Below are positions 1-64,000 of a stretch of DNA of 64,000 nt, one piece after another. Below the pieces are notes generated by a model. It made no database searches and was not told the DNA's origin. It was given only the letters and a program-made list of their open reading frames with translations. The position numbers and the translations under genes were made by a program. The stretch covers positions 9,733-73,732 of the forward strand of contig CALGVF010000082.1 of the NCBI GenBank assembly GCA_937920115.1, given 5' to 3'. Source of the stretch: an uncultured Clostridia bacterium (lineage in GTDB: Bacteria; Bacillota; Clostridia; Christensenellales; Borkfalkiaceae). Every line of letters begins with the position of its first letter. Position 1 is the first letter of the stretch.

Positions 1-73
1 AAGGTTAATCAGGTTTCAAAATCAAGACGCGCGGTGATTTTTGAAATAATATATAATAAGGAGAAAACAAACT

Positions 74-715
74 ATGGATGGTTCTTCCGGAATTACTCCC
101 GTAATGCCTTTAGGCGGTAATTATTCGGGATTCGGAACGGGCGGCGACGCAATTTGGCTTTTTGCTCTACTCATATTGTTCGGTATGGGCGGCTTTGGCG
201 GCTTTGGAGCAAACAGAGGCGTTTATGACGGCTTTATGACCGACAGACCCGCTACGGCAAACGACGTAACTCAGGCATCGAATTTCGCCGCATTGGAAAG
301 ACAGAACAACGAAGGTGTAGCGGCAACTCGTCAGGTCGGATATGACTTGCAAACGGCAATCAAAGACGCAAACTACAACACGCTCGGCGAACTTCGCGAT
401 TTGGAAGCGGCAGTTGCGGCGGGTAGCGCACAGGCTCAGCAATGTTGTTGCACTACGCTCAGATCGATCGATAACCTGTCCTATCAGGGTGCTATCAACA
501 CTTCGGCTATCAACGCGAACACTACGGCGGGGATTCAAAAAGTTCTCGACGCAATTTCGCAGGACAGAATCGCTCAGATGCAGAGCAAAATTAACCAACT
601 TGAACTTCAGCAGGCAGTTGCAGGCGTCGTAAGATATCCTATGACTTATGCTTACAGCGCGGGTCCCTCTCCGTTCTGTGGAACAGGTTGCGGCTGTAGC
701 GGAGCAAGTTACTAA
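74..715 (+). CDS. Membrane-anchored Gly-rich/Cys-rich coiled-coil protein, function unknown
   Basis: 213-aa ORF. RBS aaggag lies upstream of the ATG. One TM helix (AIWLFALLILFGMGGFGGFG), a helical Ala/Gln-rich middle and a C-terminal CGTGCGCSG. A hairpin terminator follows. Confidence 0.6.
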   Translation: MDGSSGITPVMPLGGNYSGFGTGGDAIWLFALLILFGMGGFGGFGANRGVYDGFMTDRPATANDVTQASNFAALERQNNEGVAATRQVGYDLQTAIKDANYNTLGELRDLEAAVAAGSAQAQQCCCTTLRSIDNLSYQGAINTSAINANTTAGIQKVLDAISQDRIAQMQSKINQLELQQAVAGVVRYPMTYAYSAGPSPFCGTGCGCSGASY

Positions 716-747
716 TATCGGCTGAATTGAGCCACTAACGTCTAAAT

Positions 748-788
748 AAAGGGTAAGTGGCTTGTAATAAGTTGCTTACCCTTTATCA
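748..788 (+). terminator. Rho-independent terminator
   Basis: 10-bp stem AAAGGGTAAG (748-757) / CTTACCCTTT (775-784) followed by TTTAT. Confidence 0.6.
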
Positions 789-805
789 ATAAAAGGAGAA
801 AAAGA

Positions 806-1225
806 ATGAGCAGAAAATCTTATGTAAAAACCGTAAACGCCAACGCGACTTCGGTTTTGGCAAACAGCATAGTGCCTATCGGCGCGACTTTAACTACGGG
901 TTATAATCGTTGCAATATCGAACGCGTAGGCAACAGTGTAGTAATTTACGATCGTTGCCCAAACGGATATAAAATTACTGCGAACGTTACGTTTACCGCG
1001 CCCGTTGCAGGAACCGTTCAACTGTTAATGCAACAGAACGGCGCGACGATAACCGGCGCAACCGCTTCAACCACGGTTACTACCGCGACGACCGAAGTCA
1101 GAAACCTTTCGTTCAGCACGATTATCAAAGCGACGAGCGGTTGTACGAACGACGTAATAACGCTTATAACGGGACCGCTTGCAATCACTACGAGCAACGT
1201 CGAATTTGACGTAGAAAGTCTGTAA
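806..1225 (+). CDS. Beta-rich Thr/Ala-rich protein (possibly a structural or C1q/BclA-CTD-like fold), function unknown
   Basis: 139-aa ORF with RBS aaaaggag. The fold guess rests on composition only. Confidence 0.5.
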   Translation: MSRKSYVKTVNANATSVLANSIVPIGATLTTGYNRCNIERVGNSVVIYDRCPNGYKITANVTFTAPVAGTVQLLMQQNGATITGATASTTVTTATTEVRNLSFSTIIKATSGCTNDVITLITGPLAITTSNVEFDVESL

Positions 1226-1234
1226 GGTGACGAT

Positions 1235-1441
1235 ATGAATTTTGGAGAGCAGTTTTCATTTATAGATATAGTGTCGATTTTATCGTTTTTTATCGGACTT
1301 GAGAATCTCAGTCTGAATAAGGTTCAGGTAAACGACATAATGCAGGAATTGCAAAGTAACCAAAACGGAATGCTCTCCAAAATCATAGAGCAAAACGAGC
1401 AGATTATTCAAATGTTAAAGGAGAAAAACCGTAATGATTGA
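1235..1441 (+). CDS. Small membrane protein (holin-like size/topology, unproven)
   Basis: 68-aa ORF with RBS aaggtga. Has an N-terminal hydrophobic segment (FSFIDIVSILSFFIGL). Confidence 0.45.
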   Translation: MNFGEQFSFIDIVSILSFFIGLENLSLNKVQVNDIMQELQSNQNGMLSKIIEQNEQIIQMLKEKNRND

Positions 1442-2000
1442 AGTATTTAACGAAATAAGCAACAGAATGGTAAAAAGTATGATGTTTTACAGCGAAATGG
1501 CTGACGCTTTCGACTTTCTGTCCTTACACGGCTTAAAACGGATAATGGAAACTATGCACATAGAAACCGTTTGCGCTCGCAGAGGCTTGCATCGTTACGC
1601 TTTGAACCATTTAAACAAACTTATCGACGAGGGAAACATAACGACAGAACATTATATCGATCCGTCGTGGTTCAGTCACGTTCGGGCTGACGTAGATCCG
1701 ACTACTCGAAAAAATTATCTCATAAGCGCAATGTCAAAATGGGTTGCATGGGAAGCCGAAACGAAACGTTATTATGAAGAGCGTTTCAAAAAGTTGACCG
1801 ACAATTCAAAGATTGCGGAAGCGGATAAGATAAACGAACTTATTCTCTGCATTGATAAGGAATTGAAATACTCCACAAGGAAAATGCTCGACTATAAGGG
1901 CGTGAATTACGACGCGTATTACGTAATGTACGACCAAAAAGAACTGCACGAGGAATACGAAAAGCGTTTAAAAGACGAGTTCAAAATCGAAATGTGCTAA
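1434..2000 (+). CDS. Helical protein, weak ferritin-like resemblance, function unknown
   Basis: 188-aa ORF with RBS aaaggag. Its start overlaps the upstream stop. Confidence 0.5.
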   Translation: MIEVFNEISNRMVKSMMFYSEMADAFDFLSLHGLKRIMETMHIETVCARRGLHRYALNHLNKLIDEGNITTEHYIDPSWFSHVRADVDPTTRKNYLISAMSKWVAWEAETKRYYEERFKKLTDNSKIAEADKINELILCIDKELKYSTRKMLDYKGVNYDAYYVMYDQKELHEEYEKRLKDEFKIEMC

Positions 2001-2017
2001 AATTTTTATAAAAAGTC

Positions 2018-2046
2018 TTGACAACTCAACTCAAATGATATATAAT
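2018..2046 (+). promoter_or_regulatory. Sigma-70/SigA-type promoter
   Basis: TTGACA (2018-2023), 17-nt spacer, TATAAT (2041-2046). Confidence 0.65.
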
Positions 2047-2065
2047 TTGCTTGAGGTGTGGTGCT

Positions 2066-2497
2066 ATGACCGAATTTGAAACGTCCCCGAAATTTGTAAC
2101 TCCCGATGATTTTTTCAATTATACGGGCAGAGATTTGCGGGCGATATTAAAACCTAACGATAATATATCGAACAACGCGGAACTGTTTCTGAAAAACATA
2201 GAGGACGATCTGATGTTTCGTGTGGATAAACTATCTTTCAGGCTTTATCCGTGGGACGATTTGTGTCAGTATCAACTTGACTGTATGAAACGCGCCGTAA
2301 TAAAGCAAGCGGAATATGTCTTAAGAAACAGCGACATTATGACCGATTCGGGTTACGACATAGAAAAAGGCAGGATAATTTCCCGTGCCGAACTCGAAGA
2401 GATCGCATTGTGTCCCGCCGCGATAGACGCGCTCAATGCGTGCGGACTTTTGAACCACGTTATTCGTAACCATCCGAGATTCCCTCGCACGATTTAA
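2066..2497 (+). CDS. Hypothetical protein
   Basis: 143-aa ORF from the ATG at 2066 (RBS gaggtg). The ORF-track start at 2051 is TTG. Confidence 0.55.
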   Translation: MTEFETSPKFVTPDDFFNYTGRDLRAILKPNDNISNNAELFLKNIEDDLMFRVDKLSFRLYPWDDLCQYQLDCMKRAVIKQAEYVLRNSDIMTDSGYDIEKGRIISRAELEEIALCPAAIDALNACGLLNHVIRNHPRFPRTI

Positions 2498-2515
2498 AAA
2501 AATTAAAATATTTTT

Positions 2516-2552
2516 AAAATATTGTCAACAAACGCTTGACAATATTTTTTTT
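2516..2552 (+). terminator. Palindrome (13-bp arms) acting as a terminator hairpin; its right arm carries the next -35 box
   Basis: AAAATATTGTCAA (2516-2528) / TTGACAATATTTT (2536-2548) with a 7-nt loop and a T-run. Identical arms recur at 12122-12154. Confidence 0.55.
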
Positions 2553-2564
2553 ATGTGTTAAAAT
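2536..2564 (+). promoter_or_regulatory. Promoter with extended -10
   Basis: TTGACA (2536-2541), 17-nt spacer, TGtTAAAAT (2556-2564). Confidence 0.6.
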
Positions 2565-2589
2565 CCAATCACAAGGCAGGTGAAAAGGA

Positions 2590-2877
2590 ATGTTGAACAT
2601 TAGAAAACTCAGAGGGAAAACCGGAATGTCACAACAAGAAGTGGCTGACATACTCGGGGTTTCGCGGTCCTCGGTAATGTTTTGGGAAAGTCCGATATGT
2701 AAAAATTTATCGGCGAGCGTGCAAAGTAAACTGTGTAAATTATTTAAATGTACAGCGATAGATTTGTACGGTATGGATAATCTGAAAGTTCAGCCGACCT
2801 CGAACGAAGAAAGGCAGAGAATGATAGATTATATCCTTGCAACAATGGAGAATGAAAATGGCGACGGTAAAGAATGA
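2590..2877 (+). CDS. XRE-family helix-turn-helix transcriptional regulator
   Basis: The N-terminus LRGKTGMSQQEVADILGVSRSSVMFWES is a classic Cro/C1-type HTH. RBS is present. Confidence 0.8.
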   Translation: MLNIRKLRGKTGMSQQEVADILGVSRSSVMFWESPICKNLSASVQSKLCKLFKCTAIDLYGMDNLKVQPTSNEERQRMIDYILATMENENGDGKE

Positions 2878-3205
2878 AATCAAAGAAATTAAAGCAATTT
2901 TAAAAGAACTCGACCAAAATTCCGCGCATAAAGCGAAACTGTACGAGAAGTTAAAGGAACAAATAGGGACTATAAAGATAGGCGTGTCGAAAGTCAACGT
3001 GTTCTTTGATTCGGCGAACGGGAACTTCGGCGTGAAAGTCGAGTATATAGTCCCGACTGAAACAATTTATGTAACTAACGAGGGCGAAGTACTTGCAAGC
3101 GACAGATTTAAAAACATAAACGCGCTCGACCTTGTTTCGTTCGCGGATATGGAAAAGATACAGTCGGCGATTAATACGGCATTAAAAAAGACAAATAATA
3201 AATAA
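2858..3205 (+). CDS. Hypothetical protein
   Basis: 115-aa ORF from the ATG at 2858 (RBS ggaga). Overlaps the upstream gene end. Confidence 0.5.
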   Translation: MATVKNEIKEIKAILKELDQNSAHKAKLYEKLKEQIGTIKIGVSKVNVFFDSANGNFGVKVEYIVPTETIYVTNEGEVLASDRFKNINALDLVSFADMEKIQSAINTALKKTNNK

Positions 3206-3255
3206 AGTGTGGAAATAGAATATGCTGTCAAAAAATTTTTTAAAGGAGAAAATTA

Positions 3256-3477
3256 ATGACGGCGAAAAGTAAATTCGGAGAGGAGTTCAAGAGGCTCGTT
3301 ATCGAAAAGGGTTTAACACTTAAGGAATTATCGGAGCGTTCGGGATTGTCTGTGGCGCAGTTATCGAATCTGCAGTCAGGACAATGCGAACCTACGGTGC
3401 AGACGATATATAAATTGTCCGAAGCATTAAATTCCGATTACGATAAATTATTCGATGCCTCGACAGAAAAAAGATGA
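3256..3477 (+). CDS. XRE-family helix-turn-helix protein
   Basis: HTH motif GLTLKELSERSGLSVAQLSNLQSG. RBS aaaggag. Confidence 0.8.
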   Translation: MTAKSKFGEEFKRLVIEKGLTLKELSERSGLSVAQLSNLQSGQCEPTVQTIYKLSEALNSDYDKLFDASTEKR

Positions 3478-4313
3478 TCGATAAAAATTTAACGAAAGAG
3501 AATTACAGATATAATCATTATTATCTATCTTATTCTCGATTTTCAAAGTTTTTGGAATGCGAGGCGGCGGCGTTTTCGGATTATCAGACCGAGGCTTCTA
3601 TTGCGTTCCTTGTAAGCTCGTATGTGGACGCTTATTTCAGTGGCGAATCCGAGCAGTTCGAGCAGGAACATCCCGAAATGTTTAATAGCAGAACGGGCGA
3701 ATTGAAAAAGGACTTTGCTCGAGCAAACGACATTATTCAAAGGGTAATACAAGACCCTACGCTTGTACATTTTATGAGCGGCGAAAAGCAGGCTATAATG
3801 TCGGGTGAAATCTGCGGAGTGCCTTTTAAAATCAAAATGGACTCGTACCTCAAAGACGAGGCGATAGTCGATTTGAAGATTATGAAAGACTTCGGGAAAG
3901 TTTGGTCGGACGCGTACAGAGCGTATGTGAATTTTGTAGAGGCTTACGACTACGATATCGAACTTGCGATATTTCAAGAAATCGTTAGACAGAATACGGG
4001 CAAAACGTTGTCTTGCTATTTGGTCTGTGCAACAAAAGAAACACCGCCCGATATAGGCTTGTTTGAAATTCCACAAGAGAAGTTAGACAAGGCTTTAGAA
4101 ACGGTTAAGAACAATTTGCCGAGGTATTTACAGATACGGCAAGGAAAAGTCGCGCCGCATCGTTGCGAAAAATGCGCATATTGCAGAGCAACGAAAAAGG
4201 CAAGATTGATAAGTTACGAATATGCCGGAATGAGCGGAGATGAACTTCGCGAAGAGGGTATAGAATGTAACGACGAAAAGGTTAATCCCGAAGAATATTC
4301 GGATAAAAAATAA
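3474..4313 (+). CDS. PD-(D/E)XK (Cas4/RecB-like) exonuclease with Cys cluster
   Basis: D...DLK core (IVDLKIMKD). One N-terminal Cys (FLECE) plus a C-terminal CEKCAYC, as in Cas4/DUF2800-type Fe-S nucleases. Confidence 0.7.
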   Translation: MIDKNLTKENYRYNHYYLSYSRFSKFLECEAAAFSDYQTEASIAFLVSSYVDAYFSGESEQFEQEHPEMFNSRTGELKKDFARANDIIQRVIQDPTLVHFMSGEKQAIMSGEICGVPFKIKMDSYLKDEAIVDLKIMKDFGKVWSDAYRAYVNFVEAYDYDIELAIFQEIVRQNTGKTLSCYLVCATKETPPDIGLFEIPQEKLDKALETVKNNLPRYLQIRQGKVAPHRCEKCAYCRATKKARLISYEYAGMSGDELREEGIECNDEKVNPEEYSDKK

Positions 4314-4327
4314 CAGGAGGGCAATTT

Positions 4328-4837
4328 ATGCATTGGAAAAATTTAGCAAACTATGATTATCTTGGGGCGTATTCGCTCGAGGGTAAAGCAGACGAAGTTG
4401 TTCTTACTATTAAGGACATCAAGCGTCAACTCGTAACAGCCGAGGGCGGGAAAAGCGAAAACTGCATTGTGGCAAGTTTTGAGGAAACGAACGTAGACGG
4501 CGTAGAAGTGAAACCTATGGTTCTGAACAAAACGAATTGCAAGACCATAGAAAAGATTTACAAGACGGGCGAAATCGAGAACTGGATCGGCAAAAGAATT
4601 AAAGTTTTTGCGACCACAACGAAATTTGCTCGCGACATCGTACCTTGCTTAAGAATCAAAGCAGAAGTACCTGCGGCAGAGGTGTATGCTTGCGAAGTAT
4701 GCGGAACGGTTATGGATAAAAAGACCTATTTTGCAACGAAGAAAGCATACGGCGCGGGCGTGTGTTCGGCTGATTGCAAGGCGAAATATTTAAGCGAAAA
4801 AAGCAACGAAGAAAATAAAGAAACTAAAGGAGAATAA
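4328..4837 (+). CDS. Phage protein with C-terminal zinc ribbon, function unknown
   Basis: 169-aa ORF with RBS aggagg. Contains the conserved-looking motif VLNKTNCKTIEKIY..W.GK and a CEVCG...CSADC motif. Confidence 0.55.
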   Translation: MHWKNLANYDYLGAYSLEGKADEVVLTIKDIKRQLVTAEGGKSENCIVASFEETNVDGVEVKPMVLNKTNCKTIEKIYKTGEIENWIGKRIKVFATTTKFARDIVPCLRIKAEVPAAEVYACEVCGTVMDKKTYFATKKAYGAGVCSADCKAKYLSEKSNEENKETKGE

Positions 4838-4843
4838 TCAAAT

Positions 4844-5308
4844 ATGTTGCATTTTGACGGAAAAGTAGAAAACAGAGAATACGAACTTATCACAGACGGC
4901 GATTACGAGGTAACACTCGAAGCGGAATGGTCGAAAACGAAAAGCGGCGATCAGTATATAAACTGCAAGTTCACGATTCGTAAAGACGTAGACCAAAAAT
5001 TCGGCGGTAGAATTATTTTCGACGGTATTTACAAAAACAAAACCACAGGCGAATATAATTCCTCGAAGATAAACGGAATACTCAATGCAATTCCTGCGGC
5101 AAAGCAAGACTTTGAAGATTACGACGATCTTATTCAGTACATTAACGGACAGAATATGATTATTTCGATCGTAACGCAAGAGGCGCAAGGCGATTACCCG
5201 GCAAAGAGTGTTGTGGATTATCTTTCTTACAGAATGTCCGAAAACATTCCGCAGGGAACGAAAGACGCAACTTCCGAAGAAATCGACGTAAATTCTCTTC
5301 CTTTCTAA
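4844..5308 (+). CDS. DUF669-like single-stranded DNA-binding protein
   Basis: 154-aa ORF with an acidic C-terminal tail ending in SLPF, like the bacterial SSB tip DDDIPF. Sits in the replication module. Confidence 0.55.
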   Translation: MLHFDGKVENREYELITDGDYEVTLEAEWSKTKSGDQYINCKFTIRKDVDQKFGGRIIFDGIYKNKTTGEYNSSKINGILNAIPAAKQDFEDYDDLIQYINGQNMIISIVTQEAQGDYPAKSVVDYLSYRMSENIPQGTKDATSEEIDVNSLPF

Positions 5309-5320
5309 TTTAAAACAATC

Positions 5321-5350
5321 AAGCCCATGACAAATGGTTGTGGGCTTTTA
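5321..5350 (+). terminator. Rho-independent terminator
   Basis: AAGCCCA (5321-5327) / TGGGCTT (5341-5347) followed by TTTTA. Confidence 0.65.
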
Positions 5351-5351
5351 T

Positions 5352-5430
5352 AGGCGGCGAGAGAGGGTTTCCACAACACACAGCATATTCCCCTCGGCTC
5401 AATACGGTTCAATTCCGTAGCCGCCTTCCA
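5352..5430 (+). other. Degenerate tRNA-like element
   Basis: Acceptor pairing AGGCGGC (5352-58) / GCCGCCT (5420-26). T-arm TACGG-TTCAATT-CCGTA (5403-19). Discriminator plus CCA (5427-30). The central 42 nt do not fold into D and anticodon arms. Confidence 0.35.
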
Positions 5431-5452
5431 AAAAAAATTTGGTGAGCGAATT

Positions 5453-7945
5453 ATGGACTTATTTGCATTACAAGAAAAATATAAAAGCGTTCCGAATGAA
5501 CTGAAAATACTTAAGCGTTGGATTTGTTTTAAAGTTGAGGGGAGAGAGGACGGAAAGACAACAAAACGCCCGTATAATGCGTTAAACGGTAAATTTGCAA
5601 GGGTTAATGACGATTTGACATGGAGCAACTTTAATATAGCGTTAAACGGTTGTATTAAATATCATTGTGATGGATTAGGCTTTGTTCTTGGTAACGGTAT
5701 ATTTGGGATCGATCTCGATAATCACGCGGATAAAGACGGAAACATTGCAATGAACGACGAAGAGTTTAAAACCTTTTCCGAGCAGTTTATTTCCGCGCTC
5801 GATTCGTATACCGAATATTCGCAGAGCGGGAAAGGTGTACATATAATCTGCTCGGGGACATTGCCTGAGGGTAGTCGTAGAAAAGGTTGTGTCGAAATGT
5901 ACGATTCGGGACGGTTTTTCGCGTTTACGGGTAACGTTATCCGAAACACTACAATTAATGTTCGAACAGAACAGGTAAAACCTTTATGGGAAAAGTTTGT
6001 TCAATCGGAATATCAAGCAAATCGTCCTGCGATACAGCCTCGTCAGCCGAATCCTAACGCATTAATGTTGTCCGACGACGAAATAATCAAAGCCGCATAT
6101 GCGAGTAAAAACGGCGAAAAGTTTTACGCATATTATCACGACGGCGATATCTCTATGGATAACAACGATCAAAGCGCGGCAGATATGTCGTTCTGCAATC
6201 TTTTGGCGTGGTGGTGCAACTCCGACAAGGCTCAAATGGATAGAATATTCCGTAGTTCGGCTTTAATGCGCGATAAATGGGACCAATACAGAGGAAGTCA
6301 GACTTATGGCGAAATAACGCTTACAAAGGCGATTGCGGACTGCGTTGGCGGATATGCTTGCGACAGATCGTTTGCAAATGGTGACACTAAAGGATTAACA
6401 CCGCAAAGGAATTATACGATACGTAATGAGGTTGCGTCTGCGACTAAAGATAACGGAATGAACCTTAATGCGGACGGCGAGCCTATATTCAGGATTAAAA
6501 AGATTTTCAGACATTACGCATTAACCGATACGGGAAACGCCGAAAGGTTTTATGATTATTTCGGAGATTGCTTTAAGTATAACACGACCGATGAATGTTT
6601 TATGTTTTGGACAGGCAAAACATGGATAAAAGACAACGGAGATATTATTATTCGTAAGTATGCGGATAAAATGATTTCGATATTGCAATCGGAAGAGGAT
6701 GAGGTCGCAGGTCAGATAGAAGAAGCCAAAAGACAAGGCGAAAACGAAAAAGCGGCACAATACACTGTATTACTTGCCGAAATGATAAAAAATAAGAAGA
6801 AAATCTCAAACAAATCGGGAAAGGATTCAATGCTTTCCGAATTGCGACACATAAAGAAAATGGCTGTCGAGAATTCGATTTTTGACCAAGACCTTTATTT
6901 GCTTAATACGGATTCGGGCATTGTGGATTTACGGACAGGCGAAATAAAGCCGTTCGATAAAGAATTCTATATGTCGAAAAATACGAATACGGAAGTTTCG
7001 TTTGAAGAACCTACGGAATGGCTTAAATTCATTCGTAGCATATTCGATAGCGGTAATTTTATTGAAACAAATGAGATTGTAGATTCTATTCAGACGTTTT
7101 TAGGCTATTCATTGTCAGGCTCGACAAAAGAGCAGGTAATGTTTATGCTTTACGGCGACGGCTCAAACGGTAAATCGACTTTAACAGAGCAAATCGCAAA
7201 AATTTTAGGCGATTATGCGACAAGTATTCCGAGTAGCGTTTTAATGTCGCAAAAGAACGGGAATTCGGTTGCGGTTGAATATTCTTTGGCAAGACTTCGC
7301 GGCGTAAGATTTGTTGCTACCGGCGAAACGGACGAGGGCGCGAAGTTTGCAGAATCGCAAGTCAAGATCATAACGGGTAGCGATAAAATACAGGCTCAGT
7401 TCAAATACGGTCAGCCGTTTACTTATTATCCACACTATAAGATATGGATGTCGACAAATAACTTGCCGAACATAAAGGGTACGGATAACGGTATTTGGCG
7501 TAGATTAGAAACTGTTCCGTTTTTGCGGACTTTTACCGATAAAGAAAAAGACAAATTTTTGCCCGAAAAACTCGAAAAGGAAAGCGCGAAGATTCTCGGT
7601 TGGTGTATACAAGGCTTTATGAAATACTGGCAATTAGGCAACTTTATTCGTTGTCCGAGATTGCAGGAACTTAAAGACAGATATAAATATAAAATGGATA
7701 TGGTCGAGCAGTTCCTTGTCAATGAATGTACGTATGCGACAAACGCAAAAGTCGAGTGCAGAGAATTATATTCGCATTTCAAATCGTGGTTTAAGAATAA
7801 CACAGAATACGAAATGCGCGAAAGTATGTTCCGCGACAGACTTACCAAAAAAGGCATTAAGATTCAGTCGATGTCGAACGGTGTTCGTGTGTACGTCGGT
7901 ATAAGACTTAACGGCGCAAACATAGGGGGACACGACATATGGTAA
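5453..7945 (+). CDS. Bifunctional primase-polymerase / D5-P4-type replicative helicase
   Basis: 830 aa. N-terminal prim-pol-like region (GFVLGNGIFGIDLDNH). C-terminal SF3 NTPase with Walker A GDGSNGKST and Walker B-like RFVATGETDE. Confidence 0.88.
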   Translation: MDLFALQEKYKSVPNELKILKRWICFKVEGREDGKTTKRPYNALNGKFARVNDDLTWSNFNIALNGCIKYHCDGLGFVLGNGIFGIDLDNHADKDGNIAMNDEEFKTFSEQFISALDSYTEYSQSGKGVHIICSGTLPEGSRRKGCVEMYDSGRFFAFTGNVIRNTTINVRTEQVKPLWEKFVQSEYQANRPAIQPRQPNPNALMLSDDEIIKAAYASKNGEKFYAYYHDGDISMDNNDQSAADMSFCNLLAWWCNSDKAQMDRIFRSSALMRDKWDQYRGSQTYGEITLTKAIADCVGGYACDRSFANGDTKGLTPQRNYTIRNEVASATKDNGMNLNADGEPIFRIKKIFRHYALTDTGNAERFYDYFGDCFKYNTTDECFMFWTGKTWIKDNGDIIIRKYADKMISILQSEEDEVAGQIEEAKRQGENEKAAQYTVLLAEMIKNKKKISNKSGKDSMLSELRHIKKMAVENSIFDQDLYLLNTDSGIVDLRTGEIKPFDKEFYMSKNTNTEVSFEEPTEWLKFIRSIFDSGNFIETNEIVDSIQTFLGYSLSGSTKEQVMFMLYGDGSNGKSTLTEQIAKILGDYATSIPSSVLMSQKNGNSVAVEYSLARLRGVRFVATGETDEGAKFAESQVKIITGSDKIQAQFKYGQPFTYYPHYKIWMSTNNLPNIKGTDNGIWRRLETVPFLRTFTDKEKDKFLPEKLEKESAKILGWCIQGFMKYWQLGNFIRCPRLQELKDRYKYKMDMVEQFLVNECTYATNAKVECRELYSHFKSWFKNNTEYEMRESMFRDRLTKKGIKIQSMSNGVRVYVGIRLNGANIGGHDIW

Positions 7946-8349
7946 AATCAAAACAACTACAAGTCGGAAACGCAACCGAAGAACGACTTGCCCGATATTT
8001 TCAGAGTATGGGCTTTTGGGTCTATATTCTTCCAAAGAAAATCGGCGGGCAACCGTTTGATATCATTGCAGGACGAAACAGAGAGGCGTGGTTTATAGAC
8101 GCAAAGCACTTAGAAGCGAGCGAAGCGTCGTTTGATTTTAAACGAATCGAGCCGAATCAGATAACTTCTATGAAAATGGCTACAGAATTCGCAAACTTAG
8201 CCAACGTCGGATTTTTTATCTACTGGGAAAGAAAGCCCGACGGATTCTTTTTTATGCCGTATAGGCTCTATAAAGCCTTAGAAAAAATCGGCAGAAAATC
8301 AGTGGAAATTGAGGAACTTGTATGGAAACCAATATTGGAAGTGAAATAG
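7939..8349 (+). CDS. Hjc-like Holliday-junction resolvase (PD-(D/E)XK)
   Basis: Motifs E(14)...FDIIAG...FIDAKH with the spacing typical of archaeal-type Hjc. ATG overlaps the primase stop. Confidence 0.6.
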   Translation: MVKSKQLQVGNATEERLARYFQSMGFWVYILPKKIGGQPFDIIAGRNREAWFIDAKHLEASEASFDFKRIEPNQITSMKMATEFANLANVGFFIYWERKPDGFFFMPYRLYKALEKIGRKSVEIEELVWKPILEVK

Positions 8350-9737
8350 AAATAATAGATCCGACACAAGAGATTTTGGATTGGGCAGAGAAATGGCTTA
8401 CGCTGACAAATCCCGAATATACTCAGTTGAAACTCTTGGGGAAAGACAATCTTATAAAATGGCGCAGAGTCCCCGAAAAACTTTGCTTATACGCAAAACG
8501 CGGAAACAGATTAATATTGCCGTTCGGATTGCTAAAGGCTGTGTGGAAATTTTTTTACAGAAACGCTTTTAACGCAACGTTCAATAATGCCGGCGAAATC
8601 AGCATTGCAGATTGCAAGCCGACATTATCGTTATACAACTATCAAGAAAAGGCTGTAAACGCAATGTTAAAGGCAAAAGGTGGGGTTTTAGTGGCTCCCT
8701 GTGGATCCGGAAAGAGTCTGATGGGTATAGAAATCATTCGTCGCATAGGTAAAAAGGCGTTATGGTTGTGTTCTACGGGCGATTTATTGCGACAAGCAAA
8801 AGCGGATATGGAAGAACTTTATCCGTCAATTAAAATAGGATTAACCACAGAGGGGAAACTTGAAATCGGCGAGGATGTAACAATTTCGACCGTTCAGACT
8901 TTGAGTAAAATCGATCCGTCGTATTATAAAAACGAGTTTGACGTTATTATCTGCGACGAGTGCGCTCACGTCTTTTCTGTTCCGTCAAAACTGCAGATGT
9001 TTGGAAAGGTTCTGACAAGTATTCCCGCGCGATTCAAATTCGGATTAACCGCTACTCCGACAAGAAGCGGGGGAGCGGATCTTATCCGAGCAATGTACGC
9101 ATATTTGGGTTGCGATAACAACGGCGAGTTCGCTCCCGCATATAAAGTCCCGAAAGAAGAAGTTAAAACTATTACGGCAGTACAAGAGAAAATCGAACTG
9201 TATAGCGGTTATGACGAAGTATCTCAAATGATGCAGATTTACGACACCTCGGGAATGATTGTCTATAACGACCTTATTAACGCTCTGTCGGAAGATAATG
9301 ACAGAACCGATAAGATTATCGAGAATATAATAAAATGCGACGCAGAGGGCAGAAAACAGGTCGTATTGACGCTTCGGGTAGAGCATTGCAAAATCATTGC
9401 GGAGAAACTACTCGAACGCGGAATAAATGCGGTTGTTTGTACCGGTGCAGTTACAGCGAAAAAAAGAAAAGAGATTTTGACGTGCAAGACGGATTGGAAA
9501 GTTTTGGTTGCGACTTATTCGTTACTGAAAGAGGGGGTTTCGATAAAGGCTCTCGATACTCTGCACCTTGCAACGCCGATAAAAGAAAAGGCTATGATCG
9601 TTCAGTCTGTGGGACGAATCGAAAGATATATGGATAATAAAAAGCAACCTATCGTATATGATTATGTAGATATGGATATTCCGTATTGCGTAAGAGCATA
9701 CGATGTAAGACGCAGAGCGTTAAAATCAAGATTCTAA
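8322..9737 (+). CDS. Superfamily-2 DEAD/DEAH-box helicase
   Basis: Motif I APCGSGKS, motif II DECAH, motif III GLTATP, motif VI QSVGRIER. Confidence 0.85.
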   Translation: METNIGSEIEIIDPTQEILDWAEKWLTLTNPEYTQLKLLGKDNLIKWRRVPEKLCLYAKRGNRLILPFGLLKAVWKFFYRNAFNATFNNAGEISIADCKPTLSLYNYQEKAVNAMLKAKGGVLVAPCGSGKSLMGIEIIRRIGKKALWLCSTGDLLRQAKADMEELYPSIKIGLTTEGKLEIGEDVTISTVQTLSKIDPSYYKNEFDVIICDECAHVFSVPSKLQMFGKVLTSIPARFKFGLTATPTRSGGADLIRAMYAYLGCDNNGEFAPAYKVPKEEVKTITAVQEKIELYSGYDEVSQMMQIYDTSGMIVYNDLINALSEDNDRTDKIIENIIKCDAEGRKQVVLTLRVEHCKIIAEKLLERGINAVVCTGAVTAKKRKEILTCKTDWKVLVATYSLLKEGVSIKALDTLHLATPIKEKAMIVQSVGRIERYMDNKKQPIVYDYVDMDIPYCVRAYDVRRRALKSRF

Positions 9738-9749
9738 AAGGACGGGTTT

Positions 9750-10214
9750 ATGGATAAAGTATATAAAATCAAAGACACAGTAGACAACAATTTATTCGGC
9801 GAAATCGGCTACGATCTTATTCCGACGTTGGACTTGACGGTCGTAAAAGTCGTTCCGTTTGATTATGAACACGAACTCGTTCAGTATAAAATACGACAGT
9901 TTTATAACAATCCCGAATGGCGAGATAAGTTTTATAAACCAAACAAAAAGATATTTAAGGAACGTTTCGATTTGAGATATTCGAGGGACGGCGAATTAAA
10001 ACCTACGCCGACATTCGTTGAAATGATTACGAACTGGCAGTTGCTTATCGAACTGAAAGGCGATAGGTGGTTAGGGTTTTCCACACTCGACACAAGCGAT
10101 TCTTCCGTATATTATAATAAGGATTTGCTTGATAAGTATTTCCCCGAAGAAATAGCAGAGTTAAAGAAACGCGACGTTTTGGAAGAAGTCGAGGTGACTT
10201 CGGATGCGGGATGA
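9750..10214 (+). CDS. Hypothetical protein
   Basis: 154-aa ORF with RBS aaaagga. Confidence 0.55.
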   Translation: MDKVYKIKDTVDNNLFGEIGYDLIPTLDLTVVKVVPFDYEHELVQYKIRQFYNNPEWRDKFYKPNKKIFKERFDLRYSRDGELKPTPTFVEMITNWQLLIELKGDRWLGFSTLDTSDSSVYYNKDLLDKYFPEEIAELKKRDVLEEVEVTSDAG

Positions 10215-11760
10215 TATATTTGTACTCGACGAAAGAGGCAATAGACAACTATCGCTTTCAAAACTAATCGGCGGCGGGTATACAGACGCGTGGTTCACGA
10301 ATTGCAGAGTGCGTTACAGATTATTCTGTGGCGCACGTTCCACAAAGAAATCCTATAATATAATAGGTTGCGAGCCGATTATAAAAATATTGTCGGATCC
10401 GCGCAGAAATATTCTTGTTGCGCGTCAGAACGATAGCGATAACAGGCAATCGACTTTTGAAAATATCACAGGGCGTATTATTGATCTCGGTTTGGAAAAC
10501 AGTTTTAAAATTTCTAAAAACCCGCTCACAATTGAATACACTGCAACAGGTCAGCAGATAATCTTTCGTGGACTTAACAATCCAACATCTTTGAACGGTA
10601 TCACTTTTGCTCACGGATATTTTACCGACGCGTATATCGACGAAGCGTTTGAAATTCCGACGTTCGAGGATTTTCGTAAACTCGACGGTTCAATTCGTGG
10701 TAAATTGCCCGACGATTTGTTTTTCCAAATCACAATGTGCTTTAATGCTTGGGACGGCGAATCATGGCTCAATGAAGAGTTTTTCAAAGGCAGACTCGAC
10801 GACGACTACGAAATGTTAGACCGTCCCGAAGTTCAATATCTCGATTACTTTAATCAAGACTTTATCGGACCTTACGGCAGGGGTTTATATCTCCACAAGT
10901 CAACTTACAAGATAAATGAATTTCGCGCCGCAGATTACGATTTATCGGCTCAGGAAATGAAACGCAAGTCCCCGAAGATATATCAGGTTGAATTCCTTGG
11001 AATGTTCGGTAATACGGGTTCGAGTGTTTACGATGAATTCAACGATTCTTTGATTCTTCCGTTATCGGCGTTTGTCGGCTCAGATAATATGGGCAGACCT
11101 GCGATGCAATTTTATGACTTTGCAATCGGTATAGATATAGGCTTATCCGACGGCGAAGGTAAGAAAATCAAAATCGGCAAGAACGAGGACGCGACAAAGA
11201 AAGTCCGCGCGGCAACAACTATGTCGCTTTGTGCAGTTACGTCCGACCTCGAAAAAATGGTTGTCATTGATGAATACTACCACAGCAACAATGCGGCAGA
11301 TAACACTTGCAACACCGACGATCGTGAAAATTTGGGATTACCCGCTCAAGCCGATCGAATTATGCAGTATATAGCAAAATGGTTCGACCAATACGGCGGC
11401 GGCTCGACAATCCTTATGAACGGTCAAGTCAACGTTTACGTCGATTCGGCAGATGTGGGAGCGCGAGCCGTACTTGAAATGAAAGCGCGTGAATGGGGCT
11501 TCTATAACCTGCATTTCTTTGGCTCGACAAAAATCAGTATTCAATCTCGTATCGACTTTTGGCGTTTAATGATGGCTTACTCGTCATTTCTTGTTTGTGA
11601 TAAATGTAAAAACCTTATCAGAGAGATAAAAAATGCCCGTAGAGGCAAAAAAGGTGAAGCCCGAGCCGATGTCGACGACCATATTTTAACTGCTACAGAA
11701 TATGGATTTCAGCCGATTATCGGGCAACTGAAACGTTGGCGTTCGTTCAAAATGCACTAA
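10204..11760 (+). CDS. terL: Terminase large subunit
   Basis: 518 aa. Walker A-like CGARSTKKS, Walker B AYIDEAFE, and a C-terminal RNaseH-like nuclease region with acidic residues (VYVDSAD, DVDDH). Confidence 0.8.
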   Translation: MRDDIFVLDERGNRQLSLSKLIGGGYTDAWFTNCRVRYRLFCGARSTKKSYNIIGCEPIIKILSDPRRNILVARQNDSDNRQSTFENITGRIIDLGLENSFKISKNPLTIEYTATGQQIIFRGLNNPTSLNGITFAHGYFTDAYIDEAFEIPTFEDFRKLDGSIRGKLPDDLFFQITMCFNAWDGESWLNEEFFKGRLDDDYEMLDRPEVQYLDYFNQDFIGPYGRGLYLHKSTYKINEFRAADYDLSAQEMKRKSPKIYQVEFLGMFGNTGSSVYDEFNDSLILPLSAFVGSDNMGRPAMQFYDFAIGIDIGLSDGEGKKIKIGKNEDATKKVRAATTMSLCAVTSDLEKMVVIDEYYHSNNAADNTCNTDDRENLGLPAQADRIMQYIAKWFDQYGGGSTILMNGQVNVYVDSADVGARAVLEMKAREWGFYNLHFFGSTKISIQSRIDFWRLMMAYSSFLVCDKCKNLIREIKNARRGKKGEARADVDDHILTATEYGFQPIIGQLKRWRSFKMH

Positions 11761-11764
11761 ACGC

Positions 11765-11793
11765 TTGCAGAACTACAAAAAGTGTGCTATACT
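11765..11793 (+). promoter_or_regulatory. Promoter positioned for a leaderless transcript
   Basis: TTGCAG (11765-70), 17-nt spacer, TGcTATACT (11785-93). The ATG at 11800 lies 7 nt after the -10 box. Confidence 0.45.
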
Positions 11794-11799
11794 TTGCCT

Positions 11800-12111
11800 A
11801 TGAAGAAGTTTTTCAAAAAGATTTGGGGATATATTCTCAAACCCTTTAAGTGGATTGCTGTAAACTGCAAAGACTGGCGCACTTTTGTCATATTTGCGAT
11901 TGTCTACATAGTATTGAGTTCAGAAGTGTGGGTGCCGTATATAATTGCTCTATGCATCGGATTGTCCACACCTGCAGGCATTGCTCTGTCGGGCTTTGCG
12001 ACGGCTTGCTTTATTTTTTGGCAACTCCCGGGAACGCCGTTCTTGCTGATTTGTTTGGGTGTAACGGCGGGAATTAAAACATTATGGGATAAACACCGAA
12101 AGAAAAAATAA
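11800..12111 (+). CDS. Small integral membrane protein
   Basis: 103 aa from the ATG at 11800 with 2-3 hydrophobic helices. No SD is present (see promoter). Confidence 0.55.
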   Translation: MKKFFKKIWGYILKPFKWIAVNCKDWRTFVIFAIVYIVLSSEVWVPYIIALCIGLSTPAGIALSGFATACFIFWQLPGTPFLLICLGVTAGIKTLWDKHRKKK

Positions 12112-12121
12112 AAATAATTTT

Positions 12122-12158
12122 AAAATATTGTCAAAAAGTAGTTGACAATATTTTTTTA
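12122..12158 (+). terminator. Palindrome/terminator identical in its arms to 2516-2548
   Basis: AAAATATTGTCAA (12122-34) / TTGACAATATTTT (12142-54) followed by a T-run. Confidence 0.55.
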
Positions 12159-12170
12159 TTGTGATAAGAT
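12142..12170 (+). promoter_or_regulatory. Promoter with extended -10
   Basis: TTGACA (12142-47), 17-nt spacer, TGaTAAGAT (12162-70). Confidence 0.55.
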
Positions 12171-12199
12171 ATAGATACAAAAGCAGAAAGGAGAATGAA

Positions 12200-12505
12200 A
12201 TGAATAGAGAAGAGCAGATACAAGAAATGAGCAAAATTATCTGTGGTGTTTGCGAAATGGCACTCGGTGGTGACGGTGACGATTGCGCAGAAAGTTCAGA
12301 TTATAGAAAGTGCGGAGTTTGTCGCGAAGTCGCCGAGAAGTTATACGATAAGTATTTGTATCGCAAGGCATTTGCATATAATAACGAATCGCCTGAACAA
12401 ACGGCGTTTAAACGTGGGTATGCCCAAGGATATTGCGACGGCGAAGAAACTGTCAGTAAAGAATTACACAGAATTTTACAAGAAACGATAAAAGGAGTAA
12501 AATAA
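12200..12505 (+). CDS. Cys-containing small protein, function unknown
   Basis: 101 aa from the ATG at 12200 (RBS aaaggag). The ORF-track GTG at 12161 overlaps the promoter. Confidence 0.55.
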   Translation: MNREEQIQEMSKIICGVCEMALGGDGDDCAESSDYRKCGVCREVAEKLYDKYLYRKAFAYNNESPEQTAFKRGYAQGYCDGEETVSKELHRILQETIKGVK

Positions 12506-12506
12506 C

Positions 12507-13226
12507 ATGAAAGGTTACAAGGCTTTTGAAAAAGGTTTAATTTGCCGCGGCAAGCAATACGTCGAGAACACAGTATTTGAAGAGGACGAGGCGGTTGTTG
12601 GCAAAAAGGGGATGCACTTTTGCAAAGACCCTTTGGCGGTTCTCGATTATTATCCGCTTGTAGACGATCGCGGCAATATATCGGAGTTTGCCGAGGTCGA
12701 GGCACTGGATGAGCCTATGACCGATGATAATCAGATGTATTGCTCGAAAAAATTAAAAATAAAGGGGAAAATTAATTTTGCACAGTTGGTTCAAGCAAGC
12801 GTTAAGTTTGACTATGAAAAGACTGGCGAAACAAAGGTAAAAACAACTAAAAAATATTCCGCAAAGATAGACTCTTTAGGCGATTGCGCAAAGGTAGACT
12901 CTTCGGGTGATTACGCAAAGATATACTCTTCGGGTGATTACGCACAGATACACTCTTCGGGTGATTTTGCACAGATAGGCTCTTCGGGCGATTCTGTAAA
13001 GATATGCTCTTTGGGCAAATATTCCGTTATTTGTTGTGCCGGGAATGATTCGATTGCGAAAGGTAAGGTTGGCTCATGGATAACGCTTTCCGAGTGGAAG
13101 TGGAACGACGAAGAACAAGCCTATAATCCTATTTGTGTAAAAACGGAAAAGATAGACGGAGTTAAGATAAAAGCCGATACGTTTTATAAACTTCAAAACG
13201 GCGAATTTGTGGAGGTGACAGAATAA
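12507..13226 (+). CDS. DUF7666-like phage protein with six 9-aa (SSGDxAxI) repeats
   Basis: The N-terminus MKGYKAFEKGLICRGKQY...GMHFCKDPLAVLDYYP is typical of this phage family. Internal beta-helix-like repeats. Confidence 0.6.
   Translation: MKGYKAFEKGLICRGKQYVENTVFEEDEAVVGKKGMHFCKDPLAVLDYYPLVDDRGNISEFAEVEALDEPMTDDNQMYCSKKLKIKGKINFAQLVQASVKFDYEKTGETKVKTTKKYSAKIDSLGDCAKVDSSGDYAKIYSSGDYAQIHSSGDFAQIGSSGDSVKICSLGKYSVICCAGNDSIAKGKVGSWITLSEWKWNDEEQAYNPICVKTEKIDGVKIKADTFYKLQNGEFVEVTE
12870..13031 (+). repeat. Six tandem 27-bp (nonapeptide) coding repeats
   Basis: Units are DSLGDCAKV, DSSGDYAKI, YSSGDYAQI, HSSGDFAQI, GSSGDSVKI and CSLGKYSVI. Confidence 0.8.
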
Positions 13227-13552
13227 TGCGAACCGTTCAACTTTCAAATGCACAGATTTTAACAATTATGATTGCGCTGAAAAGATCCGAAGAACAACAT
13301 AAAATGTCGGCATGCAAAGAAGAACTGTTAAACATTCGAGATTATTGCTACGCAAGAGCAAAAGCCGAATCGGACTTATACGACTTATTTAGGGAACTCG
13401 AAGCCTCATCGCCCGAAAAAGAATCCGCAAGGCAGTTTGCAATAAAACTTGAATCGCGGTTTGCTTATGACGACGATAAAGACACGATAACAAAGAAAGA
13501 ATTGCTTGATATCGTAAAAGATATTTTAAAGGAGAAAGAGAATGATTTTTAA
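13226..13552 (+). CDS. Hypothetical protein
   Basis: 108-aa ORF with RBS ggaggtga. ATG overlaps the upstream stop. Confidence 0.55.
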   Translation: MRTVQLSNAQILTIMIALKRSEEQHKMSACKEELLNIRDYCYARAKAESDLYDLFRELEASSPEKESARQFAIKLESRFAYDDDKDTITKKELLDIVKDILKEKENDF

Positions 13553-13609
13553 AAACATATAAAAACACAACTAAATGTATTGATTTTTACATATTTTAAA
13601 GATAAATTT

Positions 13610-14767
13610 ATGAAAACATATAAAACCGAAATAGAATTAAATCCATTACAGCAAGAAAAATTTTTGCGTACAATAGGTGTTTGTCGGTTTGTATATAATT
13701 TATTTTTACAAAAGAATAAAGAGTTATATACTAAAAATAAAGATACTAATTTACCTAAATATATAAATAATTTTGAATTCAGTAAATGGTTAAATAACGA
13801 ATTTATACCTGATAATCCTGAATATCAATGGATAAAAGAAGTATCAAGTAAAGCAGTACGACATGCTATAGATAACGCAAACAAAGCGTTCGCAAAATTC
13901 TTTGCACATAAAAGTAATTTTCCGCGATTTAAAAAGAAAAACAAAAACGATTGTAGTATGTATTTTGTTAAAACAGACAAAAACACTAAAATCAAATGCG
14001 AAAGGCATAGAATAAAAATACCTACGCTTGGTTGGTGTAAATTAAAAGAATTTGGTTATATACCAACTGATAAAACAATAACAAGCGGAACAATTATTAA
14101 ATATGCCGGAAGATTTTATATAAGTGTTTTAACAGATGAACCTATCAATATAAAATCTAATAATTCGCAAGACGGAATCGGGATTGACTTGGGCGTAAAG
14201 GATTTTGCGATACTGAGTGATGATACTAAATACAAAACACTTAAACAAACTAAATTAAATAAAAGGCTAAAACGAGAGCAGAAAGCAATCTCGAAAAAGT
14301 ATGAAACAAAAAAGAAAAATAAAAAGGAGGTTGCTACTTGTAAAAATATAGAAAAACAAATACTACGAGTACAAAAAATATATCGGCGAATAGCAAATAC
14401 TCGAAACGATTATCAAAATAAAATTATAAGCGAAATAATAAAACGAGAACCAAGTTTTATTACAATCGAAGATTTAAACGTTCGCGGTATGTTAAAGAAT
14501 AGGCATTTATCAAAAGCAATAGCAAATCAAGGATTTAATCAATTTGTTTCTAAACTTCAACACAAATGTGTTTTGAATGGAATAGAGTTAAGGCAAGTTG
14601 ATAGATTTTATCCGAGTTCTAAAATTTGCAGTGATTGCGGAAAGATAAAACAGGATTTAAAATTAAGCGATAGAATTTATATCTGTGAGTGCGGAAACAT
14701 AATAGATAGAGATTTGAACGCGGCAATAAATCTTAAGTATGCCAAAGAATATAAAGTAATCGCATAA
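13610..14767 (+). CDS. tnpB: TnpB RNA-guided endonuclease (IS605 OrfB family)
   Basis: The N-terminus KTYKTEIELNPLQQEKFLRTIGVCRFVYN is typical. RuvC D (GIDLGVKD), E (ITIEDLN) and D (IDRDLNAAINL) are present, plus the zinc ribbon CSDCG...CECG. Confidence 0.9.
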   Translation: MKTYKTEIELNPLQQEKFLRTIGVCRFVYNLFLQKNKELYTKNKDTNLPKYINNFEFSKWLNNEFIPDNPEYQWIKEVSSKAVRHAIDNANKAFAKFFAHKSNFPRFKKKNKNDCSMYFVKTDKNTKIKCERHRIKIPTLGWCKLKEFGYIPTDKTITSGTIIKYAGRFYISVLTDEPINIKSNNSQDGIGIDLGVKDFAILSDDTKYKTLKQTKLNKRLKREQKAISKKYETKKKNKKEVATCKNIEKQILRVQKIYRRIANTRNDYQNKIISEIIKREPSFITIEDLNVRGMLKNRHLSKAIANQGFNQFVSKLQHKCVLNGIELRQVDRFYPSSKICSDCGKIKQDLKLSDRIYICECGNIIDRDLNAAINLKYAKEYKVIA

Positions 14768-14905
14768 TCAAGCGACTTTATATATGTACTCGTGGCTAAC
14801 GAGGAATTAACGACTGTGGACTGCTATACAAACCAAAGTAGGTTTACGAAATGGGGCAGGATGAAGCAGTAATGGGAATATCGCGAGATACCCGAATTCT
14901 AAAGT
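14690..14905 (+). ncRNA. Candidate omega (re)RNA scaffold of TnpB; ends approximate
   Basis: Overlaps and follows the tnpB 3' end. Helices: CTCGT/ACGAG 14789-93/14799-803, AAACC/GGTTT 14830-34/14841-45, ACTGC/GCAGT 14820-24/14866-70. Confidence 0.45.
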
Positions 14906-15000
14906 ATTATATATTTTTATATGCTTTTAGTAGCAGAAGAATTGATTGCACAGGGAAGAATTAAAACAGTTAAAGTTTTGGAAGGTATTGAGGAAATCTA

Positions 15001-15162
15001 ATGAATATCCGCAAAATTAAGAAAATCGAAAAAGACGGCACAATCAAAGAAATAACAGTCGATTGGGATAAATTGCCCTGTGCAAAATGTGACAGAAGAT
15101 ACCATTTCTGTTGCCCGAAGCCCGACTGTTGGAATAAAAAAGCACAATACTGTATTTATTAA
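15001..15162 (+). CDS. Small Cys-rich protein (53 aa), tentative
   Basis: ATG ORF MNIRKIKK...CAKCDRRYHFCCPKPDC, below the ORF-track size cutoff. Confidence 0.35.
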   Translation: MNIRKIKKIEKDGTIKEITVDWDKLPCAKCDRRYHFCCPKPDCWNKKAQYCIY

Positions 15163-15180
15163 AAAAGGAGAAAAACGAAT

Positions 15181-15381
15181 ATGAAATGTCCGGTATGTAA
15201 CGGAGAAACAAAAGTAATTTGCTCGAGAGCAACAGACAACTCGGTAATCAGATGGAGAAAATGCGTTGACTGCAAACAGTCTATCTACACCGAAGAATTA
15301 CAAACCACACACAATGTTTTCAAAAAAGCGCAGAACAATTATGCGACGGGATTAAGAAAGTTGAAAGGGGAAAAGGAATAA
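15181..15381 (+). CDS. NrdR-like zinc-ribbon protein lacking an ATP-cone
   Basis: MKCPVCNGETKVICSRATDNSVIRWRKCVDCKQSIYTEE matches the NrdR N-terminal pattern CPxC..TKVI.SR...R.R.C..C...[FY]T.E. RBS aaggag. Confidence 0.6.
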   Translation: MKCPVCNGETKVICSRATDNSVIRWRKCVDCKQSIYTEELQTTHNVFKKAQNNYATGLRKLKGEKE

Positions 15382-15382
15382 A

Positions 15383-15676
15383 ATGAAAAAGTTTATTAAA
15401 GGTTCTTACGAAATAAAAGACGATATTCCCGATTTAGACGTTTTTGTTGAAAAGCATAGAAAAGAATTTGAATATTTGATTTCGTATGCGAATAAAAGCA
15501 ATATTGGCTTCAATATCGGAACGTCAGACAAAGGTGATGTTCTTTGCGAGTATAAAGTCGTCGGACAATCGCTTAAAGAGTGTAAAGCGGTAATGTCTGA
15601 ATTCAAACGAATGTTAAAAATGATTTTCAAAAAGGTCAATCCGCTTTACGAGGGTAACGGCGACCAAATATTTTAA
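15383..15676 (+). CDS. Hypothetical protein
   Basis: 97-aa ORF, tightly packed, RBS aaaagga. Confidence 0.5.
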   Translation: MKKFIKGSYEIKDDIPDLDVFVEKHRKEFEYLISYANKSNIGFNIGTSDKGDVLCEYKVVGQSLKECKAVMSEFKRMLKMIFKKVNPLYEGNGDQIF

Positions 15677-15694
15677 AAGATAGGAGATTACGCT

Positions 15695-15967
15695 ATGAAT
15701 GACAAACCTATAATACACACTTCTTTTAAGTCCTTAGCCAACCCCGTTGTAACGAAATGTAACGGCGATACTTATGAACTTGAAATGATTCAAAAATCAG
15801 TCGCAAAAGTTATGAAAGGAGTTATGGAAGAGGGCGAGAAAGTGTTGTATAAAGCAATGCTTGATTTTGCTAAAAGAGAGAAATTCACCGATATTTACTT
15901 AATAGACGAAGATTTCTTACGCTCGGCTATTGAAAACGAAATTAAAAGGAGAAAAGGTGAGAAATGA
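15695..15967 (+). CDS. Hypothetical protein
   Basis: 90-aa ORF with RBS taggag. Confidence 0.5.
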   Translation: MNDKPIIHTSFKSLANPVVTKCNGDTYELEMIQKSVAKVMKGVMEEGEKVLYKAMLDFAKREKFTDIYLIDEDFLRSAIENEIKRRKGEK

Positions 15968-16317
15968 ACGACGTAGTAAATCACCCGTCGCATTATACCG
16001 ACGGGAAAATAGAAGTAATAACATACATCGACGATAAGAATTTCAATTATTGTCGCGGCAATGCAATTAAATACATTTCGAGAGCCGGCAAGAAAAATCC
16101 CGAAAAGGAAATCGAGGATTTAGAGAAAGCCAAATGGTATATACACCACGAAATTGAACGATTGCAGAAACTTAAAGCACAAAAAATAAAAGACCAAAAA
16201 ATAAAAGAAAAAGCGAGCAAAAGAGCAAAAGAAAGTTGGACTGAATTGCCTAAAACGATAACTCGTTTTAACGGCGAAGAATACAACCCGGTATTAGACG
16301 ACGAGGAGCAAAAATAA
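15964..16317 (+). CDS. DUF3310 family phage protein
   Basis: NHPSHYTDGKIEVITYI...GNAIKYISRAGKK...DLEKAKWYI is the DUF3310 signature. Confidence 0.75.
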   Translation: MNDVVNHPSHYTDGKIEVITYIDDKNFNYCRGNAIKYISRAGKKNPEKEIEDLEKAKWYIHHEIERLQKLKAQKIKDQKIKEKASKRAKESWTELPKTITRFNGEEYNPVLDDEEQK

Positions 16318-16321
16318 AAGA

Positions 16322-16735
16322 ATGCAACATCGAATAAGTTATATGTTAGGTGTAGGAAGCCCTGAACGCCCGAGATTAAACAATAACATCACAATCTCAA
16401 AAGACGAGTTTTGGACTAAGTTTTTAGTCGATTGTATAGACAATTTCGGATCTATAGCAGAATATAGAGGCTTTGATTTGCATTTGTCTGAAATGGGCTT
16501 TCTTTTCGGAATCGAGCCGTCTTATCAGTATGACGACGTATTGATAATCGGTATAATGTTTTCGGACAAAAAGAACTGCTTTATCGAGCGTGGCAGAGCG
16601 TTCGGAAGTTACGGAACTAAACAACTAACTAAAATTAAAGTTTATGCGGATTATAAACGGCAGTCAAAGTTTACAAAGTTTATAGACAAATGGTATGAAC
16701 CGTTAGTAAAAAAATTGCAGGGGTGTAAAAAATGA
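16322..16735 (+). CDS. Hypothetical protein
   Basis: 137-aa ORF, co-directional packing, weak RBS. Confidence 0.45.
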   Translation: MQHRISYMLGVGSPERPRLNNNITISKDEFWTKFLVDCIDNFGSIAEYRGFDLHLSEMGFLFGIEPSYQYDDVLIIGIMFSDKKNCFIERGRAFGSYGTKQLTKIKVYADYKRQSKFTKFIDKWYEPLVKKLQGCKK

Positions 16736-17307
16736 AAGTTTTAGCAAGCCTTAAGCCGTATTATTATTACTTAATCGGTGAAAAAATTAAGACACTCGAA
16801 ATAAGAAAATCGGATTTAAAAAATCTACCACAAGACGTTCTATTTTATATGAGTAAGGACGAAAAATCTTTTGCAAAGATACCGAAAGAGTTTCAAGAAA
16901 AATATCGCAAGCATTTCGGGAAAGTCGGAATAGAATTTATTTGTGATAAGTCGATTTGCCTTGATTATTACCCACAAGATTACACAGGTATGCCCGGTAA
17001 ATTCTCGGAAATGATATGTAAGGAAAGTTGCTTATCTTACGACGAAATTATGGCATACAAGAAAGAGAAACTCGCTTACGGTTGGCACATTTCAAATTTG
17101 AAAGTTTACGATAATCCACGGGAATTAAGCGAGTTTCGCCGCGAATGTCCTAATTATAAAGATTTGCCGGCATATGGTTACGTAAATTGCAATCAGTGCA
17201 GATATTCATATACTATCAACCGTTTTATTAAATGCCAAATCGCCGGGAATATACCAGTATTTTGCGCGCCGCAATCGTATATGTACATTAAAGAGGTAGA
17301 AGGATGA
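16732..17307 (+). CDS. ASCH/PUA-like domain protein (tentative)
   Basis: N-terminus LKPYYYYLIGEKIKTLEIRKS resembles the ASCH core. Cys-rich C-terminus. Confidence 0.45.
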   Translation: MKVLASLKPYYYYLIGEKIKTLEIRKSDLKNLPQDVLFYMSKDEKSFAKIPKEFQEKYRKHFGKVGIEFICDKSICLDYYPQDYTGMPGKFSEMICKESCLSYDEIMAYKKEKLAYGWHISNLKVYDNPRELSEFRRECPNYKDLPAYGYVNCNQCRYSYTINRFIKCQIAGNIPVFCAPQSYMYIKEVEG

Positions 17308-17651
17308 AAAAAGAAGCCAAAGAAACGCCAGATTGGGGAATAATTCTCACTATTTGTATATCTGCAGTATTACTTGTCATACTCGTAACTTTTTGGGTTA
17401 GGAAATCAATAGAGAACTATAACGAATGTATTGATAACAGTCCGTCGAAGAATTGGTTTGAGGAAGATTTGGAAACAACATTTCTTTCAACTGCCGTATA
17501 TGTATTGGATGTTAATGATGAAATTAAGGGCGAAATAATTGTTACAATCAAAGTCGAAATACAAGACAAAGAGCAATATTATCGGTGCTTATATAAACTA
17601 AAAAGTTACGACACATTTAATTGGCACTGGGAATTAGTGAGGTATGTATGA
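17304..17651 (+). CDS. Small membrane-anchored protein
   Basis: 115 aa with an N-terminal TM helix (WGIILTICISAVLLVILVTFWV). Confidence 0.5.
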   Translation: MKKEAKETPDWGIILTICISAVLLVILVTFWVRKSIENYNECIDNSPSKNWFEEDLETTFLSTAVYVLDVNDEIKGEIIVTIKVEIQDKEQYYRCLYKLKSYDTFNWHWELVRYV

Positions 17652-18238
17652 ATAGAGAAATAAAAAGAATTGCAAAAATAATGTGTGAGGGATACGGCGA
17701 ATCCTGCAAATATTGTCTAAAAGACCCTTGTAATATTGAATATATTGCCGAAAAATTATATAATGCAAATTATAGAAAAACAAATTCTAATTATCGCGAA
17801 AAGATAACAAAGCAAGCAATAAAAAAGTTTGTTGCTGAATTAAAACAAAAAACTGTAATGGTTGATATTCCTTGTGGAGATAAGTATATTAAAGCAAATA
17901 TTTCAGCCGTTCTATGGGAACAAATCAATGCCATCGCAAAAACTCTTTACAATGCAGGATATCGCAAGGTTGACCTTGACAACGAAGCGGCAAAAGAAAT
18001 TGCACTGCTGAAATCCGAACTAAAAAAGGAACTCGATGAACACGAGGCGTTTGTTAATAACATGAAAAACGTTCTTGAAATCGAAAAGAAAAATGCGGTT
18101 AGAGGGTTTGTGGAACAATTTAAAGAAAAAGCCCGCAAAGGTGCGTCTTACGATCCCGTAACATATAAATTTATCGAACGTGATTATACAGCAACGGAAA
18201 GCGAATTGACAAAAATATTGGTGGAATTTTTAAAATGA
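17648..18238 (+). CDS. Hypothetical protein with duplicated LYNA(N/G)YRK motif
   Basis: 196 aa from the ATG at 17648 (ATGA overlap). Motifs AEKLYNANYRK and AKTLYNAGYRK. Confidence 0.5.
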   Translation: MNREIKRIAKIMCEGYGESCKYCLKDPCNIEYIAEKLYNANYRKTNSNYREKITKQAIKKFVAELKQKTVMVDIPCGDKYIKANISAVLWEQINAIAKTLYNAGYRKVDLDNEAAKEIALLKSELKKELDEHEAFVNNMKNVLEIEKKNAVRGFVEQFKEKARKGASYDPVTYKFIERDYTATESELTKILVEFLK

Positions 18239-18495
18239 AAAAGATACATATTTATTACTTAAACAAAATTAAAGAAACGCTTGCAAAGGAATTTGCCGAG
18301 CAGGATTCGGAAGAACCCGACAAAAGAAAAATTTATATCTACGAAAGAACTCTTCGGCATTGGATTGATAAAGCACAATTATCTGACGACGAGTGGCTCG
18401 ATTTATACACGCTCATAGATTGGCAAAACGGCGATTGTGTTTCTGTCTTAAAAGCAAACGGTTGGGAAATTTTGGTAGGCGAGGTGAAAAAATGA
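18235..18495 (+). CDS. Hypothetical protein
   Basis: 86-aa ORF with an overlapping start. Confidence 0.5.
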   Translation: MKKIHIYYLNKIKETLAKEFAEQDSEEPDKRKIYIYERTLRHWIDKAQLSDDEWLDLYTLIDWQNGDCVSVLKANGWEILVGEVKK

Positions 18496-18629
18496 CCGAC
18501 ACGCAAGCATTGTTACTCATCATATTTATCGTTGCGTCTTTTGAGTCTGCGTTATTTTCAATAATCGTGGCAAGACTTGAAAAGCGTATCGAAAAATTAG
18601 AAAAGAAACTTGAGGAGAAAGAAAAATGA
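18492..18629 (+). CDS. Small TM protein (45 aa)
   Basis: ATGA overlap with the upstream gene. TM helix ALLLIIFIVASFESALFSIIV followed by a charged coiled tail. Confidence 0.4.
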   Translation: MTDTQALLLIIFIVASFESALFSIIVARLEKRIEKLEKKLEEKEK

Positions 18630-18928
18630 TAATTGACTATCCCGGGCAGGAACTTATTTGGAATTTAACCGAGACGCACCCATATAAACAGAATCGCGGA
18701 AATTATAAAATAATGATTCGTTGCCAAACGCCGTTGCAAAATAAAAAGTGGTATTCTTTTTTTAAAAAACATCTCGGCGGGAAATTAAAAATTCAAATGA
18801 CACGATATATAGACAAAAATACAGGGCTTGAACGTTTTCTTTGTGAGAAAATTTCAATTCCCAACGCTCTTGGCGGTGAGGGCGAAGTCGAATTTATCAA
18901 CGAATTTGCAAGAGGTGTAAAAGAATGA
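18626..18928 (+). CDS. Hypothetical protein
   Basis: 100-aa ORF with RBS gaggag. Confidence 0.5.
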   Translation: MIIDYPGQELIWNLTETHPYKQNRGNYKIMIRCQTPLQNKKWYSFFKKHLGGKLKIQMTRYIDKNTGLERFLCEKISIPNALGGEGEVEFINEFARGVKE

Positions 18929-19236
18929 TTGAAGAAAATATCAAACTTTGTGATTTTGTAGAGCGATTTGTCGGACACAATTCCACAGTATATCTCTATA
19001 AAGAACATTATGAAATAGAGAATAAAAGCCGCGTTAGGCATGACGAACTGCTTTGGCGGGGAATGGATTGGCAGATTTCCTTCGCTTATAACGATTCGGA
19101 TTACTTCAAAGTACATCCCGAAGTTCAGCCCTGTCCGTATCGGAACGCAATTGTTGAGAAAATAGTAACACCACACAGCATTGTTCACGCAATCAGTGAC
19201 GTGGGAATTGTTATACGGGAATCAGAAGAAAATTAA
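18925..19236 (+). CDS. Hypothetical protein
   Basis: 103-aa ORF with RBS agaggtg. Confidence 0.5.
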   Translation: MIEENIKLCDFVERFVGHNSTVYLYKEHYEIENKSRVRHDELLWRGMDWQISFAYNDSDYFKVHPEVQPCPYRNAIVEKIVTPHSIVHAISDVGIVIRESEEN

Positions 19237-19244
19237 AAATTTTT

Positions 19245-19284
19245 AAAATAGTCTTGTTATTTAGTTGACAAGGCTATTTTTATA
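19245..19284 (+). terminator. Palindrome/terminator overlapping the next -35
   Basis: AAAATAGTCTTGT (19245-57) / ACAAGGCTATTTT (19268-80) with one G-U pair, then a T-run. Confidence 0.45.
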
Positions 19285-19293
19285 TGCTATAAT
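19265..19293 (+). promoter_or_regulatory. Consensus promoter
   Basis: TTGACA (19265-70), 17-nt spacer, TATAAT (19288-93). Confidence 0.65.
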
Positions 19294-19322
19294 TAAGCCA
19301 TAAAACGCAGGAGGAATGCGAA

Positions 19323-19796
19323 ATGAAAGATTATTTTACTACAAGGGACAGAGCAAGACATTTCTTTGTCGTCGGAATTACTCAAATTATAAAAGATTTG
19401 GCAAACTCGGACGCTCTTAGCCCGTTTGAAGCCAAAAACTTAAAGACCGCGGCAACTTGCTTGGACAAGGCAAACGATTCGATTTTCGACCGTTTAGGAA
19501 CGGCATATCGCAAGAAAGTTCTCGCAATGAACCGCGATAATAAAATCGATTTGGTAAGTCGGTACGGTTCGGGCGGGGTTACGATATCGAACGTTGCAAG
19601 CGAGGACATTGAGCCTACACTCGAGGATTTGCGGTTGTGGAAATGTACGAGTTGCGAAACGCCGGAGAAATTTAAGGACTGCGCCGTATATAATATGTGC
19701 GTTGCGTGCGATTGCAGGGTCAACGATTACAAAAGCGAAACTTGTCCGTTTAAAGCAAACTACAAAGATAACTTAGATATCGACGAGGATTTTTGA
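19323..19796 (+). CDS. Cys-rich protein, function unknown
   Basis: 157 aa with RBS aggagg. C-terminal cluster CTSCE...C..YNMCVACDC...C. Confidence 0.5.
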   Translation: MKDYFTTRDRARHFFVVGITQIIKDLANSDALSPFEAKNLKTAATCLDKANDSIFDRLGTAYRKKVLAMNRDNKIDLVSRYGSGGVTISNVASEDIEPTLEDLRLWKCTSCETPEKFKDCAVYNMCVACDCRVNDYKSETCPFKANYKDNLDIDEDF

Positions 19797-19797
19797 A

Positions 19798-20034
19798 ATG
19801 GTTCGGAAGAAGATAAGTATTTTTGAGCCGATAAAAGGCAAAACATCAGTCGATAGTAAAATTAGGCATATGCGGAAAGACGCGACAATGCGAGTGCAAT
19901 GCGAGATAAGATTATGTTGTAACTGCACCGAAGGATATTGTAGCGGAAAGCCTTGCGATAAATTAAAAGAAGCATATAAACAAGTAAAGGAAGAATGGAA
20001 CAATAAAAAAAAGGAAAGAAGGAAGCAGAAATGA
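19798..20034 (+). CDS. Small Cys-rich basic protein
   Basis: 78-aa ORF with motif CCNCTEGYCSGKPC. Confidence 0.45.
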   Translation: MVRKKISIFEPIKGKTSVDSKIRHMRKDATMRVQCEIRLCCNCTEGYCSGKPCDKLKEAYKQVKEEWNNKKKERRKQK

Positions 20035-20483
20035 AAGTTCTATATCAATGTTTTGAAACAAGTTATCTTAATGACATCGAATGTAGATACCACGGTTGGC
20101 TACTCGATAATCCGCAAATACGTTACGGCGAACTTCCCGCAAGTCAGACGATAACATACACCACAGAAGATAAATCATTACTGCATTTATTGGAAGCGGG
20201 GTACTTTGAGGGAATTTGGATTACCGAGCCGATTTTCAAAGGCAAAAGGGAAATGGATAAGTTGACCGATTGGGAACTTAGATATGTGCCGAGAAGTTCA
20301 GAATACGGCAAGCGAATGAAATGGACTGATTTTAACTCGGTTACAAAGGTCTACGATTATCGCGAAATAAAGCATCCCGAGAAGTTTACTCTTGCGCGAC
20401 TTATGCGGGAACTTCAGGCAAACGAATTTATAGAATTTTGTAAGGATAGGGGATTGGGAGTAATTCCTGTGGAGATAAAATAA
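20031..20483 (+). CDS. Hypothetical protein
   Basis: 150-aa ORF with RBS aaggaag. Its stop overlaps the next ATG (TAATG). Confidence 0.5.
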   Translation: MKVLYQCFETSYLNDIECRYHGWLLDNPQIRYGELPASQTITYTTEDKSLLHLLEAGYFEGIWITEPIFKGKREMDKLTDWELRYVPRSSEYGKRMKWTDFNSVTKVYDYREIKHPEKFTLARLMRELQANEFIEFCKDRGLGVIPVEIK

Positions 20484-21610
20484 TGGCAATAAAATTACTT
20501 ATCGGCGGAAGTCCATGTACGTTTTGGAGCATAGCCCAAAAAAATAATCGTGAAACAACTGCAGAGGGTTTAGGTTGGGAATTGTTTAAAAATTATTTAA
20601 TTGCAAAAGAAAAATTTAAACCCGATTTTTTCCTTTACGAAAATAACAAATCTGCGGCACAAGCAATTAAAGACCAAATAAAGAAAGAATTAAAAGTTTG
20701 GGACGGTTCTTTGCTTATGGAAGATACAGGAGCAAGATATATTGAAATAAATTCTGCTCTTGTTTCGGCACAAAATCGCCAACGGTTTTATGTTCATAAT
20801 TGCGGCGAAGTTGAACAGCCCGAAGATAGAGGGATATTATTAAAAGATATTCTTGAATCGGGTGAAAGCCTATCAAGCAATAAAAAGAGTTACTGTTTAA
20901 CTGCCTCATATAATGGAGCGTGTGCATGGAACACGTTAGAACGCTGTCAGAGGGAAATGATTACCGAACCTATAAATGTTTGTAAGGGCGAAAAATCTCA
21001 TACAATTAAGGCTCAATACTTTAAGAATGGAATTGCAAATTTTGTTACGAATGGAGGACACGCGGCAATGGCTGTCGCTGAGCCGATTCGAGTCGGTGCG
21101 TTACCTCGTCCAAACGGTGAACTTTCGACAAGTCAGGCAATGCGCATATATAGCATTAACGGGAAATCCGTAACACAATCTGCTGGCGGTGGTGGAATGG
21201 GCGGTAAAACAGGACTATACGCCGTTCTCTCTACAAAAGACAAAAACGTCTATGAAGTGAAAGACGGCTTTATAACAATTAAAAGCAAGCAATACCCGAT
21301 AAAATTACCCGACGGTTTTTATATTATCCGAAAATTAACTATAACGGAATGTGAAAGGTTGCAAACGCTTTCCGATGGATATACGCAAAAAGATCCGACA
21401 GTAAAGAAAGCGATAAATAATTTTCACGAATTAACAAAGAGTATTTTATTAGACGCAGATTATTACGGAGCGTTTATTGATGAAGCAAAAGATACCGATA
21501 AAGAATCATTTGATATTATACTCGATAAATATCCGAATATTGAAAAAGATAAATTAAATACGATTTATTCTTTACGTGTTGCATATATCCTTATATATCC
21601 TAAAAAATAG
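20483..21610 (+). CDS. DNA cytosine-5 methyltransferase-like protein lacking motifs I-III and X
   Basis: Starts directly at motif IV (LLIGGSPCTFWS). Motif VI is FLYENNK, motif VIII QNRQR, motif IX TITECERLQTLSDGY, with a TRD-like SAGGGGMGGKTG. No FxGxG or GN..VP motif is present. Confidence 0.7.
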   Translation: MAIKLLIGGSPCTFWSIAQKNNRETTAEGLGWELFKNYLIAKEKFKPDFFLYENNKSAAQAIKDQIKKELKVWDGSLLMEDTGARYIEINSALVSAQNRQRFYVHNCGEVEQPEDRGILLKDILESGESLSSNKKSYCLTASYNGACAWNTLERCQREMITEPINVCKGEKSHTIKAQYFKNGIANFVTNGGHAAMAVAEPIRVGALPRPNGELSTSQAMRIYSINGKSVTQSAGGGGMGGKTGLYAVLSTKDKNVYEVKDGFITIKSKQYPIKLPDGFYIIRKLTITECERLQTLSDGYTQKDPTVKKAINNFHELTKSILLDADYYGAFIDEAKDTDKESFDIILDKYPNIEKDKLNTIYSLRVAYILIYPKK

Positions 21611-21637
21611 AAGAAAATAATAATCAAGGAGAAAACG

Positions 21638-22021
21638 ATGGAAATTAAAAAGATTTTAATAGCAATTTTATCCGTTTGTGTTTTAATCTGCGCAAGCGGC
21701 TGTTCAGAAGCCGAAAGGGTTAATCACAACATATCAAGGCAAGCGGAATATTTCGAGTGCGAACGGCGCGTTACGGTTTACAACGCCCGAACCGACAAGG
21801 TAATAATGCTTATAGAGGGCTATATAAATATCGAAACTGATACAGAAAACAAAGAGTTAGTCGTAACGGCAAAAGTCGGTCCAAGTAAATACAAAAAGAA
21901 TTATGTGTACCTCACCGATTATACGCTTTACGTGGTTGACGATATCAGCGGAACGCATACGGATCCATGGCATTACAAAATTTACTTTGATTTTAAATTA
22001 CCGGATATAGAGGTGAAATAA
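21638..22021 (+). CDS. Lipoprotein
   Basis: Signal peptide plus lipobox (ILSVCVLICASGC). RBS aaggag. Confidence 0.6.
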   Translation: MEIKKILIAILSVCVLICASGCSEAERVNHNISRQAEYFECERRVTVYNARTDKVIMLIEGYINIETDTENKELVVTAKVGPSKYKKNYVYLTDYTLYVVDDISGTHTDPWHYKIYFDFKLPDIEVK

Positions 22022-22185
22022 TGGGCGGAAAGTATGAAATACGCGGTTGGAATAACGATGAAGTCGGATTAAAATTTTGCGAATTTACGAACAGTTGGTT
22101 CAAAATGAAAAAATTGCTTTGGCGAGCCAAAAAGGAATGCCATAGTGTATTTTTAATCGTAAGGAAAAAGGTAAAAGGATTTTAG
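22021..22185 (+). CDS. Small basic protein (54 aa), tentative
   Basis: ATG overlaps the upstream TAA. Below the track cutoff. Confidence 0.35.
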   Translation: MGGKYEIRGWNNDEVGLKFCEFTNSWFKMKKLLWRAKKECHSVFLIVRKKVKGF

Positions 22186-22200
22186 AAAGGTGATAAAGTT

Positions 22201-22389
22201 ATGACAAATCGTGAATGGGTAAATAGCCTGTCAAATGAAGATTTCGTAACATGGCTCGTAGGACCGATCGAGTGGGATAGCGAAACGGAAGAATATAAAG
22301 AGCCGCATCCGAGGTTGGAGTATTTGAAACGTGCAAACACGAATTTTTTCAGTTCGTTTCAAGAATGGCTGAAAAAGGAAAGAAAGTAA
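22201..22389 (+). CDS. Hypothetical protein
   Basis: 62-aa ORF with RBS aaaggtga. Confidence 0.45.
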   Translation: MTNREWVNSLSNEDFVTWLVGPIEWDSETEEYKEPHPRLEYLKRANTNFFSSFQEWLKKERK

Positions 22390-22433
22390 ATAAAAGTCGA
22401 ATTTAACAATAGAAAGGAATTGGAATAAATATT

Positions 22434-23033
22434 ATGAAAGTAGACATTTTTAATACAGATAAAAAGTACGATATTATATACGCAGATCCGCCTTGGGCTT
22501 ATAACGATAAGAACTGCTCGGGCGCGGCGGCGGCTCAATACGAAACAATGAGTTTAGCCGACATCCAAGCCCTGCCTATAAACAAACTCGCAAGCGATAA
22601 TGCAGTTTTATTTATGTGGGCAACATACCCTAAAATGGACGAGGCATTACAGGTTATAAAGGCTTGGGGATTTAAGTTTAAGTCTATTGCGTTTCAATGG
22701 ATAAAACTTAATAAATCGGCAGATATAAACTCAATGCGTAAAGCAGTCAACGAAAGCAATTCTATAGACGAAGTAATGAAGAAATGTTGTTTCTTTGGAC
22801 TCGGACGCTGGACGCGAGGCAATTCTGAGCCTTGTTTTATCGCTGTAAAGGGCAAACCGTCACGCATTTCTCCGAGTGTCGGACAACTCGTCTTTGAGCC
22901 TTTAACAAGACATTCTGCAAAACCTGCCGTTGTAAGAGATAAAATTACTACACTTATAGGCGATAAACCTCGCATTGAACTCTTTGCTCGTCAGTACGCC
23001 GACGGTTGGGATTGTTGGGGGAATGAGGTATGA
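22434..23033 (+). CDS. MT-A70 family N6-adenine DNA methyltransferase
   Basis: Catalytic motif DIIYADPPWAY (DPPW). Size and order are typical of phage MT-A70 enzymes. Confidence 0.8.
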   Translation: MKVDIFNTDKKYDIIYADPPWAYNDKNCSGAAAAQYETMSLADIQALPINKLASDNAVLFMWATYPKMDEALQVIKAWGFKFKSIAFQWIKLNKSADINSMRKAVNESNSIDEVMKKCCFFGLGRWTRGNSEPCFIAVKGKPSRISPSVGQLVFEPLTRHSAKPAVVRDKITTLIGDKPRIELFARQYADGWDCWGNEV

Positions 23034-23404
23034 ATTACGAAGGTTTAATTTTGGCGTGTAACGCAAACGATTTTAACAACAAACTAACCGATTTGGTCGC
23101 AAGTAAACTCGGAAATCTCGCTCTGAATTGGAATACACATATTATGGCGATTCAGTTCAAAGACGCAGACGAATATGCTATAGCTCCGCTAATCGATGCA
23201 TATCGTAGAAGCGACGGGCAATATGTCAGAGAGGGCGAATTCTTAACTCGTCAAGAAGTCCACGACAAAGTGCAGCCATTCTGCAAAAGAATATGTATTT
23301 CAATCGCTTCGAAAGATTTTGGCGATAATCAAAAGCATCCTCTCGAAGATTTTCATAAGAAATACGGTTATATCCATTTTACTCAAATAAATACAATTAA
23401 ATAG
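23030..23404 (+). CDS. Hypothetical protein
   Basis: 124-aa ORF with an overlapping start. Confidence 0.5.
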   Translation: MNYEGLILACNANDFNNKLTDLVASKLGNLALNWNTHIMAIQFKDADEYAIAPLIDAYRRSDGQYVREGEFLTRQEVHDKVQPFCKRICISIASKDFGDNQKHPLEDFHKKYGYIHFTQINTIK

Positions 23405-23414
23405 CATAAATTAA

Positions 23415-23443
23415 TTGACAACGCCATATAATAAGCGTATAAT
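23415..23443 (+). promoter_or_regulatory. Consensus promoter
   Basis: TTGACA (23415-20), 17-nt spacer, TATAAT (23438-43). Confidence 0.65.
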
Positions 23444-23462
23444 ATAATCAAAGGAGATAGCA

Positions 23463-23732
23463 ATGTCAAAATTAAGAAAGGTTCAGAAAAATCCGTTGGT
23501 AAATGCAATCATTCATTTTGAAAGTATTGATGGTAATATTAAATGCAAGTTTGCCGGAAGTAAATTGTCCGTTCTCGCGGGCGTCGAAACAATAATGTGC
23601 GATTTCGCAAAGAAAACACAAACACCGCTGTTAAAGGTTTTGGAAATCGTGAGTTCGGCAATTAACTACGAAGCAGAGCAAGAAAAAAGAAAGGAGGAGG
23701 CAAAGGCTCCGTTCGGGGCTAAATTTGAGTGA
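23463..23732 (+). CDS. Hypothetical protein
   Basis: 89-aa ORF with RBS aaaggag. Ends in a TGA that is in frame with the next ORF. Confidence 0.55.
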   Translation: MSKLRKVQKNPLVNAIIHFESIDGNIKCKFAGSKLSVLAGVETIMCDFAKKTQTPLLKVLEIVSSAINYEAEQEKRKEEAKAPFGAKFE

Positions 23733-23819
23733 TATGATAAAAATCATAAAAACGGCGTAAAAAATTTTCACATAACCTGCCCGTATTGCGGTTGCGAATT
23801 TATCTACGAAAACGAGGAT

Positions 23820-24119
23820 GTGTGCAACTCCGAAATAATTTGCCCTTGCTGTATAACAAACCTGCCTCATAAAGGTGTAAGTCAGTCGCAAAACAAATTC
23901 CCCGACATTGACAAGTATGTGCTTTTAAAGAAAACTTCAGACGGAGCAGAAATTCGTCAAAGAGTATTTTCTCCGGATGAAAATCCTTGCGACAGTTGCC
24001 CGAATAATCCGAAACAGCTTAAAACACCTTATGTCGGCGATAGCCCTTGTCAGTGGTGTCAGAAAAATCCTAATAAGGTAACTTGCACAAGCAATGCAAG
24101 TAAGGGTGAAATAAAATGA
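23820..24119 (+). CDS. Zinc-ribbon / Cys-rich protein; true start unresolved (reading frame open from 23733)
   Basis: The track start is a GTG that splits a CPYC-x17-CPCC ribbon. The first half of the ribbon lies upstream (23778-23819) with no in-frame ATG/GTG/TTG. Confidence 0.45.
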   Translation: MCNSEIICPCCITNLPHKGVSQSQNKFPDIDKYVLLKKTSDGAEIRQRVFSPDENPCDSCPNNPKQLKTPYVGDSPCQWCQKNPNKVTCTSNASKGEIK

Positions 24120-24352
24120 TTAAAATGGAATATTTTTGTGCTTGTCCTATTTGCAATAAAAGAATTGTCGGAAAGGCTCAATATAAAAACCACATTGATG
24201 TTGAGGTCGGTGAAATTGTTGATAAATTAAACAAGATAATGCCCGATTTGAAAGAATTTAATATGAGTATTAACGTACAAAAGGTACCTGTTTCGGGGCT
24301 TAATTATCTCAGTTTAAGTGCCTCAAAGGAGAAAGATAACAATGAAAATTAA
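24116..24352 (+). CDS. Small zinc-ribbon-like protein
   Basis: 78-aa ORF with CACPICNKR at the N-terminus. RBS agggtga. Confidence 0.5.
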   Translation: MIKMEYFCACPICNKRIVGKAQYKNHIDVEVGEIVDKLNKIMPDLKEFNMSINVQKVPVSGLNYLSLSASKEKDNNEN

Positions 24353-24518
24353 TCAGGAAATTCACATAACAACCGACGGCAAGACTACTTATGCCGTTTT
24401 AAAACAGAATGGAAAAGTTTTAAACCGTTCCGAAGCAAAATGTCATCCCGACGACAAGTTCGATTTTGAAACGGGCGCGAAGATCGCTCTTGATAGGCTC
24501 GAAATGAAAAGGACATAA
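24342..24518 (+). CDS. Small phage domain protein (AKCxPxDxFDFxxGAxIAxxRL motif)
   Basis: 58 aa from the ATG at 24342 (RBS aaaggag). May be the N-terminal part of the next ORF. Confidence 0.5.
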   Translation: MKINQEIHITTDGKTTYAVLKQNGKVLNRSEAKCHPDDKFDFETGAKIALDRLEMKRT

Positions 24519-24628
24519 AACAACCTAAAAATCCTTTTAAACTCGGAGATATCGTCGAATGTATCTTTGATTATAAAAGATTCGGAGTATTTCCGCCCAA
24601 AGGAACGCTCGGACAAGTAATAGATATT

Positions 24629-25255
24629 TTGGGGCAAGGCGTATTGGTACGTTGGGCAAAAGGTTCTACTTGTGGTGACGGAGAATGGTGGATTTCTGCT
24701 GCTGATATAAGAAATATCTATCAACACGCAGATTCATTTAAAGTTGGTGATATCGTTGAATATATTTCTGACGAGATCAGCCCATTCGATACAAAATTTT
24801 TCCCGCCCAAAGGTACGCGCGGAGAAATAGTGGAACTTGACGATCATAAATCCGACGCCGTAGATTACTGTGTTCGTGTTCGTTGGGAGAAGGGAACAAC
24901 TGGCGGAAATGGAAAATGGTGGTGCAGAGTAAAAAAACTAAAGAAAGTCGAATTTTCTAAATATTCTTTCAAAGTCGGCGACCGCGTAAGGTTTCGTTCT
25001 TGGGACGATCTCAAACGTGAGTTTGGTGTAGACCCTTGTTGCCCTGCCGATATTTGCATTAAAAAGGACAGTATGTATTTTACTTGCTTTATGTCGCCGC
25101 TTTGCGGCACTTACGCAACTATAAAAAGAATATACAGTTCTGAATGTGGGTTTACAAGAGTGGAATTAACAAATTTCTCTTCCCCTATGAAAGCACATAA
25201 ATATATGATTTTCACCACAGATATGCTCGAGCCTGCGTCGATTAAAAAGAGGTAA
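24629..25255 (+). CDS. Protein with three SH3/MIB-HERC2-like repeats; true start unresolved (frame open from 24497)
   Basis: Repeats FK(L/V)GD.V...PPKGT.G.V......V.VRW.KG...G.G.WW. The first repeat begins at ~24536, upstream of the TTG track start, with no start codon. Confidence 0.5.
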   Translation: MGQGVLVRWAKGSTCGDGEWWISAADIRNIYQHADSFKVGDIVEYISDEISPFDTKFFPPKGTRGEIVELDDHKSDAVDYCVRVRWEKGTTGGNGKWWCRVKKLKKVEFSKYSFKVGDRVRFRSWDDLKREFGVDPCCPADICIKKDSMYFTCFMSPLCGTYATIKRIYSSECGFTRVELTNFSSPMKAHKYMIFTTDMLEPASIKKR

Positions 25256-25262
25256 TGTCGTA

Positions 25263-25676
25263 ATGAATAAACTTCCTAAATGGCTTATGTTTGCTCTATC
25301 TTTGCTTTTGGTTCTCGAGGTCGTCGCTCTCGGCTTTAATATCTCGTCTTGTATGCCCGAGAGTTGCGGCTCTTCCGAAGGTCGTAAAACAAAAGACGAG
25401 TGGATCGCCGAAATCGCAAATGCTGAAATCGAAAAGAATATCTATTTCGGATTTGCCAAGACCACTTGTTCGATTGCTTCAAATATCGTTCAAAAGACCG
25501 ACGAAACGTATGCTTTCATTCAGATTCGTAGTATTAACGAGTCTGACACAATCGCGCTCTGTTGCGTGTATCTCAAGGTTGTCGTTTCCGAGAACCTGTC
25601 CGATTCCAAAAAAATCAAACAGTCGCAAATCTTAATTCAGCCTATCGACACCAAAATAAAAGTATTTTACAACTAA
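25263..25676 (+). CDS. Secreted/lipoprotein-like protein
   Basis: Signal anchor LMFALSLLLVLEVVALGFNISSC with a lipobox-like ISSC. Confidence 0.5.
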   Translation: MNKLPKWLMFALSLLLVLEVVALGFNISSCMPESCGSSEGRKTKDEWIAEIANAEIEKNIYFGFAKTTCSIASNIVQKTDETYAFIQIRSINESDTIALCCVYLKVVVSENLSDSKKIKQSQILIQPIDTKIKVFYN

Positions 25677-25687
25677 AGGTTTTCCTA

Positions 25688-26350
25688 ATGAATATTAATT
25701 ATCCCTATAATCTAATTTTAAAACTATTCGGTAAGTCCATCGACGGAATCGATATCGAGAACTTTACCGCTAACTTCCACAAAGCCGCAACTGCCGCAGG
25801 CGTTTCTCCACGCGATATCGATATCGTTTTGCTTCACGAACGCGACGGCTGGTCTTACGCTATGATAAGCAAAAAATATTCCTGTTCGCGTCAAGCCGCT
25901 CAGGTTTGGCTTCATAAGGCAATAAACACTATCGGTAAAGTCGAGTTCAAGCGGTTCTTTTATTTGCCTTGTGTTGCCGAAAATCCACTCACAGAGCCTA
26001 CTTATAATTCTATCGCGCCGGAAAATCCGCTCAACGATAAAATATCCGAACATTGCTTTCCTTACCGATATATCTGCGCGCTCGAAAAAGCCGGATATAC
26101 GTATATCTCGGATATCGCAAAACTCAGTCGCGCCGAACTGCGCAAAATAAAAGGCGTAGGCTCGACCGGGGCTGTTTTAATCGAAGCCGTTCTCAAAGAT
26201 ATGGCAATACCGCGCACTTCCCACGAGGTTCTTTACGCGATAACCGAACTCGCTAAGAAATATAAAATTTCGTATCTTAACGTCGAGTATACCGCAAAGT
26301 ATCTTCAGACGCTCGAATCTTATGCAAATAAATCGGAGGATGAGTATTGA
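25688..26350 (+). CDS. Transcription factor: sigma-70 region-4-like HTH fused to an RNAP alpha-CTD-like helix-hairpin-helix
   Basis: 220 aa from the ATG at 25688. The r4-like part is SPRDIDIVLLHERDGWSYAMISKKYSCSRQAAQVWLHKAINTI. The alpha-CTD-like part is YICALEKAGYTYISDIAKLSRAELRKIKGVGSTGAVLIEAVL. Confidence 0.55.
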   Translation: MNINYPYNLILKLFGKSIDGIDIENFTANFHKAATAAGVSPRDIDIVLLHERDGWSYAMISKKYSCSRQAAQVWLHKAINTIGKVEFKRFFYLPCVAENPLTEPTYNSIAPENPLNDKISEHCFPYRYICALEKAGYTYISDIAKLSRAELRKIKGVGSTGAVLIEAVLKDMAIPRTSHEVLYAITELAKKYKISYLNVEYTAKYLQTLESYANKSEDEY

Positions 26351-26351
26351 T

Positions 26352-26669
26352 ATGTTTTTACGCTTCGTAACAAAAAAAGACTACGCCGCTATGCTCTACA
26401 CCGTTCTGTCGCATCAGGCGTATATGTGGTACCCCGGGAAAAGTTCTGCTCTCGATATGAAAGCAAACTCTACACTCAAGAAACTGCTCTGTAAAAAGAA
26501 GTATCTTTTTAGCGACGATTCTCCGCTTAAAGAACAGCCCACTCGTCGCGGGTTTCAACTTCTGCTCGATTTCGGGTTCGCTTTACCGAAATATCGTAAG
26601 GAATTAAAACTGCTCAAAAACGGCGAAAAGATTCCGCTACTCGGCGAGGATTCTATCTATTATATCTGA
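26352..26669 (+). CDS. Hypothetical protein
   Basis: 105 aa from the ATG at 26352 (RBS ggagga). Confidence 0.5.
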   Translation: MFLRFVTKKDYAAMLYTVLSHQAYMWYPGKSSALDMKANSTLKKLLCKKKYLFSDDSPLKEQPTRRGFQLLLDFGFALPKYRKELKLLKNGEKIPLLGEDSIYYI

Positions 26670-26680
26670 CTTTTGCAATT

Positions 26681-26712
26681 AACCGGCGACGATTTCGTTT
26701 CCGGTTCTTTTG
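26681..26712 (+). terminator. Rho-independent terminator
   Basis: AACCGG (26681-86) / CCGGTT (26701-06) followed by CTTTTG. Confidence 0.5.
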
Positions 26713-26795
26713 CTTACTACAATACTTTTTTAATAAAACGCCTTGCAATGCGTTACATTGCGACGCGTTAAATACTAATAAAGGAAACATATATT

Positions 26796-27293
26796 ATGGC
26801 ATTAGCAAAAAACAATACGACCGGCGTGACCGGCGTTACCTTTGAAAACTATTCGCATAAGTATCGCGCATACGTTCATTTAGGCGGCGAAAAAATCTCA
26901 CTCGGGTATTTCGATACTTTATCCGAAGCCGCAAAAGCCCGCTCCGACGCTCAGCAGTTTTACAAGACACCGCTCGTCAGCAGACTTCGGCTTGTGGACT
27001 TTCTTTCAAAGAAATACGGACTGACTGCCGACTATACGCTTTCGGGCGTTTTAGACGCTCTCAAGGCTTATAAATTCGGCAACGAAAGTTTTCCTACGTT
27101 TGCTATCAATTATTTCAAAAATGCGGGTACGTTCTACTCTGAGCCTGTCTATCCGGAAATGCCCACACTGCTGCAGTGGATGAACGGAATGAGTATGATT
27201 CGGATATCCAAAACGACCGGACAGACACCTACCGAAGTAAAGCAAACGCTTCTGACGTCTATCTCTCAATTAAGGGGACCTCGGGTATGCTGA
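26796..27293 (+). CDS. AP2-domain DNA-binding protein with C-terminal HTH-like segment
   Basis: NTTGVTGVTFENYSHKYRAYVHLGGEKISLGYFDTLSEAAKAR is an AP2/ERF-type motif. No HNH motif was seen. Confidence 0.65.
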   Translation: MALAKNNTTGVTGVTFENYSHKYRAYVHLGGEKISLGYFDTLSEAAKARSDAQQFYKTPLVSRLRLVDFLSKKYGLTADYTLSGVLDALKAYKFGNESFPTFAINYFKNAGTFYSEPVYPEMPTLLQWMNGMSMIRISKTTGQTPTEVKQTLLTSISQLRGPRVC

Positions 27294-27502
27294 TATTATT
27301 AATATTTATATTTGCGGGACTACTTGAAATCGGGATTATCGCCTCGGTTTTCATACCGTATTTTCGTTACAAAGCATACAAAGATATCGAGCGCGAAACT
27401 TTGCTGAGCAAAAACGATAAGAAAAACTCTTCCGAAAACTTTCCAAAATCCGACGAATCGGACGACGAAAATTCTGCCTCAAAAAAAAACCACAATATAT
27501 AG
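27287..27502 (+). CDS. Small TM protein with acidic tail
   Basis: 71 aa from the ATG at 27287 (RBS aagggga). TM helix LILLIFIFAGLLEIGIIASVFI. Confidence 0.45.
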   Translation: MLILLIFIFAGLLEIGIIASVFIPYFRYKAYKDIERETLLSKNDKKNSSENFPKSDESDDENSASKKNHNI

Positions 27503-27722
27503 TGGAAATTTTCTGAGCGGCTTTTGGATTTTACGATTTTGGGGCGACGGCTTACGTATTTTTAAGTAATATTTCGAACTGATTTTAATTATTTTTCGAT
27601 ACAATCTGCGTGGGATTTTCCTATGCAGATTTTTCTTTTTGCTTTATTTTTGGGATTTGATTTGCTTTATTTATGTTTTGCGATTCATTCTGCGTTCGAC
27701 TTTCGGGCTTTCATATTATATA

Positions 27723-27755
27723 ATGCGCATACGCATACACACATGCGCGCGCGTA
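27723..27755. repeat. 33-nt perfect alternating purine-pyrimidine tract
   Basis: ATGCGCATACGCATACACACATGCGCGCGCGTA. A shorter 22-nt copy lies at 28176-28197. Confidence 0.85.
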
Positions 27756-28022
27756 GGAAATACCTTTTCACATATCTTTTTATAAGGCTTTGCGTATGTT
27801 TGTCTTTTTAATATCCACACTTCAGATTAATTTATTTTTTGAGTTATTTTAGGCAAATGTCCCCCCTTTTTGCTTTTCGCTTGTCAACGTTTGTCAATTT
27901 GTAAATTATCTATATCTTGCTACGTTTTTATCACTCTGAAATAATGTCGGGAAATCACTTACATACCACCCCCGTTTTTTTTAGTCAGTTATATAAAAAA
28001 AAGTTGGCTTTTGCCTTTAAAG

Positions 28023-28054
28023 AAACTGCCTAAATGAAAAATAAACTGCCTAAA
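28023..28054 (-). promoter_or_regulatory. Two iterons AAACTGCCTAAA (reverse complement of the 38988-39064 iterons)
   Basis: Copies at 28023-34 and 28043-54, 20 bp apart. Confidence 0.6.
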
Positions 28055-28529
28055 ATGCCTCTTTTTGACACTTTTTTGAAGTTTAAGTGCCTATCCGTTT
28101 TTGCAAAAATCGTAGATAATTTCTAATGAAACGCTCGCTCTCACGCGCAATATTATGTATAATTTTATATTAATCTACATGCGTATACATACATGTAAGG
28201 AAGATAATGTGCGTGAATACATAATTTTTCGTGATTTATGGAAAAAAAGAAAAAAAAATAAAGATAAATACAGAAGATTTTGAGAAAATTTAAAATTGCA
28301 CTTAAAATTGAATTGGCTTGAAAAATTAAAATTATGTCAGTTAGAAGTTTGCAATATTTTAAAAAATTCGGGGCTGTCAATCAAAAAACTGCGAAATTTG
28401 CAATTTTTTGTTTTGGCTCGCTTTCGGTTGCGTATCATGCGTATGAGGACGTTCGTTTGCTCTCGGCGGCTTCCCCGTTTGATTTTCGTCGCACCAAAAA
28501 AATTTTTTCGGAAATTTGCAAAAAAACTC

Positions 28530-28558
28530 TTGACATTCCCGTTTCGGTGTGCTATACT
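28530..28558 (+). promoter_or_regulatory. Promoter of the 28.6-33.2 kb rightward operon
   Basis: TTGACA (28530-35), 17-nt spacer, TATACT (28553-58). The upstream AAAAACTCT is shared with the promoter at 39622. Confidence 0.6.
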
Positions 28559-28644
28559 CAAGGCGAATAACGGGTTCGGAGTTTTCGCTCTTCGCTCGTT
28601 ACTTCGTAAAATTTTGACTCTTATCTCGGAGGCTTTCTACCCCT

Positions 28645-29421
28645 ATGCAATCTTCCGATAACTTCGACAACGCTGTAGTTTCGCAATTTCTTTCCGATTG
28701 TGGTTTCTCGCTTGATGTGTCTGCCACGTCGGATTCTTTGGGTTCTTTAACTACTCCCGCGTCTTGTGTTCACACCCAGCCCGCATTATTTCCCTCGATC
28801 GCTTATCGCCATCGTCTGCGTTGCTTTACCCTTTACTTTCAAGGTCCTCAACGCTGCGGACTTCAACGCTTCAATTTCTACGAAGCCGACTTCTTAGCCG
28901 CTTTCGAGAACTCTAAATTCCTCAGGCTCGTTTCGTCCTCTCTCGACGACGATTCCCGAGTGCCTTTCGACAAGTCCGATTTCTTTGACGATTCCGCTCT
29001 TGCCGCTTACCCTAAACTCGTTTTTAAGTTCTTTTCCGTTACACCAACCGTTCTCAACCTCGCTAAACGACTCGATAAAAAACGGAAACGGAAAATCTTT
29101 CTCCATCCTAAACTCGCCGCAGTCCATAAGGCTCTCGGCGTCTATTCCTACTCGGATGCCTCCGTTGCCTATCGCGCTAAACATCCTCGCAATTCGCAAT
29201 CTCAGGTCCCTCCCGATTCGGTATATTCCCAAATTCAGTCCCCCTCGCCTAATATGCTCACCATCGTTCGCAAAGCCGCCGAAGCTCACGACCTCAATTG
29301 GTTCCATTTGTATTTCGACGAGTTTCTTGATATGATTGGCAGAAAGGCGGTTACAAGGCGAATTCGCGACGAGGTCGAGAAAGACTTCAGGAAAAGAGTA
29401 AACGAGGCTCAGAGGGGCTAA
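28645..29421 (+). CDS. Hypothetical Ser/Leu/Phe-rich protein
   Basis: 258-aa ORF downstream of the promoter. Pyrimidine-rich sense strand. Two overlapping alternative-frame ORFs make this call less certain. Confidence 0.4.
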   Translation: MQSSDNFDNAVVSQFLSDCGFSLDVSATSDSLGSLTTPASCVHTQPALFPSIAYRHRLRCFTLYFQGPQRCGLQRFNFYEADFLAAFENSKFLRLVSSSLDDDSRVPFDKSDFFDDSALAAYPKLVFKFFSVTPTVLNLAKRLDKKRKRKIFLHPKLAAVHKALGVYSYSDASVAYRAKHPRNSQSQVPPDSVYSQIQSPSPNMLTIVRKAAEAHDLNWFHLYFDEFLDMIGRKAVTRRIRDEVEKDFRKRVNEAQRG

Positions 29422-29442
29422 AGAGGGCTTCAGAGAGGCATT

Positions 29443-29586
29443 ATGAATTCGGGCAATACACTCGGTTTCGGACAATTTGGATTGCTTCGTTTCCTCTGTG
29501 TGGTCCTTCTTTCGTTTATTGCAAATTACTCCGTTTTGGTAAATTCTTTGCCATTTTTGGACTCTGAATTTTCCATTTTCGGTTAA
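29443..29586 (+). CDS. Small hydrophobic protein (47 aa), tentative
   Basis: ATG preceded by agagagg. Below the track cutoff. Confidence 0.3.
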   Translation: MNSGNTLGFGQFGLLRFLCVVLLSFIANYSVLVNSLPFLDSEFSIFG

Positions 29587-29618
29587 TATATTTTTTCTCA
29601 AAGGTGGTGCTTTTCTCT

Positions 29619-30155
29619 ATGCCGAATAACGACTTCGATAACGATTTCCTCGATAACGATTCCGACGTCGTCACAGTCAAAAATCACCCCCCCGCTCCCG
29701 ACTCCTCCGACTTCGCCGCTTCTTCTAAAAAAGGCTATAAGTCCGATGTCGAACCTAAGGTCTATATGGACCTCCTCCGTAAGCCTAATCGCCCCGATAA
29801 GCATATCAAAAACTTCGACTTCACTCTCGAGGACTTCGAAAACCTTTGCTCTGTGTGGACTCCTAAAAAAGACTTCACTCTCTTACTGCACTGCTCCGCT
29901 TCGGACCTCGATAAGTTTTGCAATATCGCCTATAATATGAATTTCAACGATACCTATGCTAACCTCATAGGCGTCGCTAATCTCTGGGCAAGACGCGCTA
30001 TCTCTAACCTCGCTCAACGCGGGAATAATACCGCTATGGCTTGCATGATTAAGCACTTTATGAAACTCGACGACAACGTCGCTCCCCAACCCTCTGTTAC
30101 CATTATCAACGATTTGGGTTCGGGTAAATATAATGATAAAAATAATAATAAATAA
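29619..30155 (+). CDS. Small-terminase-like / HTH DNA-packaging protein (tentative)
   Basis: 178 aa from the ATG at 29619. WARRAISNLAQRGNNTAMACMIKHFMKLDD resembles the terS motif ...A..GN..A.IF.LKN. Lies just upstream of the portal. Confidence 0.4.
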   Translation: MPNNDFDNDFLDNDSDVVTVKNHPPAPDSSDFAASSKKGYKSDVEPKVYMDLLRKPNRPDKHIKNFDFTLEDFENLCSVWTPKKDFTLLLHCSASDLDKFCNIAYNMNFNDTYANLIGVANLWARRAISNLAQRGNNTAMACMIKHFMKLDDNVAPQPSVTIINDLGSGKYNDKNNNK

Positions 30156-30169
30156 GGAGAGTTTTTACT

Positions 30170-30325
30170 ATGATTGATAGGTTTGCAAGGGAATTGCTTG
30201 CCTCTCAGGGAGAACGGAATCATTTTACGCGCGCTCTTATTGTTCGTACAGTAACTCCTTTAAAAATCGGTGAAACACCGGCTACAAACGAAGCGGTGAA
30301 GTACACCGATTTTTTTATACAATAA
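30170..30325 (+). CDS. Small protein (51 aa), tentative
   Basis: ATG with a strong RBS aaggagag. Confidence 0.4.
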   Translation: MIDRFARELLASQGERNHFTRALIVRTVTPLKIGETPATNEAVKYTDFFIQ

Positions 30326-30408
30326 GGTGGAAACCGAGTAAGCAGGAATGTAATAAAGATTATCCATTTTTAATAAAATGCGACTGGTTTATCGGTGGAA
30401 AGATTAGA

Positions 30409-30723
30409 GTGAGTAGTTATGAGGGATTGCAAAATGCGGCACAAAAAAATCCTTGGATAAAATTCCTCGTAGAATATACCACAATAAGCGTTCACGATTT
30501 TGCTCGAGCCAAAGCAAATCAGTTAATATCGTTTCCATTTTTTTTAAATTATACGAAATACGAATCGGAAATGCGCGCACAGATTCCGAATTGCCCAACT
30601 TACTACCCTTTTTATACCCCATATGAAGAATCAATGCGACAAGTTGAGTATAGAGAAGGCGTTTATATTAATAAAGGTAAAATGACCGAAAAAGAGAGGT
30701 TCAAAGGACTTTATGACGATTAA
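30409..30723 (+). CDS. Hypothetical protein (GTG start)
   Basis: 104-aa ORF with RBS ggtggaaag. Its end overlaps the portal start. Confidence 0.4.
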   Translation: MSSYEGLQNAAQKNPWIKFLVEYTTISVHDFARAKANQLISFPFFLNYTKYESEMRAQIPNCPTYYPFYTPYEESMRQVEYREGVYINKGKMTEKERFKGLYDD

Positions 30724-32395
30724 GGAATGGTTTCAGAAGAAGTTGTTCGGACGTAGCGGGATAGCGAAAGAGAACGGAAAGCCCGACCCCGAGCGACTGA
30801 CTTTTATAAATAATAATGACGCGCTCACACGTACACGTATACGCGAATATAATATATGGTACGGTGGGGACGGTGACGAATTACTGAATTACTATACCCA
30901 CGCGAATATGTACGAAGCAAACTACGAGCCGTTTTATGCGAGAAACAAGAGAAGTTACTTTTGGGCGATATCGTCGACCGAAACGGATATCAAGAGAACG
31001 CATAGCGGACAGCCCCGGAACATAGTCGATACGCTTGTGGGGATATGCCGATTTCCGACGATAAGTTCGAAAGTTACCGGGGACGGGCAGAACATAGTCG
31101 ACGCGAACCTGAGAAAGATAATCGAAGAGGGGCGGCTGAAAGACGTGTACAGACAGGAACAGTTACCGCTAACGTTAGTCGAGGGTTGGGGCTGTTATAA
31201 AATATGTTGGGATAAAGACATATCGGATTATCCGTTCGCAACATATTACAGAGCAGAGAACGTCGACTTTATATATAAAAGCAATCGGATAGTGAGTGTG
31301 GTTTTTAAAGATTACTACACAGCAGAAGATGGGAAACAGTATATGCTCGCCGAAACGCGAAGCATAAAATACGATAAAGACGAAGATAACCGTTATCTTG
31401 CGATCGAATACGAATTGTTCAGACTATCGGGAAGCGACGATGACATAGCCGCCGCCGAAAAAATAGACTTGAAAAGCATAGAGAAGTTCGCAGAGTTGCA
31501 GGATATGAAAGTGTCGAACTGCAATTTACTGCTCGCAGTGCCTTGTATCTTATTTGCGAATACGTCGAAAGTCGGCGGGTACGGCAGATCGATATTCACA
31601 GGCAAAATCGATTTGTTCGATGATTTGGATCAGTGCTTATCGCAAGCATCGAACAGTGTGAGAAAATCCACACCAGTTGAATACTTCAATGCAGATTATC
31701 TCGAGAGGGATCCGAAAACGGGAATGCCGATACAGCCGCATGCGTATGACCGAAAGTATACGATAATAAACGGACAGCGGAATTCGGATGGAACGAGTAC
31801 GGGCGAAGCCGTGCAGACGACGCAACCGAATATCGACTTCGGGCAGTACAGCGAGCAAGCCGTGCAGATACTCTTACAAATCATAAACGGTGTAATGTCG
31901 CCGGCGACGTTGGGAATCGATATAGCAAAGAAAGACAACGCCGAGGCTCAACGTGAGAAAGAAAAAGTAACGATATTCACGCGAAACGGGATAATCGATA
32001 GCGAAACGCTGATCCTGAAATCTTTGTGTTCGCAGTTACTGTGTGCGAAAGAGTTGATGGACAGCGAGAAGATAACCGTTCGGGACTACGATATATCGGT
32101 GAAGTTCAGCGAGTTTGCAGACGATAGTTATGAGAACAAACTCGAAAAACTCGGAGCGGCTTTGGACGCGCAGTGCATTTCCGAAGAAATGTATATGGCA
32201 AAACTGTACGGCGATACACTTCCGGCAGACGAATTCGAGCGCGAAAAGCAGTGGCTAATCGAACATCATACGCGTCCGCGTGACGAGGGAATGCTCGGAA
32301 TAGCCGGCGGCGGGGCTAATTTACCCGGGATGAACGGCGAACCGACGCTCGAAAACGAGGCAAACGGCGAAATCGGCGCAGAAGAAAACGTATAA
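30713..32395 (+). CDS. Portal protein
   Basis: 560 aa. Size, head-module position and acidic C-terminus fit SPP1-gp6-like portals. Confidence 0.75.
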   Translation: MTIKEWFQKKLFGRSGIAKENGKPDPERLTFINNNDALTRTRIREYNIWYGGDGDELLNYYTHANMYEANYEPFYARNKRSYFWAISSTETDIKRTHSGQPRNIVDTLVGICRFPTISSKVTGDGQNIVDANLRKIIEEGRLKDVYRQEQLPLTLVEGWGCYKICWDKDISDYPFATYYRAENVDFIYKSNRIVSVVFKDYYTAEDGKQYMLAETRSIKYDKDEDNRYLAIEYELFRLSGSDDDIAAAEKIDLKSIEKFAELQDMKVSNCNLLLAVPCILFANTSKVGGYGRSIFTGKIDLFDDLDQCLSQASNSVRKSTPVEYFNADYLERDPKTGMPIQPHAYDRKYTIINGQRNSDGTSTGEAVQTTQPNIDFGQYSEQAVQILLQIINGVMSPATLGIDIAKKDNAEAQREKEKVTIFTRNGIIDSETLILKSLCSQLLCAKELMDSEKITVRDYDISVKFSEFADDSYENKLEKLGAALDAQCISEEMYMAKLYGDTLPADEFEREKQWLIEHHTRPRDEGMLGIAGGGANLPGMNGEPTLENEANGEIGAEENV

Positions 32396-32404
32396 ATTAG
32401 TGTG

Positions 32405-32440
32405 GCGGACGAGAGAAAAGCGGTCTTTCGTCCGTTTTTT
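32405..32440 (+). terminator. Rho-independent terminator
   Basis: CGGACGA (32405-11) / TCGTCCG (32427-33) followed by TTTTTT. Confidence 0.65.
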
Positions 32441-32475
32441 ATTAAGCAATACCGTGCTAATCAGGTGAAATTCTA

Positions 32476-33237
32476 ATGAAAGTTAAGCAAAACCCACTAA
32501 CAATTTTAGACTACAAGCGGATGACGGACGAAGCGTTTAAGGCAATAGTAGACGGAATAGAGCGAAAAACGAGCATATCGGAGTTTGAAAAGTCCTATAG
32601 CCGTGCGTTAAAAATGTATAATTATGCAAAAAAAGGTGAATATTATGCAATTTTAGACGCTGTTATGCAAGTCTACCGTGCCACTAAAAGAGCAACCGAG
32701 AGCGGAAAATGGACGGATATTTTGGCTCAGACTGCGACGTTCAATCGGATATTTTATGCCTGCAAGAGATCCTCGGAAAGTACGCGGATCGAGGTCAAAA
32801 AGGACGCCGTTCGCCGTGCGTTTGATAGGGGCTTTATATTCTTTATCTGCACAACGCACCCGAATTCAGCGAGCGATCACCGCGACCTGCAAGGCAAAAT
32901 TTACGTCGATAAAAATTGGCGTTCGCGGGTGAAGCCTGAACTGTATCTTGCCGTGCTATCGTACATTGAACTGCGGCATATTATGACGGTTCAGGAAGTT
33001 ATGGGAAAGCCGTATTGGCTGACTACTCGTCCGTATTGCGGGCATCGACTGAAGCCGATTCCTATCCGTACCGTGCTTGATACTCCGCAAAATTTGCTCG
33101 TTCAGACATACGCGGAAGTCAAGCCAAAGCGGATTACGAGCGAGCAGGACTACTATAATTTCCGTCGGGAAGTGTATCAGAAACTGTACGACCGAGTACC
33201 CGTGCAAGCATTCGACCGCAAGCGACGCACAAAATAG
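32476..33237 (+). CDS. Minor head / head-morphogenesis-like protein (tentative)
   Basis: 253 aa directly after the portal, with RBS aggtga. Only weak resemblance to the gp7/MuF class. Confidence 0.45.
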   Translation: MKVKQNPLTILDYKRMTDEAFKAIVDGIERKTSISEFEKSYSRALKMYNYAKKGEYYAILDAVMQVYRATKRATESGKWTDILAQTATFNRIFYACKRSSESTRIEVKKDAVRRAFDRGFIFFICTTHPNSASDHRDLQGKIYVDKNWRSRVKPELYLAVLSYIELRHIMTVQEVMGKPYWLTTRPYCGHRLKPIPIRTVLDTPQNLLVQTYAEVKPKRITSEQDYYNFRREVYQKLYDRVPVQAFDRKRRTK

Positions 33238-33272
33238 AAAACCTTAGAATTTATGCGGGGTTTTGCGAGGCA

Positions 33273-33328
33273 ATGTATCTATTTTGTAGGTGTAAGCCCG
33301 TGCGGGATGTATCCGTTTTGTAGGGGTA
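33273..33328. repeat. Two 22-nt direct repeats
   Basis: ATGTATCTATTTTGTAGGTGTA (33273-94) and ATGTATCCGTTTTGTAGGGGTA (33307-28). Confidence 0.8.
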
Positions 33329-33421
33329 CTTACAGGCTTTGCTATGTGGAATATTACATACCGATATATTGCGGACGTGATACCGCGAGCCGTGCAAGTC
33401 ATATCAATACAGAGTAATAAA

Positions 33422-33446
33422 GGACGGACTTCCCGCCGTCCTTTTC
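33422..33446. terminator. Bidirectional terminator at the convergent junction
   Basis: GGACGG (33422-27) / CCGTCC (33436-41), flanked by T-runs on both strands. Confidence 0.6.
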
Positions 33447-33454
33447 TGTTGCCC

Positions 33455-33670
33455 TCAGAACATCTCGTTCTCGACCTTTTGGATAACCTCAAACAATGCG
33501 CTTTGGCTTGCTTTAAACGACTCGTAAGCGTTACCACCCGCCGCCGCGAACTTGCTTTCGTTGCTTGCGTTATCCGTGTAGATTGCCTTTAATTGTCTGA
33601 GCGATAAGATGCCGAACGCGTACATTCTGCGGTATAATCCGTAATATAACTCGCGTTGCTTTTCGTCCAT
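33455..33670 (-). CDS. Hypothetical protein (71 aa)
   Basis: ATG at 33670 with RBS aaggggtgag. Last gene of cassette 1. Confidence 0.5.
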   Translation of the reverse strand: MDEKQRELYYGLYRRMYAFGILSLRQLKAIYTDNASNESKFAAAGGNAYESFKASQSALFEVIQKVENEMF

Positions 33671-33681
33671 TATCTCACCCC

Positions 33682-33816
33682 TTATAAATTCCCGTTTATG
33701 AGCATACCGAGGGCGAAAAAGCCCGCGATAAATGCCCATAACGCTAAGTTTATTAGTATTCCTTTTATGCTCGGAAATGGTTGCTTGTTGCCATAATCTA
33801 AGAATTTACGATCCAT
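33682..33816 (-). CDS. Small TM protein (44 aa), tentative
   Basis: MDRKFLDYGNKQPFPSIKGILINLALWAFIAGFFALGMLINGNL with RBS aaaggaag. Confidence 0.4.
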   Translation of the reverse strand: MDRKFLDYGNKQPFPSIKGILINLALWAFIAGFFALGMLINGNL

Positions 33817-33849
33817 TGCGTTCTACTTCCTTTATGTATATTTATGCAA

Positions 33850-34161
33850 TTAAAGCATTTCGCTTGCTGACGGAACGTAAAAATGGATTTCAGATTTTCC
33901 GTTCACTTCTCCGTCCATCCATTCGTTATTATAAGAGAGTTTAACCGTTGCGCCCCAACCGCTTTTATTTGCAACTTGTATCGCGTAATTCGGGTTAACT
34001 TTCTCGCCCGTTGCCCATACACCCTGATGTAATACAACATAGGGATATTGCTTTATAAAATCCATAAGGGATCTTTCGATATCATCTTCCGGAAATTTAA
34101 ACGTTTTGTTTTCGTCAATGTGTCCGAGTTCTAACAAGTTAATATCTTTAAATTCTGTCAT
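33850..34161 (-). CDS. Hypothetical protein (103 aa)
   Basis: First gene of cassette 1. RBS aaaggag lies downstream of the promoter at 34192-34220. Confidence 0.55.
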   Translation of the reverse strand: MTEFKDINLLELGHIDENKTFKFPEDDIERSLMDFIKQYPYVVLHQGVWATGEKVNPNYAIQVANKSGWGATVKLSYNNEWMDGEVNGKSEIHFYVPSASEML

Positions 34162-34188
34162 TAATATAAATCTCCTTTCTTTTATGGT

Positions 34189-34268
34189 TATATTATACCA
34201 TATATAGATAGCGTTGTCAAGTATTTAAACAAACTTTTTTAAAATATTTTTATCCTGAAACCGTCCGC
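34189..34268. repeat. 80-nt exact repeat (copy 1) carrying promoter and UP region
   Basis: Identical to 34999-35078. Confidence 0.85.
34192..34220 (-). promoter_or_regulatory. Leftward consensus promoter P1
   Basis: On the minus strand: TTGACA (34220-15), 17-nt spacer, TATAAT (34197-92). Lies within an 80-nt exact repeat. Confidence 0.7.
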
Positions 34269-34409
34269 CCGGGAACGGCTACCGAGTAGCACGGACCTCA
34301 TCGGACTGCCCGGAGATAAAGTGATTTTCTGTTGTGGATATTCTCCGATAGGCTACGCGCCGTAACGCGGATTCGGGGTGCGGGGTGACGGCTTTGCACG
34401 GCTATATAA

Positions 34410-34443
34410 GACAAAAGAAAAACGGAACGATTTCCGCTCCGTT
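34410..34443 (-). terminator. Leftward terminator
   Basis: Minus strand: AACGGA-loop-TCCGTT followed by TTTTCTTTTG. Confidence 0.6.
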
Positions 34444-34451
34444 TATTCTTG

Positions 34452-34682
34452 TTATTTGCCTTGTATGCCTTGCAAAAAGTCTTTAACCATTGCCAAGCAA
34501 CTATCTGCCGTTACGCAGATTTTAAACGAGTTGTTCTCGCAGGTGACATGTAAATATTCTTCGTCACCGTCAAAGATATAATCGCAATCATTAAAGCCTG
34601 CCTGCCTTGCTAATGGCTTTATAATATTGACTGTAAAGCGTCTTTTGCCCATGTAATTTTCGCCGTATAATGGTTTTCTCAT
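34452..34682 (-). CDS. Hypothetical protein (76 aa)
   Basis: Second gene of cassette 2. Terminator directly downstream. Confidence 0.5.
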   Translation of the reverse strand: MRKPLYGENYMGKRRFTVNIIKPLARQAGFNDCDYIFDGDEEYLHVTCENNSFKICVTADSCLAMVKDFLQGIQGK

Positions 34683-34684
34683 TG

Positions 34685-34957
34685 TTACGCCCTCCCTGAG
34701 TTTATTTTGTCCGCTGTTTCGCTTAATATCGAGCGGTATTCTCTTTCGCCGTCATCCGTCCCGCGATCTTCGTTTTCTTCGTCATAAACGGCACACAAGC
34801 CTAACATAGTCAACTCTGAATTGTTAAGTCCAAAACTTTCTTTTAACCATTCCGAAACGGCTACATCGCCATCTTCTTCAGTTTTTTGCTTTATGATTTC
34901 ATTAAATAGCCATAGCCTGAAATCATCAATCATGTTGTACGTTTTCTTTTCGTCCAT
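34685..34957 (-). CDS. Acidic hypothetical protein (90 aa)
   Basis: ATG at 34957 with RBS aaaggag. The track start at 34987 is too close to the TSS. Confidence 0.5.
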   Translation of the reverse strand: MDEKKTYNMIDDFRLWLFNEIIKQKTEEDGDVAVSEWLKESFGLNNSELTMLGLCAVYDEENEDRGTDDGEREYRSILSETADKINSGRA

Positions 34958-34998
34958 ATATAAATCTCCTTTGCAATGGCTTTCCATCCACTTGCAAG

Positions 34999-35078
34999 TA
35001 TATTATACCATATATAGATAGCGTTGTCAAGTATTTAAACAAACTTTTTTAAAATATTTTTATCCTGAAACCGTCCGC
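34999..35078. repeat. 80-nt exact repeat (copy 2)
   Basis: Identical to 34189-34268. Confidence 0.85.
35002..35030 (-). promoter_or_regulatory. Leftward consensus promoter P2
   Basis: TTGACA (35030-25), 17-nt spacer, TATAAT (35007-02). Confidence 0.7.
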
Positions 35079-35111
35079 AACCCGCCGCCCGGAGATTAGC
35101 ACGGACTATAT

Positions 35112-35141
35112 AGAAAAAAGGCGGAACGCAATGTCCCGTCC
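35112..35141 (-). terminator. Leftward terminator (imperfect stem)
   Basis: GGACG/CG(T)TCC stem with one bulge, followed by a TTTTTT run on the minus strand. Confidence 0.4.
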
Positions 35142-35169
35142 TTTTCCTTGATTGAGATTTATATATATG

Positions 35170-35376
35170 TTATGTGTGAGCGTAAATATTAAGGTTAAAA
35201 TCGTTTTTAGTGGATCGCGTTGTCTTTATTGCTTTATTGAAATAATCTATCGCGGATTGTTTATCTTCGGTGTACATCATACCATAGGCGACTGCCTTTG
35301 TTTGACGTTCAACGCCATAAAGTCCGCAATCATATTTTACAAGGCATATCGAGCCTTTTCTCGCTAATATAATCAT
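35170..35376 (-). CDS. Hypothetical protein (68 aa)
   Basis: Last gene of the four-gene cassette 3. Confidence 0.5.
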   Translation of the reverse strand: MIILARKGSICLVKYDCGLYGVERQTKAVAYGMMYTEDKQSAIDYFNKAIKTTRSTKNDFNLNIYAHT

Positions 35377-35379
35377 CGT

Positions 35380-35538
35380 TTATTCTCCCTTTGCTTGCTG
35401 TTCGAGCATTGTGTATTTTAAATCGTATAACTTCGTCAATTTAGCCGTTATTCTATCCTGTTCGACCTGATTGCCGTCCGCTTCTCTTCGGGCGATTAAA
35501 AGCCGTCCTATGGCTTCCTTTAACGCTTCTATCGTCAT
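35380..35538 (-). CDS. Small helical protein (52 aa), tentative
   Basis: MTIEALKEAIGRLLIARREADGNQ... with an ATGA overlap with the upstream gene. Confidence 0.4.
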   Translation of the reverse strand: MTIEALKEAIGRLLIARREADGNQVEQDRITAKLTKLYDLKYTMLEQQAKGE

Positions 35539-35840
35539 AATAAATTCTCCATAATCCATTCAATCGCCTGCTTTTCGGTATGTCCCGGGTGTTCTTTCGA
35601 CCATTGTTTGAGCCTTAACTCTTTTGTCTTTCTATCGATTGATCCGGCGGGAGTATCCGCAATAGCGATTTCAAAGCCGTTTAACGCTCTTTTCATTTTA
35701 CCATCTTCGAGTTCTTCGTATGGTATCAGACCGTAATATGTGTTATTGTTTTCCGTTCTGTTATGGTATTTCGGGTTCGTATCGGTTATCAATACGAACT
35801 CGCGATTCATTATATTTACATTTTTTGTTAAAACTTTCAT
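35535..35840 (-). CDS. Hypothetical protein (101 aa)
   Basis: ATG at 35840, 1 nt after the upstream stop. RBS ggtga. Confidence 0.5.
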   Translation of the reverse strand: MKVLTKNVNIMNREFVLITDTNPKYHNRTENNNTYYGLIPYEELEDGKMKRALNGFEIAIADTPAGSIDRKTKELRLKQWSKEHPGHTEKQAIEWIMENLL

Positions 35841-35841
35841 A

Positions 35842-36057
35842 TCATTCACCATCCTTTTCAACTTCAAATTTTGCCTCGGAAATCAGTAAATATAATTTCT
35901 TATACTTCTCTGCTTCTTTGAGATAAAATTGTTTTAAGCCGGAAACTTCGGCTTCTTCTGCGTACTTCTGAGCGCGTTCGATTATGGAATCCAACGTCGC
36001 CAAAATTTCGCCCGTCTGAGTACCATCAAGTTTTACTACTTTTACCAACCTTTCCAT
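35842..36057 (-). CDS. Hypothetical coiled-coil protein (71 aa)
   Basis: First gene of cassette 3. RBS aaaggag. Confidence 0.5.
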   Translation of the reverse strand: MERLVKVVKLDGTQTGEILATLDSIIERAQKYAEEAEVSGLKQFYLKEAEKYKKLYLLISEAKFEVEKDGE

Positions 36058-36099
36058 ATTATATAAATCTCCTTTGGCTCTCGCCCTTCAACTATCTAT

Positions 36100-36128
36100 A
36101 TTGCACCATATCTTGATAGCAATGTCAA
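36100..36128 (-). promoter_or_regulatory. Leftward promoter P3
   Basis: TTGACA (36128-23), 17-nt spacer, TGgTGCAAT (36108-00). Confidence 0.5.
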
Positions 36129-36204
36129 CTATTTTTCGCAACTTTTTGAAAGTATTTTTATTTTTTCTTCGCCCGGAGAACGGCTCGCAATTTTGCACGG
36201 CTAC

Positions 36205-36238
36205 CGGGATAAAAAAAGCGAGGATTTCTCCCCGCTTT
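36205..36238 (-). terminator. Leftward terminator
   Basis: AAGCGGGGAG...CCTCGCTT stem followed by TTTTTTT on the minus strand. Confidence 0.55.
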
Positions 36239-36241
36239 CGG

Positions 36242-36823
36242 TTAGTCGCATAAAAACTCCCACGAACTGATTTTTCTAAGTCCGTAACGCTTTAAATACG
36301 TTTGTAAGCGTTTTTCAAAACGTTCTTTGCATTTCTTCAACGCGACTATGTAACCCGCTCTATCGTCGGCAGAAATGACTTTGTGCGGCTTGTTTCCGTA
36401 ATACGTTGAATGTTTATATTCAGACATAAAGCCGACCGTATAAAAGCCGTTCAAGCCTGTTCCGAACAGATAGCCGTTTCTTGTTTCGTCCTCGGCTTGC
36501 TTTATCTGAACGTCTATCTGTTTCAGATTTTCCGAAATGAAAAACTTTTCAGATTTTCTCGCCCGTTCCGCAAGATCTGAGGCTTCGTTCATCTGTTCCT
36601 GACTTGAAACGCCACAGAATCCATAACCAAAACAAAACGATGTTTTTATCTTCGGCTTTTCAATTTCTACGATCTCCCCCGATGTTAATTCCGTTAGGCT
36701 ATCGAGATATGTATTTTTTAACCATTTAACATACTTGCGGCTGTTTTCGTCGTCGCCGTATTTTTTAATGTAACTGTTTTCAAGTGTTGCGTATAAGTCT
36801 TTTACTTCTTTTAAATTTTTCAT
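36242..36823 (-). CDS. Hypothetical protein (193 aa)
   Basis: ATG at 36823, 1 nt after the upstream stop. Confidence 0.5.
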   Translation of the reverse strand: MKNLKEVKDLYATLENSYIKKYGDDENSRKYVKWLKNTYLDSLTELTSGEIVEIEKPKIKTSFCFGYGFCGVSSQEQMNEASDLAERARKSEKFFISENLKQIDVQIKQAEDETRNGYLFGTGLNGFYTVGFMSEYKHSTYYGNKPHKVISADDRAGYIVALKKCKERFEKRLQTYLKRYGLRKISSWEFLCD

Positions 36824-36824
36824 A

Positions 36825-37169
36825 TTATTTCTCTCTTCTTGCCTCAATTTCTTTTTTCTTTTTAAGTAGTTTATTTGCGAGTTCTGAATACATACATTGT
36901 ATCTTTTCCGCATCTTCTATAAGGGTACTTATAGAACTCGGGACACCGTAAGTTCCTCTCATTTCAATCAACGGCTCAACGTGTTCGTCTATATCGAATG
37001 ACAGAGCAATCTCGCTCACTTGCACAAAAATGTCCGCATCTTTGTTAAGATATTCAACCAAATTCTCACCAGCGGGTGACCAGTTTTCTATCTCAATATC
37101 TTTATTCGTAACGTTAACATTCCATCCGCAATCTTTAATTACTTTTAAATATTCTTTGTATCCTTTCAT
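36825..37169 (-). CDS. Hypothetical protein (114 aa)
   Basis: ATG at 37169 with RBS agagagg. Confidence 0.5.
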   Translation of the reverse strand: MKGYKEYLKVIKDCGWNVNVTNKDIEIENWSPAGENLVEYLNKDADIFVQVSEIALSFDIDEHVEPLIEMRGTYGVPSSISTLIEDAEKIQCMYSELANKLLKKKKEIEARREK

Positions 37170-37219
37170 ATATACAACCTCTCTTTTTGTGAACGTTTCC
37201 CCGCTCACTTTCTGATTAT

Positions 37220-37248
37220 ATTATACTACATATAGATAGCATTGTCAA
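37220..37248 (-). promoter_or_regulatory. Leftward consensus promoter P4
   Basis: TTGACA (37248-43), 17-nt spacer, TATAAT (37225-20). Confidence 0.7.
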
Positions 37249-37440
37249 CCGTTTAAACAAACTTTTTAAAAAATTTTTTAATTATTTTTGACTTGCTCTG
37301 CGTCCGGAGATTTGCACGGCTTGCGTCTGTTCTGCTATGATGTGATATCCACAAGAAAAACTCCGGGCGGTGCTTTGTGGTTTTTCCGTTCGCTCTGTTC
37401 TGTCGTCGAAGTTCTTAGCACGGCTTACGGAAGGCAAAAA

Positions 37441-37474
37441 GAAAACCGCCCTTTCGAGCGGTTTTTCGATTTTA
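37441..37474 (-). terminator. Leftward terminator overlapping the stop codon
   Basis: AAACCGC/GCGGTTT stem followed by TCTTTTTG on the minus strand. Confidence 0.6.
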
Positions 37475-37903
37475 TCCGATTGCTATTATGTTTGATATTT
37501 TAATGTCAAAACAAGCCGTTTGACTGCTTTTTCTGTCGCTGACGAGTTTCTGTTCAACAAGTTCCGCCTTCGTCGTTTTTTCGCCATTTATCGTCCATTC
37601 AGAACGCGTTACCGTATGCGTTGTATAAACTCGCAACATATATTCGCCCGTCTTTTCCGACTGTAAGATATAATTAACGTCGCCGTCTTTCCATACCTTA
37701 CCATTAAGCCCGCCCGTTTCCTTGTTTACGTTCGCTTTCAGGTGCGAGTAATTTATTCCTAAGCGGTAAACGCCTTTACACTTTTTGACGATGTTTTTAT
37801 CTCTACCCGCCGCAAACGTATAAGGGTTAGCGTAATACTCTATGCAAACGAACGCGCCTTTTCTTTTGTCTTTTGCCTTTTCGATAACTTCTTGTAATTC
37901 CAT
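37472..37903 (-). CDS. Hypothetical protein (143 aa)
   Basis: Single-gene cassette 5. RBS agagagg. Confidence 0.55.
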   Translation of the reverse strand: MELQEVIEKAKDKRKGAFVCIEYYANPYTFAAGRDKNIVKKCKGVYRLGINYSHLKANVNKETGGLNGKVWKDGDVNYILQSEKTGEYMLRVYTTHTVTRSEWTINGEKTTKAELVEQKLVSDRKSSQTACFDIKISNIIAIG

Positions 37904-37943
37904 ATATATACCTCTCTTTTGCCTTTCGGCTTTATCTATATAT

Positions 37944-37972
37944 AGTATACTATATTTAGTTTATTTTGTCAA
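37944..37972 (-). promoter_or_regulatory. Leftward promoter P5
   Basis: TTGACA (37972-67), 17-nt spacer, TATACT (37949-44). Confidence 0.65.
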
Positions 37973-38041
37973 CTATTTTTCGCAAGTTTTTTAAAATATT
38001 TTTTATTGTCTGATAGCCGGATGTTTTGCACGGCTACCCGA

Positions 38042-38072
38042 AGATAAAAAGAAAACGCCCTTTCCGGGCGTT
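38042..38072 (-). terminator. Leftward terminator
   Basis: AACGCCC/GGGCGTT stem followed by TTCTTTTTAT on the minus strand. Confidence 0.65.
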
Positions 38073-38077
38073 CGCTT

Positions 38078-38683
38078 TTAATGTAATTTAAAGTAAACCG
38101 CTTGCCCCTCTCTCAGGCTCCAACAACTTTTGCAGAACTTGCAAGAGCCTTGACAAGGGATCGCAAACTCGGGGATGTTATTTTCGGCGGGATCTTTTAA
38201 CTCTACATATGCAACCGGGAAATTATGCGGATTGTCGACTTTAAACGATTTTCCCCAACCACTGAAAACGATATGCAAATTATCGGGAATGTTTCCGCCG
38301 TTCGCGATAAACTCGTTGACGATTTCAAATTTTTTAGTAAATGCTAAAAATTTTGTATCGGGGGAATTTTTCGCGATGTTTATCATCATTTCAAAAAACT
38401 TTTTATTGACGATATCGCCCGAAGAAAACCAACGAAAGAAACGATAAACAATATCGCCGTTATTGATCCATTCGGTAACGTCTTTTTCGAGTTTTTCGGG
38501 GTTGTTTATAAACTCGTTCAGGTTGTTTTTTAAAGATTGTTGAACGTTACCATACATCCAATTACCTTTGCAAGCATAGCAATTTTTTTTACAAGGCGCA
38601 TCGCATCTACAAGTTACGATCGCGGGAAGATTAAACGAAGGGATTTTGTCCCCGAGTTTACTGTTACTTAAAGAAATATGCAT
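38078..38683 (-). CDS. GP88-like Cys-rich protein (tentative family call)
   Basis: 201 aa from the ATG at 38683 (RBS ggtga). N-terminus SLSNSKLG...FNLPAIVTCRCDAPCKKNCYACKG. C-terminus CQGSCKFCKSC. Confidence 0.5.
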   Translation of the reverse strand: MHISLSNSKLGDKIPSFNLPAIVTCRCDAPCKKNCYACKGNWMYGNVQQSLKNNLNEFINNPEKLEKDVTEWINNGDIVYRFFRWFSSGDIVNKKFFEMMINIAKNSPDTKFLAFTKKFEIVNEFIANGGNIPDNLHIVFSGWGKSFKVDNPHNFPVAYVELKDPAENNIPEFAIPCQGSCKFCKSCWSLREGQAVYFKLH

Positions 38684-38739
38684 CTCAATCACCATTGCAA
38701 GCCGTTCGCATCGGCTCGCCCTTTCTTTTTTCTGATTAT

Positions 38740-38768
38740 ATTATACTATATATTGATAACAATATCAA
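38740..38768 (-). promoter_or_regulatory. Leftward promoter P6
   Basis: TTGATA (38768-63), 17-nt spacer, TATAAT (38745-40). Confidence 0.6.
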
Positions 38769-38987
38769 CTATTTTTAACAACTTTTTTAAATTATTTTTT
38801 ATATTTTTGTCGCGTATTTGCCCGGGTATACGCGTATATAGGCACGGGCAACATATATCTTTTATGAACGCCCGCCCCGCCCCTCGCCGAAGTTCCACAA
38901 GCAAAGCAAAGCAGGGTAGGGGTGGTGGGCGAAAGGTATTTTGCAGGAGTGTGTTAAGTGAATCATCCCTCCCGCGTCCAACCCAAC

Positions 38988-39064
38988 CTTAGGCAGTTTT
39001 TAAATTTCCCGTAGCGACCTTAGGCAGTTTTTGAGATAATCCAAACCAAACTTAGGCAGTTTTT
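38988..39064 (+). promoter_or_regulatory. Three iterons CTTAGGCAGTTTTT
   Basis: Exact 14-mers at 38988-39001, 39019-39032 and 39051-39064, spaced 31 and 32 bp. Confidence 0.75.
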
Positions 39065-39621
39065 GACAAAGCAATGCAACCCGACTAATTTTTTTTGCAA
39101 ATGAAGTTATATAACAAAACAAACAAATTTAAAAACGAGCCAAAAAGAATTGTGATAGTGGAGTGATAAAAGTAAAATAAAGCAATTTTAAGTGCAATTT
39201 TTAAAATCGCAAAAATCTACTGTAATTATCGTTTTTTTTGGTGTGGATTTACCCTCTTTTGGCATATTATTATGTATTTTTCTATATTATATACGTGAAA
39301 ACGAGAAAAGAAATATATATAAAGGAATAGAAAAATATACATTATTTTACGCAAAAATAGGCAAATAAAGTAGAAAAAGTCGAGAAATTATCGAAGATTT
39401 TGGAGAAAACAAAAACTGCACTTAAATTTAAAACTCGGCATTAAATTATGACGAAGCAGTGAAAATGCGACCAAAAAGACCGAAAAGTCGCAAAAGTCGC
39501 AAGAAAACGAAAACAAATCTCTTCTCAATCAGAAGTGTGGATATTCCTTTCCGCTTACTGCAATACAGAAACGGGGTAACAGGGGAAACCGCAAAAATTT
39601 TAAAAATTTTCGTAAAAACTC

Positions 39622-39650
39622 TTTACAAAAAGAAAAATGTGTGGTATTAT
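39622..39650 (+). promoter_or_regulatory. Promoter of the scaffold/capsid operon
   Basis: TTTACA (39622-27), 17-nt spacer, TGgTATTAT (39642-50). Leader hairpin CCGACT/AGTCGG. Confidence 0.55.
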
Positions 39651-39719
39651 GTAGACGAAAAGGCATACCGACTGCCCTAAGTCGGGCATATTAACTCAAG
39701 GAGAGAGGTAAAATTCCGA

Positions 39720-40544
39720 ATGCAGAATGAAATCAAAGAAGAGGTAAAGAAACCCGAATCCGAAGCAGACAAAGAACTTAGCGATTTGTTTGTGAAAGAC
39801 GAGGAGGTGACCGCTACCGAAAACAATGCAGATACCCTTACTGCTGGGCAGGAAACCGACGGAACGAAAGAGGACATCGAAGTCAAAACCGAAGAGCCGT
39901 CCGTCGATATGTCGGCTGAAGAAAAAAGCGGCGCGGAAAATTTCGTAAAAACCGAAAACTTATCGCAAAAAGACACAGCGCAGACTGATGCGCCGGAAGT
40001 CGAAAAAGCGATATTCACGCAGTCACAGGTCAATAAATTGGCAGGCAAGGCAAGAGAAGAAGGCAGAGCGTCGGCTTTGAAAGAATTGTTTGCGAGATAC
40101 GGTGTGGCTGACGAGAACGAATTGAACGGAATATTCGGCAAAGGACAAACGTATGACGATCTGAACGAAGAATATGCCGCGCAGGGCAATTCGGTCAGAG
40201 AAGTCAGAGCCGAAAACGCTTTACTCAGAACGAACATAGTTCCCGAACGTTGGGACGACGTTAAAGCGATTCTTGGCACGAAAGGTCTTGAGGTTTCTCA
40301 GGAAAACATTACCGCAGAATTGGCGACGCATCCGGAATGGCGAGGAGCGAGTGTGGCAGTTGAATCGGAAAAGAAACCGTTCAGCCCGGAGTTGGGCGAG
40401 CAACTGAAGAACACGCCGACGCAGAAACCGGACGCGACGGAAAGCAAGATGTCGCCGCTCAGACGGTTAGGCACTGAAAACGGCGAAAACGAATCTCCCG
40501 AAGTTTCCGAAGAGAAGAAAATTCTTTCGATGTTCGGGCTGTAA
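39720..40544 (+). CDS. Scaffolding protein (DUF4355-like)
   Basis: 274 aa, acidic and helical. FTQSQVNKLAGKAREEGR is typical of phage scaffolds. Lies immediately upstream of the capsid gene. Strong RBS aaggagagagg. Confidence 0.65.
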   Translation: MQNEIKEEVKKPESEADKELSDLFVKDEEVTATENNADTLTAGQETDGTKEDIEVKTEEPSVDMSAEEKSGAENFVKTENLSQKDTAQTDAPEVEKAIFTQSQVNKLAGKAREEGRASALKELFARYGVADENELNGIFGKGQTYDDLNEEYAAQGNSVREVRAENALLRTNIVPERWDDVKAILGTKGLEVSQENITAELATHPEWRGASVAVESEKKPFSPELGEQLKNTPTQKPDATESKMSPLRRLGTENGENESPEVSEEKKILSMFGL

Positions 40545-40625
40545 AAACTTACGATTCGAACGAACCGAACTGTAAAAATTTTACGCAATCTAATTCTGTG
40601 GATTATCCAAAGGAGAAAGTGAATT

Positions 40626-41042
40626 ATGACTATCGATGAGGCTAAGAAAGCATTTGACGAAATGAGAGCGCAGGGCGCGGACGATAATGCGATACTCGGA
40701 ACGCTGTACAGAATGTTCCAAGACGACAAAATCGACGTAGAGCAACTCGGCGCGCTCGTAAACGTACTCGGATATGAACTTACGGACGAATTCAAGCAGA
40801 TGACGCCCGAAGATCAAAAGACGAAAGGTTGGGAAGCCGATGACGAAAGCGAAAAAGCGGAAGGCGTGACCGACGAAGAAGTCGAAAAAGCGAAAGAGTA
40901 CGGCGACGATCCTGACGAAAGGAGCGGTAACGCATCCGACGAAAAATCGGACGAAACGGATGCCGAATCCGATAAAAAGGACGAGGAAGAATCCGACGAG
41001 GAAGCGACTAAAAAGGCGAGGAAAATATTCGGTTTGGACTAA
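40626..41042 (+). CDS. Highly acidic small head-module protein
   Basis: 138 aa with RBS aaaggag. Asp/Glu-rich C-terminal half ending in KIFGLD. Confidence 0.55.
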   Translation: MTIDEAKKAFDEMRAQGADDNAILGTLYRMFQDDKIDVEQLGALVNVLGYELTDEFKQMTPEDQKTKGWEADDESEKAEGVTDEEVEKAKEYGDDPDERSGNASDEKSDETDAESDKKDEEESDEEATKKARKIFGLD

Positions 41043-41069
41043 AAATTTATTTTTTTAGGAGAAACCTAT

Positions 41070-42281
41070 ATGGCTGGTAACAATATAGAACTTATTACCA
41101 AGTATAGCACCAAAGCGTTCGACGAAGTTTACAAACAGGAATCGGTTACGGCGGCTTTGGACGTCCCCAACGCGTTTATGGAATTCACGGGTGCAAAGAC
41201 CGTTAAAATCAGAAAATTCCAGACGGGCGGACTTAACAGTTATTCGAGAAACAACAACGCGGGCGGTTACGGCGACACGAGAATTGATCAGCCTTCGGGC
41301 GATTATTATGGTTCTGCGGGATTCGGTTATAAGCAGACGAGCGCGAAAGTCGAATGGGAAGAAAGAACCCTTAAGATGGACAGAGCGGCGGCTATTCCGA
41401 TTGAGTATTTCGATAACGAGGAAGCGGGCGGCGACGTAGTATCGCTTACGGCATCCGAATTTATGAGAACCGTTATGGTCCCCGAAAACGACGCGTACAC
41501 GCTTTCGACGATTGCGGCGAATGCGGGTAAGGTTGTATCCGAGGCAATCGCAGACAATAAAGCCCTTGCGGCATTAAACAGCGCGTTCCTGTATTTCGAG
41601 GAAAACGAAGTTCCCGCAAACGATCAGGTTATCTTCGCGTCGCCGGCATTCATGAAGAAACTTCGTGAAACGACCGAAATGACGAGATTCCTCGGCGAGG
41701 ATGTAAAAGACAGAAAAGTCAATTACAAAATCACGAATTACGAAGGTAGAGATATTATCACGGTATCTCCGCAGAGGCTTCATACGGGCTTCAAGGCTTA
41801 CGAAGGCGGTTATGGATGGGCAAGCGGTTCTGCGGCTATCAACTTCCTTGCGGTAGCGAAATCCGCAGTCGTACACGTTAAAAAATTCGAGCAGTTGAAA
41901 ATCGTAAGCGGCGACATGAACCTTGCCGGTAACGGATTCGACGGTTACACGATTTATGCACGTATGTATTACGATGTGTTTGTACTCGACAACAAGAAAT
42001 ACGGTATTTACGCGAGCATTTCGGCGACTGCTGAAACCGCAGACGTCCCTATGGTAAAACTTGAAATCGAAACGGACACCGCGCATAAGATTACCAAGAT
42101 TACCACTACTCCTCCGAACACGCTTTGCTTTGTAGCGACGGGAACTAAGTCCGGTACTTCCTTGACTTCGCCTGTTCTTGCAAAAGTTGGCGATACTGTT
42201 GCTCAGGATGCTAAGTATTACGCAATTACTTCCGATAAGACCATTATCAGTAACGAAGTAAGCCCCAATCCTAAGGGTTAA
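41070..42281 (+). CDS. Major capsid protein with C-terminal Ig-like extension
   Basis: 403 aa, follows the scaffold, RBS taggag, terminator follows. The fold was not verifiable by eye. Confidence 0.7.
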   Translation: MAGNNIELITKYSTKAFDEVYKQESVTAALDVPNAFMEFTGAKTVKIRKFQTGGLNSYSRNNNAGGYGDTRIDQPSGDYYGSAGFGYKQTSAKVEWEERTLKMDRAAAIPIEYFDNEEAGGDVVSLTASEFMRTVMVPENDAYTLSTIAANAGKVVSEAIADNKALAALNSAFLYFEENEVPANDQVIFASPAFMKKLRETTEMTRFLGEDVKDRKVNYKITNYEGRDIITVSPQRLHTGFKAYEGGYGWASGSAAINFLAVAKSAVVHVKKFEQLKIVSGDMNLAGNGFDGYTIYARMYYDVFVLDNKKYGIYASISATAETADVPMVKLEIETDTAHKITKITTTPPNTLCFVATGTKSGTSLTSPVLAKVGDTVAQDAKYYAITSDKTIISNEVSPNPKG

Positions 42282-42315
42282 TTGCGTAACTCGGCGAACA
42301 ATTTAATCTAACACA

Positions 42316-42353
42316 AAAGGCTATCATTCCGAAAAGGTTTGGTAGCCTTTTTG
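42316..42353 (+). terminator. Rho-independent terminator after the capsid gene
   Basis: AAAGGCTA (42316-23) / TAGCCTTT (42343-50) followed by TTTG. Confidence 0.65.
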
Positions 42354-42383
42354 AAATATTTTTAAAATCTTTTTAGAAAACAC

Positions 42384-42412
42384 TTGACAAGATTTTAAGG
42401 TTGTGATAATAT
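42384..42412 (+). promoter_or_regulatory. Promoter of the ncRNA-tRNA unit
   Basis: TTGACA (42384-89), 17-nt spacer, TGaTAATAT (42404-12). Confidence 0.6.
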
Positions 42413-42419
42413 ATGCTTA

Positions 42420-43040
42420 GGAAATGGATTTTCGCATACATTATTCCGTTTCCCATTCCCCCTTACTCGCGCCGTCGCGTTCTTGATTTACTGATTGCAA
42501 GTTTTTTGCCCTTTGCTTAAATTTTTCTTGCGATACATTCGTTTATAACAGTAATTCTCCATTATTTAAAACCTTTCTGACGCGGCGGCGTGACGATATG
42601 CTGTATATGCTCGGAACAACGGGCGATACGGCACCGGCAGGCAGTTAAAGGGTTCTGCCTTTATTCGAGTTCAAAATTGCGTAGGGGAACTCGGAAAACA
42701 AAACCCTTTTTACGGAAGATTACTCAATCGGCAAAGAGAGGTCCTAAATGGGCGAATAGGGTCGGCACCTATATCTTCCGCCAAAGGTGTGTAGTTCCAC
42801 CTGATGTTACTCGGCTAAAATCGGGTACGGTACGGCTTTGGCTGTTCGTCTTGCTCCGTTAAGGCAGACAGAACGGGTTTTGAAAAGTTTTCCTCGGCAG
42901 AGCAGAGCGTAATGCCGACTTGCGGCGCGCAATAAAACAGAAATGCAAGTTGTCATTGGTTGGCTATTGTTGGTGTGGAGTAATTTCCCACACAAACGAT
43001 CGTGAATCCTCGGTTAAGGGTTGCAACCGAAAAACTTTTA
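42420..43040 (+). ncRNA. Large structured non-coding RNA candidate (ROOL/GOLLD-like context); ends approximate
   Basis: No credible ORF. GC-richer than the flanks, with at least 8 hand-pairable helices. Has its own promoter and a tRNA directly downstream. Confidence 0.5.
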
Positions 43041-43044
43041 TCAT

Positions 43045-43121
43045 CGCGGAATAGAGAAACCCGGAATCTCGCATGGCTCATAACCATGAAATTGCTGGTT
43101 CAAATCCGGCTTCCGCAACCA
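43045..43121 (+). tRNA. tRNA-Met (anticodon CAT) with initiator-like features; encoded CCA
   Basis: Full cloverleaf. Acceptor CGCGGAA/TTCCGCA (C1xA72 mismatch). D arm GAGA-AACCCGGAA-TCTC (A11:U24). Anticodon arm CATGG-CTCATAA-CCATG. T arm GCTGG-TTCAAAT-CCGGC. ACCA end. Confidence 0.85.
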
Positions 43122-43171
43122 TTCACAGTATCTTTGGCATAAACAAATTTTGACTCCGACATCAGGCAGGA

Positions 43172-43197
43172 AATCTCGTTGTGAAACGGGATTTTTT
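43172..43197 (+). terminator. Rho-independent terminator after the tRNA
   Basis: ATCTCGTT (43172-79) / AACGGGAT (43184-91) followed by TTTTTT. Confidence 0.65.
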
Positions 43198-43226
43198 GCT
43201 TTTGTGAAAAATTTTCCTAAAAACGC

Positions 43227-43255
43227 TTGCAAAACTGATAATTTTGTTGTATTAT
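43227..43255 (+). promoter_or_regulatory. Promoter
   Basis: TTGCAA (43227-32), 17-nt spacer, TATTAT (43250-55). Confidence 0.5.
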
Positions 43256-43290
43256 GATAATGAATAAAAATATTTTCAGGCGGTGTGGAT

Positions 43291-44112
43291 ATGGCAGACA
43301 CGAAAAAGCCAAACGTTGGCGAGGCTATATTAGGAAAAAACAAACAAGCGATCGGATCGTATCAGGAAGCCCCGGGCGGCGGAACGCCTTTGAAAGCGGG
43401 CGAGAAAGCACCGTCGAAAGAATGGGTTGCGGCGAATCGCAAAATGCAACCTCGAGATGACGATGGAAAGTTTACGTATAACGCGGCGAACGCGAAGCCT
43501 TTGGAATACGGACCGTCGAGAGGAAAGACAGTGCCGCCTTTTTTGCGTGGCGTTAAACTGACATATGTTGAAAAATCCGACGTAATTATGATCGAAGAGG
43601 GCAAAAGAGTCCTTGCGGGTATCGATATGAGCGTTGAGGAATTAATAAACAATTACAGGAATTATTCCGAACAGGAAGGCGGGTTCAAAAATCTTACGGG
43701 AGAAACAAAAGGCAAAACCGGTGCATACTCACAGAAAGAAAAAGCCGCAAAAGAAATAGGTTATGAGGGTCTGTTAAAGGCTCTTACGATTCAGGATATT
43801 ACCGAGGGATTTAAAGAGAATAAACAAGCCGGCAAATTGATCGGGGAATTTAAATATGTTAAAAAGGATGAAAATAAGCCCGAATCTAAGCAAGAAGTTG
43901 CGCCCGAAGCCCCGAAATCCGGCGTTACGAGCGAAGAAAAAGAACTCGCAAGTACAGATCCTGTTAAACTTTTTGCTACGAGCGATAACGCAAAGGCATT
44001 AAGACAGAAAGCCGAAGAAAAGGGCTTGAAATTATCTGGTAAAGCGGTAGCGAAAGCGATTGCCGATGGATATACGTGGGACGATTTGAATAAAGTTGTT
44101 GACGAGGCGTAA
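43291..44112 (+). CDS. Head-module protein, candidate internal/ejected protein
   Basis: 273 aa from the ATG at 43291. Lys/Glu-rich. DDDGKFTYN resembles the N-terminal HDKEGKFT motif of the next protein. Confidence 0.5.
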   Translation: MADTKKPNVGEAILGKNKQAIGSYQEAPGGGTPLKAGEKAPSKEWVAANRKMQPRDDDGKFTYNAANAKPLEYGPSRGKTVPPFLRGVKLTYVEKSDVIMIEEGKRVLAGIDMSVEELINNYRNYSEQEGGFKNLTGETKGKTGAYSQKEKAAKEIGYEGLLKALTIQDITEGFKENKQAGKLIGEFKYVKKDENKPESKQEVAPEAPKSGVTSEEKELASTDPVKLFATSDNAKALRQKAEEKGLKLSGKAVAKAIADGYTWDDLNKVVDEA

Positions 44113-44114
44113 TT

Positions 44115-45563
44115 ATGGTTACGAAATCAGACAACACAAAAGGTAATCCTTATCACGATAAAGAGGGGAAGTTTACAAAAAAAGAGGGTGCTTCTGCGGG
44201 TGGTGCGTCTATTGAATCTGAAAGCAGTGTTTCTACAAAGAAACTATCGTTGTCCGATATAGTAATTACACCGCAGGAAGTCGGGAAATTAAATCTTTTT
44301 TCTTCTGAAGATGACGATGCTGATTTTTGGGATAAGGTAGATACATATTCCGAAACAAAAACTGATTCTGCGAAAGAGGATTTGAAAACGTCTGAGAAAA
44401 CAGAACAGACAACGATGTCTGCAAATCCCGATGTTGTAACGGTTATTAATGGTCTTGATTCTAAGACTGTTTATGATACTGTATTAAAAGATTCGACATT
44501 GGATCCCGATAAAATTAAGAATGCATCGGAATCCGAATTAAAAGAACTTTTGCAAGCGCAGTCGGTTCTTGCCGAAAAGAAAAACGATAAAACGCTTGAA
44601 GAAGCAAATAATAAATACTTTTATAATTTATGGCAATATCCTGTAAAGCCGTCAGATTATCTGGATAAAAAGGATAAAATTCAGGCTAAAAAGGATTATT
44701 TCCTTTTCGATTATAAAGGTTCTGATAAACAAGAAAAACTTGCCTATCTTGATTCTTTTGTGGAATCGGGAGAAAAATACGCAAAAGCAAAAGAGATATA
44801 CGATTCCAAATATAAATCTGCGATTGAGATTGTAGATAAATTTGGGAACGGAATATACAGTTTTGAGCGTAAAGAGTCTGCAATATATATTGGTGCAAAG
44901 AATTATCCTGTCTTTAACGAGATAGCCGAAAGTAAGAAGATTTTCGGACCAAATTCCGAAACGGTGATAACAGCGTTAAAAAATTCAAATCCTACTGCAT
45001 TAAACGCGGTGATTGGATATACGGGTAGTTATTCAAGCATCAACGAGCCTTTAAGAGGTGTAACTTATTTCGGCAATAAAACAAGCAGAGAAGAGTTTAT
45101 TAAAAACGTTGAGGGAATGACTGAAGCCATAGAATTATCCACATACGATTTTGATTATTGGGTTCAGCGCGGGACGCATAGCGTAGTTGACGAAGAGAAC
45201 GGAGTGGATATAAACTCGAGCATGACGAGTGCCGAATTAAATGGCTTAGTCGGGAAAGAATTCGTACAGCGTTCGTTTTTCTCTGCGGGGGCGGCTAAAA
45301 ACACCGGGATGCCGACTCGTCCGATAATACTGAATGTTTATTGTCCGAAAGGCACAAAGGGTTTGTATGTAGAATCAATTTCGCAGTTTGCGGGCGAAAA
45401 TGAAATGATTCTCCAAAGGGGATATACGTACAAGATAACAAAAGCAGAAAAGGGTTCAAACGGAAGAATCTTCGTAGATTGCGAAGTTGTATTAGGCTCT
45501 GATAAAGATAAATATACTCACGAGCAACTTGTGGATATAGCAAATAAATACATAAAGGAGTAA
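44115..45563 (+). CDS. Protein with C-terminal ADP-ribosyltransferase (R-S-E, exoenzyme-type) domain
   Basis: N-terminal GNPYHDKEGKFT motif. ART motifs: YTGSYSSINEPLRG (Arg), FFSAG (Ser region), GENEMILQRG (ExE). Confidence 0.7.
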   Translation: MVTKSDNTKGNPYHDKEGKFTKKEGASAGGASIESESSVSTKKLSLSDIVITPQEVGKLNLFSSEDDDADFWDKVDTYSETKTDSAKEDLKTSEKTEQTTMSANPDVVTVINGLDSKTVYDTVLKDSTLDPDKIKNASESELKELLQAQSVLAEKKNDKTLEEANNKYFYNLWQYPVKPSDYLDKKDKIQAKKDYFLFDYKGSDKQEKLAYLDSFVESGEKYAKAKEIYDSKYKSAIEIVDKFGNGIYSFERKESAIYIGAKNYPVFNEIAESKKIFGPNSETVITALKNSNPTALNAVIGYTGSYSSINEPLRGVTYFGNKTSREEFIKNVEGMTEAIELSTYDFDYWVQRGTHSVVDEENGVDINSSMTSAELNGLVGKEFVQRSFFSAGAAKNTGMPTRPIILNVYCPKGTKGLYVESISQFAGENEMILQRGYTYKITKAEKGSNGRIFVDCEVVLGSDKDKYTHEQLVDIANKYIKE

Positions 45564-45571
45564 AAGGGAGA

Positions 45572-45769
45572 ATGAATAAAGACAAAGATATTATGCGCGT
45601 AGGCTTTACAAGCAAAGACCTTGTTTGTAAGAAATGCAGGTATGGAGCAATTACCGATCCTGAGAATTCGTTTTGCGCGTTTTATGATGTGAAACCGTAT
45701 GAAATTCGTTGTCAAGGTAAAGATTGTCCGCATTTTGAATCGTTTGAAAAATATGCAAAACAAAAATAA
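45572..45769 (+). CDS. Small zinc-ribbon protein
   Basis: 65 aa with CKKCRYG...CQGKDCPHF. Confidence 0.5.
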   Translation: MNKDKDIMRVGFTSKDLVCKKCRYGAITDPENSFCAFYDVKPYEIRCQGKDCPHFESFEKYAKQK

Positions 45770-45794
45770 ATAAACACAAAGGGGAATGTAAAAT

Positions 45795-46565
45795 ATGTTA
45801 GGTGCGGTAATAGGTGACGTTGTTGGCTCGCGTTATGAGTTTAATAACATTAAAACTAAAGATTTTGAATTGTTTGGAAAGGGCTGTTATGCAACGGACG
45901 ATACGGTTATGACCTGCGCCGTTGCGGAAGTGCTGATAAATAAAAAACAAAACGACAAAGATTATATCGTCGATACTTTTAAAAAGTGGGGCAGGAGATA
46001 TCCCCACGCGGGATATGGCGGTCGCTTTGGATGTTGGGTATTAGGTAATGAGCGCGAGCCGTATAACAGTTACGGAAACGGCGCGGCTATGCGAGTTTCG
46101 GCGGTTGGTTGGATTGCTAAATCCGAAAAAGAAGTGAAAGATTTATCGCGGGAAGTTACGGAAGTTACTCATAATCATCCCGAGGGAATAAAGGGTGCTG
46201 AAGTTGTCGCAATGTGTATTTATTACGCAAAGCAAGGCAAAGATAAAGCGTTTATAAGGGCATATGTTGAGAAATGTTATAATCTTGATTTTAATTATGA
46301 GGAATTGAGAAAAACATATACTCACGCAGAGGAGATTTGCCAAAACACCGTTCCGCAAGCGATTTTTTGTTTTTTGATATCGGATAGTTTTGAAGATTGT
46401 TTAAGGACTACTATTTCAATCGGTGGTGATTGTGATACTACAGCCGCCATCAGTTGTGCGATTGCCGAAGCCTATTATGGTAGTTGCGGATGTTGTGAAA
46501 AAGAAGTTCTTAATTATTTGACTCCCGATATGAAGAATATATTAAAAAAAGTAAAAACGAGGTAA
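45795..46565 (+). CDS. ADP-ribosylglycohydrolase (ARH/DraG family)
   Basis: GAVIGDVVGSRYEF, TDDTVMT, YGNGAAMRVSAVG, THNHPEGIKGA and GGDCDTTAAISCAIAEAYYG match the family signature. Confidence 0.85.
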   Translation: MLGAVIGDVVGSRYEFNNIKTKDFELFGKGCYATDDTVMTCAVAEVLINKKQNDKDYIVDTFKKWGRRYPHAGYGGRFGCWVLGNEREPYNSYGNGAAMRVSAVGWIAKSEKEVKDLSREVTEVTHNHPEGIKGAEVVAMCIYYAKQGKDKAFIRAYVEKCYNLDFNYEELRKTYTHAEEICQNTVPQAIFCFLISDSFEDCLRTTISIGGDCDTTAAISCAIAEAYYGSCGCCEKEVLNYLTPDMKNILKKVKTR

Positions 46566-46567
46566 TT

Positions 46568-46711
46568 ATGGATAGCGGAAATAACATAGAATTAACCACA
46601 AAACAAATCACGGGCAAGAAGAAAATTGATAAAGTTTTCAAGAAAAAGCCTGTCGTAAAAGAATTAAGTCAGTCCGAAATCAATAAAATGTTTGGAATTA
46701 AGGAGAAATAA
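46568..46711 (+). CDS. Small basic protein (47 aa) ending in KMFGIKEK, tentative
   Basis: ATG 2 nt after the upstream stop. Below the track cutoff. Confidence 0.4.
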   Translation: MDSGNNIELTTKQITGKKKIDKVFKKKPVVKELSQSEINKMFGIKEK

Positions 46712-46715
46712 AAAT

Positions 46716-47039
46716 ATGAAAAAGCAGGAAATGTTGGACTATATCGATAAACTTATCGAGGACGAAATCGAAGCGATTGACGGGTATCATAAAGGCATTG
46801 AAAAAATGCAGGATTCTCCGCGTATAGTCGACTTGTTCGGCAGAATTTATAACGACGAAACAAGACATTTAACTGATTTGCAGGATCTTAAGAAAGCCGT
46901 TGAACAGCATGAAGAAGTTATGCAGTCTATCGAAATGCAGAGAATGTTCGGACTCAAAGATTGCGGACCTGTCTGCGTGTATGGACCGCAGGGCGATGGA
47001 ATAGTTATTACCGACGAAGATAAAGAAAAGAAGGAATAA
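46716..47039 (+). CDS. Encapsulated-ferritin-like (EncFtn-type half-ferritin) protein
   Basis: 107 aa from the ATG at 46716 (RBS aaggag). EIEAIDGY (Glu, then Tyr at +7) and DETRH (ExxH) have spacing within 1 residue of the EncFtn ferroxidase ligands. Confidence 0.6.
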   Translation: MKKQEMLDYIDKLIEDEIEAIDGYHKGIEKMQDSPRIVDLFGRIYNDETRHLTDLQDLKKAVEQHEEVMQSIEMQRMFGLKDCGPVCVYGPQGDGIVITDEDKEKKE

Positions 47040-47042
47040 GAT

Positions 47043-47903
47043 ATGGCGTTTATCAATAACAAGAAATTTGCAGAGATACGTAACGCGGCAAAAAACGGCG
47101 ATGAAAAGGCATTGAAAGTATTACAGGCAATGCGTAAAATGCAACCGCAAGCCGATATCGACAGACTTGTCGAAGATTATTATGCTATACCTGCTCCCGC
47201 CGTTGAAGAGACTCCCGAAACGCCCGCTGTAACCGATGATTTGAGTCTTGACGATGTAAGTGTTGTCAATTCGGTGATTTCGTCCGATATAGCCGATTCT
47301 GACGGCGACGTTACGACTATTACGTATAATCTCGACGATATCACAAAAGATATGGACGGGCTTATCGACGAGGATGAAATCGAGGATATGTCGTTTTCGG
47401 ATTTCCTTGCTGATAAGAAAAAGAATATGACGCGGGCGAGAAAGAACGCGGATTATTTCAAAATGTATGATAACGACAGCAGAAGTAAGTACGCGACGGA
47501 CGCGGTTGCAAAATACAAAGCGAAATTCGGCAACCTTGAGCGTGATATCGACAGACGCAACAAAGACACGATGACCGCTTTGGGAATGTATGAGCAGAGT
47601 GTGGGTGACGAACTCGACGATGAGGTCGAACTCAGCGCGGACAATGCGGATAAAGCGTATTCGGATCTGATAGACAATTCGGGCGCGATGCACTCGTTTG
47701 GCAGGTATTGGGACGAAGAGGATAAAGCAAACGTTATTACGGAACTTAAGACTCTTATTAGTAAATACGGAAAAAAGAACGTACTTGCGGCGATAAATAC
47801 TTTGAAAAGCGACAACGAGAATTACAAGAGTTATATGCACAACAAGATAGACACCGAGGTTGGGAAATACTCTAAAAATCTCGAAAATTTGCTTGGCAAG
47901 TAA
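47043..47903 (+). CDS. Acidic head-module protein, function unknown
   Basis: 286 aa with RBS aaggaa. Asp-rich. Confidence 0.55.
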   Translation: MAFINNKKFAEIRNAAKNGDEKALKVLQAMRKMQPQADIDRLVEDYYAIPAPAVEETPETPAVTDDLSLDDVSVVNSVISSDIADSDGDVTTITYNLDDITKDMDGLIDEDEIEDMSFSDFLADKKKNMTRARKNADYFKMYDNDSRSKYATDAVAKYKAKFGNLERDIDRRNKDTMTALGMYEQSVGDELDDEVELSADNADKAYSDLIDNSGAMHSFGRYWDEEDKANVITELKTLISKYGKKNVLAAINTLKSDNENYKSYMHNKIDTEVGKYSKNLENLLGK

Positions 47904-47911
47904 TTTTTTTG

Positions 47912-47940
47912 AAAGGCAAGGGAAAACTTTGCCTTTTTTT
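47912..47940 (+). terminator. Rho-independent terminator
   Basis: AAAGGCAA (47912-19) / TTGCCTTT (47929-36) followed by a T-run. Confidence 0.7.
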
Positions 47941-47941
47941 A

Positions 47942-47969
47942 TTGATTTTTTTTGAAAATATGATATAAT
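47942..47969 (+). promoter_or_regulatory. Promoter with extended -10
   Basis: TTGATT (47942-47), 16-nt spacer, TGaTATAAT (47961-69). Confidence 0.55.
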
Positions 47970-47986
47970 GAAATTAAAGGTGTATT

Positions 47987-48343
47987 ATGATACAAAAATT
48001 ATTGATAGAAGTGGATGCGCCGATGCCGCTTCAGAGTTACGGAGAGGGACACGTTATTATGTATAATGCGCAAAGAGGAAGATATTATGTAACCACACGC
48101 GAGAACTTCCTTGCGGTTCAGAATGCAAAAATATCCGAACTTGAAAAAACGATTCTCGACACCGAGGAGCGTATAAAGATAACTCAGACCGAAATAAGTA
48201 AAACCGTAGGGGATTTAATACAGTCTTTTGCGGATTTTCAGACCAAATCGAGGGAAGAACAGGCTAAGTTTTATGAAACTTACAAAGAAACGAACGCTAA
48301 AATTCTTGACCTTGTAAAAAAATCTTGCGTTTCAGGAGATTAA
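47987..48343 (+). CDS. Hypothetical coiled-coil protein
   Basis: 118 aa with RBS aaaggtg. Confidence 0.5.
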   Translation: MIQKLLIEVDAPMPLQSYGEGHVIMYNAQRGRYYVTTRENFLAVQNAKISELEKTILDTEERIKITQTEISKTVGDLIQSFADFQTKSREEQAKFYETYKETNAKILDLVKKSCVSGD

Positions 48344-48346
48344 TTT

Positions 48347-49369
48347 ATGAAAAAACGTAGTTTGTTTTTTGCTTCAATGGCAATGTTATTCGCTTTAGTC
48401 GGGAACTGCATATTCTTAACCGGTTCTCCGAGAGTTGCTCACGCTGAGGATAACGTTCCGCCGGCAGAAGAAAGCATAATCGAATCCGAATCCGAATCTG
48501 AGTCTGCGGGCGAACCGGAAAGCATTTCGGAGAGCGAGGGCGAAGTTGTAGAACTTCCCTGCAAAGTAATAGTCACTGCCGCTCAGTACGGAGATATTAT
48601 GATCGATAAAGAATCGGGCAACGTCGGCGATATCGTAACCGTTTATGCGAAACCGTATTCGTTATTTAAATTAAAGAGTATAACCGTGAACGGCACCGCG
48701 CTCGTTGCGAATGCCGATGGAATTTATACGTTTGCAATGATAGAGGGCGAAAATAAAGTATCTGCCGAATTCGAGATAAGTCAATCCGAAGTTTCGTATA
48801 TTTTGGGGCTTATCGAGGACGCTAAGAACGGCAATTTTGAAGATATATTCTCGTTAAAAAATTTATTAACGCTTATAAGTTGGCTGATTTCGTTGTTTAT
48901 GGGTAGCGGGTTCTGCATTACGTTGCTGAAATCCAAAAAGATAAAAGCTCAAACAACGGAAGAAATTTCTGCGGCTGTCGACGCGGCTACCAAGAGCGAA
49001 GTTGCGAAAGGTATATCCGCGTTCTTGAGCGAGAAGTTCGGACCGTCGTTTGACGCGCTCAGTACGAGTATAAACGACATTTCCGAAACGTGTCAGTCAA
49101 TGGCTCGTTGTATGGTTTTAGGGCAGGAAAACACACCTGAAGCCCGTCTTGCTATTATACAGGAACTTTCGTCCAAATCTAAAAAAGCAGAGAGTTTGGC
49201 AGAGGAAGTAAAGAAGATTGTCCACGCAGAGATGGCTGACGCAGAAAAAGCGAAACAGGATAAACTTGATTTAATTGAAGAACTCGAAGCAAAGAATCAG
49301 GCAATCGGAACGGACACCTCGGCAGAAGTCAAAACGGACGATAAACCCGATTTAGAAGGAAGATATTGA
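48347..49369 (+). CDS. Secreted/membrane protein with signal peptide, SE-rich linker and internal TM
   Basis: 340 aa. N-terminal signal (FFASMAMLFALVGNCIFL...AHA) and TM LLTLISWLISLFMGSGFCITLL. Confidence 0.55.
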   Translation: MKKRSLFFASMAMLFALVGNCIFLTGSPRVAHAEDNVPPAEESIIESESESESAGEPESISESEGEVVELPCKVIVTAAQYGDIMIDKESGNVGDIVTVYAKPYSLFKLKSITVNGTALVANADGIYTFAMIEGENKVSAEFEISQSEVSYILGLIEDAKNGNFEDIFSLKNLLTLISWLISLFMGSGFCITLLKSKKIKAQTTEEISAAVDAATKSEVAKGISAFLSEKFGPSFDALSTSINDISETCQSMARCMVLGQENTPEARLAIIQELSSKSKKAESLAEEVKKIVHAEMADAEKAKQDKLDLIEELEAKNQAIGTDTSAEVKTDDKPDLEGRY

Positions 49370-49383
49370 GAGGGTAAAATAGT

Positions 49384-50430
49384 ATGGGTGGAATTGAGAA
49401 AAACGACGGAAAAGACCAAAGCGCGGTATTTGTCGGCAAGAAAAAGAAGTTCGCCGAAAAACTAAGAGATAACATACAGAAATTATTGATAGTCGCGGTA
49501 TCTGCCGTGTACATTTTTCAAGGCTTCTTCTCTTTATCGAAAAGAGATACGACGGTTTTGGAAATCCTCGGCAGTATCGGATTATCGATAATTATCGGTG
49601 TCGTGATATCCGCAAGTATGAACTCAATGGGCATAAAAGACGGGCGCAGAAGCGAATTATTTGAAGCGTCTATGAAAGCCTACGGAGAAGCGAAATCCAA
49701 ATCCACAAAATACTTCGATAAACTTCAGGCTTGGTGCGAGTACAAAAACTCAATCGATCTCGAAGCAAAGAAGAAAGATATCGTATTGACGGCAGGATTG
49801 TCGTGGAAAGGCTTTAAATTCGGGTATTACGACGAACACCCTGAAAGACTATCGGAAGAGCAGAAAAAGCAGTTAGAACGCGCGAAATCGGCTAAAATAG
49901 AAAAGTTATATTCGGGCGATCTTCTGAGCGACAGCAACAAAGATAAGTCGCTGTTCGGCAAGCCGTTCGGCAGATTCGGCAAATCGGAAAAAGATTATTC
50001 GTTGATTGTAAATACGTCCGATATGGTTTACAAAGTAGCAATCGGCATAGTCTGTGGTTTATATATGCTCAAGCCGATATTTTCCGAGCAGATTCTTGCG
50101 AATATGATATGGAACACATTGCAGATACTGTTGTGGTTGGCGTTCGGGTCTATGAAGTACGCAAACGCGAAATACTTTATGGAGTATGAATACAGACAAT
50201 CGCACGTTATTCAAAAAACAGAATGTATAAACGAATTCTTTATAACAATGGAGAACCGTCCCGAAGTTATCGAGCAGTTTGATGATGAAGTCGAAATCGA
50301 TAAATACATTTTGGAATTCATAAACGAAAAGGAGAGAGCAAGAAATGCCGAACAATCAGCAGACACCGCCGGCAGTAGTGACGGAAACACCGAATCAGAT
50401 TCCGATCCAACCGTCGAAAATGACGGTTAA
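49384..50430 (+). CDS. Multi-pass membrane protein
   Basis: 348 aa with several hydrophobic helices. RBS gagagg. Confidence 0.55.
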   Translation: MGGIEKNDGKDQSAVFVGKKKKFAEKLRDNIQKLLIVAVSAVYIFQGFFSLSKRDTTVLEILGSIGLSIIIGVVISASMNSMGIKDGRRSELFEASMKAYGEAKSKSTKYFDKLQAWCEYKNSIDLEAKKKDIVLTAGLSWKGFKFGYYDEHPERLSEEQKKQLERAKSAKIEKLYSGDLLSDSNKDKSLFGKPFGRFGKSEKDYSLIVNTSDMVYKVAIGIVCGLYMLKPIFSEQILANMIWNTLQILLWLAFGSMKYANAKYFMEYEYRQSHVIQKTECINEFFITMENRPEVIEQFDDEVEIDKYILEFINEKERARNAEQSADTAGSSDGNTESDSDPTVENDG

Positions 50431-50893
50431 AGAGTTCATTTTCAGGCTCTGCTTATATGTATTTATCGGCGGCATTTTGCCGTTTATATTCCTTGTTTGG
50501 CGGTTTGATTTGTTTAATCCGAACGCAAACAAGCCCGTAGTGATAGGCGGTTGGGGAATCGTTGCGATATTGTTTATTACGATATTCTTCCTTAAGACGT
50601 TGAAAGCGATCCGAAAAGGAATGATGTTTTCCGTATGGACGCGGGTTATAGACGCGATAACGAAAGTATTTATTCCTTTGCTTATCGCGATTATCGTAGT
50701 AAATTTTGTCGGAAGTATTCAGAAAGAATTGTTTCAGTTCTTGGTTGTAGTATTTTTGCTTGAGATACCCGCAACCGCGATAAATCCGATTCCGAGATGG
50801 ACTTACGAAAACAAAATCGAAGAAATGTCGCTTGGGTTAGGTAAAATCGCAAAGAATATCAAAGAACATTTATCAAAGTCTAAAGGGGAATAA
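50345..50893 (+). CDS. Multi-pass membrane protein
   Basis: 182 aa with a strong RBS aaggagag. Overlaps the upstream ORF by 86 nt in another frame. Confidence 0.5.
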   Translation: MPNNQQTPPAVVTETPNQIPIQPSKMTVKEFIFRLCLYVFIGGILPFIFLVWRFDLFNPNANKPVVIGGWGIVAILFITIFFLKTLKAIRKGMMFSVWTRVIDAITKVFIPLLIAIIVVNFVGSIQKELFQFLVVVFLLEIPATAINPIPRWTYENKIEEMSLGLGKIAKNIKEHLSKSKGE

Positions 50894-50895
50894 CA

Positions 50896-51273
50896 ATGCT
50901 TGACCTTTGGAACAGCAGAAGAGATATGTTTATAGAGTGCGAATGGTGGTCTGTAGATAAAAGAGAAATAATTCCCGCAGACCAAATTTGCTATAAACGG
51001 ACTCCGAACGGAACGTTTTTTGCTAAGGAAGTCAATTCGTACACGAGCGACAATCAGATAGTCGAAAGCGCGTTTATGGCTACGCAGAAAACAATCACGT
51101 TAGTTACGGGCGATAATCTGAGAACCCCGGTTGCGATAAAACAAAACGATATCGTAAGAATTGGCGACGATATATATCGTGTGGACGGAATTCAGGAAGC
51201 CCCGATTAAAAAGCAAAATCAGTATATGAATTATGGGAGCAGTCGCACAACTTATTTGAGTTTACGCGGTTGA
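50896..51273 (+). CDS. Virion/tail-module protein, function unknown
   Basis: 125 aa with RBS aaagggga. Confidence 0.5.
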   Translation: MLDLWNSRRDMFIECEWWSVDKREIIPADQICYKRTPNGTFFAKEVNSYTSDNQIVESAFMATQKTITLVTGDNLRTPVAIKQNDIVRIGDDIYRVDGIQEAPIKKQNQYMNYGSSRTTYLSLRG

Positions 51274-51279
51274 TAAGAT

Positions 51280-51639
51280 ATGGACGAAATTGACTGGGAT
51301 AAAGAAAAACTTAAACTCGCGCGGATTATCGTAAAGAATTTGAAAGCAGAGTTTTCGGTTTTTCATTTATCCGGTAATCTCGCGAATACGATAATCATAA
51401 CGAAATACAGTAGCGAATCTCAGAGCGGGTACGAGGTAAACATTCCCGCAGAGATATACGATATTCCGCTGTATAGACGAAAAGGCGTAGTGGTCCACAC
51501 AGGAAACGGCAGTTACGCAAACGAAGTCGATTTAAGCGGTGGGTTCAGCGGACGGCATAAAAACTATGTAGATAGGTGTATTCAGGCATCGATTCAGGAA
51601 TGGCTCAGTTTATCAAGGATAAAGGCAAAGGTTGAGTGA
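51280..51639 (+). CDS. Virion/tail-module protein, function unknown
   Basis: 119-aa ORF, tightly packed. Confidence 0.5.
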   Translation: MDEIDWDKEKLKLARIIVKNLKAEFSVFHLSGNLANTIIITKYSSESQSGYEVNIPAEIYDIPLYRRKGVVVHTGNGSYANEVDLSGGFSGRHKNYVDRCIQASIQEWLSLSRIKAKVE

Positions 51640-51640
51640 A

Positions 51641-52462
51641 ATGGCAGGTTTGGATTATAATGCACTTGTAGAAATGATACGTAACAATATTGCGGACGTT
51701 ATGACCGATCCGTTTTATGACGGTTACGATATCGAGGTCACGAATGAAATGCAGTTTCTCGAGAAGAAAGAGGGCTATAGAAATCGCATTTACATTGTTG
51801 TGAAGTTCGCTCCCGCGACGACGTTTTTCGGGCAGACTGTATTGAGTTTCACCGTTACCGCGATTTCCGAACATAATCACTGCTTTGTCTGCCAAAAACT
51901 GTTATCTGATTACGCTCAGAAATACAACTTAGAACAAGCAGATTATATTCAGCAGATATACGAAACGCCCTCGGTTATATTGAACTTTAACGAGGTGTAC
52001 GAGGGTTTTGCCGCTGTTATGGCTATGAGCGGCACGTTCGTTATCGCTAAAGACATTGCGAGGATAAGTTTCGAGTATATATACACAGATGAAGATGGTA
52101 ATGAGCAACCGCCCGAAACAGTAAATGCAATAACAAATTACTGTCAGTTTAATAACGACGTTGACAGTCAGGCGTTTTACGGAACGCACGATATCGCGGA
52201 TTCTATAGCGAGAATAGGCTCGTTTTCTTGCGGATTATCGACGTATCTTTTCAACAACAGTCAACTGATTAAAGACTGTTTAAAACTTGTGCAACTTGCC
52301 CAAAAAGACGCTACTCCGCTCGCAAATATAGATAAAAAGTTCAAGATTGTAGTACATTTCGGCGATATGCTTGCAATGACTGTAGATATGAAACTTATAT
52401 CTTTTAACTCCGAAGGCTCGTTGGGCGATTTGCCGATAGTATCTATATCTTTCGCAAAATAA
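51641..52462 (+). CDS. Virion/tail-module protein, function unknown
   Basis: 273 aa from the ATG at 51641. The track start at 51632 is TTG. Confidence 0.5.
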   Translation: MAGLDYNALVEMIRNNIADVMTDPFYDGYDIEVTNEMQFLEKKEGYRNRIYIVVKFAPATTFFGQTVLSFTVTAISEHNHCFVCQKLLSDYAQKYNLEQADYIQQIYETPSVILNFNEVYEGFAAVMAMSGTFVIAKDIARISFEYIYTDEDGNEQPPETVNAITNYCQFNNDVDSQAFYGTHDIADSIARIGSFSCGLSTYLFNNSQLIKDCLKLVQLAQKDATPLANIDKKFKIVVHFGDMLAMTVDMKLISFNSEGSLGDLPIVSISFAK

Positions 52463-52473
52463 GGCGGTGAATT

Positions 52474-53049
52474 ATGGCGGCTCAATCAAGTAAACGTGTT
52501 GTAACGATCCGAATCGTCGGCGGTGGCGGGAGCGGCGATAGTGGCGAAAAGAAAACTAAGAAAAAATCCGTCGAATTCGATCCGAGAAAAATTTTATCAA
52601 AAGCGTTGGACGATGCGTTTCCGACTTTAGCAAAAGTAAAAAATAGCGAGTTGGCTCAGTTTACTATCAAAAAAGCGGGCGCGGTGCTGAATTCGTCTGT
52701 GTCTTACGCGACGAACAGATATTTTTCGCTTAAAGAAGATTATTTATCCGAAAACGTATACAACAATATTAAATCGGGCGTAACAAAAGGCTTAGGAATG
52801 GCAAGTAGTTTAATATCCGGTGCGGCGGCAGGTGCAAAAACCGGAAGCGTTTTCGGACCTGTAGGAACGGCAGTAGGCGCGGTTCTTGGTGCTTCGGTCG
52901 GTGGGTTCGGATATGGACTGAATCAATACGTTCAGTATCAGCAGAAAATGAGCGGGTATTATCAGCAATTAAACGCCACAAACGCTCAGACGCAGTTCCA
53001 AGCAAAACGTTTAGGATTATCTAACGAGGGACAAAACACTCTGAATTAA
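52474..53049 (+). CDS. Gly-zipper membrane-active virion protein (tentative)
   Basis: 191 aa with the glycine-zipper-like segment GAAAGAKTGSVFGPVGTAVGAVLGASVGGFGYG. Confidence 0.5.
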   Translation: MAAQSSKRVVTIRIVGGGGSGDSGEKKTKKKSVEFDPRKILSKALDDAFPTLAKVKNSELAQFTIKKAGAVLNSSVSYATNRYFSLKEDYLSENVYNNIKSGVTKGLGMASSLISGAAAGAKTGSVFGPVGTAVGAVLGASVGGFGYGLNQYVQYQQKMSGYYQQLNATNAQTQFQAKRLGLSNEGQNTLN

Positions 53050-53059
53050 AGGGGCAATT

Positions 53060-56000
53060 ATGAATTTAAGAGCAACAATAAACGGCAAACAATACGATAT
53101 ATTACAAGGGGCTACTTTCGCAGAAGAATTCAATGAAACTCTCGATAGTGGCTCTATTGTTATAAGCGGAGTAGAGAAGATAAACGATTTATTGCCTTAC
53201 GATGACGTTTATATTTATTCTTTTACTGATCCGAATTATAAGTTCAAGGGCTATCCGTTTGACACTGATAATCCGCAACCGAAGTTTTATAAGCATTTGC
53301 TTGTGGATCAATTTACCGAAGAAGTTTTAAGGCTCGGCGACGATCGGAATGCAGGAGTTTATAAATACAAAATCGAGTTGATGAGCGAAACGAAAAAACT
53401 CGAAACGATTCAGTTGCCGAATATTTCGATAACTCAGCCGATAACTTCTACAAAGACTTCTACATGGATTCATATACTTCGTTTTGTAAATTTATATTCT
53501 CCCACATATAAGATAAAAACATCTGATGCTATTACAGACGGCGTAAGAAAATGGACAACACAGAAAAAATATACAGTAAGTAGCGATTTAGAAGCGGTTT
53601 TCGGGAATGTGTATACGCCCGATTTCGTGTTAAACGCTCCGTCTTTAAGAGTCTTATTATCAAAACTCTTTCTCGTAAAAGATATGATCCCGTATGTGAA
53701 AGACGATGTTATATACGGTATGGATATATCTAAACGGGGCAAGGAATTTGATGCCAACGATAAATATGTAAATATTATTACGGGTACGCGTACAAGCGAC
53801 AACCATTGCGACAATTTAAGACGTAATTATTCCGATGCGTTAGTTCAGGACAGAACTTGTCGTTCTGTGGAGTATGTAGGATTCAGAAACAGCGATAACG
53901 CATTAATGACTATCTCAAATATGCGTCTTGAACTCGGTATGCCTATTTATAAAATTCGTAAAATTTATCTTTGTTATTATAAAGATATAAAGGTAAATTA
54001 TACTAATGCAATAAACGAAAGTGATAGAGAGAAGGGCGTTCAAGACGGTGTAATGCTTTGTAAACAAGACATTACAAAATTAGTTAAACTCAACACTGAG
54101 CGTAATTTATTAAGTCAAGATTGGGAAGATTTAGAAGTTACTAAACCACCGAAGTCTGTTGATGAAATGGCACAATATAAATATTGTACAGTCGGATACG
54201 ATATAGGCTCGAGATATATAACTGGTTGGGGAGATATTTATACTTACCCGACATTTTGGAATGACAATAAATATACTTCGGTTCAGAATATTGTTTCTAA
54301 AATGGATTATTTCTATCCGTATGGTATTTATAATGCACAATACGTCGCAAAACAATTTGGTGAGGGTTGCACTGTTTACTCATTATTAGACGCGTCATTT
54401 TGGGCGCAACTTATAAATACGAACATTAGAGATAATTCTAACGGTACCGTAGATACATTTTTTAGTACAGTAGAAAGTCCATTTACAAACCCAAGTCTTA
54501 AATTGAAAGGTTTGTTCTTTATAGTGGATTATGAGGGGTTCTATAACGGCACAATAGTTCATTCCAAAAAGAACCACAGAGATGATATAACAATAAACGA
54601 TAACGCTTCGGAATCATTGACTTTGGTTGAACAGGACGCAATATTTCAAAGTGAGAAGGTAAATAGATTTGGAAATAAAGCCTTACAGATAAATGCAAGA
54701 TACGACACGTTTTACGATCCAAACGATGAAACACAGGAGTTACTACAGCCTTTAGCAAGCGTTTACAGTTCAAATTATGAGGACGATGTTGTAATATATC
54801 ACAGAGAATATTCAATTTATAATAATTGTGTTCAATGTATTTATTATGGCATAAAGAATTACGTTTTAAAGAATTGGTTTACGTCTGTTTATGCGAAATA
54901 CAGAACGTGGAATTTAATGTCATACAACGAAAGTGTAAGACGTGCAGAAAACGAAAAAGAATATATTTATTGGTCGGAAGATGAGTTATATTATGAAAAG
55001 AAACCTCTATTCGGGAATTATTCTTCTGATAATAGCAATGTTTTAAACGATTTAATAAGTTGTTTTTCGTCATTAAATTATAGTGATATTATAGGCATAC
55101 AAAGTTTTTCTACGCCCAAAAAAATAGACACTGCTTATATTATATCAGATAAAATCTTATACGATACTCCTGATACAAATGGAATTCCTGGAGATAGAAA
55201 GATTGACGAAAGCGAGTATTTTTCTTCTGATTTAAACGCGTTTATTGCAAATAACTCAATGTGTTTTAATTTTAAATTAAACGACAACTTTTCGCAGGGT
55301 GTTTATATTTCAAAAGCCGAGCCGTTTATTGGTGGAAGATATAACGACGATGACGGCACCCTGATCTCCGACACAGATTGGGCGAATCAACCATGGGATT
55401 TCTTTACAGAGCCTGCAAATTCGGATTATTCTGGAAGTAAGCAAGATTATTATTCTATTATTGATAAAGAGCCTTTAACGGGTGATACTCAGTCATTGGG
55501 CTTTTATGTTGGGCAAAAACCATCTTCGTATTCGGTAGATTTATGGAAAAGCAATGAGAAAAAATCAGAATTAACCAAAGCAGTCACAAATTTTTATACA
55601 GATCGAATTTTTACAGTTCCAAAATTGAATAATGCAGATTCGTTCAAACAACAAATCGGTATACGTAAGAATTTTTATAAAGATAACAAATCTTTTATTG
55701 ATATGACTTTGCAGATTGAAAATTTAACAATGTCTAATGATATTATTCTTTCCCCTTGGATAATGAAACTTTCTAATTTGCTTGGAGATTATCCAAAATT
55801 TGATAGCACTATTAAAGATACTTCACATCCGATAAATGGTGGTACGCAGTATATTATTTCGGAGTTTCTTTCAGAAGAAATAACTGAAACGGGATCTTCC
55901 ATGGCATTTAACAGTCCGATAATAACGTTAAAATTTTCTTCTGATTTTATAAATTCCGCTGTTGATTCAACATTATATGATTTTGCCTCTACTTTTAATT

Positions 56001-57397
56001 TTACATTGGTTTCTGCGAATCCGACCGCAAATTTATCTATAGGTAAAGTTATGTTAAATAAATTTGCTTGTAAAAAAATCAGATTTAAAGAAAATAAAAC
56101 AATATTAGAGTTGTGTGGAATTTTATCAATGTGGTATCATCCATCGTTAGGAACATTTACAAATTTAGACATTCCTTTTGTTTTTACATTGTTACGAATG
56201 GGAAATAAAGGTTCGCTTGTGAGTTCTATAATGCCTGACGCAGATCAGTCCCAAAATAATTTTGGTACTTCGTTAAACAGTTCACTTATTTATTATTCAA
56301 GTCTAATTAACAAACCACAAACCTATGATTGGGATGGTGCTTATAATGCATCTGCTAATCTCAACGGAGGTTATCCGATAATTCCCGGAGATATTGCAGG
56401 CGGATATCAGACAGACTCTGATTATACAACAAAGGATTATAGTCAAGGAACATTTGTATTTCAATATAACAATGAAACGGTAACTCTTCCCAAAAACACT
56501 TCTAATCCTTTATCATTCTATATAAGAATAGATCTTAATCAACGCCCATTATATGATACTGATAAACGAAAATCTTGGAATGGATTAAATATAACTACTT
56601 TGCATAGTATTGTTTCTGGCGGCGAAATAATAAATGACAATGCAGTATGCGCAACATACTACAAAAATATGTTTTTGCGTTACGACACCAAAAATGATCT
56701 TGATTCTCAATCGTTAAAAGATTCATATAAATACAGCGAAATAGAAAACGATTCATCTTTTGATTTTGTAAATAGAGTTTCGAGATGTTTTGTTTCGCAG
56801 TTGTATTATACTAAATTTCCATACATAGAAATTCCATCTTTATATGAGGTAAGAAATGCGGACGGCACAATTTTTCAAGGCACATGGAGAGATTGCAAAA
56901 TAACATTATCTACACAAACTACTGTGGTAAAATTTGAAGATATTTATTTAGCGACTCCAAGAGATTCCTATCGTTATATAAAGACAATAATATCGGCAGA
57001 TGGTAAATGTTTTTCCGTGGATTCACAAGTTTATCAAACAGGAGATACGCAATATATTATAGAATATAATCCTAATTTAACCGCCACAAAACTAAAAGCC
57101 CTGTCTTTTTGGTATTTAAACGATTCTCAGAACGGATATACAACTGCCGTGGATTCTATGGGATATGTTTCAAAGTTTAAGTACAATCCCGACAATTGTT
57201 ATTGTCATTTCGTATTCGGAGTAAATATAGACGATAATTTCTCGAGAAAAATATATCTGTCTATGCTTAAGAAAAAAGATTTGCGAGTATTTGACGAGTA
57301 TCATCAAGTAATAGGTGAATCTAAGAATTATCTCGAGCCTGACGGAACAATAGATAATAATTACGGCGACGGACAATTTTTTACTGAAAAAAAATAA
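53060..57397 (+). CDS. Very large virion (tail/baseplate-like) protein, 1445 aa
   Basis: Uninterrupted ORF with RBS aaagggg. Asn/Tyr/Asp-rich, beta-like composition. Sits in the tail module. Confidence 0.6.
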   Translation: MNLRATINGKQYDILQGATFAEEFNETLDSGSIVISGVEKINDLLPYDDVYIYSFTDPNYKFKGYPFDTDNPQPKFYKHLLVDQFTEEVLRLGDDRNAGVYKYKIELMSETKKLETIQLPNISITQPITSTKTSTWIHILRFVNLYSPTYKIKTSDAITDGVRKWTTQKKYTVSSDLEAVFGNVYTPDFVLNAPSLRVLLSKLFLVKDMIPYVKDDVIYGMDISKRGKEFDANDKYVNIITGTRTSDNHCDNLRRNYSDALVQDRTCRSVEYVGFRNSDNALMTISNMRLELGMPIYKIRKIYLCYYKDIKVNYTNAINESDREKGVQDGVMLCKQDITKLVKLNTERNLLSQDWEDLEVTKPPKSVDEMAQYKYCTVGYDIGSRYITGWGDIYTYPTFWNDNKYTSVQNIVSKMDYFYPYGIYNAQYVAKQFGEGCTVYSLLDASFWAQLINTNIRDNSNGTVDTFFSTVESPFTNPSLKLKGLFFIVDYEGFYNGTIVHSKKNHRDDITINDNASESLTLVEQDAIFQSEKVNRFGNKALQINARYDTFYDPNDETQELLQPLASVYSSNYEDDVVIYHREYSIYNNCVQCIYYGIKNYVLKNWFTSVYAKYRTWNLMSYNESVRRAENEKEYIYWSEDELYYEKKPLFGNYSSDNSNVLNDLISCFSSLNYSDIIGIQSFSTPKKIDTAYIISDKILYDTPDTNGIPGDRKIDESEYFSSDLNAFIANNSMCFNFKLNDNFSQGVYISKAEPFIGGRYNDDDGTLISDTDWANQPWDFFTEPANSDYSGSKQDYYSIIDKEPLTGDTQSLGFYVGQKPSSYSVDLWKSNEKKSELTKAVTNFYTDRIFTVPKLNNADSFKQQIGIRKNFYKDNKSFIDMTLQIENLTMSNDIILSPWIMKLSNLLGDYPKFDSTIKDTSHPINGGTQYIISEFLSEEITETGSSMAFNSPIITLKFSSDFINSAVDSTLYDFASTFNFTLVSANPTANLSIGKVMLNKFACKKIRFKENKTILELCGILSMWYHPSLGTFTNLDIPFVFTLLRMGNKGSLVSSIMPDADQSQNNFGTSLNSSLIYYSSLINKPQTYDWDGAYNASANLNGGYPIIPGDIAGGYQTDSDYTTKDYSQGTFVFQYNNETVTLPKNTSNPLSFYIRIDLNQRPLYDTDKRKSWNGLNITTLHSIVSGGEIINDNAVCATYYKNMFLRYDTKNDLDSQSLKDSYKYSEIENDSSFDFVNRVSRCFVSQLYYTKFPYIEIPSLYEVRNADGTIFQGTWRDCKITLSTQTTVVKFEDIYLATPRDSYRYIKTIISADGKCFSVDSQVYQTGDTQYIIEYNPNLTATKLKALSFWYLNDSQNGYTTAVDSMGYVSKFKYNPDNCYCHFVFGVNIDDNFSRKIYLSMLKKKDLRVFDEYHQVIGESKNYLEPDGTIDNNYGDGQFFTEKK

Positions 57398-57454
57398 TCA
57401 AAACTCTTGTCCTTTTACAAAATTTGTGCTACAATAAAAATGAGGTACTAAAAT

Positions 57455-60400
57455 ATGTTTTTATATTTCGATAAAAGTCTTACACTGAAAACTAAAATAG
57501 ACCACGGGGAAAGACCAAGACAAGGCAGTGATTTGAATATTACTGTCTGTCTTGATGCTGATTTTTGGAAAGATACCGAAAAATGGGGCGTAAACGGTAA
57601 CGATTTATGGATTATTAAATTAGTCCTTACGGTCCCGGATAAAACTCAATCAATCCCGTTTGCTTCCGATAAGGGCGAACTTCGCGTTTTTGAAAAATTA
57701 TACGAAAGCGAAATTGTTTATGACCTTGTGCCGGGAACGTCGTATTACATGTACGATTTCCAAATCCCCGCTAAGGTTGCGACGGAACAATTTGGGAAAC
57801 TTAAGGCGAGTTTTAGTTTCAAGAGAAGCATAAGTACCGACGATTATGTTAAATTAGCCTCTGCCGATCAGTGGAATAACAACTATTCGAGCGTCATTCT
57901 TAAGGCGGATGAGGTTGGAATATCTTATAATGTTGCAGGTTCGGAATATAAGAAAATGGTCGGAGATGGGAAAACCACCGCTTCAAATCTTATAAAAACG
58001 CCCATTGCTTACGGTAAAAATGAACCTACAAGTTTAACTGACACATCTTCCGGATATTATTACGAAATAAACCAACAGTCCGTGTGGATTTATGGAAATG
58101 TAGAATATTATGATTCTATAACAAATTCCACACAGACTATTCCACAATGGATTCGTGCATTGCAATTTAATCCAAACGTTGATGTTTCGATGAAAAATGA
58201 CGAAACGCAGGCTTTAGGAACTGCCGAAATAACCGTAGAAAAGACCGTCGGATATGCTCAGAAAGTTATTGACCAACTTATTTCGATAAAGTATGAGGAT
58301 ATAATGCGTGAATTTACGAAAGTTTACGCGGCGATAAACATTGCGGGAACGCGTCCTGACTGGACCGAAGATAACACGAACTCTCCCGCGTTTATTCTGA
58401 ATAAACCCGACATCGAAAAAATGCACGCGGAACTTGAGGCGAAGTTAAACGATAACTTGATTCAAGCCGCATTGATTTCGCCTGAGAATACCTATATTGT
58501 ATGGAAAGGCGAAAGTTTCCCTGGGGCGGACGTTTCGGGGTTTAAGGCTAAGGCGGGATTTAAAATCGATTTCGGCGACGGTGAACATACAAGTTTTGAT
58601 AAGGCAAGCGACAATATCGTAACGCATAGTTATAAAGACGGTATTGATTATCACTTGATAAGTGTAAATACGCTTTATGCGGATATGTTTAAAGATTGCA
58701 GTTCGGTTATTAGCGTTATAATCGGTAATAATGTTAAGTCCGTTCTTGAAAATACATTTTATAATTGCTCGGCTTTAAAAAAAGTAATAATTTCTAATTT
58801 CGTAACTCGAATTTATCCTTTTGCATTTGAGGCTTGTATAGGATTAGAGGAGATTACATTTGGTAAAAACATATCCATAATAGGCAATCAGGCATTTGTA
58901 TCTTGTCATGCTTTATCTGAAATAAAACTCGGATCGCAGGTTACATCTATAAGTGATGGCGCGTTTGCGGATAATAGAGTTTTTAAAACTGTTTATATTG
59001 AAACAACTACTCCGCCAACAATCGGAACAGGCGTATTCCCTACCAATATAGATAAGATTTTTGTCCCCGAGAGTGCATACGAGGCATATAAAACGGCTTG
59101 GTCGGCATATGCGGATAAGATTGTTTATAAGGTCGATAATTCGCATTTAACGAGCAAAGTCGATAAACTCGATTCCGATAGCACCGACTTAACCGAAAAT
59201 TCCGATGTTAAAGTTTACGCTCAGACTGCAGACAAAGAGGGTTACGTAAACGCTTCCGAAGCCAATAAAGAGCATACTATCGTAAAACGCGGCGCAAACA
59301 AAGAAATCAAAATCGGCGACGCAATACAAGCCGACGAAGCCACTTCGTTAGGGCAGTTGAATATCGCGAAAGACGATTTGAATAACAATATCGCGATAGA
59401 TCCGAACAAAACGTATATATTGTTTGTCGGTAAGACGATTGACATTTCTTGCGGTAGCAGTTTCTCGAATTATCAGATAGATATGGGCGACGGAGCAGTT
59501 TATCCGAAAGATACGACTGTAGACGGAACGCCGATTCATCATATTTACGCGAAAGACAGGGCGCATTTGATTGCTATCAGCGGAACTGCTCCGAACGATA
59601 CGTTTGATTTGGCGTTTTCGGGAACAGGCAATCTGTACAGAGTAATTCAGTTCGCAGACGGAATCAAGAAAATCGGAAACGTTATCGGCGAAACTGCTGT
59701 AAGAGTTTGCGTTCTGCCTGAAACGCTTGAAGAAATTACCGCAGAAAACACTTTTGCAAAAGCAAAGGTTGTTTATTGTCCTGCGACAAACCCGCCTACG
59801 ATTGCCACGGGTGTATTTGCAGATTCTGAAAAGATTTTTGTAAAAACGAGTGCTAACACTCAATATGTTGAGGCTTGGGGAAGTTTATCCGAAAAAATTG
59901 TAAGCGAGGTCGACAGTTCCGATCTTGAAGATTTAAAAGGTATCGGAACTCGACTCGTTCAGCATATATCGAATATAAATAATCCACACAAAGTTACGAA
60001 AGAGCAAGTCGGATTAGACAAAGTGGATAACACGTCCGACTTAGATAAACCGATTTCTAAAGCCACTCAAGCGGCTCTCGACCAAAAAATAGGCGCGGGC
60101 GGCGGCGCGATTGTCGGAGATATGACGATTCAGGGCAATCTTACTGTTCAGGGAACTGCAACGTATGAAAACGTACAGTCTTTAAATGTAAAAGATGCTA
60201 TAATCGTTACGAATATCGACGGTGAACCACTGGGAGCGGCATTATCAGGTCTTGCCATTAAGAAAAATTCGTCCAAGGTCTACGGGTTAATGTACGACCC
60301 GACGGACGATACCGTAAAATTCGGCGAAGGTGTTCTCGACGCGGAAAACAAACATTTCACGTTTTCTGAATACGAGGGCAAGCCGATTGCTACGAGAGCC

Positions 60401-62263
60401 GACAGCAAAGATTTGGTCGAAGCGCATATAATCAAGTGGGACTCGTATATTAACGCTTTTGTAGATAGCGGTGTGAAAGTTTCGGATCTCGCCAAATCGT
60501 CTGTATTCGATTTAAAGCATTCCAAAATTCAAAACACCGACTTAAACGGCAATAAAGAAGATAGTTGGGGTACGGAAGAAGCAGACACAGACCTGACTAT
60601 CTATTCTAAATCGTTTTATCTTAAAGACGGCGAACAGACCGAAAAATATACAGGCGTAACGGTCGGCGACGGATATGTGAATGTGGTACATTCGGGAAGC
60701 GCGGGCAACGCAAAGTTCGCAATGCTCGAAAACGAATTCCTGATTACTTCGTCCGACGCTAACGGAAAGACCGTAACTGTAGAGATTACTCCCGACGGCG
60801 CAACAATCGACGATTACGATATTATGACGAGCAAAGGCGGTACGTTTATCGCACGTCCGAAAGTTCAGGAAAACGGCGAAGCGGTGTCCGTCGCGCTTAT
60901 AAAAGATATCGCAAACTTCCTTGCAAAACAGAGCCTCGGCGATAATTATTCGTGTGTTATCACGAACGAGAACGGCGCGTTCAAAATCGAAATAACGAAG
61001 AGCGGCGAACAGTCCGCAACGCACAGTTTTGGTGTCAGCAAGGACGGCGTAACGGTCGATAACGAGAATATCCCGACTGCGGGTAAACTCAACAAACTTC
61101 TCGCTCAAATCGACGAAAATATTATTATCAATCCCGATAAAACGTATTTGCTGTTCGGCGGTACGACCTTTACCGCTCCGCAAGTCGCATACGATATCGA
61201 TTTCGGCGACGGAACGATTTACGATAAGCAGAACGCGATAAACCACACCTACACTGACGGATTTGATTATCATATCATAACGATTTCGACGGGTTCGGCT
61301 ACAACATTCAGCCTCGGAGCGAATTCGACTACTTTGGGTTCGGACGCTTCGTTCAGAATCGTACATTTTGCCGAGGGCTTGACGAATATCCAAACGTTCG
61401 GCGAAAACGTAAAAACCGAAGTCGCGATATTCCCGTCGACCGCAACGGCAATCGGCTCGAACGTTTTGAATAAAATCGACCTTGTTTATATCAATGCGGA
61501 TTTACCCCCGACGAGAGGCTCTGCAAGTCTTGAGGAAGCAAAGAAAATCTTTGTTAAGAGAACTGCGAACACGATATACAAAAACGCTCAGGATTGGCTG
61601 TTATTGGCTAATAATATCGTTCACGAAATCGATAGTTCGGATATTATCGGAGCGGGGCTGTCCGACGAAGATATTGCACGCTCGGTTACGTTATCGAATC
61701 CGTCGTCGGCGACAAACGGAACGCTGACCGAATTGGAACTCTCGACATTGCTTGCAAGTAATCTGAATTTTATTGTATTTAACAACGAGATTTATTATCT
61801 TGCCGACAAAGGACACACCGAGGGAATCGTAAGTTACACGCACAACGGTTGGAACGGTACGGCGATTCAGGATAAAAGCATAAATATAACGCTGTCTACT
61901 CGTGCGTGGACTTTGGTAACGGGTTCGACCGATATTAAAGCGTTTATCCATAATATTTACATAAAAGGTACGGACGATAGCGGAAACACTGTTTGCGAGA
62001 TTCGACTTAATCGGTTGTCAGCAGGAGCAACGAAAGTCACGAGTATTTCGGGCTTGGCTTCGTTAATCGATAATAACGAAATTGTCGAGGCTTCGGGATA
62101 TAGACTTGTAAACGGGAATTACTATACTATTCCGTGGATAAAGAATAACAGTATGTTTGTTATCCCTGCGGCGACTTCGATAGCAAATCCGTCGTGGTAC
62201 GGATTCGGTTCGATAACCTGCACAGTCGAAGATACGGTCGATATGTTCAATTTCGCAAAATAA
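57455..62263 (+). CDS. Tail fibre / receptor-binding protein, 1602 aa, with three PKD-like + BspA-type LRR modules
   Basis: Three (I/D)DFGDG...H.Y...G.Y motifs, each followed by LRR_5-like repeats. Has the fibre motif VGLDKVDNTSDLDKPISKATQAAL. Confidence 0.7.
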   Translation: MFLYFDKSLTLKTKIDHGERPRQGSDLNITVCLDADFWKDTEKWGVNGNDLWIIKLVLTVPDKTQSIPFASDKGELRVFEKLYESEIVYDLVPGTSYYMYDFQIPAKVATEQFGKLKASFSFKRSISTDDYVKLASADQWNNNYSSVILKADEVGISYNVAGSEYKKMVGDGKTTASNLIKTPIAYGKNEPTSLTDTSSGYYYEINQQSVWIYGNVEYYDSITNSTQTIPQWIRALQFNPNVDVSMKNDETQALGTAEITVEKTVGYAQKVIDQLISIKYEDIMREFTKVYAAINIAGTRPDWTEDNTNSPAFILNKPDIEKMHAELEAKLNDNLIQAALISPENTYIVWKGESFPGADVSGFKAKAGFKIDFGDGEHTSFDKASDNIVTHSYKDGIDYHLISVNTLYADMFKDCSSVISVIIGNNVKSVLENTFYNCSALKKVIISNFVTRIYPFAFEACIGLEEITFGKNISIIGNQAFVSCHALSEIKLGSQVTSISDGAFADNRVFKTVYIETTTPPTIGTGVFPTNIDKIFVPESAYEAYKTAWSAYADKIVYKVDNSHLTSKVDKLDSDSTDLTENSDVKVYAQTADKEGYVNASEANKEHTIVKRGANKEIKIGDAIQADEATSLGQLNIAKDDLNNNIAIDPNKTYILFVGKTIDISCGSSFSNYQIDMGDGAVYPKDTTVDGTPIHHIYAKDRAHLIAISGTAPNDTFDLAFSGTGNLYRVIQFADGIKKIGNVIGETAVRVCVLPETLEEITAENTFAKAKVVYCPATNPPTIATGVFADSEKIFVKTSANTQYVEAWGSLSEKIVSEVDSSDLEDLKGIGTRLVQHISNINNPHKVTKEQVGLDKVDNTSDLDKPISKATQAALDQKIGAGGGAIVGDMTIQGNLTVQGTATYENVQSLNVKDAIIVTNIDGEPLGAALSGLAIKKNSSKVYGLMYDPTDDTVKFGEGVLDAENKHFTFSEYEGKPIATRADSKDLVEAHIIKWDSYINAFVDSGVKVSDLAKSSVFDLKHSKIQNTDLNGNKEDSWGTEEADTDLTIYSKSFYLKDGEQTEKYTGVTVGDGYVNVVHSGSAGNAKFAMLENEFLITSSDANGKTVTVEITPDGATIDDYDIMTSKGGTFIARPKVQENGEAVSVALIKDIANFLAKQSLGDNYSCVITNENGAFKIEITKSGEQSATHSFGVSKDGVTVDNENIPTAGKLNKLLAQIDENIIINPDKTYLLFGGTTFTAPQVAYDIDFGDGTIYDKQNAINHTYTDGFDYHIITISTGSATTFSLGANSTTLGSDASFRIVHFAEGLTNIQTFGENVKTEVAIFPSTATAIGSNVLNKIDLVYINADLPPTRGSASLEEAKKIFVKRTANTIYKNAQDWLLLANNIVHEIDSSDIIGAGLSDEDIARSVTLSNPSSATNGTLTELELSTLLASNLNFIVFNNEIYYLADKGHTEGIVSYTHNGWNGTAIQDKSINITLSTRAWTLVTGSTDIKAFIHNIYIKGTDDSGNTVCEIRLNRLSAGATKVTSISGLASLIDNNEIVEASGYRLVNGNYYTIPWIKNNSMFVIPAATSIANPSWYGFGSITCTVEDTVDMFNFAK

Positions 62264-62324
62264 TATTATATCAATGTGTTGATTTTTAGATATTTTTGTT
62301 GTAAAATAGACATAGGAGAAGATA

Positions 62325-62486
62325 ATGCATCCTTATAGAAAATTATTGATAAAAGCAAGTTTGGTCGAGGCTGTCGGTATCGGCGACCTCGTGCTGTCTT
62401 GCAAAGACGGTATAGTTACGCTGAATCCGAACGGACGCGGCTTTAAAATCTCGGTATCGAACGGAATCGTTACGTTATTGACTTAA
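62325..62486 (+). CDS. Small protein (53 aa), tentative
   Basis: ATG with RBS aggagaag. Below the track cutoff. Confidence 0.4.
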   Translation: MHPYRKLLIKASLVEAVGIGDLVLSCKDGIVTLNPNGRGFKISVSNGIVTLLT

Positions 62487-62498
62487 CGGGGTGAATTT

Positions 62499-63962
62499 AT
62501 GAGCGGAAAGAATTTAAAAATCGACGGAAAAGTCTGCCCGAATGTAACCGTAATAAAAGCACTCGACACCGACGAAAATAAGTTGGTTGAGTTTGTGGAC
62601 ACTTCGGACGCGGACGCGACTTCGAGTGACATTATAACGGGCAAAACGGCGTATGTCGACGGAAAGAAAGTTATCGGCGAGGCGACTGCGGGCATAGACA
62701 CCTCAGACGCTACAGCCGTTGCTGCCGATATCCGTTTGGGAAAGACAGCATATGCGAAAGACGCGAAACTCACGGGAACGATAGAAGATTACGACGGTGC
62801 GGCAAGTCAGGGTTCGGGAAATTATACGGTAAAAGTAATTGACTATGACGGTACTGTATTAATGGAGAAAAGGGGTAATACGGGCGACGTAATCGAATTG
62901 CCCGAAGCCCCGACACACGATAGGCTTGTTTTCCAAAAATGGAGTGCAAGCCGAACTGTAACCGATAACAAAGTTACAATCGGTAACGACAACGTAATGG
63001 TCGGAGCAACCTATACGACTGCAAGCGGACAAAGCGAGTTTGATATAACGGTTACAAAAGCGACGGGCTTAACTGTTACGTTTAATGCGAGCGGGGTGAA
63101 AGATTGGGGTGACGGAACAAGCGATAGCGAAACTTCTCATACTTATACTGCTTACGGCGATTATATGATAAAATGGGTGGGGAGTAGTATTCCGAGTAGT
63201 TTATTTGGTAGCGGTATAACGTATTTTTTAACTTTTGCAAGATTAGCGGGTATAACGAGTATTAGCCGTTATGCGTTTCAAAATTGTTATTCTCTAACAA
63301 GTATAACAATACCCGAGGGAGTAACGAGTATATTTAATAGTACGTTTAATAGTTGTTACTCTTTAGTAAGTATAACAATACCCGAGGGAGTAACGAGTAT
63401 ATTGGATGATGCGTTTAATAGTTGTTATTCTCTAACAAGTATAACAATACCCGAGGGAGTAACGAGTATTAGCCGTTATGCGTTTCAAAATTGTTATTCT
63501 CTAACAAGTATAACAATACCCGAGGGAGTAACGAGTATTGCCGGTTTTGCGTTTTATAGTTGTTACTCTTTAGTAAGTATAATAATATCTGATGGAGTAA
63601 CGAGTATATTGGATAATGCGTTTAATAGTTGTTACTCTTTAGTAAGTATAACAATACCCGAGGGAGTAACGAGTATTAGCAGTTATGCGTTTCAAAATTG
63701 TTATTCTCTAACAAGTATAACAATACCCGAGGGAGTAACGAGTATATTTAATAGTACGTTTCAGCGATGTTATTCAATAATAAAATATGATTTTTCGCAA
63801 GCAACAGCCGTACCCACTTTAAATAATGTTAATGCGTTTGAGGGTATAAACAAAATATGCAAAATAATAGTCCCCGACAATTTATACGACCAATGGATAG
63901 CGGCGACAAATTGGTCTACATATGCCGATTACATTTATAAAGCGAGTGAGGTGAGCGAATGA
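62499..63962 (+). CDS. BspA-type leucine-rich-repeat receptor-binding protein
   Basis: 487 aa. N-terminal GKTAYV.G.K..G repeats, PKD-like DWGDGTSDSETSHTYTAYGDY, then about 7.5 units of 23-aa LRRs (AFQNCYSLTSITIPEGVTSI). Confidence 0.75.
   Translation: MSGKNLKIDGKVCPNVTVIKALDTDENKLVEFVDTSDADATSSDIITGKTAYVDGKKVIGEATAGIDTSDATAVAADIRLGKTAYAKDAKLTGTIEDYDGAASQGSGNYTVKVIDYDGTVLMEKRGNTGDVIELPEAPTHDRLVFQKWSASRTVTDNKVTIGNDNVMVGATYTTASGQSEFDITVTKATGLTVTFNASGVKDWGDGTSDSETSHTYTAYGDYMIKWVGSSIPSSLFGSGITYFLTFARLAGITSISRYAFQNCYSLTSITIPEGVTSIFNSTFNSCYSLVSITIPEGVTSILDDAFNSCYSLTSITIPEGVTSISRYAFQNCYSLTSITIPEGVTSIAGFAFYSCYSLVSIIISDGVTSILDNAFNSCYSLVSITIPEGVTSISSYAFQNCYSLTSITIPEGVTSIFNSTFQRCYSIIKYDFSQATAVPTLNNVNAFEGINKICKIIVPDNLYDQWIAATNWSTYADYIYKASEVSE
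63247..63790 (+). repeat. Tandem 69-bp LRR coding repeats with 207-bp higher-order periodicity
   Basis: A 78-nt exact duplicate at 63255-63332 and 63462-63539. The units are near-identical at the DNA level. Confidence 0.85.
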
Positions 63963-64000
63963 TAGTAGAAGAAGTATTTTCGGAAAATCACGTTCGGAGA
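63960..64000 (+). CDS. 5' end of next gene (partial)
   Basis: ATG at 63960 overlaps the upstream TGA. RBS gaggtgag. Runs off the window. Confidence 0.4.

Follow-up and report, generated by a model that had tools for sequence, protein, structure and literature searches.

A leftward row of six promoter-gene-terminator cassettes within a strand-polar CCGTGC array in the head module of an uncultivated Bacillota-type phage

The stretch of DNA analysed here (64,000 nucleotides, the window) comes from an uncultivated phage of Gram-positive (Bacillota-type) bacteria. Its head module includes a portal gene (30713-32395, phrog_533, 1.2e-42), a conserved 253-aa gene, a scaffold candidate (39720-40544) and a major head protein gene (41070-42281, phrog_422, 8e-55). 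The minor head and scaffold labels given to the second and third of these in the initial annotation are weakly based, the former on position and a MuF-like local match (E 0.038) and the latter on a weak phrog_2303 match (0.005), and both are treated here as putative. Between the portal and 253-aa genes on one side and the scaffold and major capsid genes on the other, a block on the minus strand (33455-38830) consists of six self-contained units, each with a promoter, one or more genes and a terminator. This layout, first observed in the initial annotation, was confirmed by promoter, ORF and terminator calls. The GC content of the block is 0.38-0.39, resembling the early region, and that of the flanking head genes is 0.43-0.48. 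In distant relatives the portal-side and scaffold/capsid genes are contiguous, in one case (L007) as TerL-portal-589 aa-scaffold-MCP on one strand, and the head module appears to have been contiguous ancestrally. The features of the block and the adjoining gene are as follows:

32476-33237, plus strand: conserved 253-aa gene, putative minor head protein
38737-38816, minus strand: P1 regulatory cassette; -35 TTGATA 38768-38763, 17-nt spacer, -10 TATAAT 38745-38740
38078-38683, minus strand: U1 ORF, 201 aa, GP88 family (Pfam PF17338), Cys-rich (CxxxCxxC)
38053-38073, minus strand: T1 terminator, -17.0 kcal/mol, scored on the plus strand too
37941-38020, minus strand: P2 regulatory cassette; -35 37972-37967, -10 TATACT 37949-37944
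37472-37903, minus strand: U2 ORF, 143 aa, family F5, 132 homologs
37442-37465, minus strand: T2 terminator, scored on the plus strand as well
37217-37296, minus strand: P3 regulatory cassette; -35 37248-37243, -10 37225-37220
36825-37169, minus strand: U3a ORF, 114 aa, family F20, acidic (comparison with relatives)
36242-36823, minus strand: U3b ORF, 193 aa, family F7, 58 homologs
36214-36239, minus strand: T3 terminator, -16.0 kcal/mol, then TTTTTTT
36097-36176, minus strand: P4 regulatory cassette; -35 36128-36123, -10 TGCAAT 36105-36100, upstream TG
35170-36057, minus strand: U4 operon of four ORFs (gene calls), 35842-36057 (71 aa), 35535-35840 (101 aa), 35380-35538 (52 aa) and 35170-35376 (68 aa)
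35122-35141, minus strand: T4 terminator, -16.8 kcal/mol
34999-35078, minus strand: P5 regulatory cassette; -35 35030-35025, -10 35007-35002, TG-extended, identical to P6 over 80 nt
34452-34957, minus strand: U5 operon, 34685-34957 (90 aa, pI 4.3) and 34452-34682 (76 aa, family F0)
34420-34444, minus strand: T5 terminator, -16.4 kcal/mol
34189-34268, minus strand: P6 regulatory cassette; -35 34220-34215, -10 34197-34192, TG-extended
33455-34161, minus strand: U6 operon, 33850-34161 (103 aa), 33682-33816 (44 aa, hydrophobic) and 33455-33670 (71 aa)
33423-33437, no single strand: convergent, probably bidirectional terminator common to U6 and the rightward 253-aa gene

The six promoters lie in related 80-nt cassettes that form a repeat family in the window and share one plan, with an A/T tract, a TTGACA-type -35 (TTGATA at P1), a 17-nt spacer and a TATAAT-like -10. 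All six -35/-10 coordinate pairs proposed earlier were correct, and the two cassettes reported as exact 80-nt copies (P5 and P6) are indeed 100% identical; the four others are 64-71% identical to this reference sequence. A near-consensus promoter had been claimed for every unit. With at most 1 mismatch allowed, this holds for five, with 12 of 12 consensus positions at 37248, 35030 and 34220 and 11 of 12 at 38768 and 37972; the promoter at 36128/36100 is weaker (TTGACA-17-TGCAAT with TG upstream), and relatives have TACAAT where P4 of the window has TGCAAT. Three promoters carry a TGn extension (the upstream TG of P4 and the TG-extended P5 and P6). The A/T stretch described as common to all six, AAAATATTTTAAAAAA, is exact at three promoters and differs by 1 nt at one and by 2 nt at two, and the sequence said to be shared by two others was recovered as TAGTATAATATAATCAGAA in P1 and P3. 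The window has 13 near-consensus promoters where 0.70 would be expected (13 reached in 0/100 shuffles), and the five within the block are all on the minus strand. A looser scan as a whole was not above chance (17 found, 19.6 expected), so significance is restricted to the near-consensus class. The same class, with A/T tracts, precedes rightward replication and accessory genes at 2018, 2536, 19265, 23415 and 28530.

All six units are closed by a hairpin of -14 to -17 kcal/mol and a T-run, the weakest T-run being that of U6. T1 is probably bidirectional, and A-tract/T-tract symmetry would probably allow the terminators to work in both directions. In the short leaders that follow the promoters, marked hairpins were found at P1 (-13.8 kcal/mol) and P3 (-10.8 kcal/mol, z -5.2), with a weaker one in three further leaders.

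As described in the initial annotation, each terminator follows one to four small ORFs. These are preceded by strong Shine-Dalgarno (ribosome-binding) sites and number 13 instead of roughly 14; independent gene calls concur. The view that no protein was recognisable apart from a GP88-like one was borne out, as 12 of the 13 had no described family in Pfam, PHROGs, NCBIfam or PADLOC and the U1 protein matched PF17338 (4.6e-25, 89 bits, cut-off 24.4) and has 229 homologs. Among 50,697 phage records, homologs were found for none of the array proteins except this one. Three proteins were searched in metagenomic protein collections, and each has uncharacterised homologs there. For U3a and U3b, the contig of one homolog each was inspected, and the setting was one of small ORFs in phage or prophage accessory regions; in one U3b homolog there is a fusion with an ArdA N-terminal domain. 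For U2, the fold prediction (pLDDT 95.7) matched no solved structure, and that for U3b (pLDDT 95.4) matched nothing in PDB or BFVD. The 76-aa U5 protein (family F0) was also found in a distant relative (L017). Family scans matched no known defence or anti-defence family among the array proteins, leaving the earlier suggestion of an anti-defence array with contextual hints only.

A leftward promoter array occupies the same position in 11 related contigs with differing contents. It was seen in all nine close relatives (253-aa protein 94-97% identical), six of which span the array and keep four or six promoters, while three contigs end within it; in two relatives at about 60% identity the position likewise holds leftward consensus promoters, with nearly all ORFs different. 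The initial annotation had asked whether cassettes are gained and lost as units, and in this comparison both whole cassettes and single ORFs were gained or lost. One relative (L014) is without two whole cassettes, U3 and U4, and the resulting junction falls within the promoter core, running from P3 upstream sequence through -35, spacer and -10 into the P5 leader. The upstream types of P5 and P6 are B and B in the window and A and A in L001, and L003 and L004 combine A at P6 with B at P5; these neighbouring promoters show gene conversion. ORF replacement, insertion and deletion were observed in promoter-proximal slots at 33851-34187, 36812-37194 and 35913-36054, and the slot directly downstream of a promoter is the most frequent site of ORF swaps. 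The first U6 ORF gives way in five relatives to a 181-185 aa DUF6927 protein, and U3a is present only in the phage of the window among the 11 relatives compared, the others having something else or nothing in that slot. Within U4 it is the first and last ORFs that vary, an internal ORF indel lies at 35180-35389, and L012 has additional ORFs. Repeated and kept similar, the ~80-110 bp regulatory cassettes represent portable homology, and recombination between promoter copies appears to remove whole cassettes and homogenise adjacent promoters. Most ORF replacements, however, have one boundary in a promoter or leader and the other at a gene junction with little homology, so promoter-promoter recombination cannot account for all turnover. 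The conserved promoter spacers could mark an operator instead of recombination-driven homogenisation.

The row of cassettes lies within an array of the hexamer CCGTGC that is conserved and strand-polar, a new result of this analysis; the copies form two converging strand-pure groups around the row:

31809-33395, plus strand: left arm, 11 CCGTGC copies
34289-38847, minus strand: right arm, 8 CCGTGC copies, at 34289, 34396, 35099, 36195, 37314, 37418, 38028 and 38842

Nineteen of the 20 copies in the window fall within 31809-38847, with a single switch of strand; outside it there is 1 copy where about 14.6 would be expected, a figure scaled from 16.5. Left-arm sites lie in the portal 3' end (two), after the portal terminator (one), inside the 253-aa gene (six) and in the spacer 33238-33454 (two). 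Each of the eight right-arm copies is in a spacer between cassettes, with five (34396, 35099, 36195, 37418, 38028) 15-20 nt past a terminator stem and six (34289, 35099, 36195, 37314, 38028, 38842) 61-79 nt upstream of a -35. The six copies in the 253-aa gene, in two reading frames, compare with 0.51 expected, and six were reached in 0/5000 synonymous-codon shuffles. The motif is kept where relatives differ in amino acids or reading frame (relative positions 475, 595 and 723/724), and the strand partition is identical in all relatives, with no other copy within +/-10 kb. The motif is conserved as DNA, within coding sequence too, and the array is under DNA-level selection.

We interpret the block, with a probability of about 0.62, as a hyperplastic accessory-gene region of six independent leftward transcription units served by the host primary-sigma RNA polymerase. 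Each unit would be transcribed without need of a phage factor, and the units would fire at once on infection, yielding 13 small proteins in large amounts. Such early and strong expression is predicted from consensus matching; the putative rightward head-operon promoters at 28530 and 39622 are likewise sigma-A-like, so a consensus promoter by itself is no proof of early timing. Together with the convergent terminator at 33423-33437, the unit terminators would shield each unit from its neighbours and from rightward transcription of the head genes, with transcription of the scaffold/capsid operon presumably restarting at its own promoter-like site at 39622. The array proteins are most likely non-essential, host-directed factors of takeover, counter-defence or exclusion, a repertoire that shuffling may tune.

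The closest described analogue is the PeSL (promoter-early stem-loop) system, in which the hyperplastic regions of T4-type phages carry mobile regulatory cassettes (Arbiol et al. 2010, PMC2839356; Comeau et al. 2014, PMC4122927); it is a better match than morons or the SPO1 host-takeover module. Both systems have repeated intergenic cassettes of ~100 bp in which a strong primary-sigma promoter, with an A/T-rich tract upstream, is combined with a terminator stem-loop; these cassettes flank small orphan ORFs in a region that varies among close relatives (PMC2839356, PMC4122927), and in both, recombination between cassette copies gives deletions and replacements, as in the L014 promoter-core junction and the P5/P6 upstream conversion. 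In contrast to PeSL, the present phage is of ~75 kb with a Bacillota-type host, the terminator is upstream of and separate from the promoter instead of overlapping it, the six cassettes are one inverted block within the head module, and an invariant CCGTGC stands between terminator and promoter. Neither megablast of 30000-42000 nor tblastn of the capsid protein matched T4-type phages.

The likeness to the SPO1 host-takeover module drawn earlier holds for architecture, and no array protein has a homolog in SPO1. That module, as summarised in PMC6873191, and the present array both group mostly small genes into several short operons of a phage of a Gram-positive host, and in both the promoter and ribosome-binding sites of each operon are of the kind seen in early genes with high expression. 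The SPO1 module lies in the terminal redundancy, unlike the present array in the head module, and repeat-mediated shuffling is not described for it. Taken as a whole, the initial interpretation is partly supported, standing for the architecture, with the SPO1 likeness confined to layout and morons a poor fit. It had overlooked the polar CCGTGC array and did not name the PeSL analogue.

Position between portal and scaffold/capsid genes might instead suggest late-expressed proteins of head assembly, or accessory proteins of the virion, whose function explains their place in the head module. We consider this very improbable given the opposite strand with its own consensus promoters and terminators, the turnover of content between phages that are 94-97% identical in the flanking head genes, whole cassettes dispensable in L014, distant relatives that build heads without the block, and the lack of any structural-protein family match. 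Lysogenic-conversion morons, expressed constitutively from a prophage to the benefit of the lysogen (exclusion or fitness factors, for example), are an unlikely explanation too. Autonomous promoter-gene-terminator units between late genes, with a composition unlike the flanks (here a lower GC), are the classic layout of lambdoid morons (Hendrix and colleagues; discussed in PMC2839356), and at another locus the genome encodes a small HTH_3 protein. Morons as defined there, however, are single, typically prophage-expressed units whose regulatory sequences are unrelated and which presumably arrive by illegitimate recombination, and the regulatory sequences here are a repeated, recombining family, making the earlier moron label a poor fit. 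The search for lysogeny functions was negative: no integrase or recombinase appeared in gene calls or family scans over ~73 kb of the 75.3-kb source contig, and among 185,579 species-representative genomes no close relative is integrated (best portal match 41% identical). The phage also encodes its own primase-helicase, helicase and exonuclease, and its replication region is rich in promoters of the consensus class found in the array.

A doubtful but more probable alternative takes the CCGTGC array as the primary feature, a cis-acting DNA system with the gene cassettes as passengers in insertion-tolerant intervals. Beyond the polarity, local enrichment and conservation described above, its copies past terminator stems lie at roughly the distance needed for a roadblock to hold polymerase on the U-tract, and their spacing in two long spacers (104-107 nt) resembles that of most neighbouring left-arm copies (92-149 nt). 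The copies could be stoperator-like roadblocks that reinforce the adjacent terminators, Chi-like sites on either side of a break or terminus, or a signal for packaging, partition or fork trapping. In Cluster A mycobacteriophages, stoperators are likewise short, asymmetric, multi-copy sites, mostly in short intergenic spaces, and the orientation of CCGTGC similarly tracks local transcription on both arms; stoperators, however, are 13-mers bound by the immunity repressor over whole temperate-phage genomes (PMC9283540), whereas the CCGTGC core of 6-8 nt is short for a repressor site, is confined to a 7-kb domain and also occurs within coding sequence. Terminally clustered, oriented Chi sites of lambdoid phages such as LLS are also short, polar, strongly strand-biased and locally clustered (PMC12315714), but CCGTGC forms two opposed groups converging on an internal point, and its depletion elsewhere in the genome has no obvious cause under a Chi role. 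As a pac or cos signal the domain would be much larger than any known, with the terminase 21 kb off. A primary role of the array would be compatible with the hyperplastic-region explanation preferred here, and the array may contribute to termination and insulation or to recombination.

The minus strand of 33455-38830 is made up of six consecutive promoter-ORF(s)-terminator units (U1 to U6, counted from the right), as the initial annotation had described. The regions upstream of these units belong to one repeat family (D1), for which a repeat search returned six 80-nt copies, here called P1 to P6:

38737-38816, minus strand, D1 copy P1
37941-38020, minus strand, D1 copy P2
37217-37296, minus strand, D1 copy P3
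36097-36176, minus strand, D1 copy P4
34999-35078, minus strand, D1 copy P5
34189-34268, minus strand, D1 copy P6

P5 and P6 are 100% identical, bearing out the exact 80-nt duplicate claimed before, and the other four copies are 64-71% identical to that reference. Every cassette has a TTGACA-type -35 box (TTGATA in P1) separated by 17 nt from a TATAAT-like -10 box, and the six -35/-10 pairs lie exactly where they had been placed (38768/38740, 37972/37944, 37248/37220, 36128/36100, 35030/35002 and 34220/34192). Three promoters match the consensus at 12/12 positions, two at 11/12 and the sixth at 10/12; the weakest (36128/36100) has a -10 box TGCAAT preceded by TG, where relatives carry TACAAT, and a TGn extension is present at P4, P5 and P6. 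Near-consensus promoters number 13 in the window versus 0.70 expected; the count in a looser scan was not above chance, so only the strict near-consensus class carries weight. The six aligned upstream regions have an A/T tract in common (AAAAATATTTTAAAAAAGTT), and the promoter spacer is unusually conserved across the cassettes (AYGCTATCTATATATGG), with similar spacers seen by inspection in two promoters that point rightward (19265 and 23415). When IMG/VR was searched for the exact consensus of these promoters, only the same four contigs matched, which makes this promoter flavour lineage-specific.

Each of the six units terminates in a hairpin (-14 to -17 kcal/mol) followed by a T-run. The first five of these terminators (T1 to T5) sit approximately 85-235 nt upstream of the next -35 box, with the shortest distance between T1 and P2 and the longest between T2 and P3 and between T5 and P6, and T6 closes the array. 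Several terminator hairpins have an A-tract upstream and two terminators were also scored on the plus strand; the units are probably insulated by bidirectional terminators. Leader hairpins were predicted at P1 (-13.8 kcal/mol) and P3 (-10.8 kcal/mol, z -5.2), with weaker ones at P2, P4 and P5 and none in the P6 leader. No credible Rfam match was found in 32000-40000, where two sub-threshold matches were terminator look-alikes, and the array block contains no tRNA genes. The units hold 13 ORFs with Shine-Dalgarno sites (1, 1, 2, 4, 2 and 3 in U1 to U6), a count backed by independent gene calls on the source contig; the small-ORF content previously proposed stands, with 13 proteins instead of roughly 14. 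The block can be described as six repeated and conserved promoter-like and terminator-like units, and their transcription is probably by host sigma-A polymerase early in infection.

The source contig is metagenomic (75,305 nt), and all genes outside the array block were called on the plus strand. The head genes around the array are arranged as follows:

10204-11760, plus strand, TerL, 19 kb upstream of the portal gene
30713-32395, plus strand, portal gene (phrog_533), left of the array
32476-33237, plus strand, conserved 253-aa gene between portal and array, no family match; labeled minor head from its position and one weak MuF-like local match
33455-38830, minus strand, the array
right flank of the array, approximately 0.9 kb of non-coding sequence, then plus-strand genes for scaffold (weak match), a 138-aa ORF and the major head protein (phrog_422)

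L007, a distant relative whose flanks are long enough for the comparison, has the genes for TerL, portal, a 589-aa protein, scaffold and capsid side by side on one strand. The leftward block is therefore a lineage-specific interruption of an ancestrally contiguous head module, and since TerL and portal are adjacent in L007 and 19 kb apart here, the module has been interrupted twice. In the window, the gap between TerL and portal is filled by a TnpB gene, two DNA methyltransferases and dozens of small rightward ORFs. The TnpB-like ORF (13580-14872; phrog_506, 4e-103) has a RAGATH-18 RNA after it (14813-14872, 60 bits), so that this phage genome carries an IS605-type TnpB together with its guide-RNA scaffold; by inspection, the stretch after it does not resemble array sequence, and a guide targeting the array was rejected.

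Besides the two methyltransferases and the TnpB-like gene, the window encodes a primase-helicase, a helicase and an exonuclease. Gene calls and family scans covering approximately 73 kb of the 75.3-kb contig revealed no integrase; among 185,579 species genomes no relative was integrated, and the closest portal protein there is 41% identical. The phage is probably lytic. No nucleotide similarity to isolated phages was found. The host is likely to be of Bacillota type, given the ribosome binding sites and promoter type, portal proteins of distant relatives in Clostridia/Bacillota MAGs, and capsid matches to phages of Listeria, Bacillus and Streptococcus.

We compared 11 related loci from IMG/VR and metagenomes, with array ORFs grouped into families by clustering. 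The 253-aa protein is 94-97% identical to that of the window in nine loci and approximately 60% identical in two (L016 and L017), and close relatives have approximately 87-92% nucleotide identity across the region. Among the six close-relative contigs spanning the array, five have the six-promoter scaffold and one (L014, 78 kb) has four promoters, lacking U3 and U4. At the L014 junction, P3 upstream sequence continues through -35, spacer and -10 and is followed by the P5 leader, which places the crossover inside the promoter core of approximately 30 nt. The 20 nt upstream of the -35 box occur as two types, and P6/P5 carry A/B in L003 and L004, B/B in the window and A/A in L001; the shared type B accounts for the exact 80-nt duplicate in the window, and the pattern indicates gene conversion between P5 and P6, which are 0.8 kb apart. 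The loci show a cassette deletion by promoter-promoter crossover and a conversion of promoters, and the gain and loss that the initial annotation had proposed looking for in related phages is seen both in the missing U3 and U4 of L014 and in the swapping of single ORFs.

These swaps are concentrated at the promoter-proximal slots. The first ORF of U6 encodes 103 aa in the window and a DUF6927 protein of 181-185 aa in five relatives, and U6 of L012 has both types plus a paralog. In U3, the first ORF of the window (36825-37169) is found there only, four relatives having a different ORF of 88-92 aa and two having none. For the first ORF of U4 there are two alleles that share 37% identity; three loci have an additional 69-aa ORF, and the last ORF of U4 is present in some loci and absent from others. 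At the breakpoints of the U6 and U3 replacements, homology returns at the -10 box (34188) or inside the leader (37195, 37163), and the far boundary is the start of the next gene. In the more distant L016 and L017, leftward consensus promoters, terminators and small ORFs occupy the same position, with one ORF family in common with the window.

Three close-relative contigs end inside the array; for L012, L015 and L023 such ends fall at P5, within U4 and at P6. A reading of these ends as genome termini was set aside, repeats being the simplest cause of ends inside the array; they are consistent with repeat-induced or strain-heterogeneity breaks, are frequent among relatives, and metagenome assemblies therefore probably under-represent array variants. 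A free-standing HNH_3 (and weakly AP2-like) endonuclease gene, which has a consensus promoter of its own, is present in L012 (4904-5257, minus strand). It takes the place of window 33297-33454, precisely where the 253-aa gene and the array converge.

The GP88-like Cys-rich protein noted before was verified as the U1 product (38078-38683), which matches Pfam GP88 (PF17338) at 89.3 bits versus a gathering cut-off of 24.4 and contains a CxxxCxxC motif. Its homologs number 229 and are approximately 200 aa long, and PF17338 was found in all 120 that were listed of these 229. The remaining 12 of 13 proteins, described earlier as unrecognizable, indeed match no family in Pfam, PHROGs, NCBIfam or PADLOC, weak matches to Glyco_hydro_39, Ig_DR_A0283 and UrfF (E > 0.005) being attributed to chance, and have no homolog by tblastn in 50,697 phage records, where the GP88-like ORF alone was matched. 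Three array proteins were searched in metagenomic protein collections and all had homologs: 58 for the 193-aa protein (second ORF of U3), one distant homolog being fused to an ArdA N-terminal domain; 132 for the 143-aa protein of U2; and 54 for the 114-aa protein (first ORF of U3), one of them directly upstream of, and overlapping the start of, a gene for DUF5131, a family related to GP88.

The structural check that had been proposed was carried out on the 193-aa and 143-aa proteins. AlphaFold models were confident (pLDDT 95.4 and 95.7, respectively), Foldseek gave no match at E ≤ 0.001 for either model in the PDB or for the 193-aa model in BFVD, and a PDB sequence-profile search with both families returned nothing significant. 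The two proteins represent sizeable families with confidently predicted folds and no solved-structure match. In other elements, GP88 homologs are followed by an ORF of 143-145 aa and an RNA ligase gene, the three making up a conserved trio, and in one case they lie next to and downstream of NAMPT, Macro and NAD-synthase genes. Taken with the DUF5131 neighbor of the 114-aa homolog (loci L031 4205-9190, L032 6001-8198 and L035 8001-9055), these arrangements hint that such small ORFs are functionally linked to GP88/DUF5131-type Cys-rich proteins. The 143-aa U2 protein is not the 143-145 aa ORF found after GP88 in other phages (BLASTP E 0.33, hhalign probability 0.1%).

Several array proteins are acidic (pI 4.3-5.1), and the genomic context suggests a host-directed accessory role. 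The likeness to anti-defence arrays suggested earlier has indirect hints in its favor, namely the ArdA fusion and the GP88 homologs beside NAD-salvage and RNA-ligase genes, but no array protein matched a described anti-defence family in Pfam, PHROGs, NCBIfam or PADLOC. With high expression predicted, the 13 orphan proteins are a promising set in which to look for new activities in host takeover or counter-defence.

The closest described system is the hyperplastic region of T4-type phages, flanked by promoter-early stem-loop (PeSL) cassettes (PMC2839356, PMC4122927), to which the array is an analog rather than a member. As in PeSL cassettes, all six array promoters are, at the sequence level, strong primary-sigma-type promoters with an A/T-rich upstream region; a stem-loop terminator lies in the same intergenic cassette (six hairpins with T-runs); similar copies are repeated in a variable region of orphan ORFs (six D1 copies, 12/13 ORFs without family, varying content); and crossovers among close relatives fall inside the cassettes (the L014 core junction, the P5/P6 conversion and the -10/leader boundaries). 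PeSL cassettes, which also give rise to excised mini-circles during infection, are, however, a feature of T4-type myoviruses, whereas this phage has a genome of approximately 75 kb, and the best matches of its capsid protein are siphophage-type capsids from phages of Listeria, Bacillus and Streptococcus (approximately 28% identity). We place the array outside the PeSL family because of the lack of a T4-type match, its different terminator/promoter layout and its extra conserved element. Repeated promoter/terminator cassettes as gene-shuffling vehicles had until now been described for T4-type phages, whose hosts are Gram-negative; the concept is extended here to a phage lineage that is unrelated and has Gram-positive-type hosts, in a compact natural case where loss, conversion and replacement can be read from about a dozen environmental variants.

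The resemblance to SPO1's host-takeover module (PMC6873191), whose products shut off host macromolecular synthesis or division, that had been drawn holds for architecture, several operons of small genes with strong promoters and ribosome binding sites, as judged from DNA features only; it does not extend to homology, as tblastn of the 13 proteins against 50,697 phage records gave no match in SPO1, gp37-gp60 included. The comparison with morons, which are expressed from the prophage of a temperate phage, is a loose fit. The autonomous units are absent from this position in some relatives (the block is missing from L007, and U3 and U4 from L014); on the prophage side, no integrase was seen in approximately 73 kb of the contig and no integrated relative among 185,579 species genomes. 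The observation in the initial annotation is confirmed, and its interpretation is supported in part.

The extra conserved element is the hexamer CCGTGC, which is invariant upstream of all six array promoters, 61-79 nt before the -35 box, and recurs 15-20 nt past the stems of T1-T5 and of the portal terminator. Its total in the window is near chance (20 copies versus 16.5 expected) but its placement is extreme. Of the plus-strand copies, 11/12 fall in 31809-33395, and all eight minus-strand copies fall in 34289-38847, so that orientation follows transcription, 11 plus copies lying among rightward genes and 8 minus copies among leftward units, with the strand switch between 33397 and 34287. The HNH_3 gene of L012 is inserted in this switch region. 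Outside this domain there is one copy (2383) versus approximately 14.6 expected, and no further copy was found in other sequenced parts of the contig; this depletion suggests that ectopic copies would be harmful. The same partition is seen in every relative, with no copy elsewhere within ±10 kb, and in L016 and L017 the plus copies run past the 253-aa gene at a spacing of approximately 120-140 nt, where the sole conserved ORF is leftward and gene calls are uncertain.

Within the 253-aa gene there are six copies in two reading frames, a number reached in 0/5000 synonymous-codon shuffles (mean 0.51). Relatives retain the hexamer at relative position 475, where their residues are A, S or P, then V-L, and also at relative position 723/724, where the reading frame itself differs (P-V-Q versus P-C-K). 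Conservation of the hexamer through changes of residue and frame shows selection on the nucleotide sequence and not on the protein, and the signal of this selected polar domain is very strong statistically. Two 22-nt direct repeats (ATGTATCYRTTTTGTAGGKGTA; 33273-33294 and 33307-33328), with a CCGTGC copy between them, lie in the spacer that separates the 253-aa gene from the convergent terminator.

A tentative reading, to which we give a probability of roughly one in five, is that the array is a dedicated cassette-exchange platform built on a new cis-acting scaffold of two converging polar CCGTGC arrays, read by a candidate phage or host protein. Such a reader might act on transcription, stalling polymerase at the terminators next to it and so insulating or shutting off units conditionally, or it might act on DNA by directing breaks and recombination; the intervals between hexamer copies would be sanctioned landing sites for self-expressing accessory genes. 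The constant distance to the terminators fits a roadblock stalling polymerase at the U-tract, by analogy with stoperators (PMC9283540), which are likewise asymmetric sites oriented with transcription but are bound by an elongation-blocking phage repressor and occur genome-wide, whereas 19/20 copies of CCGTGC lie in 7 kb. The converging polarity would also fit Chi-like sites around a break, for which there is precedent (PMC12315714). Chi sites are read by AddAB/RecBCD of the host, in whose genome they are over-represented and skewed.

Other readings of the hexamer were set aside. A CCGTGCWA hairpin with a downstream CCGG loses its pairing between relatives by inspection; sigma-54, MotA-box and alternative -10 readings lack a second element at constant distance; and for pac, cos or ori sites the domain is too large and the terminase genes are 21 kb away. 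A reader of CCGTGC, if identified, could reveal a new phage regulatory or recombination device, and the chief value of the locus is its clean comparative record of cassette shuffling together with this strongly selected polar domain.

Several observations were made in the flanking regions. A 482-aa ORF downstream of the capsid gene (44115-45563) matches ADP-ribosyltransferase toxin families (phrog_3895, 1e-18; phrog_16625, 7e-16), and a tRNA-Met (CAT) gene lies within the structural region (43045-43121). The long non-coding regions 27300-28640 and 38830-39620, the latter with a GC-rich hairpin at 38866-38932, have motifs in common in inverted orientation: AAACTGCCTAA(A/G) occurs twice on the plus strand (28023, 28043) and three times on the minus strand (38988, 39019 and 39051, 31-32 nt spacing), and a similar segment of approximately 57 nt, including an exact 19-mer, is present in both (28254-28310 and 39183-39239). 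Each region is followed by a rightward promoter 'aaaaactcTTGACA/TTTACA' (28530, 39622), and the two may contain regulator-binding or origin-like sites.

Follow-up and report, generated by a model that had tools for sequence, protein, structure and literature searches.

In lambda (C/Nu3), herpesviruses (UL26/UL26.5) and P2 (gpO), in-frame nested genes share the C-terminal capsid-binding end of the scaffold. T4 uses a short transferable N-terminal peptide, the CTS, which brings internal proteins and the ADP-ribosyltransferase Alt into the prohead by targeting them to the scaffolding core rather than to the shell, and which is removed by the prohead protease. Another described case is that of 80alpha SP and SaPI1 CpmB, whose 16-21 C-terminal residues share a helix-and-hook binding the capsid N-arm, with interchangeable tails; both dock at one site of the HK97-fold capsid beside the N-arm helix, and the small partner has a helical N-terminal domain (PMC5644958). 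Additionally, a parallel between scaffolds and encapsulin cargo has been discussed (bioRxiv 10.1101/2025.06.18.659913). At the locus studied here a short C-terminal motif recurs in head-module proteins, and by analogy with 80alpha we read it, with a probability of roughly 60%, as a scaffold-type helix-and-hook capsid-binding tail that is reused by accessory proteins drawn into the assembling shell.

The window, i.e., the whole stretch of 64,000 nucleotides that was analysed, comes from an uncultured gut phage and contains its head gene cluster (Table 1); no isolate of this lineage was found in the GenBank phage collection. Its genes include a portal (phrog_533) and a large terminase (phrog_3717 and phrog_2), and the long ORFs that follow the head genes in the late region are read as putative tail genes. 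An encapsulin system, that is an HK97-fold shell in an operon with its cargo and without portal, terminase and tail genes, is ruled out by the presence of portal and large terminase.

Table 1 Features of the head region and its surroundings, in window coordinates
Feature	Position	Strand	Length or residues	Basis or sequence
Scaffolding protein	39720..40544	+	274 aa	weak match to PHROG 2303 (head scaffolding)
Scaffold tail	40509-40541			EEKKILSMFGL
Motif in scaffold	40530-40541			atgttcgggctg
'Mini-scaffold', acidic	40626..41042	+	138 aa	orthologs between scaffold and MCP genes
Mini-scaffold tail	40998-41039			
Motif in mini-scaffold	41025-41036			atattcggtttg
Major capsid protein (MCP)	41070..42281	+	403 aa	HK97-type phrog_422; PHROG 422, E=8e-55
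MCP N-arm	41073-41159		~aa 2-30	
47-aa lysine-rich protein	46568..46711	+	47 aa	capsid N-arm copy plus tail
N-arm copy in 47-aa protein	46574-46666		aa 3-33	
Tail of 47-aa protein	46673-46708			SEINKMFGIKEK
Motif in 47-aa protein	46688-46699			atgtttggaatt
Half-ferritin protein resembling encapsulated ferritin	46716..47039	+	107 aa	AF2 model, fold search
Motif in ferritin-like protein	46944-46955			atgttcggactc
Membrane protein	48347-49369			same late cluster
Membrane protein	49384-50430			same late cluster

An earlier note had reported [MI]FG[LI] at or near the C-terminus of four head-module proteins, conserved in the protein and not as a DNA repeat. Both statements, including all four coordinates, were confirmed, as the codons are unlike among the copies and no DNA repeat underlies the sites. 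The scaffold ends in EEKKILSMFGL, the acidic mini-scaffold in KKARKIFGLD and the 47-aa protein in EINKMFGIKEK, with 0-3 residues after the motif, compared to 27 in the ferritin-like protein (EMQRMFGLKD). Across the window (111 ORFs, 19,991 aa) the pattern occurs five times, four of them within the last 35 residues of an ORF, where 0.15 were expected, and none of 1000 composition-preserving shuffles reached four. The suggested search over related phages likewise revealed C-terminal enrichment and motif-bearing orthologs: a slightly broader pattern gave 26 C-terminal matches in 16 diverged loci (480 ORFs) versus about two expected from the internal rate (13-fold), with 24 of the 26 on the head-module strand. 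A compositional coincidence in short K/E-rich tails without shared function might be suspected from a four-residue core and a pattern defined after being seen, yet it is effectively refuted by the shuffles, the diverged loci, the scaffold family (81% of 150, see below) and the co-variation of tails within genomes. The motif exists, and its C-terminal enrichment is not due to chance. The region's large effectors, ART and others, carry no such tail and have a different N-terminal motif in common; the KKIFGP noted earlier in ART is present but internal, without a hydrophobic residue past Gly, and was treated as unrelated.

As a C-terminal tail, the motif is characteristic of the entire scaffold family, which counts 362 members at E<=1e-3, all from metagenomes. 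Among 150 representatives (<=50% identity), 121 (81%) have the tail within the last 12 residues, as opposed to 4% of internal windows. The scaffold consists of an acidic N-terminal region, a conserved central domain (~aa 96-210) that is the best conserved portion of the protein, a variable linker and the tail, for which the family consensus is (E/D)3-x-A-M-K-L-F-G-L (EEE-x-A-M-K-L-F-G-L) followed by 0-7 residues. F272 and G273 are invariant and the rest of the C-terminal third is variable; in about one third of the scaffold family the Gly of the tail is replaced by K, N, R, D or S, so that FG is not required in exactly the form first reported. No sequence match to the scaffold was obtained among PDB chains.

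Almost every related locus encodes, between its scaffold and MCP genes, a mini-scaffold ortholog of 62-138 aa, with F135 as the sole invariant column and the tail as the sole strictly conserved feature. AF2 predicts a helical N-terminal domain (aa 3-67), an acidic disordered linker (73-122), a tail helix (124-134) and the final FGLD as coil (pLDDT 56-63, a low-confidence monomer model). PHROG, Pfam and PDB fold searches returned no match for this protein. In the models of both carriers for which AF2 was run, the mini-scaffold and the ferritin-like protein, a helix is predicted up to the Phe and coil thereafter, again as low-confidence monomers, and hydrophobic residues occupy positions i, i+4, i+7 and i+8 of the motif helix. 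The earlier view of the carriers as cargo does not extend to all of them, since the scaffold and the conserved mini-scaffold, two of the four, are assembly proteins.

Tail carriers vary from genome to genome; for example, a Zn-ribbon-like protein of 65 aa is tailless in the window, and its homolog in the related locus L008 (E=9e-5) ends in KKAFEMMGVK. Within a genome, the tails resemble each other down to lineage-specific variants, as in FPSLTKK / FPSLKK (L025), FGGL / FGGY (L029), FGVEF / FGVNF (L028), FGLTGFVD / FGLPGFVN (L023) and EKMKRIFGI / EKMKKVFGI (L027), a pair similarity that was reached by one of 20,000 permuted pairings (p≈5e-5). These variants are common to the carriers of one genome and the paired tails differ at synonymous codons (e.g., Ser AGT vs TCC in L025), which favours selection over gene conversion; most simply, the tails are selected to fit a single specific partner that they have in common. 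The tail sits on non-homologous carriers and co-varies within genomes without gene conversion. In this respect the proposal of a shared scaffold tail stood: the tail is conserved at the protein level, C-terminal, present in orthologs, family-wide and co-varying, as a shared binding peptide predicts. The co-variation argues for a shared specific partner only and does not give its identity, for which the capsid protein is the proposed candidate.

The same pairs bear on a MinD-type role, in which the tail would be a C-terminal amphipathic membrane-targeting helix that anchors the scaffold and its fellow carriers to the cytoplasmic membrane as the site of head assembly; we consider this a live but improbable alternative. 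The membrane-targeting sequence of E. coli MinD, KGFLKRLFGG (PMC5471200), is strikingly similar to AMKLFGL and to the L029 tails IKKIFGGL and AKAIFGGY, the tails being predicted terminal amphipathic helices of the same basic-hydrophobic-F-G type. Moreover, each sequence has basic residues and a hydrophobic face after an acidic stretch, and two membrane proteins are encoded in the late cluster. However, generic lipid binding predicts no sharing of post-Phe residues between carriers while synonymous codons diverge, as observed for PSL(T)KK, GG[LY] and L[TP]GFV[DN], and both the K, N or D found for Gly and the KFGI tails weaken the hydrophobic face. The MinD sequence, with lipid and not protein as partner, has no need to co-vary by lineage, the tails here occur within a capsid assembly module, and to our knowledge no membrane-anchored scaffold has been described.

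Judged by sequence comparison, the 47-aa ORF is a chimera of a capsid N-arm copy joined to the tail. It matches residues 2-30 of its own MCP (BLASTP, E=3e-6), as does its L016 ortholog its own MCP (E=2e-8), and in each genome the N-arm-like part agrees with the MCP, NNIEL going with NNIEL and NSIGL with NSIGL; tailed orthologs are found in L002, L004, L005, L006, L007, L008, L016 and L018. This N-arm mimic with a tail is no obvious cargo; by joining the two elements in one protein it links them and points to the capsid protein. The MCP, distantly related to the capsid proteins of Listeria A006 and Bacillus TP21-L and without a sequence relative of known structure, is the proposed partner of the tails, on the strength of the 80alpha analogy and the N-arm mimic.

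A different common partner, such as the scaffold central domain, the portal or a host chaperone, with the carriers gathered by piggy-backing, is conceivable but rather unlikely. The co-variation would allow it, T4 internal proteins and Alt do go to the scaffolding core instead of the shell, and the conservation of the central domain would suit a binding site there. Such self-binding of the scaffold is nevertheless hard to square with a tail placed strictly at the end of a long flexible linker, and the coupling of the tail to a capsid N-arm copy in the 47-aa protein favours the capsid protein. For all scaffolds known to us from structural work (P22, phi29, 80alpha), it is the coat protein that the C-terminus contacts.

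The label 'EncFtn-like' given to the fourth carrier is apt, as the protein does resemble an encapsulated-ferritin-type half-ferritin in its AF2 fold and its di-iron sequence matches. Its likely true start is the ATG at 46716, preceded by an AAGGAG site. The model (mean pLDDT 77.7; 90-97 over the first 60 residues) has helices at 3-30, 35-63 and 65-77, i.e., the two-helix ferritin-like hairpin and short third helix of EncFtn, and the top PDB fold matches are EncFtn (5n5e, 5da5) and EncB (7s5c), with TM by target of 0.60-0.87 and E>=0.37 throughout, non-significant values for a simple fold. The sequence aligns with di-iron helical bundles and bacterioferritin ExxH motifs, and it stays below the Pfam cut-offs for Ferritin (16.6-17.6 bits; cut-off 24.5) and DUF2383 (19.2-19.4 bits; cut-off 30.8). 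The ferroxidase-centre pattern is present, with Glu in helix 1, Tyr seven residues on and ExxH in helix 2; E17, Y24, E48 and H51 are invariant in six sequences and presumably correspond to E32, Y39, E62 and H65 of the R. rubrum protein. In this carrier MFGL is internal, at the end of helix 3 and followed by a conserved Cys-containing low-confidence tail, and orthologs at 59-62% identity read LFAM at its position.

Together, these data suggest that the peptide is probably a common handle by which head proteins are brought into the capsid under assembly. The motif would form the tip of a C-terminal helix-and-hook, in which an acidic flexible linker leads into a short helix of amphipathic character (A/I-x-x-L/M-F) and then a hook of Gly plus a hydrophobic residue, in many cases with Lys after it. 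While the procapsid assembles, the scaffold tail would dock on the inner side of the capsid protein, probably on or close to its N-arm, and the same tail on other late proteins would bind the same site and pull its carriers into the growing shell. The tail may have been reused in this way on the mini-scaffold of almost every relative, on the small basic protein with its copy of the capsid N-arm and, in some genomes, on further small proteins, the half-ferritin among them. We infer the capsid protein as the partner, incorporation into the procapsid upon binding and the later fate of the carriers, whereby the acidic mini-scaffold would be expelled together with the scaffold and basic or enzymatic carriers might remain inside the capsid.

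Among the head-region proteins searched, none was identified as a prohead protease, and the mature capsid protein of the related A006 type lacks Met1 and shows no other processing, which fits an intact scaffold that binds and later leaves. The same two observations speak against the tail as a processing or turnover signal, recognised as a degron by a host AAA+ protease or as a target by a phage protease, that would clear scaffold-like proteins after assembly. An exposed C-terminal hydrophobic tip behind a disordered linker is reminiscent of ssrA-type tags, and scaffolds need to be removed ahead of DNA packaging; still, a degron for a conserved host protease should not drift jointly in paralogs between phage lineages, making this reading very improbable.

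Compared with 80alpha and SaPI1, the reading of a reused capsid-binding tail finds the same layout in the modelled mini-scaffold and, except in the ferritin-like protein, a tail that lies in the final ~20 residues and is preceded by a flexible region. The tails here are hydrophobic-F-G-hydrophobic and not RIIK, the carriers, up to four per genome, are phage-encoded with none from a satellite, and the mini-scaffold N-terminal domain has no PDB fold match in a lineage known from sequence alone. As RIIK is absent and the scaffold has no PDB sequence match, the relation to 80alpha is one of analogy and not of family membership. With encapsulin cargo peptides the proposed tails have the interior of an HK97-fold shell as destination in common, and one carrier models as an EncFtn-type half-ferritin; both kinds of peptide are, as we assume, short, C-terminal and flexibly linked, with small hydrophobics around Gly and a basic residue near. 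In contrast to encapsulins, the shell is that of a tailed phage that has a portal and a terminase, scaffolds are the main carriers, and the ferritin-like motif is internal and only partly conserved. Like the T4 CTS, a short peptide is proposed to bring non-structural proteins into a scaffold-dependent prohead, although here it is C-terminal, comes without a detected protease and is missing from this phage's ART. Finally, as with the nested scaffold genes, several head proteins share the C-terminal end of the scaffold, but where those use nested starts in the same DNA, this phage lineage does so from separate genes with different codons.

The four sites at which the earlier note had found a shared [MI]FG[LI]-type tail, towards the C-termini of the scaffold, an acidic 138-aa protein (hereafter mini-scaffold), a 47-aa ORF and a 107-aa ferritin-like protein, were confirmed in position and in their differing codons, and its argument against a DNA repeat holds as well, as the sites lie outside any repeat. 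Across the 111 ORFs of the window the pattern occurs five times, four of them within the last 35 residues, where 0.15 would be expected, and none of 1000 shuffles gave four or more C-terminal motifs. Since the pattern was defined after it had been seen, independent data weigh more: 16 diverged loci (480 ORFs) contain 26 C-terminal matches against about two expected, 24 of which fall in the head module. Two look-alikes were rejected as further copies, namely KKIFGP in the ADP-ribosyltransferase (ART), which lies within the protein and whose Gly is not followed by a hydrophobic residue, and KKLFG in the portal, which is N-terminal and whose LFG is absent from the N-termini of related portals. 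In the related locus L002 a frameshift or an assembly error divides the ART gene into two ORFs, with the break falling precisely at ...ESKKIF, the site of that internal KKIFGP.

The window represents most of the genome of an uncultured tailed phage, whose relatives are metagenome contigs of 75-80 kb, labelled 'MAG TPA: Caudoviricetes sp.' in one source. Close relatives among sequenced phages were not found by megablast over the module or by tblastn with the scaffold and with the ferritin-like protein; those of the major capsid protein (MCP) are distant only (<30% identity), the scaffold family has zero members in the GenBank phage collection, and neither scaffold nor MCP has a solved-structure relative by sequence. 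A scan of a genome collection for hosts gave two matches, both to metagenome-assembled genomes, one an uncultured Bacilli bin and the other a 4.4-kb contig doubtfully binned as Parabacteroides. The head module is split by a reverse-strand gene block, which includes a 205-aa Cys-rich protein, lying between the portal and a 253-aa protein on one side and the scaffold and MCP on the other. Downstream of the MCP gene, a 1-kb non-coding gap holds a tRNA gene, and in L001 a TnpB-like ORF (375 aa, MKAFKTRIYPT...) is inserted in the equivalent gap. The gap is followed by a variable gene set encoding, in order, the 275-aa protein, the ART, a 65-aa Cys-rich protein, an ADP-ribosylglycohydrolase (ARH), the 47-aa ORF, the ferritin-like protein and a conserved 286-aa protein. 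Two predicted membrane proteins, one with a signal-peptide-like N-terminus and the other with several hydrophobic segments, are unusually placed within the late structural cluster and match no PHROG family. Compared with relatives of the A006/TP21-L type, whose matches stop near aa 315-325, the MCP has about 100 additional C-terminal residues, perhaps a domain added for the capsid surface or for decoration. The head-region proteins that were searched yielded no prohead protease, and the mature capsid protein of the distantly related Listeria phage A006 lacks only Met1.

Coordinates of features in the window and in related phage loci (L001 to L016)
Feature	Genome	Coordinates	Remark
Large terminase	window	10204-11760	
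Portal	window	30713-32395	
Reverse-strand gene block	window	33244-39000	
205-aa Cys-rich protein	window	38078-38695	
Scaffold	window	39720-40544	
Mini-scaffold	window	40626-41042	138 aa
MCP	window	41070-42281	phrog_422, E=8e-55
MCP segment aligned to 47-aa ORF	window	41073-41159	
MCP C-terminal extension	window	42030-42281	aa ~320-403
Non-coding gap	window	42282-43284	
tRNA-Met (CAT)	window	43045-43121	
Effector cassette	window	43285-47039	ART + ARH
N-terminal motif, 275-aa protein	window	43453-43488	
ART	window	44115-45563	PF03496
N-terminal motif, ART	window	44136-44189	aa 8-25
65-aa Cys-rich protein	window	45572-45769	zinc-ribbon-like
ARH	window	45795-46565	PF03747
N-arm copy, 47-aa ORF	window	46574-46666	
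Ferritin-like protein	window	46716-47039	107 aa
Membrane proteins	window	48347-49369, 49384-50430	
TnpB-like ORF	L001	12137-13264	
Split ART gene	L002	13166-14617	
Effector cassette	L005	5475-9209	Zeta-toxin kinase + Macro domain
N-terminal motif genes	L005	6244-7350, 7544-8608	
N-terminal motif genes	L007	12312-13511, 14757-15401	
Effector cassette	L008	11802-15472	divergent ART
Homolog of 65-aa protein	L008	15245-15472	E=9e-5
47-aa ORF ortholog	L016	16527-16682	
MCP segment aligned to it	L016	11254-11343	

In relatives from IMG/VR (39-92% MCP identity) the motif is conserved at the C-terminus of scaffold and acidic protein alike, with tails of ..RAMKLFGFNK and ..RAMKLFGLDK, respectively, in L007, ..EAMKMFGLKK and ..EAKKLFGL in L010, ..EAMRKFGI and ..TFKKFGIAE in L009, and ..VRNLFGM and ..AAKLFGFNSNK in L005. 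F272 and G273 do not vary in the scaffold alignment, and the C-terminal third around them is hypervariable. Searching 1.8 billion cluster representatives gave 362 scaffold homologs. The best 150 of these all come from clusters at ≤50% identity, and 121 of them carry the pattern [hydrophobic/K/R]-[FYWM]-[GNSKRDA]-[hydrophobic] within their final 12 residues, compared with 4% of internal 12-residue windows. The aromatic-anchored consensus reads E-E-E-x-A-M-K-L-F-G-L, followed by 0-7 residues; the Gly occurs in roughly two thirds of the tails, the constant part being Phe/Tyr and its flanking hydrophobic residues. Because of this homolog-wide conservation the motif is the signature tail of the entire scaffold family. 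It is absent from the distant A006 and TP21-L scaffolds, and those of RG-TP1 and MT835475 bear the Met-for-Phe variants AMGL and IMGI.

Furthermore, lineage-specific variants of the tail are common to the carriers of one genome, e.g., FGLTGFVD/FGLPGFVN (L023), FGVEF/FGVNF (L028), FGGL/FGGY (L029), FPSLTKK/FPSLKK (L025) and EKMKRIFGI/EKMKKVFGI (L027, with a 59-aa gene downstream of the MCP as second carrier). In a test on 17 genomes, pairs from one genome agree at 5.53 of the eight positions after the Phe, compared with 4.42 of eight for permuted pairings; the observed agreement was reached in only 1 of 20,000 permutations, and the four positions before the Phe follow the same trend (7 of 20,000). 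The coding DNA of paired tails differs at synonymous sites (e.g., Ser AGT and TCC, Phe TTC and TTT), which rules out recent gene conversion and therefore points to selection at the protein level keeping the tails alike. No other evidence speaks as strongly as this co-variation for recognition of a single specific, co-evolving partner by the tails of the various carriers. A rival explanation is a membrane-targeting helix of the MinD type, as the MinD sequence KGFLKRLFGG is strikingly similar to the tail (PMC5471200), but lipid binding does not account for the co-variation. Alternatively, the partner could be a protein other than the MCP, i.e., the scaffold core (as for the T4 capsid targeting sequence), the portal or a chaperone, or the tail could be a degron. 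The best-supported reading is docking on the MCP by a helix-and-hook in the manner of scaffolds: a flexible acidic linker would lead into an amphipathic helix and a Gly-hydrophobic hook, this tail would dock inside the shell on the capsid protein's inner face, and accessory proteins onto which the tail was copied would co-assemble. In the mini-scaffold, A127, A131, I134, F135 and L137 lie on one face of the tail helix. The precedent comes from phage 80alpha and the island SaPI1, where the scaffold SP and CpmB have 16-21 C-terminal residues in common, which bind beside the capsid N-arm and are interchangeable (PMC5644958).

A second scan added still more distant loci at 27-35% scaffold identity, nearly all of which (L030 being an exception) encode a protein of 62-138 aa between scaffold and MCP, in which an acidic linker joins a small helical domain at the N-terminus to a scaffold-type tail. 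The sole invariant column in the alignment of 16 mini-scaffolds is the motif Phe. In the AF2 model of the window protein, aa 3-67 form a helical domain predicted with confidence, the acidic stretch 73-122 is disordered, and a terminal helix (124-134) precedes FGLD as coil, a layout matching that of SaPI1 CpmB. Homology to CpmB, phi29 gp7 or others was dropped, the Pfam and PHROG searches with the protein and the PDB fold search with its N-domain all being empty.

Downstream of the MCP, the tail sits on different small proteins in different genomes: the 47-aa ORF and the ferritin-like protein in the window, proteins of 82 and 68 aa in L007, of 51-57 aa in L005, L008, L016 and L018, and of 338 aa in L025. 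The 65-aa Cys-rich protein of the window has no tail and its L008 homolog ends in KKAFEMMGVK (variant ..EEKKAFEMMGVK), an example of tail gain or loss. The 47-aa ORF itself is a chimera of an MCP N-arm copy (the N-arm being approximately aa 2-30), a Lys-rich linker and the tail. Its first 33 residues copy the N-terminus of its own MCP (BLASTP E=3e-6; MDSGNNIELTTKQ...IDKVFKKKPVV aligned to MAGNNIELITKYS...FDEVYKQESVT) with codons unlike those of the MCP, and the L016 ortholog matches its own MCP more strongly (E=2e-8). Both proteins track lineage-specific residues of the respective MCP, with NSIGL in both proteins of L016 and NNIEL in both of the window. Because in 80alpha the tail of the scaffold lies packed on the N-arm helix of the capsid protein (PMC5644958) and the 47-aa protein holds just these two elements, our analysis suggests that N-arm and tail interact with each other, and the chimera also points to where on the MCP the tail may bind. 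The 47-aa protein could be an assembly regulator, a scaffold-release decoy or an internal DNA-binding protein.

Of the four motifs, that of the ferritin-like protein is the weakest: it is internal, a conserved C..C...DGIV(I/F)T segment comes after it, and orthologs at 59-62% identity have LFAM in its place. The gene most likely starts at 46716, with an AAGGAG site overlapping the last codons of the 47-aa ORF. Only five homolog clusters were found; sequence matches are to designed di-iron helical bundles and to ExxH helices of bacterioferritins, and those to Pfam Ferritin and DUF2383 stay under their cut-offs. E17, Y24 and E48-x-x-H51 are invariant, which we take to be the EncFtn ferroxidase pattern. 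AF2 predicts a two-helix hairpin, a short third helix ending at the motif and a low-confidence tail (mean pLDDT 78; 90-97 over residues 1-60), and in the PDB fold search encapsulated ferritins rank first (P. furiosus 5n5e, R. rubrum 5da5, H. ochraceum 5n5f and M. xanthus EncB 7s5c), at E of at least 0.37 for a simple fold. 'EncFtn-like' is therefore a fair label for the structure and not a demonstrated family membership.

The interval from the MCP to the 286-aa protein varies among relatives and carries toxin- or effector-like genes. For head-module-encoded enzymes of such types, the published inference is that they are packaged and injected (PMC9503650), and the gene content of the variable cassette fits head-packaged, injected effectors. 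The proposal in the earlier note that the FG tail is a general cargo signal is only partly right, because the large cassette proteins lack the tail and instead share the N-terminal motif GNP(Y/N)H(D/K)xxG(K/R/Q)F(T/S/A) (TKGNPYHDKEGKFT in the ART, TKGNPNHDAQGRFS in L005, TEGNRYHDEDGKFA in L007), which reads QPRD.DG(K/Q)FTYN in the 275-aa family. Within the window D..GKFT is confined to the adjacent ART and 275-aa protein, and the motif may be a signal of its own by which large effectors are packaged or injected. As for the tail, we give roughly one chance in four to natural modular cargo loading, in which any protein gaining the scaffold tail is built into the procapsid, an EncFtn-type enzyme is one passenger, and phage scaffolds are linked to encapsulin targeting peptides. 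If so, this lineage preserves or has re-invented the link between scaffolds and cargo-loading peptides, its procapsids or virions contain biochemical cargo, and the N-arm mimic with its tail represents a new type of internal protein or of regulator of assembly.

If binding is confirmed, a capsid-binding determinant would be defined for a large scaffold family found only in metagenomes, a conserved two-scaffold assembly system would be revealed, and a natural tag of 10-15 residues would be available to load proteins into phage capsids. Moreover, the proposed equivalence of phage scaffold and encapsulin cargo, posed as an open question in a 2025 preprint (bioRxiv 10.1101/2025.06.18.659913), would gain a concrete, testable case. 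Scaffold tails docking on the capsid protein are already known, as is one case of tail sharing, 80alpha/SaPI1. New are the scaffold family with its motif, a mini-scaffold encoded by the phage itself, the number of carriers and their modular use, the N-arm mimic and possibly the EncFtn-type passenger, while a phage lineage using the tail as a reusable address label on two to four unrelated proteins per genome has not been described before.

What the first reader, a model, noticed from the sequence alone, without database searches (positions are those of the whole stretch)
42384..43197. Self-contained promoter-to-terminator unit encoding a ~620-nt highly structured RNA plus a tRNA, inside the head-gene cluster
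About 1 kb lies between the capsid terminator (42316-42353) and the next protein gene (43291) with no credible ORF. The only candidates are a GTG-started Arg/Cys-rich 90-aa ORF and antisense shadows.

The segment has its own promoter (42384-42412) and terminator (43172-43197), and it ends in a perfect cloverleaf tRNA (43045-43121). The ~620 nt before the tRNA are visibly GC-richer than the flanks.

Helices I could pair by eye:
- AGGCAG/CTGCCT, 42639-44 / 42655-60
- CGAGTTC/GAACTCG, 42666-72 / 42687-93
- CGGAAGAT/ATCTTCCG, 42713-20 / 42773-80 (long range)
- AGGTG/CACCT, 42785-89 / 42798-802
- CCGTT/AACGG, 42856-60 / 42872-76
- TCGGCA/TGCCGA, 42894-99 / 42913-18
- GTGTGG/CCACAC, 42973-78 / 42988-93
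- A possible closing helix CGCGCCG/CGGCGCG, 42468-74 / 42923-29

The giant ornate RNAs ROOL and GOLLD are known to sit in Firmicutes phages and prophages next to tRNA genes. This locus has the same size class and context. I cannot match their consensus by eye, so it could be one of them or a new class.
Basis: partly seen in the sequence, partly recalled or inferred. Interest (0 to 1): 0.85.

Follow-up and report, generated by a model that had tools for sequence, protein, structure and literature searches.

The report
New structured phage RNA beside tRNAs
This protein-free, strongly promoted unit in the head-gene cluster of an uncultured phage is not one giant RNA: it holds a previously undescribed ~290-nt structured RNA, then a broken tRNA-Ser, two variable hairpin modules and an intact tRNA-Met.

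Summary
The promoter-to-terminator unit is real. It has a near-consensus extended -10 promoter (42384-42412), a tRNA-Met (43045-43121), a strong terminator hairpin (43164-43201) and no conserved ORF.

The "~620-nt RNA" is composite:
- **Module A (42420-42712)** is a structured RNA with six helices and a pseudoknot. Its plus strand folds with z = -3.9, the minus strand with z = -0.8. It occurs in 24 related contigs as five divergent sequence types. In the 3' domain, 99.6% of cells are paired and 10 of 26 pairs show compensatory changes. Two types have no tRNA at all, so module A is a gene in its own right.
- **42714-42783** is a tRNA-Ser(GCU) relic.
- **42784-43040** is cargo that comes and goes between relatives and folds no better than shuffled sequence.

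Rfam 15 gives no match to ROOL, GOLLD or any other family, even at E<=10. The proposed closing helix is refuted, because its 5' strand belongs to the covarying helix P2.

Function is unknown. My best guess is a stable trans-acting RNA released by tRNA processing, possibly for counter-defence, since relatives carry an orphan abiF antitoxin motif in the same unit. This is a new RNA family with a narrow distribution and moderate interest.

The parts
42315..42353 (+). Intrinsic terminator of the major-capsid gene. It is the upstream boundary of the unit.
   Evidence: Terminator scan. Fold -20.1 kcal/mol, z = -6.3. Conserved in relatives.
42384..42412 (+). Sigma-A/sigma-70 type promoter with an extended -10 (TTGACA-17-TG-n-TAATAT).
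   Evidence: 10/12 plus TG. The same layout is present in all five RNA types.
42420..42712 (+). Module A: the constant, structured ~290-nt RNA (helices P1-P6 plus a pseudoknot). It is a new family.
   Evidence: z = -3.86 on the plus strand against -0.82 on the minus strand. It is 91-94.5% identical to relatives whose capsid 4-fold sites are 76-81% identical. Five sequence types keep all helices. Covariation. No Rfam hit.
42420..42453 (+). P1: 5'-terminal hairpin (42420-28 pairs with 42445-53), starting at or next to the predicted transcript start.
   Evidence: A hairpin with a different sequence sits at the same place in every type.
42467..42481 (+). P2 5' strand: long-range helix with 42579-42593 (15 bp, 3 G-U), closing a ~95-nt U-rich domain.
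   Evidence: The helix is 11-15 bp in all five types with different sequences.
42579..42593 (+). P2 3' strand.
   Evidence: L023 carries U-A>U-G and U-G>C-G changes that keep pairing.
42495..42533 (+). P3 hairpin (42495-501 pairs with 42527-33) inside the P2 domain.
   Evidence: Compensatory U-A<->A-U occurs within type I, and G-C<->A-U between types.
42600..42632 (+). P4 hairpin (13 bp with one bulge).
   Evidence: 99-100% paired, 6 of 13 pairs with changes on both sides.
42639..42660 (+). Its loop at 42647-54 (AAAGGGUU) is the 5' strand of the pseudoknot.
   Evidence: 100% paired, with two one-sided G-U changes..
42666..42693 (+).
   Evidence: 100% paired, 4 of 7 pairs with changes on both sides.
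42702..42709 (+). Pseudoknot 3' strand AACCCUUU, pairing with the P5 loop at 42647-54.
   Evidence: Type V has GGGG with CCCC. Type IV extends the pairing to 10 bp (AAAAAGGGU with ACCCUUUUU). Contrary evidence: L001 and L002 carry one C>A mismatch.
42714..42783 (+). tRNA-Ser(GCU) pseudogene. The acceptor stem, D arm, T arm and encoded CCA are kept, and the anticodon arm is deleted.
   Evidence: An intact 92-94-nt tRNA-Ser sits at the homologous place in nine relatives. Alignment. ARAGORN and Rfam do not call the window copy. It still folds as a cloverleaf-like shape.
42784..42875 (+). Module C: variable spacer with local hairpins (42785-89/42798-802 and 42856-60/42872-76).
   Evidence: Partly or wholly missing in L012 and L031, with indels elsewhere. 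One compensatory change in the first hairpin. No excess folding energy.
42876..43040 (+). Module D: optional cargo module. Its hairpins at 42973-93 and 43011-32 carry some support.
   Evidence: Absent from L003, L004 and L006 and from types II-V. The GTGTGG/CCACAC hairpin has one compensatory and two wobble changes. TCGGCA/TGCCGA is not conserved.
43045..43121 (+). tRNA-Met(CAU) with a non-standard 1:72 pair and an encoded CCA.
   Evidence: ARAGORN. Rfam tRNA 55.5 bits, with non-standard-pair marks at the first and last acceptor pair.
43164..43201 (+). Intrinsic terminator of the unit.
   Evidence: -21 kcal/mol, z = -6.0, followed by a U run. Conserved in type I. Equivalent terminators occur in the other types.

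Best explanation
The locus is an autonomous noncoding "RNA island" in a lineage of uncultured ~75-kb phages. Their nearest cultured relatives infect Bacillota.

**Shown**
- A near-consensus host-type promoter precedes a protein-free segment that ends at an intrinsic terminator.
- The one constant gene is the first ~290 nt (42420-42712). It folds into a 5'-terminal hairpin, a long-range helix closing a U-rich domain, three further hairpins, and an H-type pseudoknot with a hairpin embedded in its third loop.
- Everything downstream is exchangeable cargo. In this window the cargo is a decayed tRNA-Ser(GCU), two hairpin modules and an intact tRNA-Met.
- In relatives the cargo can be an intact tRNA-Ser, a tRNA-Thr, an orphan abiF antitoxin-motif hairpin, a TnpB insertion sequence, or nothing.

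**Inferred**
- The primary transcript is cut by the tRNA-processing enzymes: RNase P at 42713/42714 and 43044/43045, plus 3' trimming to the encoded CCA ends. This would release module A as a separate stable RNA, protected by its 5' hairpin. In the tRNA-less variants the terminator sets its 3' end.
- The tRNA-Ser relic, which keeps its acceptor and T arms, could still act as such a processing signal.

**Most speculative**
- Module A acts in trans by binding a protein through its invariant pseudoknot core (GGCAGU, AGGGU, CUUUAUUCGA, CGGRAAMCA followed by an ACCC run).
- Given its neighbours, the role may be host takeover or counter-defence.
For: - **Unit boundaries:**
- **Strand-specific structure of module A:** z = -3.86 against -0.82.
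- **Purifying selection:** module A is 91-94.5% identical where capsid DNA is 86-90% and capsid 4-fold sites are 76-81%.
- **Five sequence types in 24 contigs keep P1-P6 and the pseudoknot in the same order.**
- **3' domain covariation:** 99.6% of cells are paired, and 10 of 26 pairs have double changes. No shuffle out of 500 reaches these values, and slid controls give at most 45% paired (MAFFT-based version).
- **Pseudoknot:** supported by GGGG/CCCC in type V and by an extension to 10 bp in type IV.
- **Stand-alone variants:** types III and IV have no tRNA and run from promoter to terminator.
- **Cargo variability:**
- **tRNA-Ser:** intact in relatives, broken in the window and independently in L030, and interrupted in L029.
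- **abiF motif in relatives:** 37.8 bits against a gathering score of 37. The abiF RNA is a protein-binding antitoxin (PMC12373285).
- **No conserved ORF:**
Against: - There are no expression data. The transcript, its ends and its processing are all inferred.
- Only five independent sequence types exist, so the covariation counts rest on few events. The alignment was fitted to the model.
- The pseudoknot core AGGGU/ACCCU is nearly invariant, and L001 and L002 carry a mismatch in it.
- P2 in type V has two C-A mismatches where the other types have U-G.
- Some hairpins in modules C and D also show compensatory changes. In type I phages the functional RNA could therefore extend beyond 42712.
- Sequence mosaicism complicates the selection argument: modules C and D are 98-99% identical to loci whose module A is 93% identical.
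- Nothing points directly to a binding partner or a defence target. No antisense target above chance was found in the window.
Confidence: 0.7

Rival explanations
1. One reading: one ~620-nt ornate RNA spanning 42420-43040, of the ROOL/GOLLD class or a comparable giant RNA, with the tRNA attached.
For: - The size and the tRNA-adjacent phage context resemble ROOL and GOLLD (PMC12286853, PMC5737381).
- The whole segment folds with z = -4.3, though on only 20 shuffles.
- GOLLD RNAs can have variable regions and embedded tRNAs (PMC12286853).
- A few hairpins in modules C and D have compensatory changes.
Against: - There is no ROOL or GOLLD hit, even at E<=10.
- The fold signal comes from the first 293 nt. 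The last 261 nt give z = -1.05.
- Module D is absent in L003, L004 and L006. Module C is absent or truncated in L012 and L031. Both are absent from types II-V.
- The middle is a tRNA-Ser that is intact in relatives.
- The closing helix is refuted.
Confidence: 0.05
2. The segment is only a decaying tRNA array or neutral spacer. The helices are leftovers of dead tRNA genes, and no functional RNA other than tRNA-Met is present.
For: - The tRNA-Ser relic lies in the middle.
- A distant relative has 18 tRNAs plus a tmRNA at this position.
- The downstream modules turn over rapidly.
Against: - Module A has no tRNA-like hit.
- It is conserved about three times better than neutral sites.
- It keeps seven paired elements through five sequence types with compensatory changes.
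- It stands alone without any tRNA in types III and IV.
Confidence: 0.07
3. Module A is a cis-acting leader. It would control the transcription, stability or processing of the downstream tRNAs, or act like the HK022 put RNAs (processive antitermination) to carry polymerase through the terminator into the downstream virion genes.
For: - It lies directly after a strong promoter and directly upstream of the tRNAs. The tRNA-Ser starts 4 nt after the pseudoknot.
- It is followed by a terminator and then the next gene block.
Against: - The tRNA-less types III and IV keep module A.
- The identity of the tRNAs changes between types while module A stays.
- The downstream genes appear to have their own promoter: 43227-43255 in the window, with similar hexamers read by eye in types II and III.
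- At ~290 nt it is much larger than known put or EAR-type elements. That comparison rests on my own knowledge.
Confidence: 0.12
4. The conserved inverted repeats act at the DNA level, for example as a replication origin, packaging site or recombination site, rather than as RNA.
For: GC-rich long inverted repeats (P2) enclose an AT-rich ~95-bp core, which resembles some origins.
Against: - The pairing is strand-specific. There are many G-U pairs, and changes between G-U and Watson-Crick pairs, that would be A-C mismatches on the other strand. This fits the minus-strand z of -0.82 against -3.86.
- A consensus promoter is positioned so that P1 begins at the transcript start in all types.
Confidence: 0.03

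Closest known systems
ROOL RNA (Rfam RF03087)
   Same: Both are structured noncoding RNAs of phages and prophages, often near tRNA genes, with pseudoknots and no known function (PMC5737381, PMC12286853).
   Different: - There is no covariance-model match.
- Module A is about half the size (~290 nt against ~580 nt).
[quoted passage not shown]
- Multimer or cage formation is untested.
GOLLD RNA (Rfam)
   Same: Both are phage or prophage RNAs next to tRNA islands, sometimes downstream of or containing a tRNA, with a conserved part and a variable part (PMC12286853).
   Different: - There is no covariance-model match.
- Here the conserved part is the 5' ~290 nt and the variable part is 3'. GOLLD has a conserved 3' region and a variable 5' region.
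- GOLLD is more than 800 nt long.
Stable RNAs of the phage T4 tRNA cluster (rnaC and rnaD, 'species 1 and 2' RNAs). This comparison is from my own knowledge and was not checked here.
   Same: Small stable phage RNAs of unknown function are co-transcribed with phage tRNAs and released by tRNA-processing enzymes.
   Different: There is no sequence relationship. The T4 RNAs are ~120-140 nt and tRNA-like. Module A is ~290 nt with a pseudoknot core and also occurs without tRNAs.
abiF motif RNA (RF03085), an RNA antitoxin of AbiF, and phage-borne antitoxin mimics
   Same: Relatives of this window carry an abiF-motif hairpin in the same transcription unit, just upstream of the tRNA-Met. The abiF RNA neutralises its toxin by direct binding (PMC12373285). 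This gives a precedent for protein-binding decoy RNAs in this island.
   Different: The window itself lacks the abiF hairpin. Module A has no similarity to the motif. A decoy role for module A is conjecture.
Bacterial tRNA operons with spacer or leader RNAs
   Same: A single promoter and terminator flank several small RNA genes that are separated by RNase P and 3' processing.
   Different: The leader here is longer than the tRNAs, more conserved than they are, and persists when they are lost.

Membership tests
ROOL (RF03087) | Match to the Rfam covariance model at or above the gathering score. | tested here: not met
   cmscan of the whole window at gathering threshold, and of 42250-43300 at E<=10 with permissive filters, gave no ROOL hit.
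ROOL (RF03087) | [quoted passage not shown] | tested here: not met
   The conserved unit is ~290 nt with one multistem domain and one candidate pseudoknot.
GOLLD (Rfam) | Match to the Rfam covariance model, with a universally conserved 3' region. | tested here: not met
   No hit. Here the 3' part is the variable part.
Other large or catalytic RNAs in Rfam 15 (HEARO, raiA, OLE, group I/II introns, tmRNA, RNase P, 6S, self-cleaving ribozymes) | Covariance-model match. | tested here: not met
   Only chance-level hits were found, to eukaryotic miRNA, lncRNA and snoRNA models and the like. The related loci showed no such family either.
tRNA (RF00005), 43045-43121 | Cloverleaf with a 7-nt anticodon loop, detected by ARAGORN and the Rfam model. 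| tested here: met
   tRNA-Met(CAT). 55.5 bits against a gathering score of 29.
tRNA-Ser(GCU), 42714-42783 | Complete cloverleaf with an anticodon arm and a long variable arm. | tested here: not met
   ARAGORN and Rfam do not call it. The anticodon arm is missing relative to the intact tRNA-Ser of relatives. The T-loop differs from the relatives at two positions. By my reading of the standard numbering these are positions 54 and 58.
tRNA-Ser(GCU), 42714-42783 | Positional and sequence homology to a bona fide tRNA-Ser gene. | tested here: met
   nhmmer and blastn hits to the tRNA-Ser of all type I relatives at the same place. It is therefore a pseudogene, not a member.
abiF motif RNA (RF03085) | Covariance-model match at or above the gathering score. 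| tested here: not met
   It is absent from the window. It is met in relatives L002, L014, L029 and L030 at 37.8 bits against 37.
New family 'module A' (defined here) | P1-P6 plus the pseudoknot in the same order, with the invariant core GGCAGU..AGGGU..CUG(Y)CUUUAUUCGA..CGGRAAMCA followed by an ACCC run, located after the capsid terminator behind a consensus promoter. | tested here: met
   Model R1 scores the window at 142.8 bits and types II-V at 82-106 bits. Helix table.
New family 'module A' (defined here) | Expression as a discrete stable RNA. | not testable with these tools

The most novel reading that the evidence does not exclude
The island is an RNA-only counter-defence cassette, and module A is its core. 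Module A would be a decoy that mimics, or sequesters the protein of, a host RNA-dependent defence or toxin-antitoxin system. It would be co-transcribed with replacement tRNAs for anticodon nucleases and, in relatives, with an orphan AbiF-antitoxin hairpin. An alternative reading of similar novelty is that the complementary P5-loop and ACCC strands pair between molecules, so the RNA assembles into a multimer as ROOL and GOLLD do.
Probability: 0.2. Interest if true: 0.8.

Novelty: new variant of a known kind. Interest (0 to 1): 0.5.

Why it matters
- **A new RNA family.** It adds a well-supported structured RNA family, absent from Rfam 15, to the short list of sizeable phage noncoding RNAs that travel with tRNA genes (ROOL, GOLLD, the T4 stable RNAs). 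None of those has a known function.
- **A natural experiment.** The same RNA occurs alone, with different tRNAs, with a dying tRNA, with an orphan abiF antitoxin motif, or with a TnpB element. This separates the constant functional core from its cargo.
- **A testable direction.** The co-location with an antitoxin-motif hairpin and tRNAs suggests RNA-based counter-defence.
- **A caution for reading sequence by eye.** A run of convincing hairpins next to a tRNA can be a mosaic of a real RNA, a tRNA pseudogene and turnover-prone spacers.
- **Limits.** The family is confined, as far as sampled, to one uncultured phage lineage, and there are no expression or functional data.

Tried and rejected
- **Rfam.** Searches at gathering threshold and at E<=10 found nothing but the tRNA and chance hits.
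- **GenBank phages.** DNA searches found no relative. A capsid protein search found at most 28% identity, to phages of Bacillota.
- **Distant capsid relatives.** nhmmer with single sequences missed types II-V, which were found by eye and by pattern. Model R1 found no copy in the distant loci L005-L011, L025, L026 and L038-L045.
- **Bacterial genomes.** The first pattern scan returned nothing. The looser scan returned six hits in unrelated phyla, all rejected by the model as chance. No host or prophage copy was found.
- **Metagenomes.** The pattern scan returned only further type I copies.
- **Paralogues and targets in the window.** No paralogue was found. Antisense matches to the invariant single-stranded segments were at chance level.
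- **Coding potential.** The 35-aa and 90-aa ORFs, and a 181-aa ORF called in L052, are not conserved in frame.
- **Considered and rejected:**
  - HDV-like or theta ribozymes and pistol: the order of paired strands differs, and Rfam gives no hit.
  - TnpB omega-RNA: module A is not at the 3' end of a tnpB gene, and R1 finds nothing next to the window's own TnpB.
  - tmRNA-like two-piece RNA: relatives show that the relic is an ordinary tRNA-Ser.
  - A DNA-level element: the pairing is strand-specific.
- **Not done.** A full-length covariance model was not built, because a ~300-position model exceeds the calibration limit. The 5' domain was therefore assessed with a scripted helix table.
Full report
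**1. What is at the coordinates**

The window is part of a phage genome. It carries a primase, a helicase, a large terminase, a portal, a major head protein and an ADP-ribosyltransferase. The closest cultured phages share at most 28% capsid identity, and nearly all of the listed ones infect Bacillota.

About 1 kb lies between the capsid gene (41070-42281) and the next conserved gene (ATG at 43291). Within that gap:
- The promoter scan's best site is TTGACA-17-TAATAT with an upstream TG, at 42384-42412.
- ARAGORN and Rfam agree on a tRNA-Met(CAT) at 43045-43121.
- The segment 43164-43201 folds into a 17-bp hairpin followed by a U run (-21 kcal/mol, z = -6.0).
- The capsid gene has its own terminator.

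The ORFs in the gap are not conserved. Relatives carry 1-, 3- and 25-nt indels inside them, and tblastn splits them between frames.

**2. It is not ROOL or GOLLD**

cmscan against Rfam 15 gives only the tRNA in this region at gathering threshold. At E<=10 with permissive filters on 42250-43300, it adds only chance-level matches to eukaryotic miRNA, lncRNA and snoRNA models and the like. Phage and tRNA-island context is indeed typical of ROOL and GOLLD (PMC12286853, PMC5737381). That is a resemblance of setting, not membership.

**3. Relatives show that the ~620 nt are a mosaic**

I retrieved related loci in four ways:
- capsid-based retrieval from IMG/VR;
- capsid homologues at 84-92% and 57-61% identity;
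- pattern scans;
- a search with the downstream gene.

In nine close relatives ARAGORN finds an intact 92-94-nt tRNA-Ser(GCU) exactly where the window has 42714-42783. The window copy lacks the anticodon arm. The deletion lies between two AGGTC direct repeats that are visible in the relatives. The T-loop also differs from the relatives at two positions. Neither ARAGORN nor Rfam calls the window copy. The relic still folds as a cloverleaf-like shape with acceptor, D and T arms.

The tRNA-Ser has been damaged independently in other relatives:
- L030 lost its 5' 65 nt.
- L029 has a 443-nt insertion in the anticodon loop. The insertion carries fragments of a PD-(D/E)XK endonuclease ORF.

Downstream of the tRNA-Ser the content varies:
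- Module D (42876-43040) is absent from L003, L004 and L006.
- Module C is partly replaced in L012, L013 and L031.
- A segment absent from the window lies before the tRNA-Met in most relatives.
- A 375-aa TnpB element replaces the tRNA-Met in L001, L012 and L013.

**4. The constant part is a real structured RNA**

*Thermodynamics and conservation.* The segment 42420-42712 (module A) is present in every related locus.
- It folds with z = -3.86 (0 of 200 shuffles) on the plus strand, against -0.82 on the minus strand.
- The segment 42784-43044 gives -1.05. The -4.3 obtained for the whole 625 nt therefore comes from module A.
- Against type I relatives, module A is 91-94.5% identical. The adjacent capsid gene is 86-90% identical, and its 4-fold degenerate sites are 76-81% identical.

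*Five sequence types.*

| Type | Loci | Downstream of module A |
|---|---|---|
| I | window and 13 further contigs | tRNA-Ser, modules, tRNA-Met or TnpB |
| II | L016, L018, L023, L024, L055, L056 | tRNA-Thr |
| III | L027 | no tRNA |
| IV | L052 | no tRNA |
| V | L053, L054 | tRNA-Thr |

*Helices.* All five types keep the same consensus promoter, with a 5'-terminal hairpin P1 starting a few nucleotides after the -10 element. They also keep these elements in the same order (window coordinates):
- an 11-15-bp long-range helix P2 (42467-81 with 42579-93), closing a U-rich domain that contains hairpin P3 (42495-501 with 42527-33);
- hairpin P4 (42600-32);
- hairpin P5 (42639-60);
- hairpin P6 (42666-93);
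- a stretch (42702-09) complementary to the P5 loop (42647-54).

*Covariation.*
- P1, P2 and P3 have different sequences in different types but always pair. P3 shows a U-A to A-U swap even within type I.
- For P4-P6, the MAFFT alignment gives 97% paired cells and 7 pairs with double changes.
- The model-based alignment of 21 sequences gives 99.6% paired cells and 10 of 26 pairs with double changes. No shuffle out of 500 reaches these values, and slid controls give at most 45% paired.
- Many changes are G-U to Watson-Crick switches. These are meaningful only on the plus strand as RNA.

*Pseudoknot.* It gains support from type V (GGGG in the loop with CCCC downstream) and from type IV (AAAAAGGGU with ACCCUUUUU). 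Its AGGGU/ACCCU core is otherwise invariant, and L001 and L002 carry one mismatch in it.

*Caveats.* There are only five independent types. The alignment is fitted to the model. P2 of type V has two C-A mismatches.

**5.

| Helix | Verdict |
|---|---|
| AGGCAG/CTGCCT | This is P5 and is supported |
| CGAGTTC/GAACTCG | This is P6 and is supported |
| CGGAAGAT/ATCTTCCG | Acceptor stem of the tRNA-Ser relic |
| AGGTG/CACCT | One compensatory change |
| CCGTT/AACGG | Tolerated by one wobble change, but truncated in L003, L004 and L006 |
| TCGGCA/TGCCGA | Perfect only in the window and mismatched elsewhere |
| GTGTGG/CCACAC | One compensatory and two wobble changes |
| Closing helix 42468-74/42923-29 | Refuted by P2 and by the absence of module D in several relatives |

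**6. Distribution**

- Model R1 finds no copy in more distant relatives. These have no gap, or tRNAs only, or in one case 18 tRNAs plus a tmRNA.
- There is no second copy in the window.
- Pattern scans of 185,579 species-representative bacterial and archaeal genomes gave nothing, or chance hits that the model rejected.
- As far as sampled, the family belongs to one uncultured phage lineage.

**7. How it probably works**

*Shown.* This is an autonomous unit with a near-perfect host-type promoter and a terminator. It contains one constant structured RNA and variable small-RNA cargo.

*Inferred.* The tRNAs, and probably the acceptor/T-arm relic, are cut out by RNase P and 3' trimming. This would free module A, whose 5' hairpin should stabilise it. 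In types III and IV the terminator defines the RNA instead.

*What the pattern suggests.* The helices drift while four single-stranded or loop segments stay invariant. That pattern is typical of an RNA recognised by a protein or held by tertiary contacts.

*A hint at function.* Several relatives carry, in the same transcript and just upstream of the tRNA-Met, a hairpin that meets the Rfam abiF model (37.8 bits against 37). Its loop is conserved and its stem covaries. abiF-motif RNA neutralises the AbiF toxin by direct binding (PMC12373285). Here no AbiF gene is adjacent, so the hairpin looks like a phage-borne antitoxin mimic. Together with the tRNAs, this makes a counter-defence role for the island plausible. 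For module A itself that role is conjecture, at roughly 20-30%.

*Alternatives.* A cis role in tRNA expression or antitermination is less likely, because the tRNA-less variants keep module A. The next genes also appear to have their own promoter: it was scanned in the window and read by eye in types II and III.

**8. Novelty and score**

The unit is a new structured RNA family of a known general kind: phage noncoding RNAs that accompany tRNA genes and have no known function. A large IMG/VR survey reported more than 8,000 unnamed candidate motifs of 29-151 nt (PMC10690425). Parts of this RNA could be among them, and I could not check.

Interest is moderate. The structural evidence is good, and the natural cargo variation is informative.

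Noticed in passing
window 13580-14872: A TnpB-type ORF lies at 13580-14767. It matches HTH_OrfB_IS605, OrfB_IS605 and Cas12f1-like_TNB and phrog_506. The Rfam RAGATH-18 match at 14813-14872 (60 bits) follows 46 nt downstream. That is where the omega-RNA or right end of an IS605-family element would be expected.
   Followed up: partly
L002 6044-6080; L014 5566-5602; L029 6425-6461; L030 2262-2298: An orphan abiF-motif hairpin (RF03085, 37.8 bits against a gathering score of 37, conserved loop GCCUCU..AC.AUGC) lies just upstream of the tRNA-Met in close relatives. No AbiF gene is adjacent. It may be a phage-borne antitoxin mimic. It is absent from the window.
   Followed up: partly
L029 5652-6094: The tRNA-Ser(GCU) of this relative is split in its anticodon loop by a 443-nt insertion. 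The insertion carries two ORF fragments that match the PD-(D/E)XK endonuclease family PF11645. No group I intron model matches. The window's deletion removes the same arm.
   Followed up: partly
L001 6137-7264; L012 3151-4278; L013 5756-6883: A 375-aa TnpB element occupies the place of the abiF hairpin and the tRNA-Met in three relatives. It has replaced them rather than simply inserting.
   Followed up: partly
window 43045-43121: The tRNA-Met has a non-standard 1:72 pair: C-A in the window and A-A in relatives (flagged in the Rfam alignments). From my own knowledge, that is a hallmark of bacterial initiator tRNA. Its anticodon stem has only two of the three G-C pairs typical of initiators.
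   Followed up: no
L011 6760-8875: A distant relative (44% capsid identity) has 17 tRNA genes plus a tmRNA gene downstream of its capsid gene. L025 has three tRNAs there. The site appears to be a general hotspot for small-RNA genes in this phage group.
   Followed up: no
window 43011-43032: The last hairpin of module D (TCGGTT-AAGGGTTGC-AACCGA) carries AAGGGUU in its loop. That is the same motif as the P5 loop of module A, and it is equally complementary to 42702-09. The G-rich start of the loop is kept while the rest varies in relatives.
   Followed up: no
window 43227-43255 and 43291-45563: A second promoter-like site, TTGCAA-17-TATTAT, precedes a conserved 273-aa protein with no Pfam or PHROG match. 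That protein has an invariant QPRD..G.FTYN....KPL.YGPSRG.T.PPF motif. A 482-aa ADP-ribosyltransferase-like protein follows.
   Followed up: no
L029 about 5445-5470: This relative has a 24-nt deletion inside the U-rich P2 domain of module A. The deletion removes the 3' strand of the type I-specific TTACTG/CAGTAA extension of P3. That part of the RNA seems dispensable.
   Followed up: no
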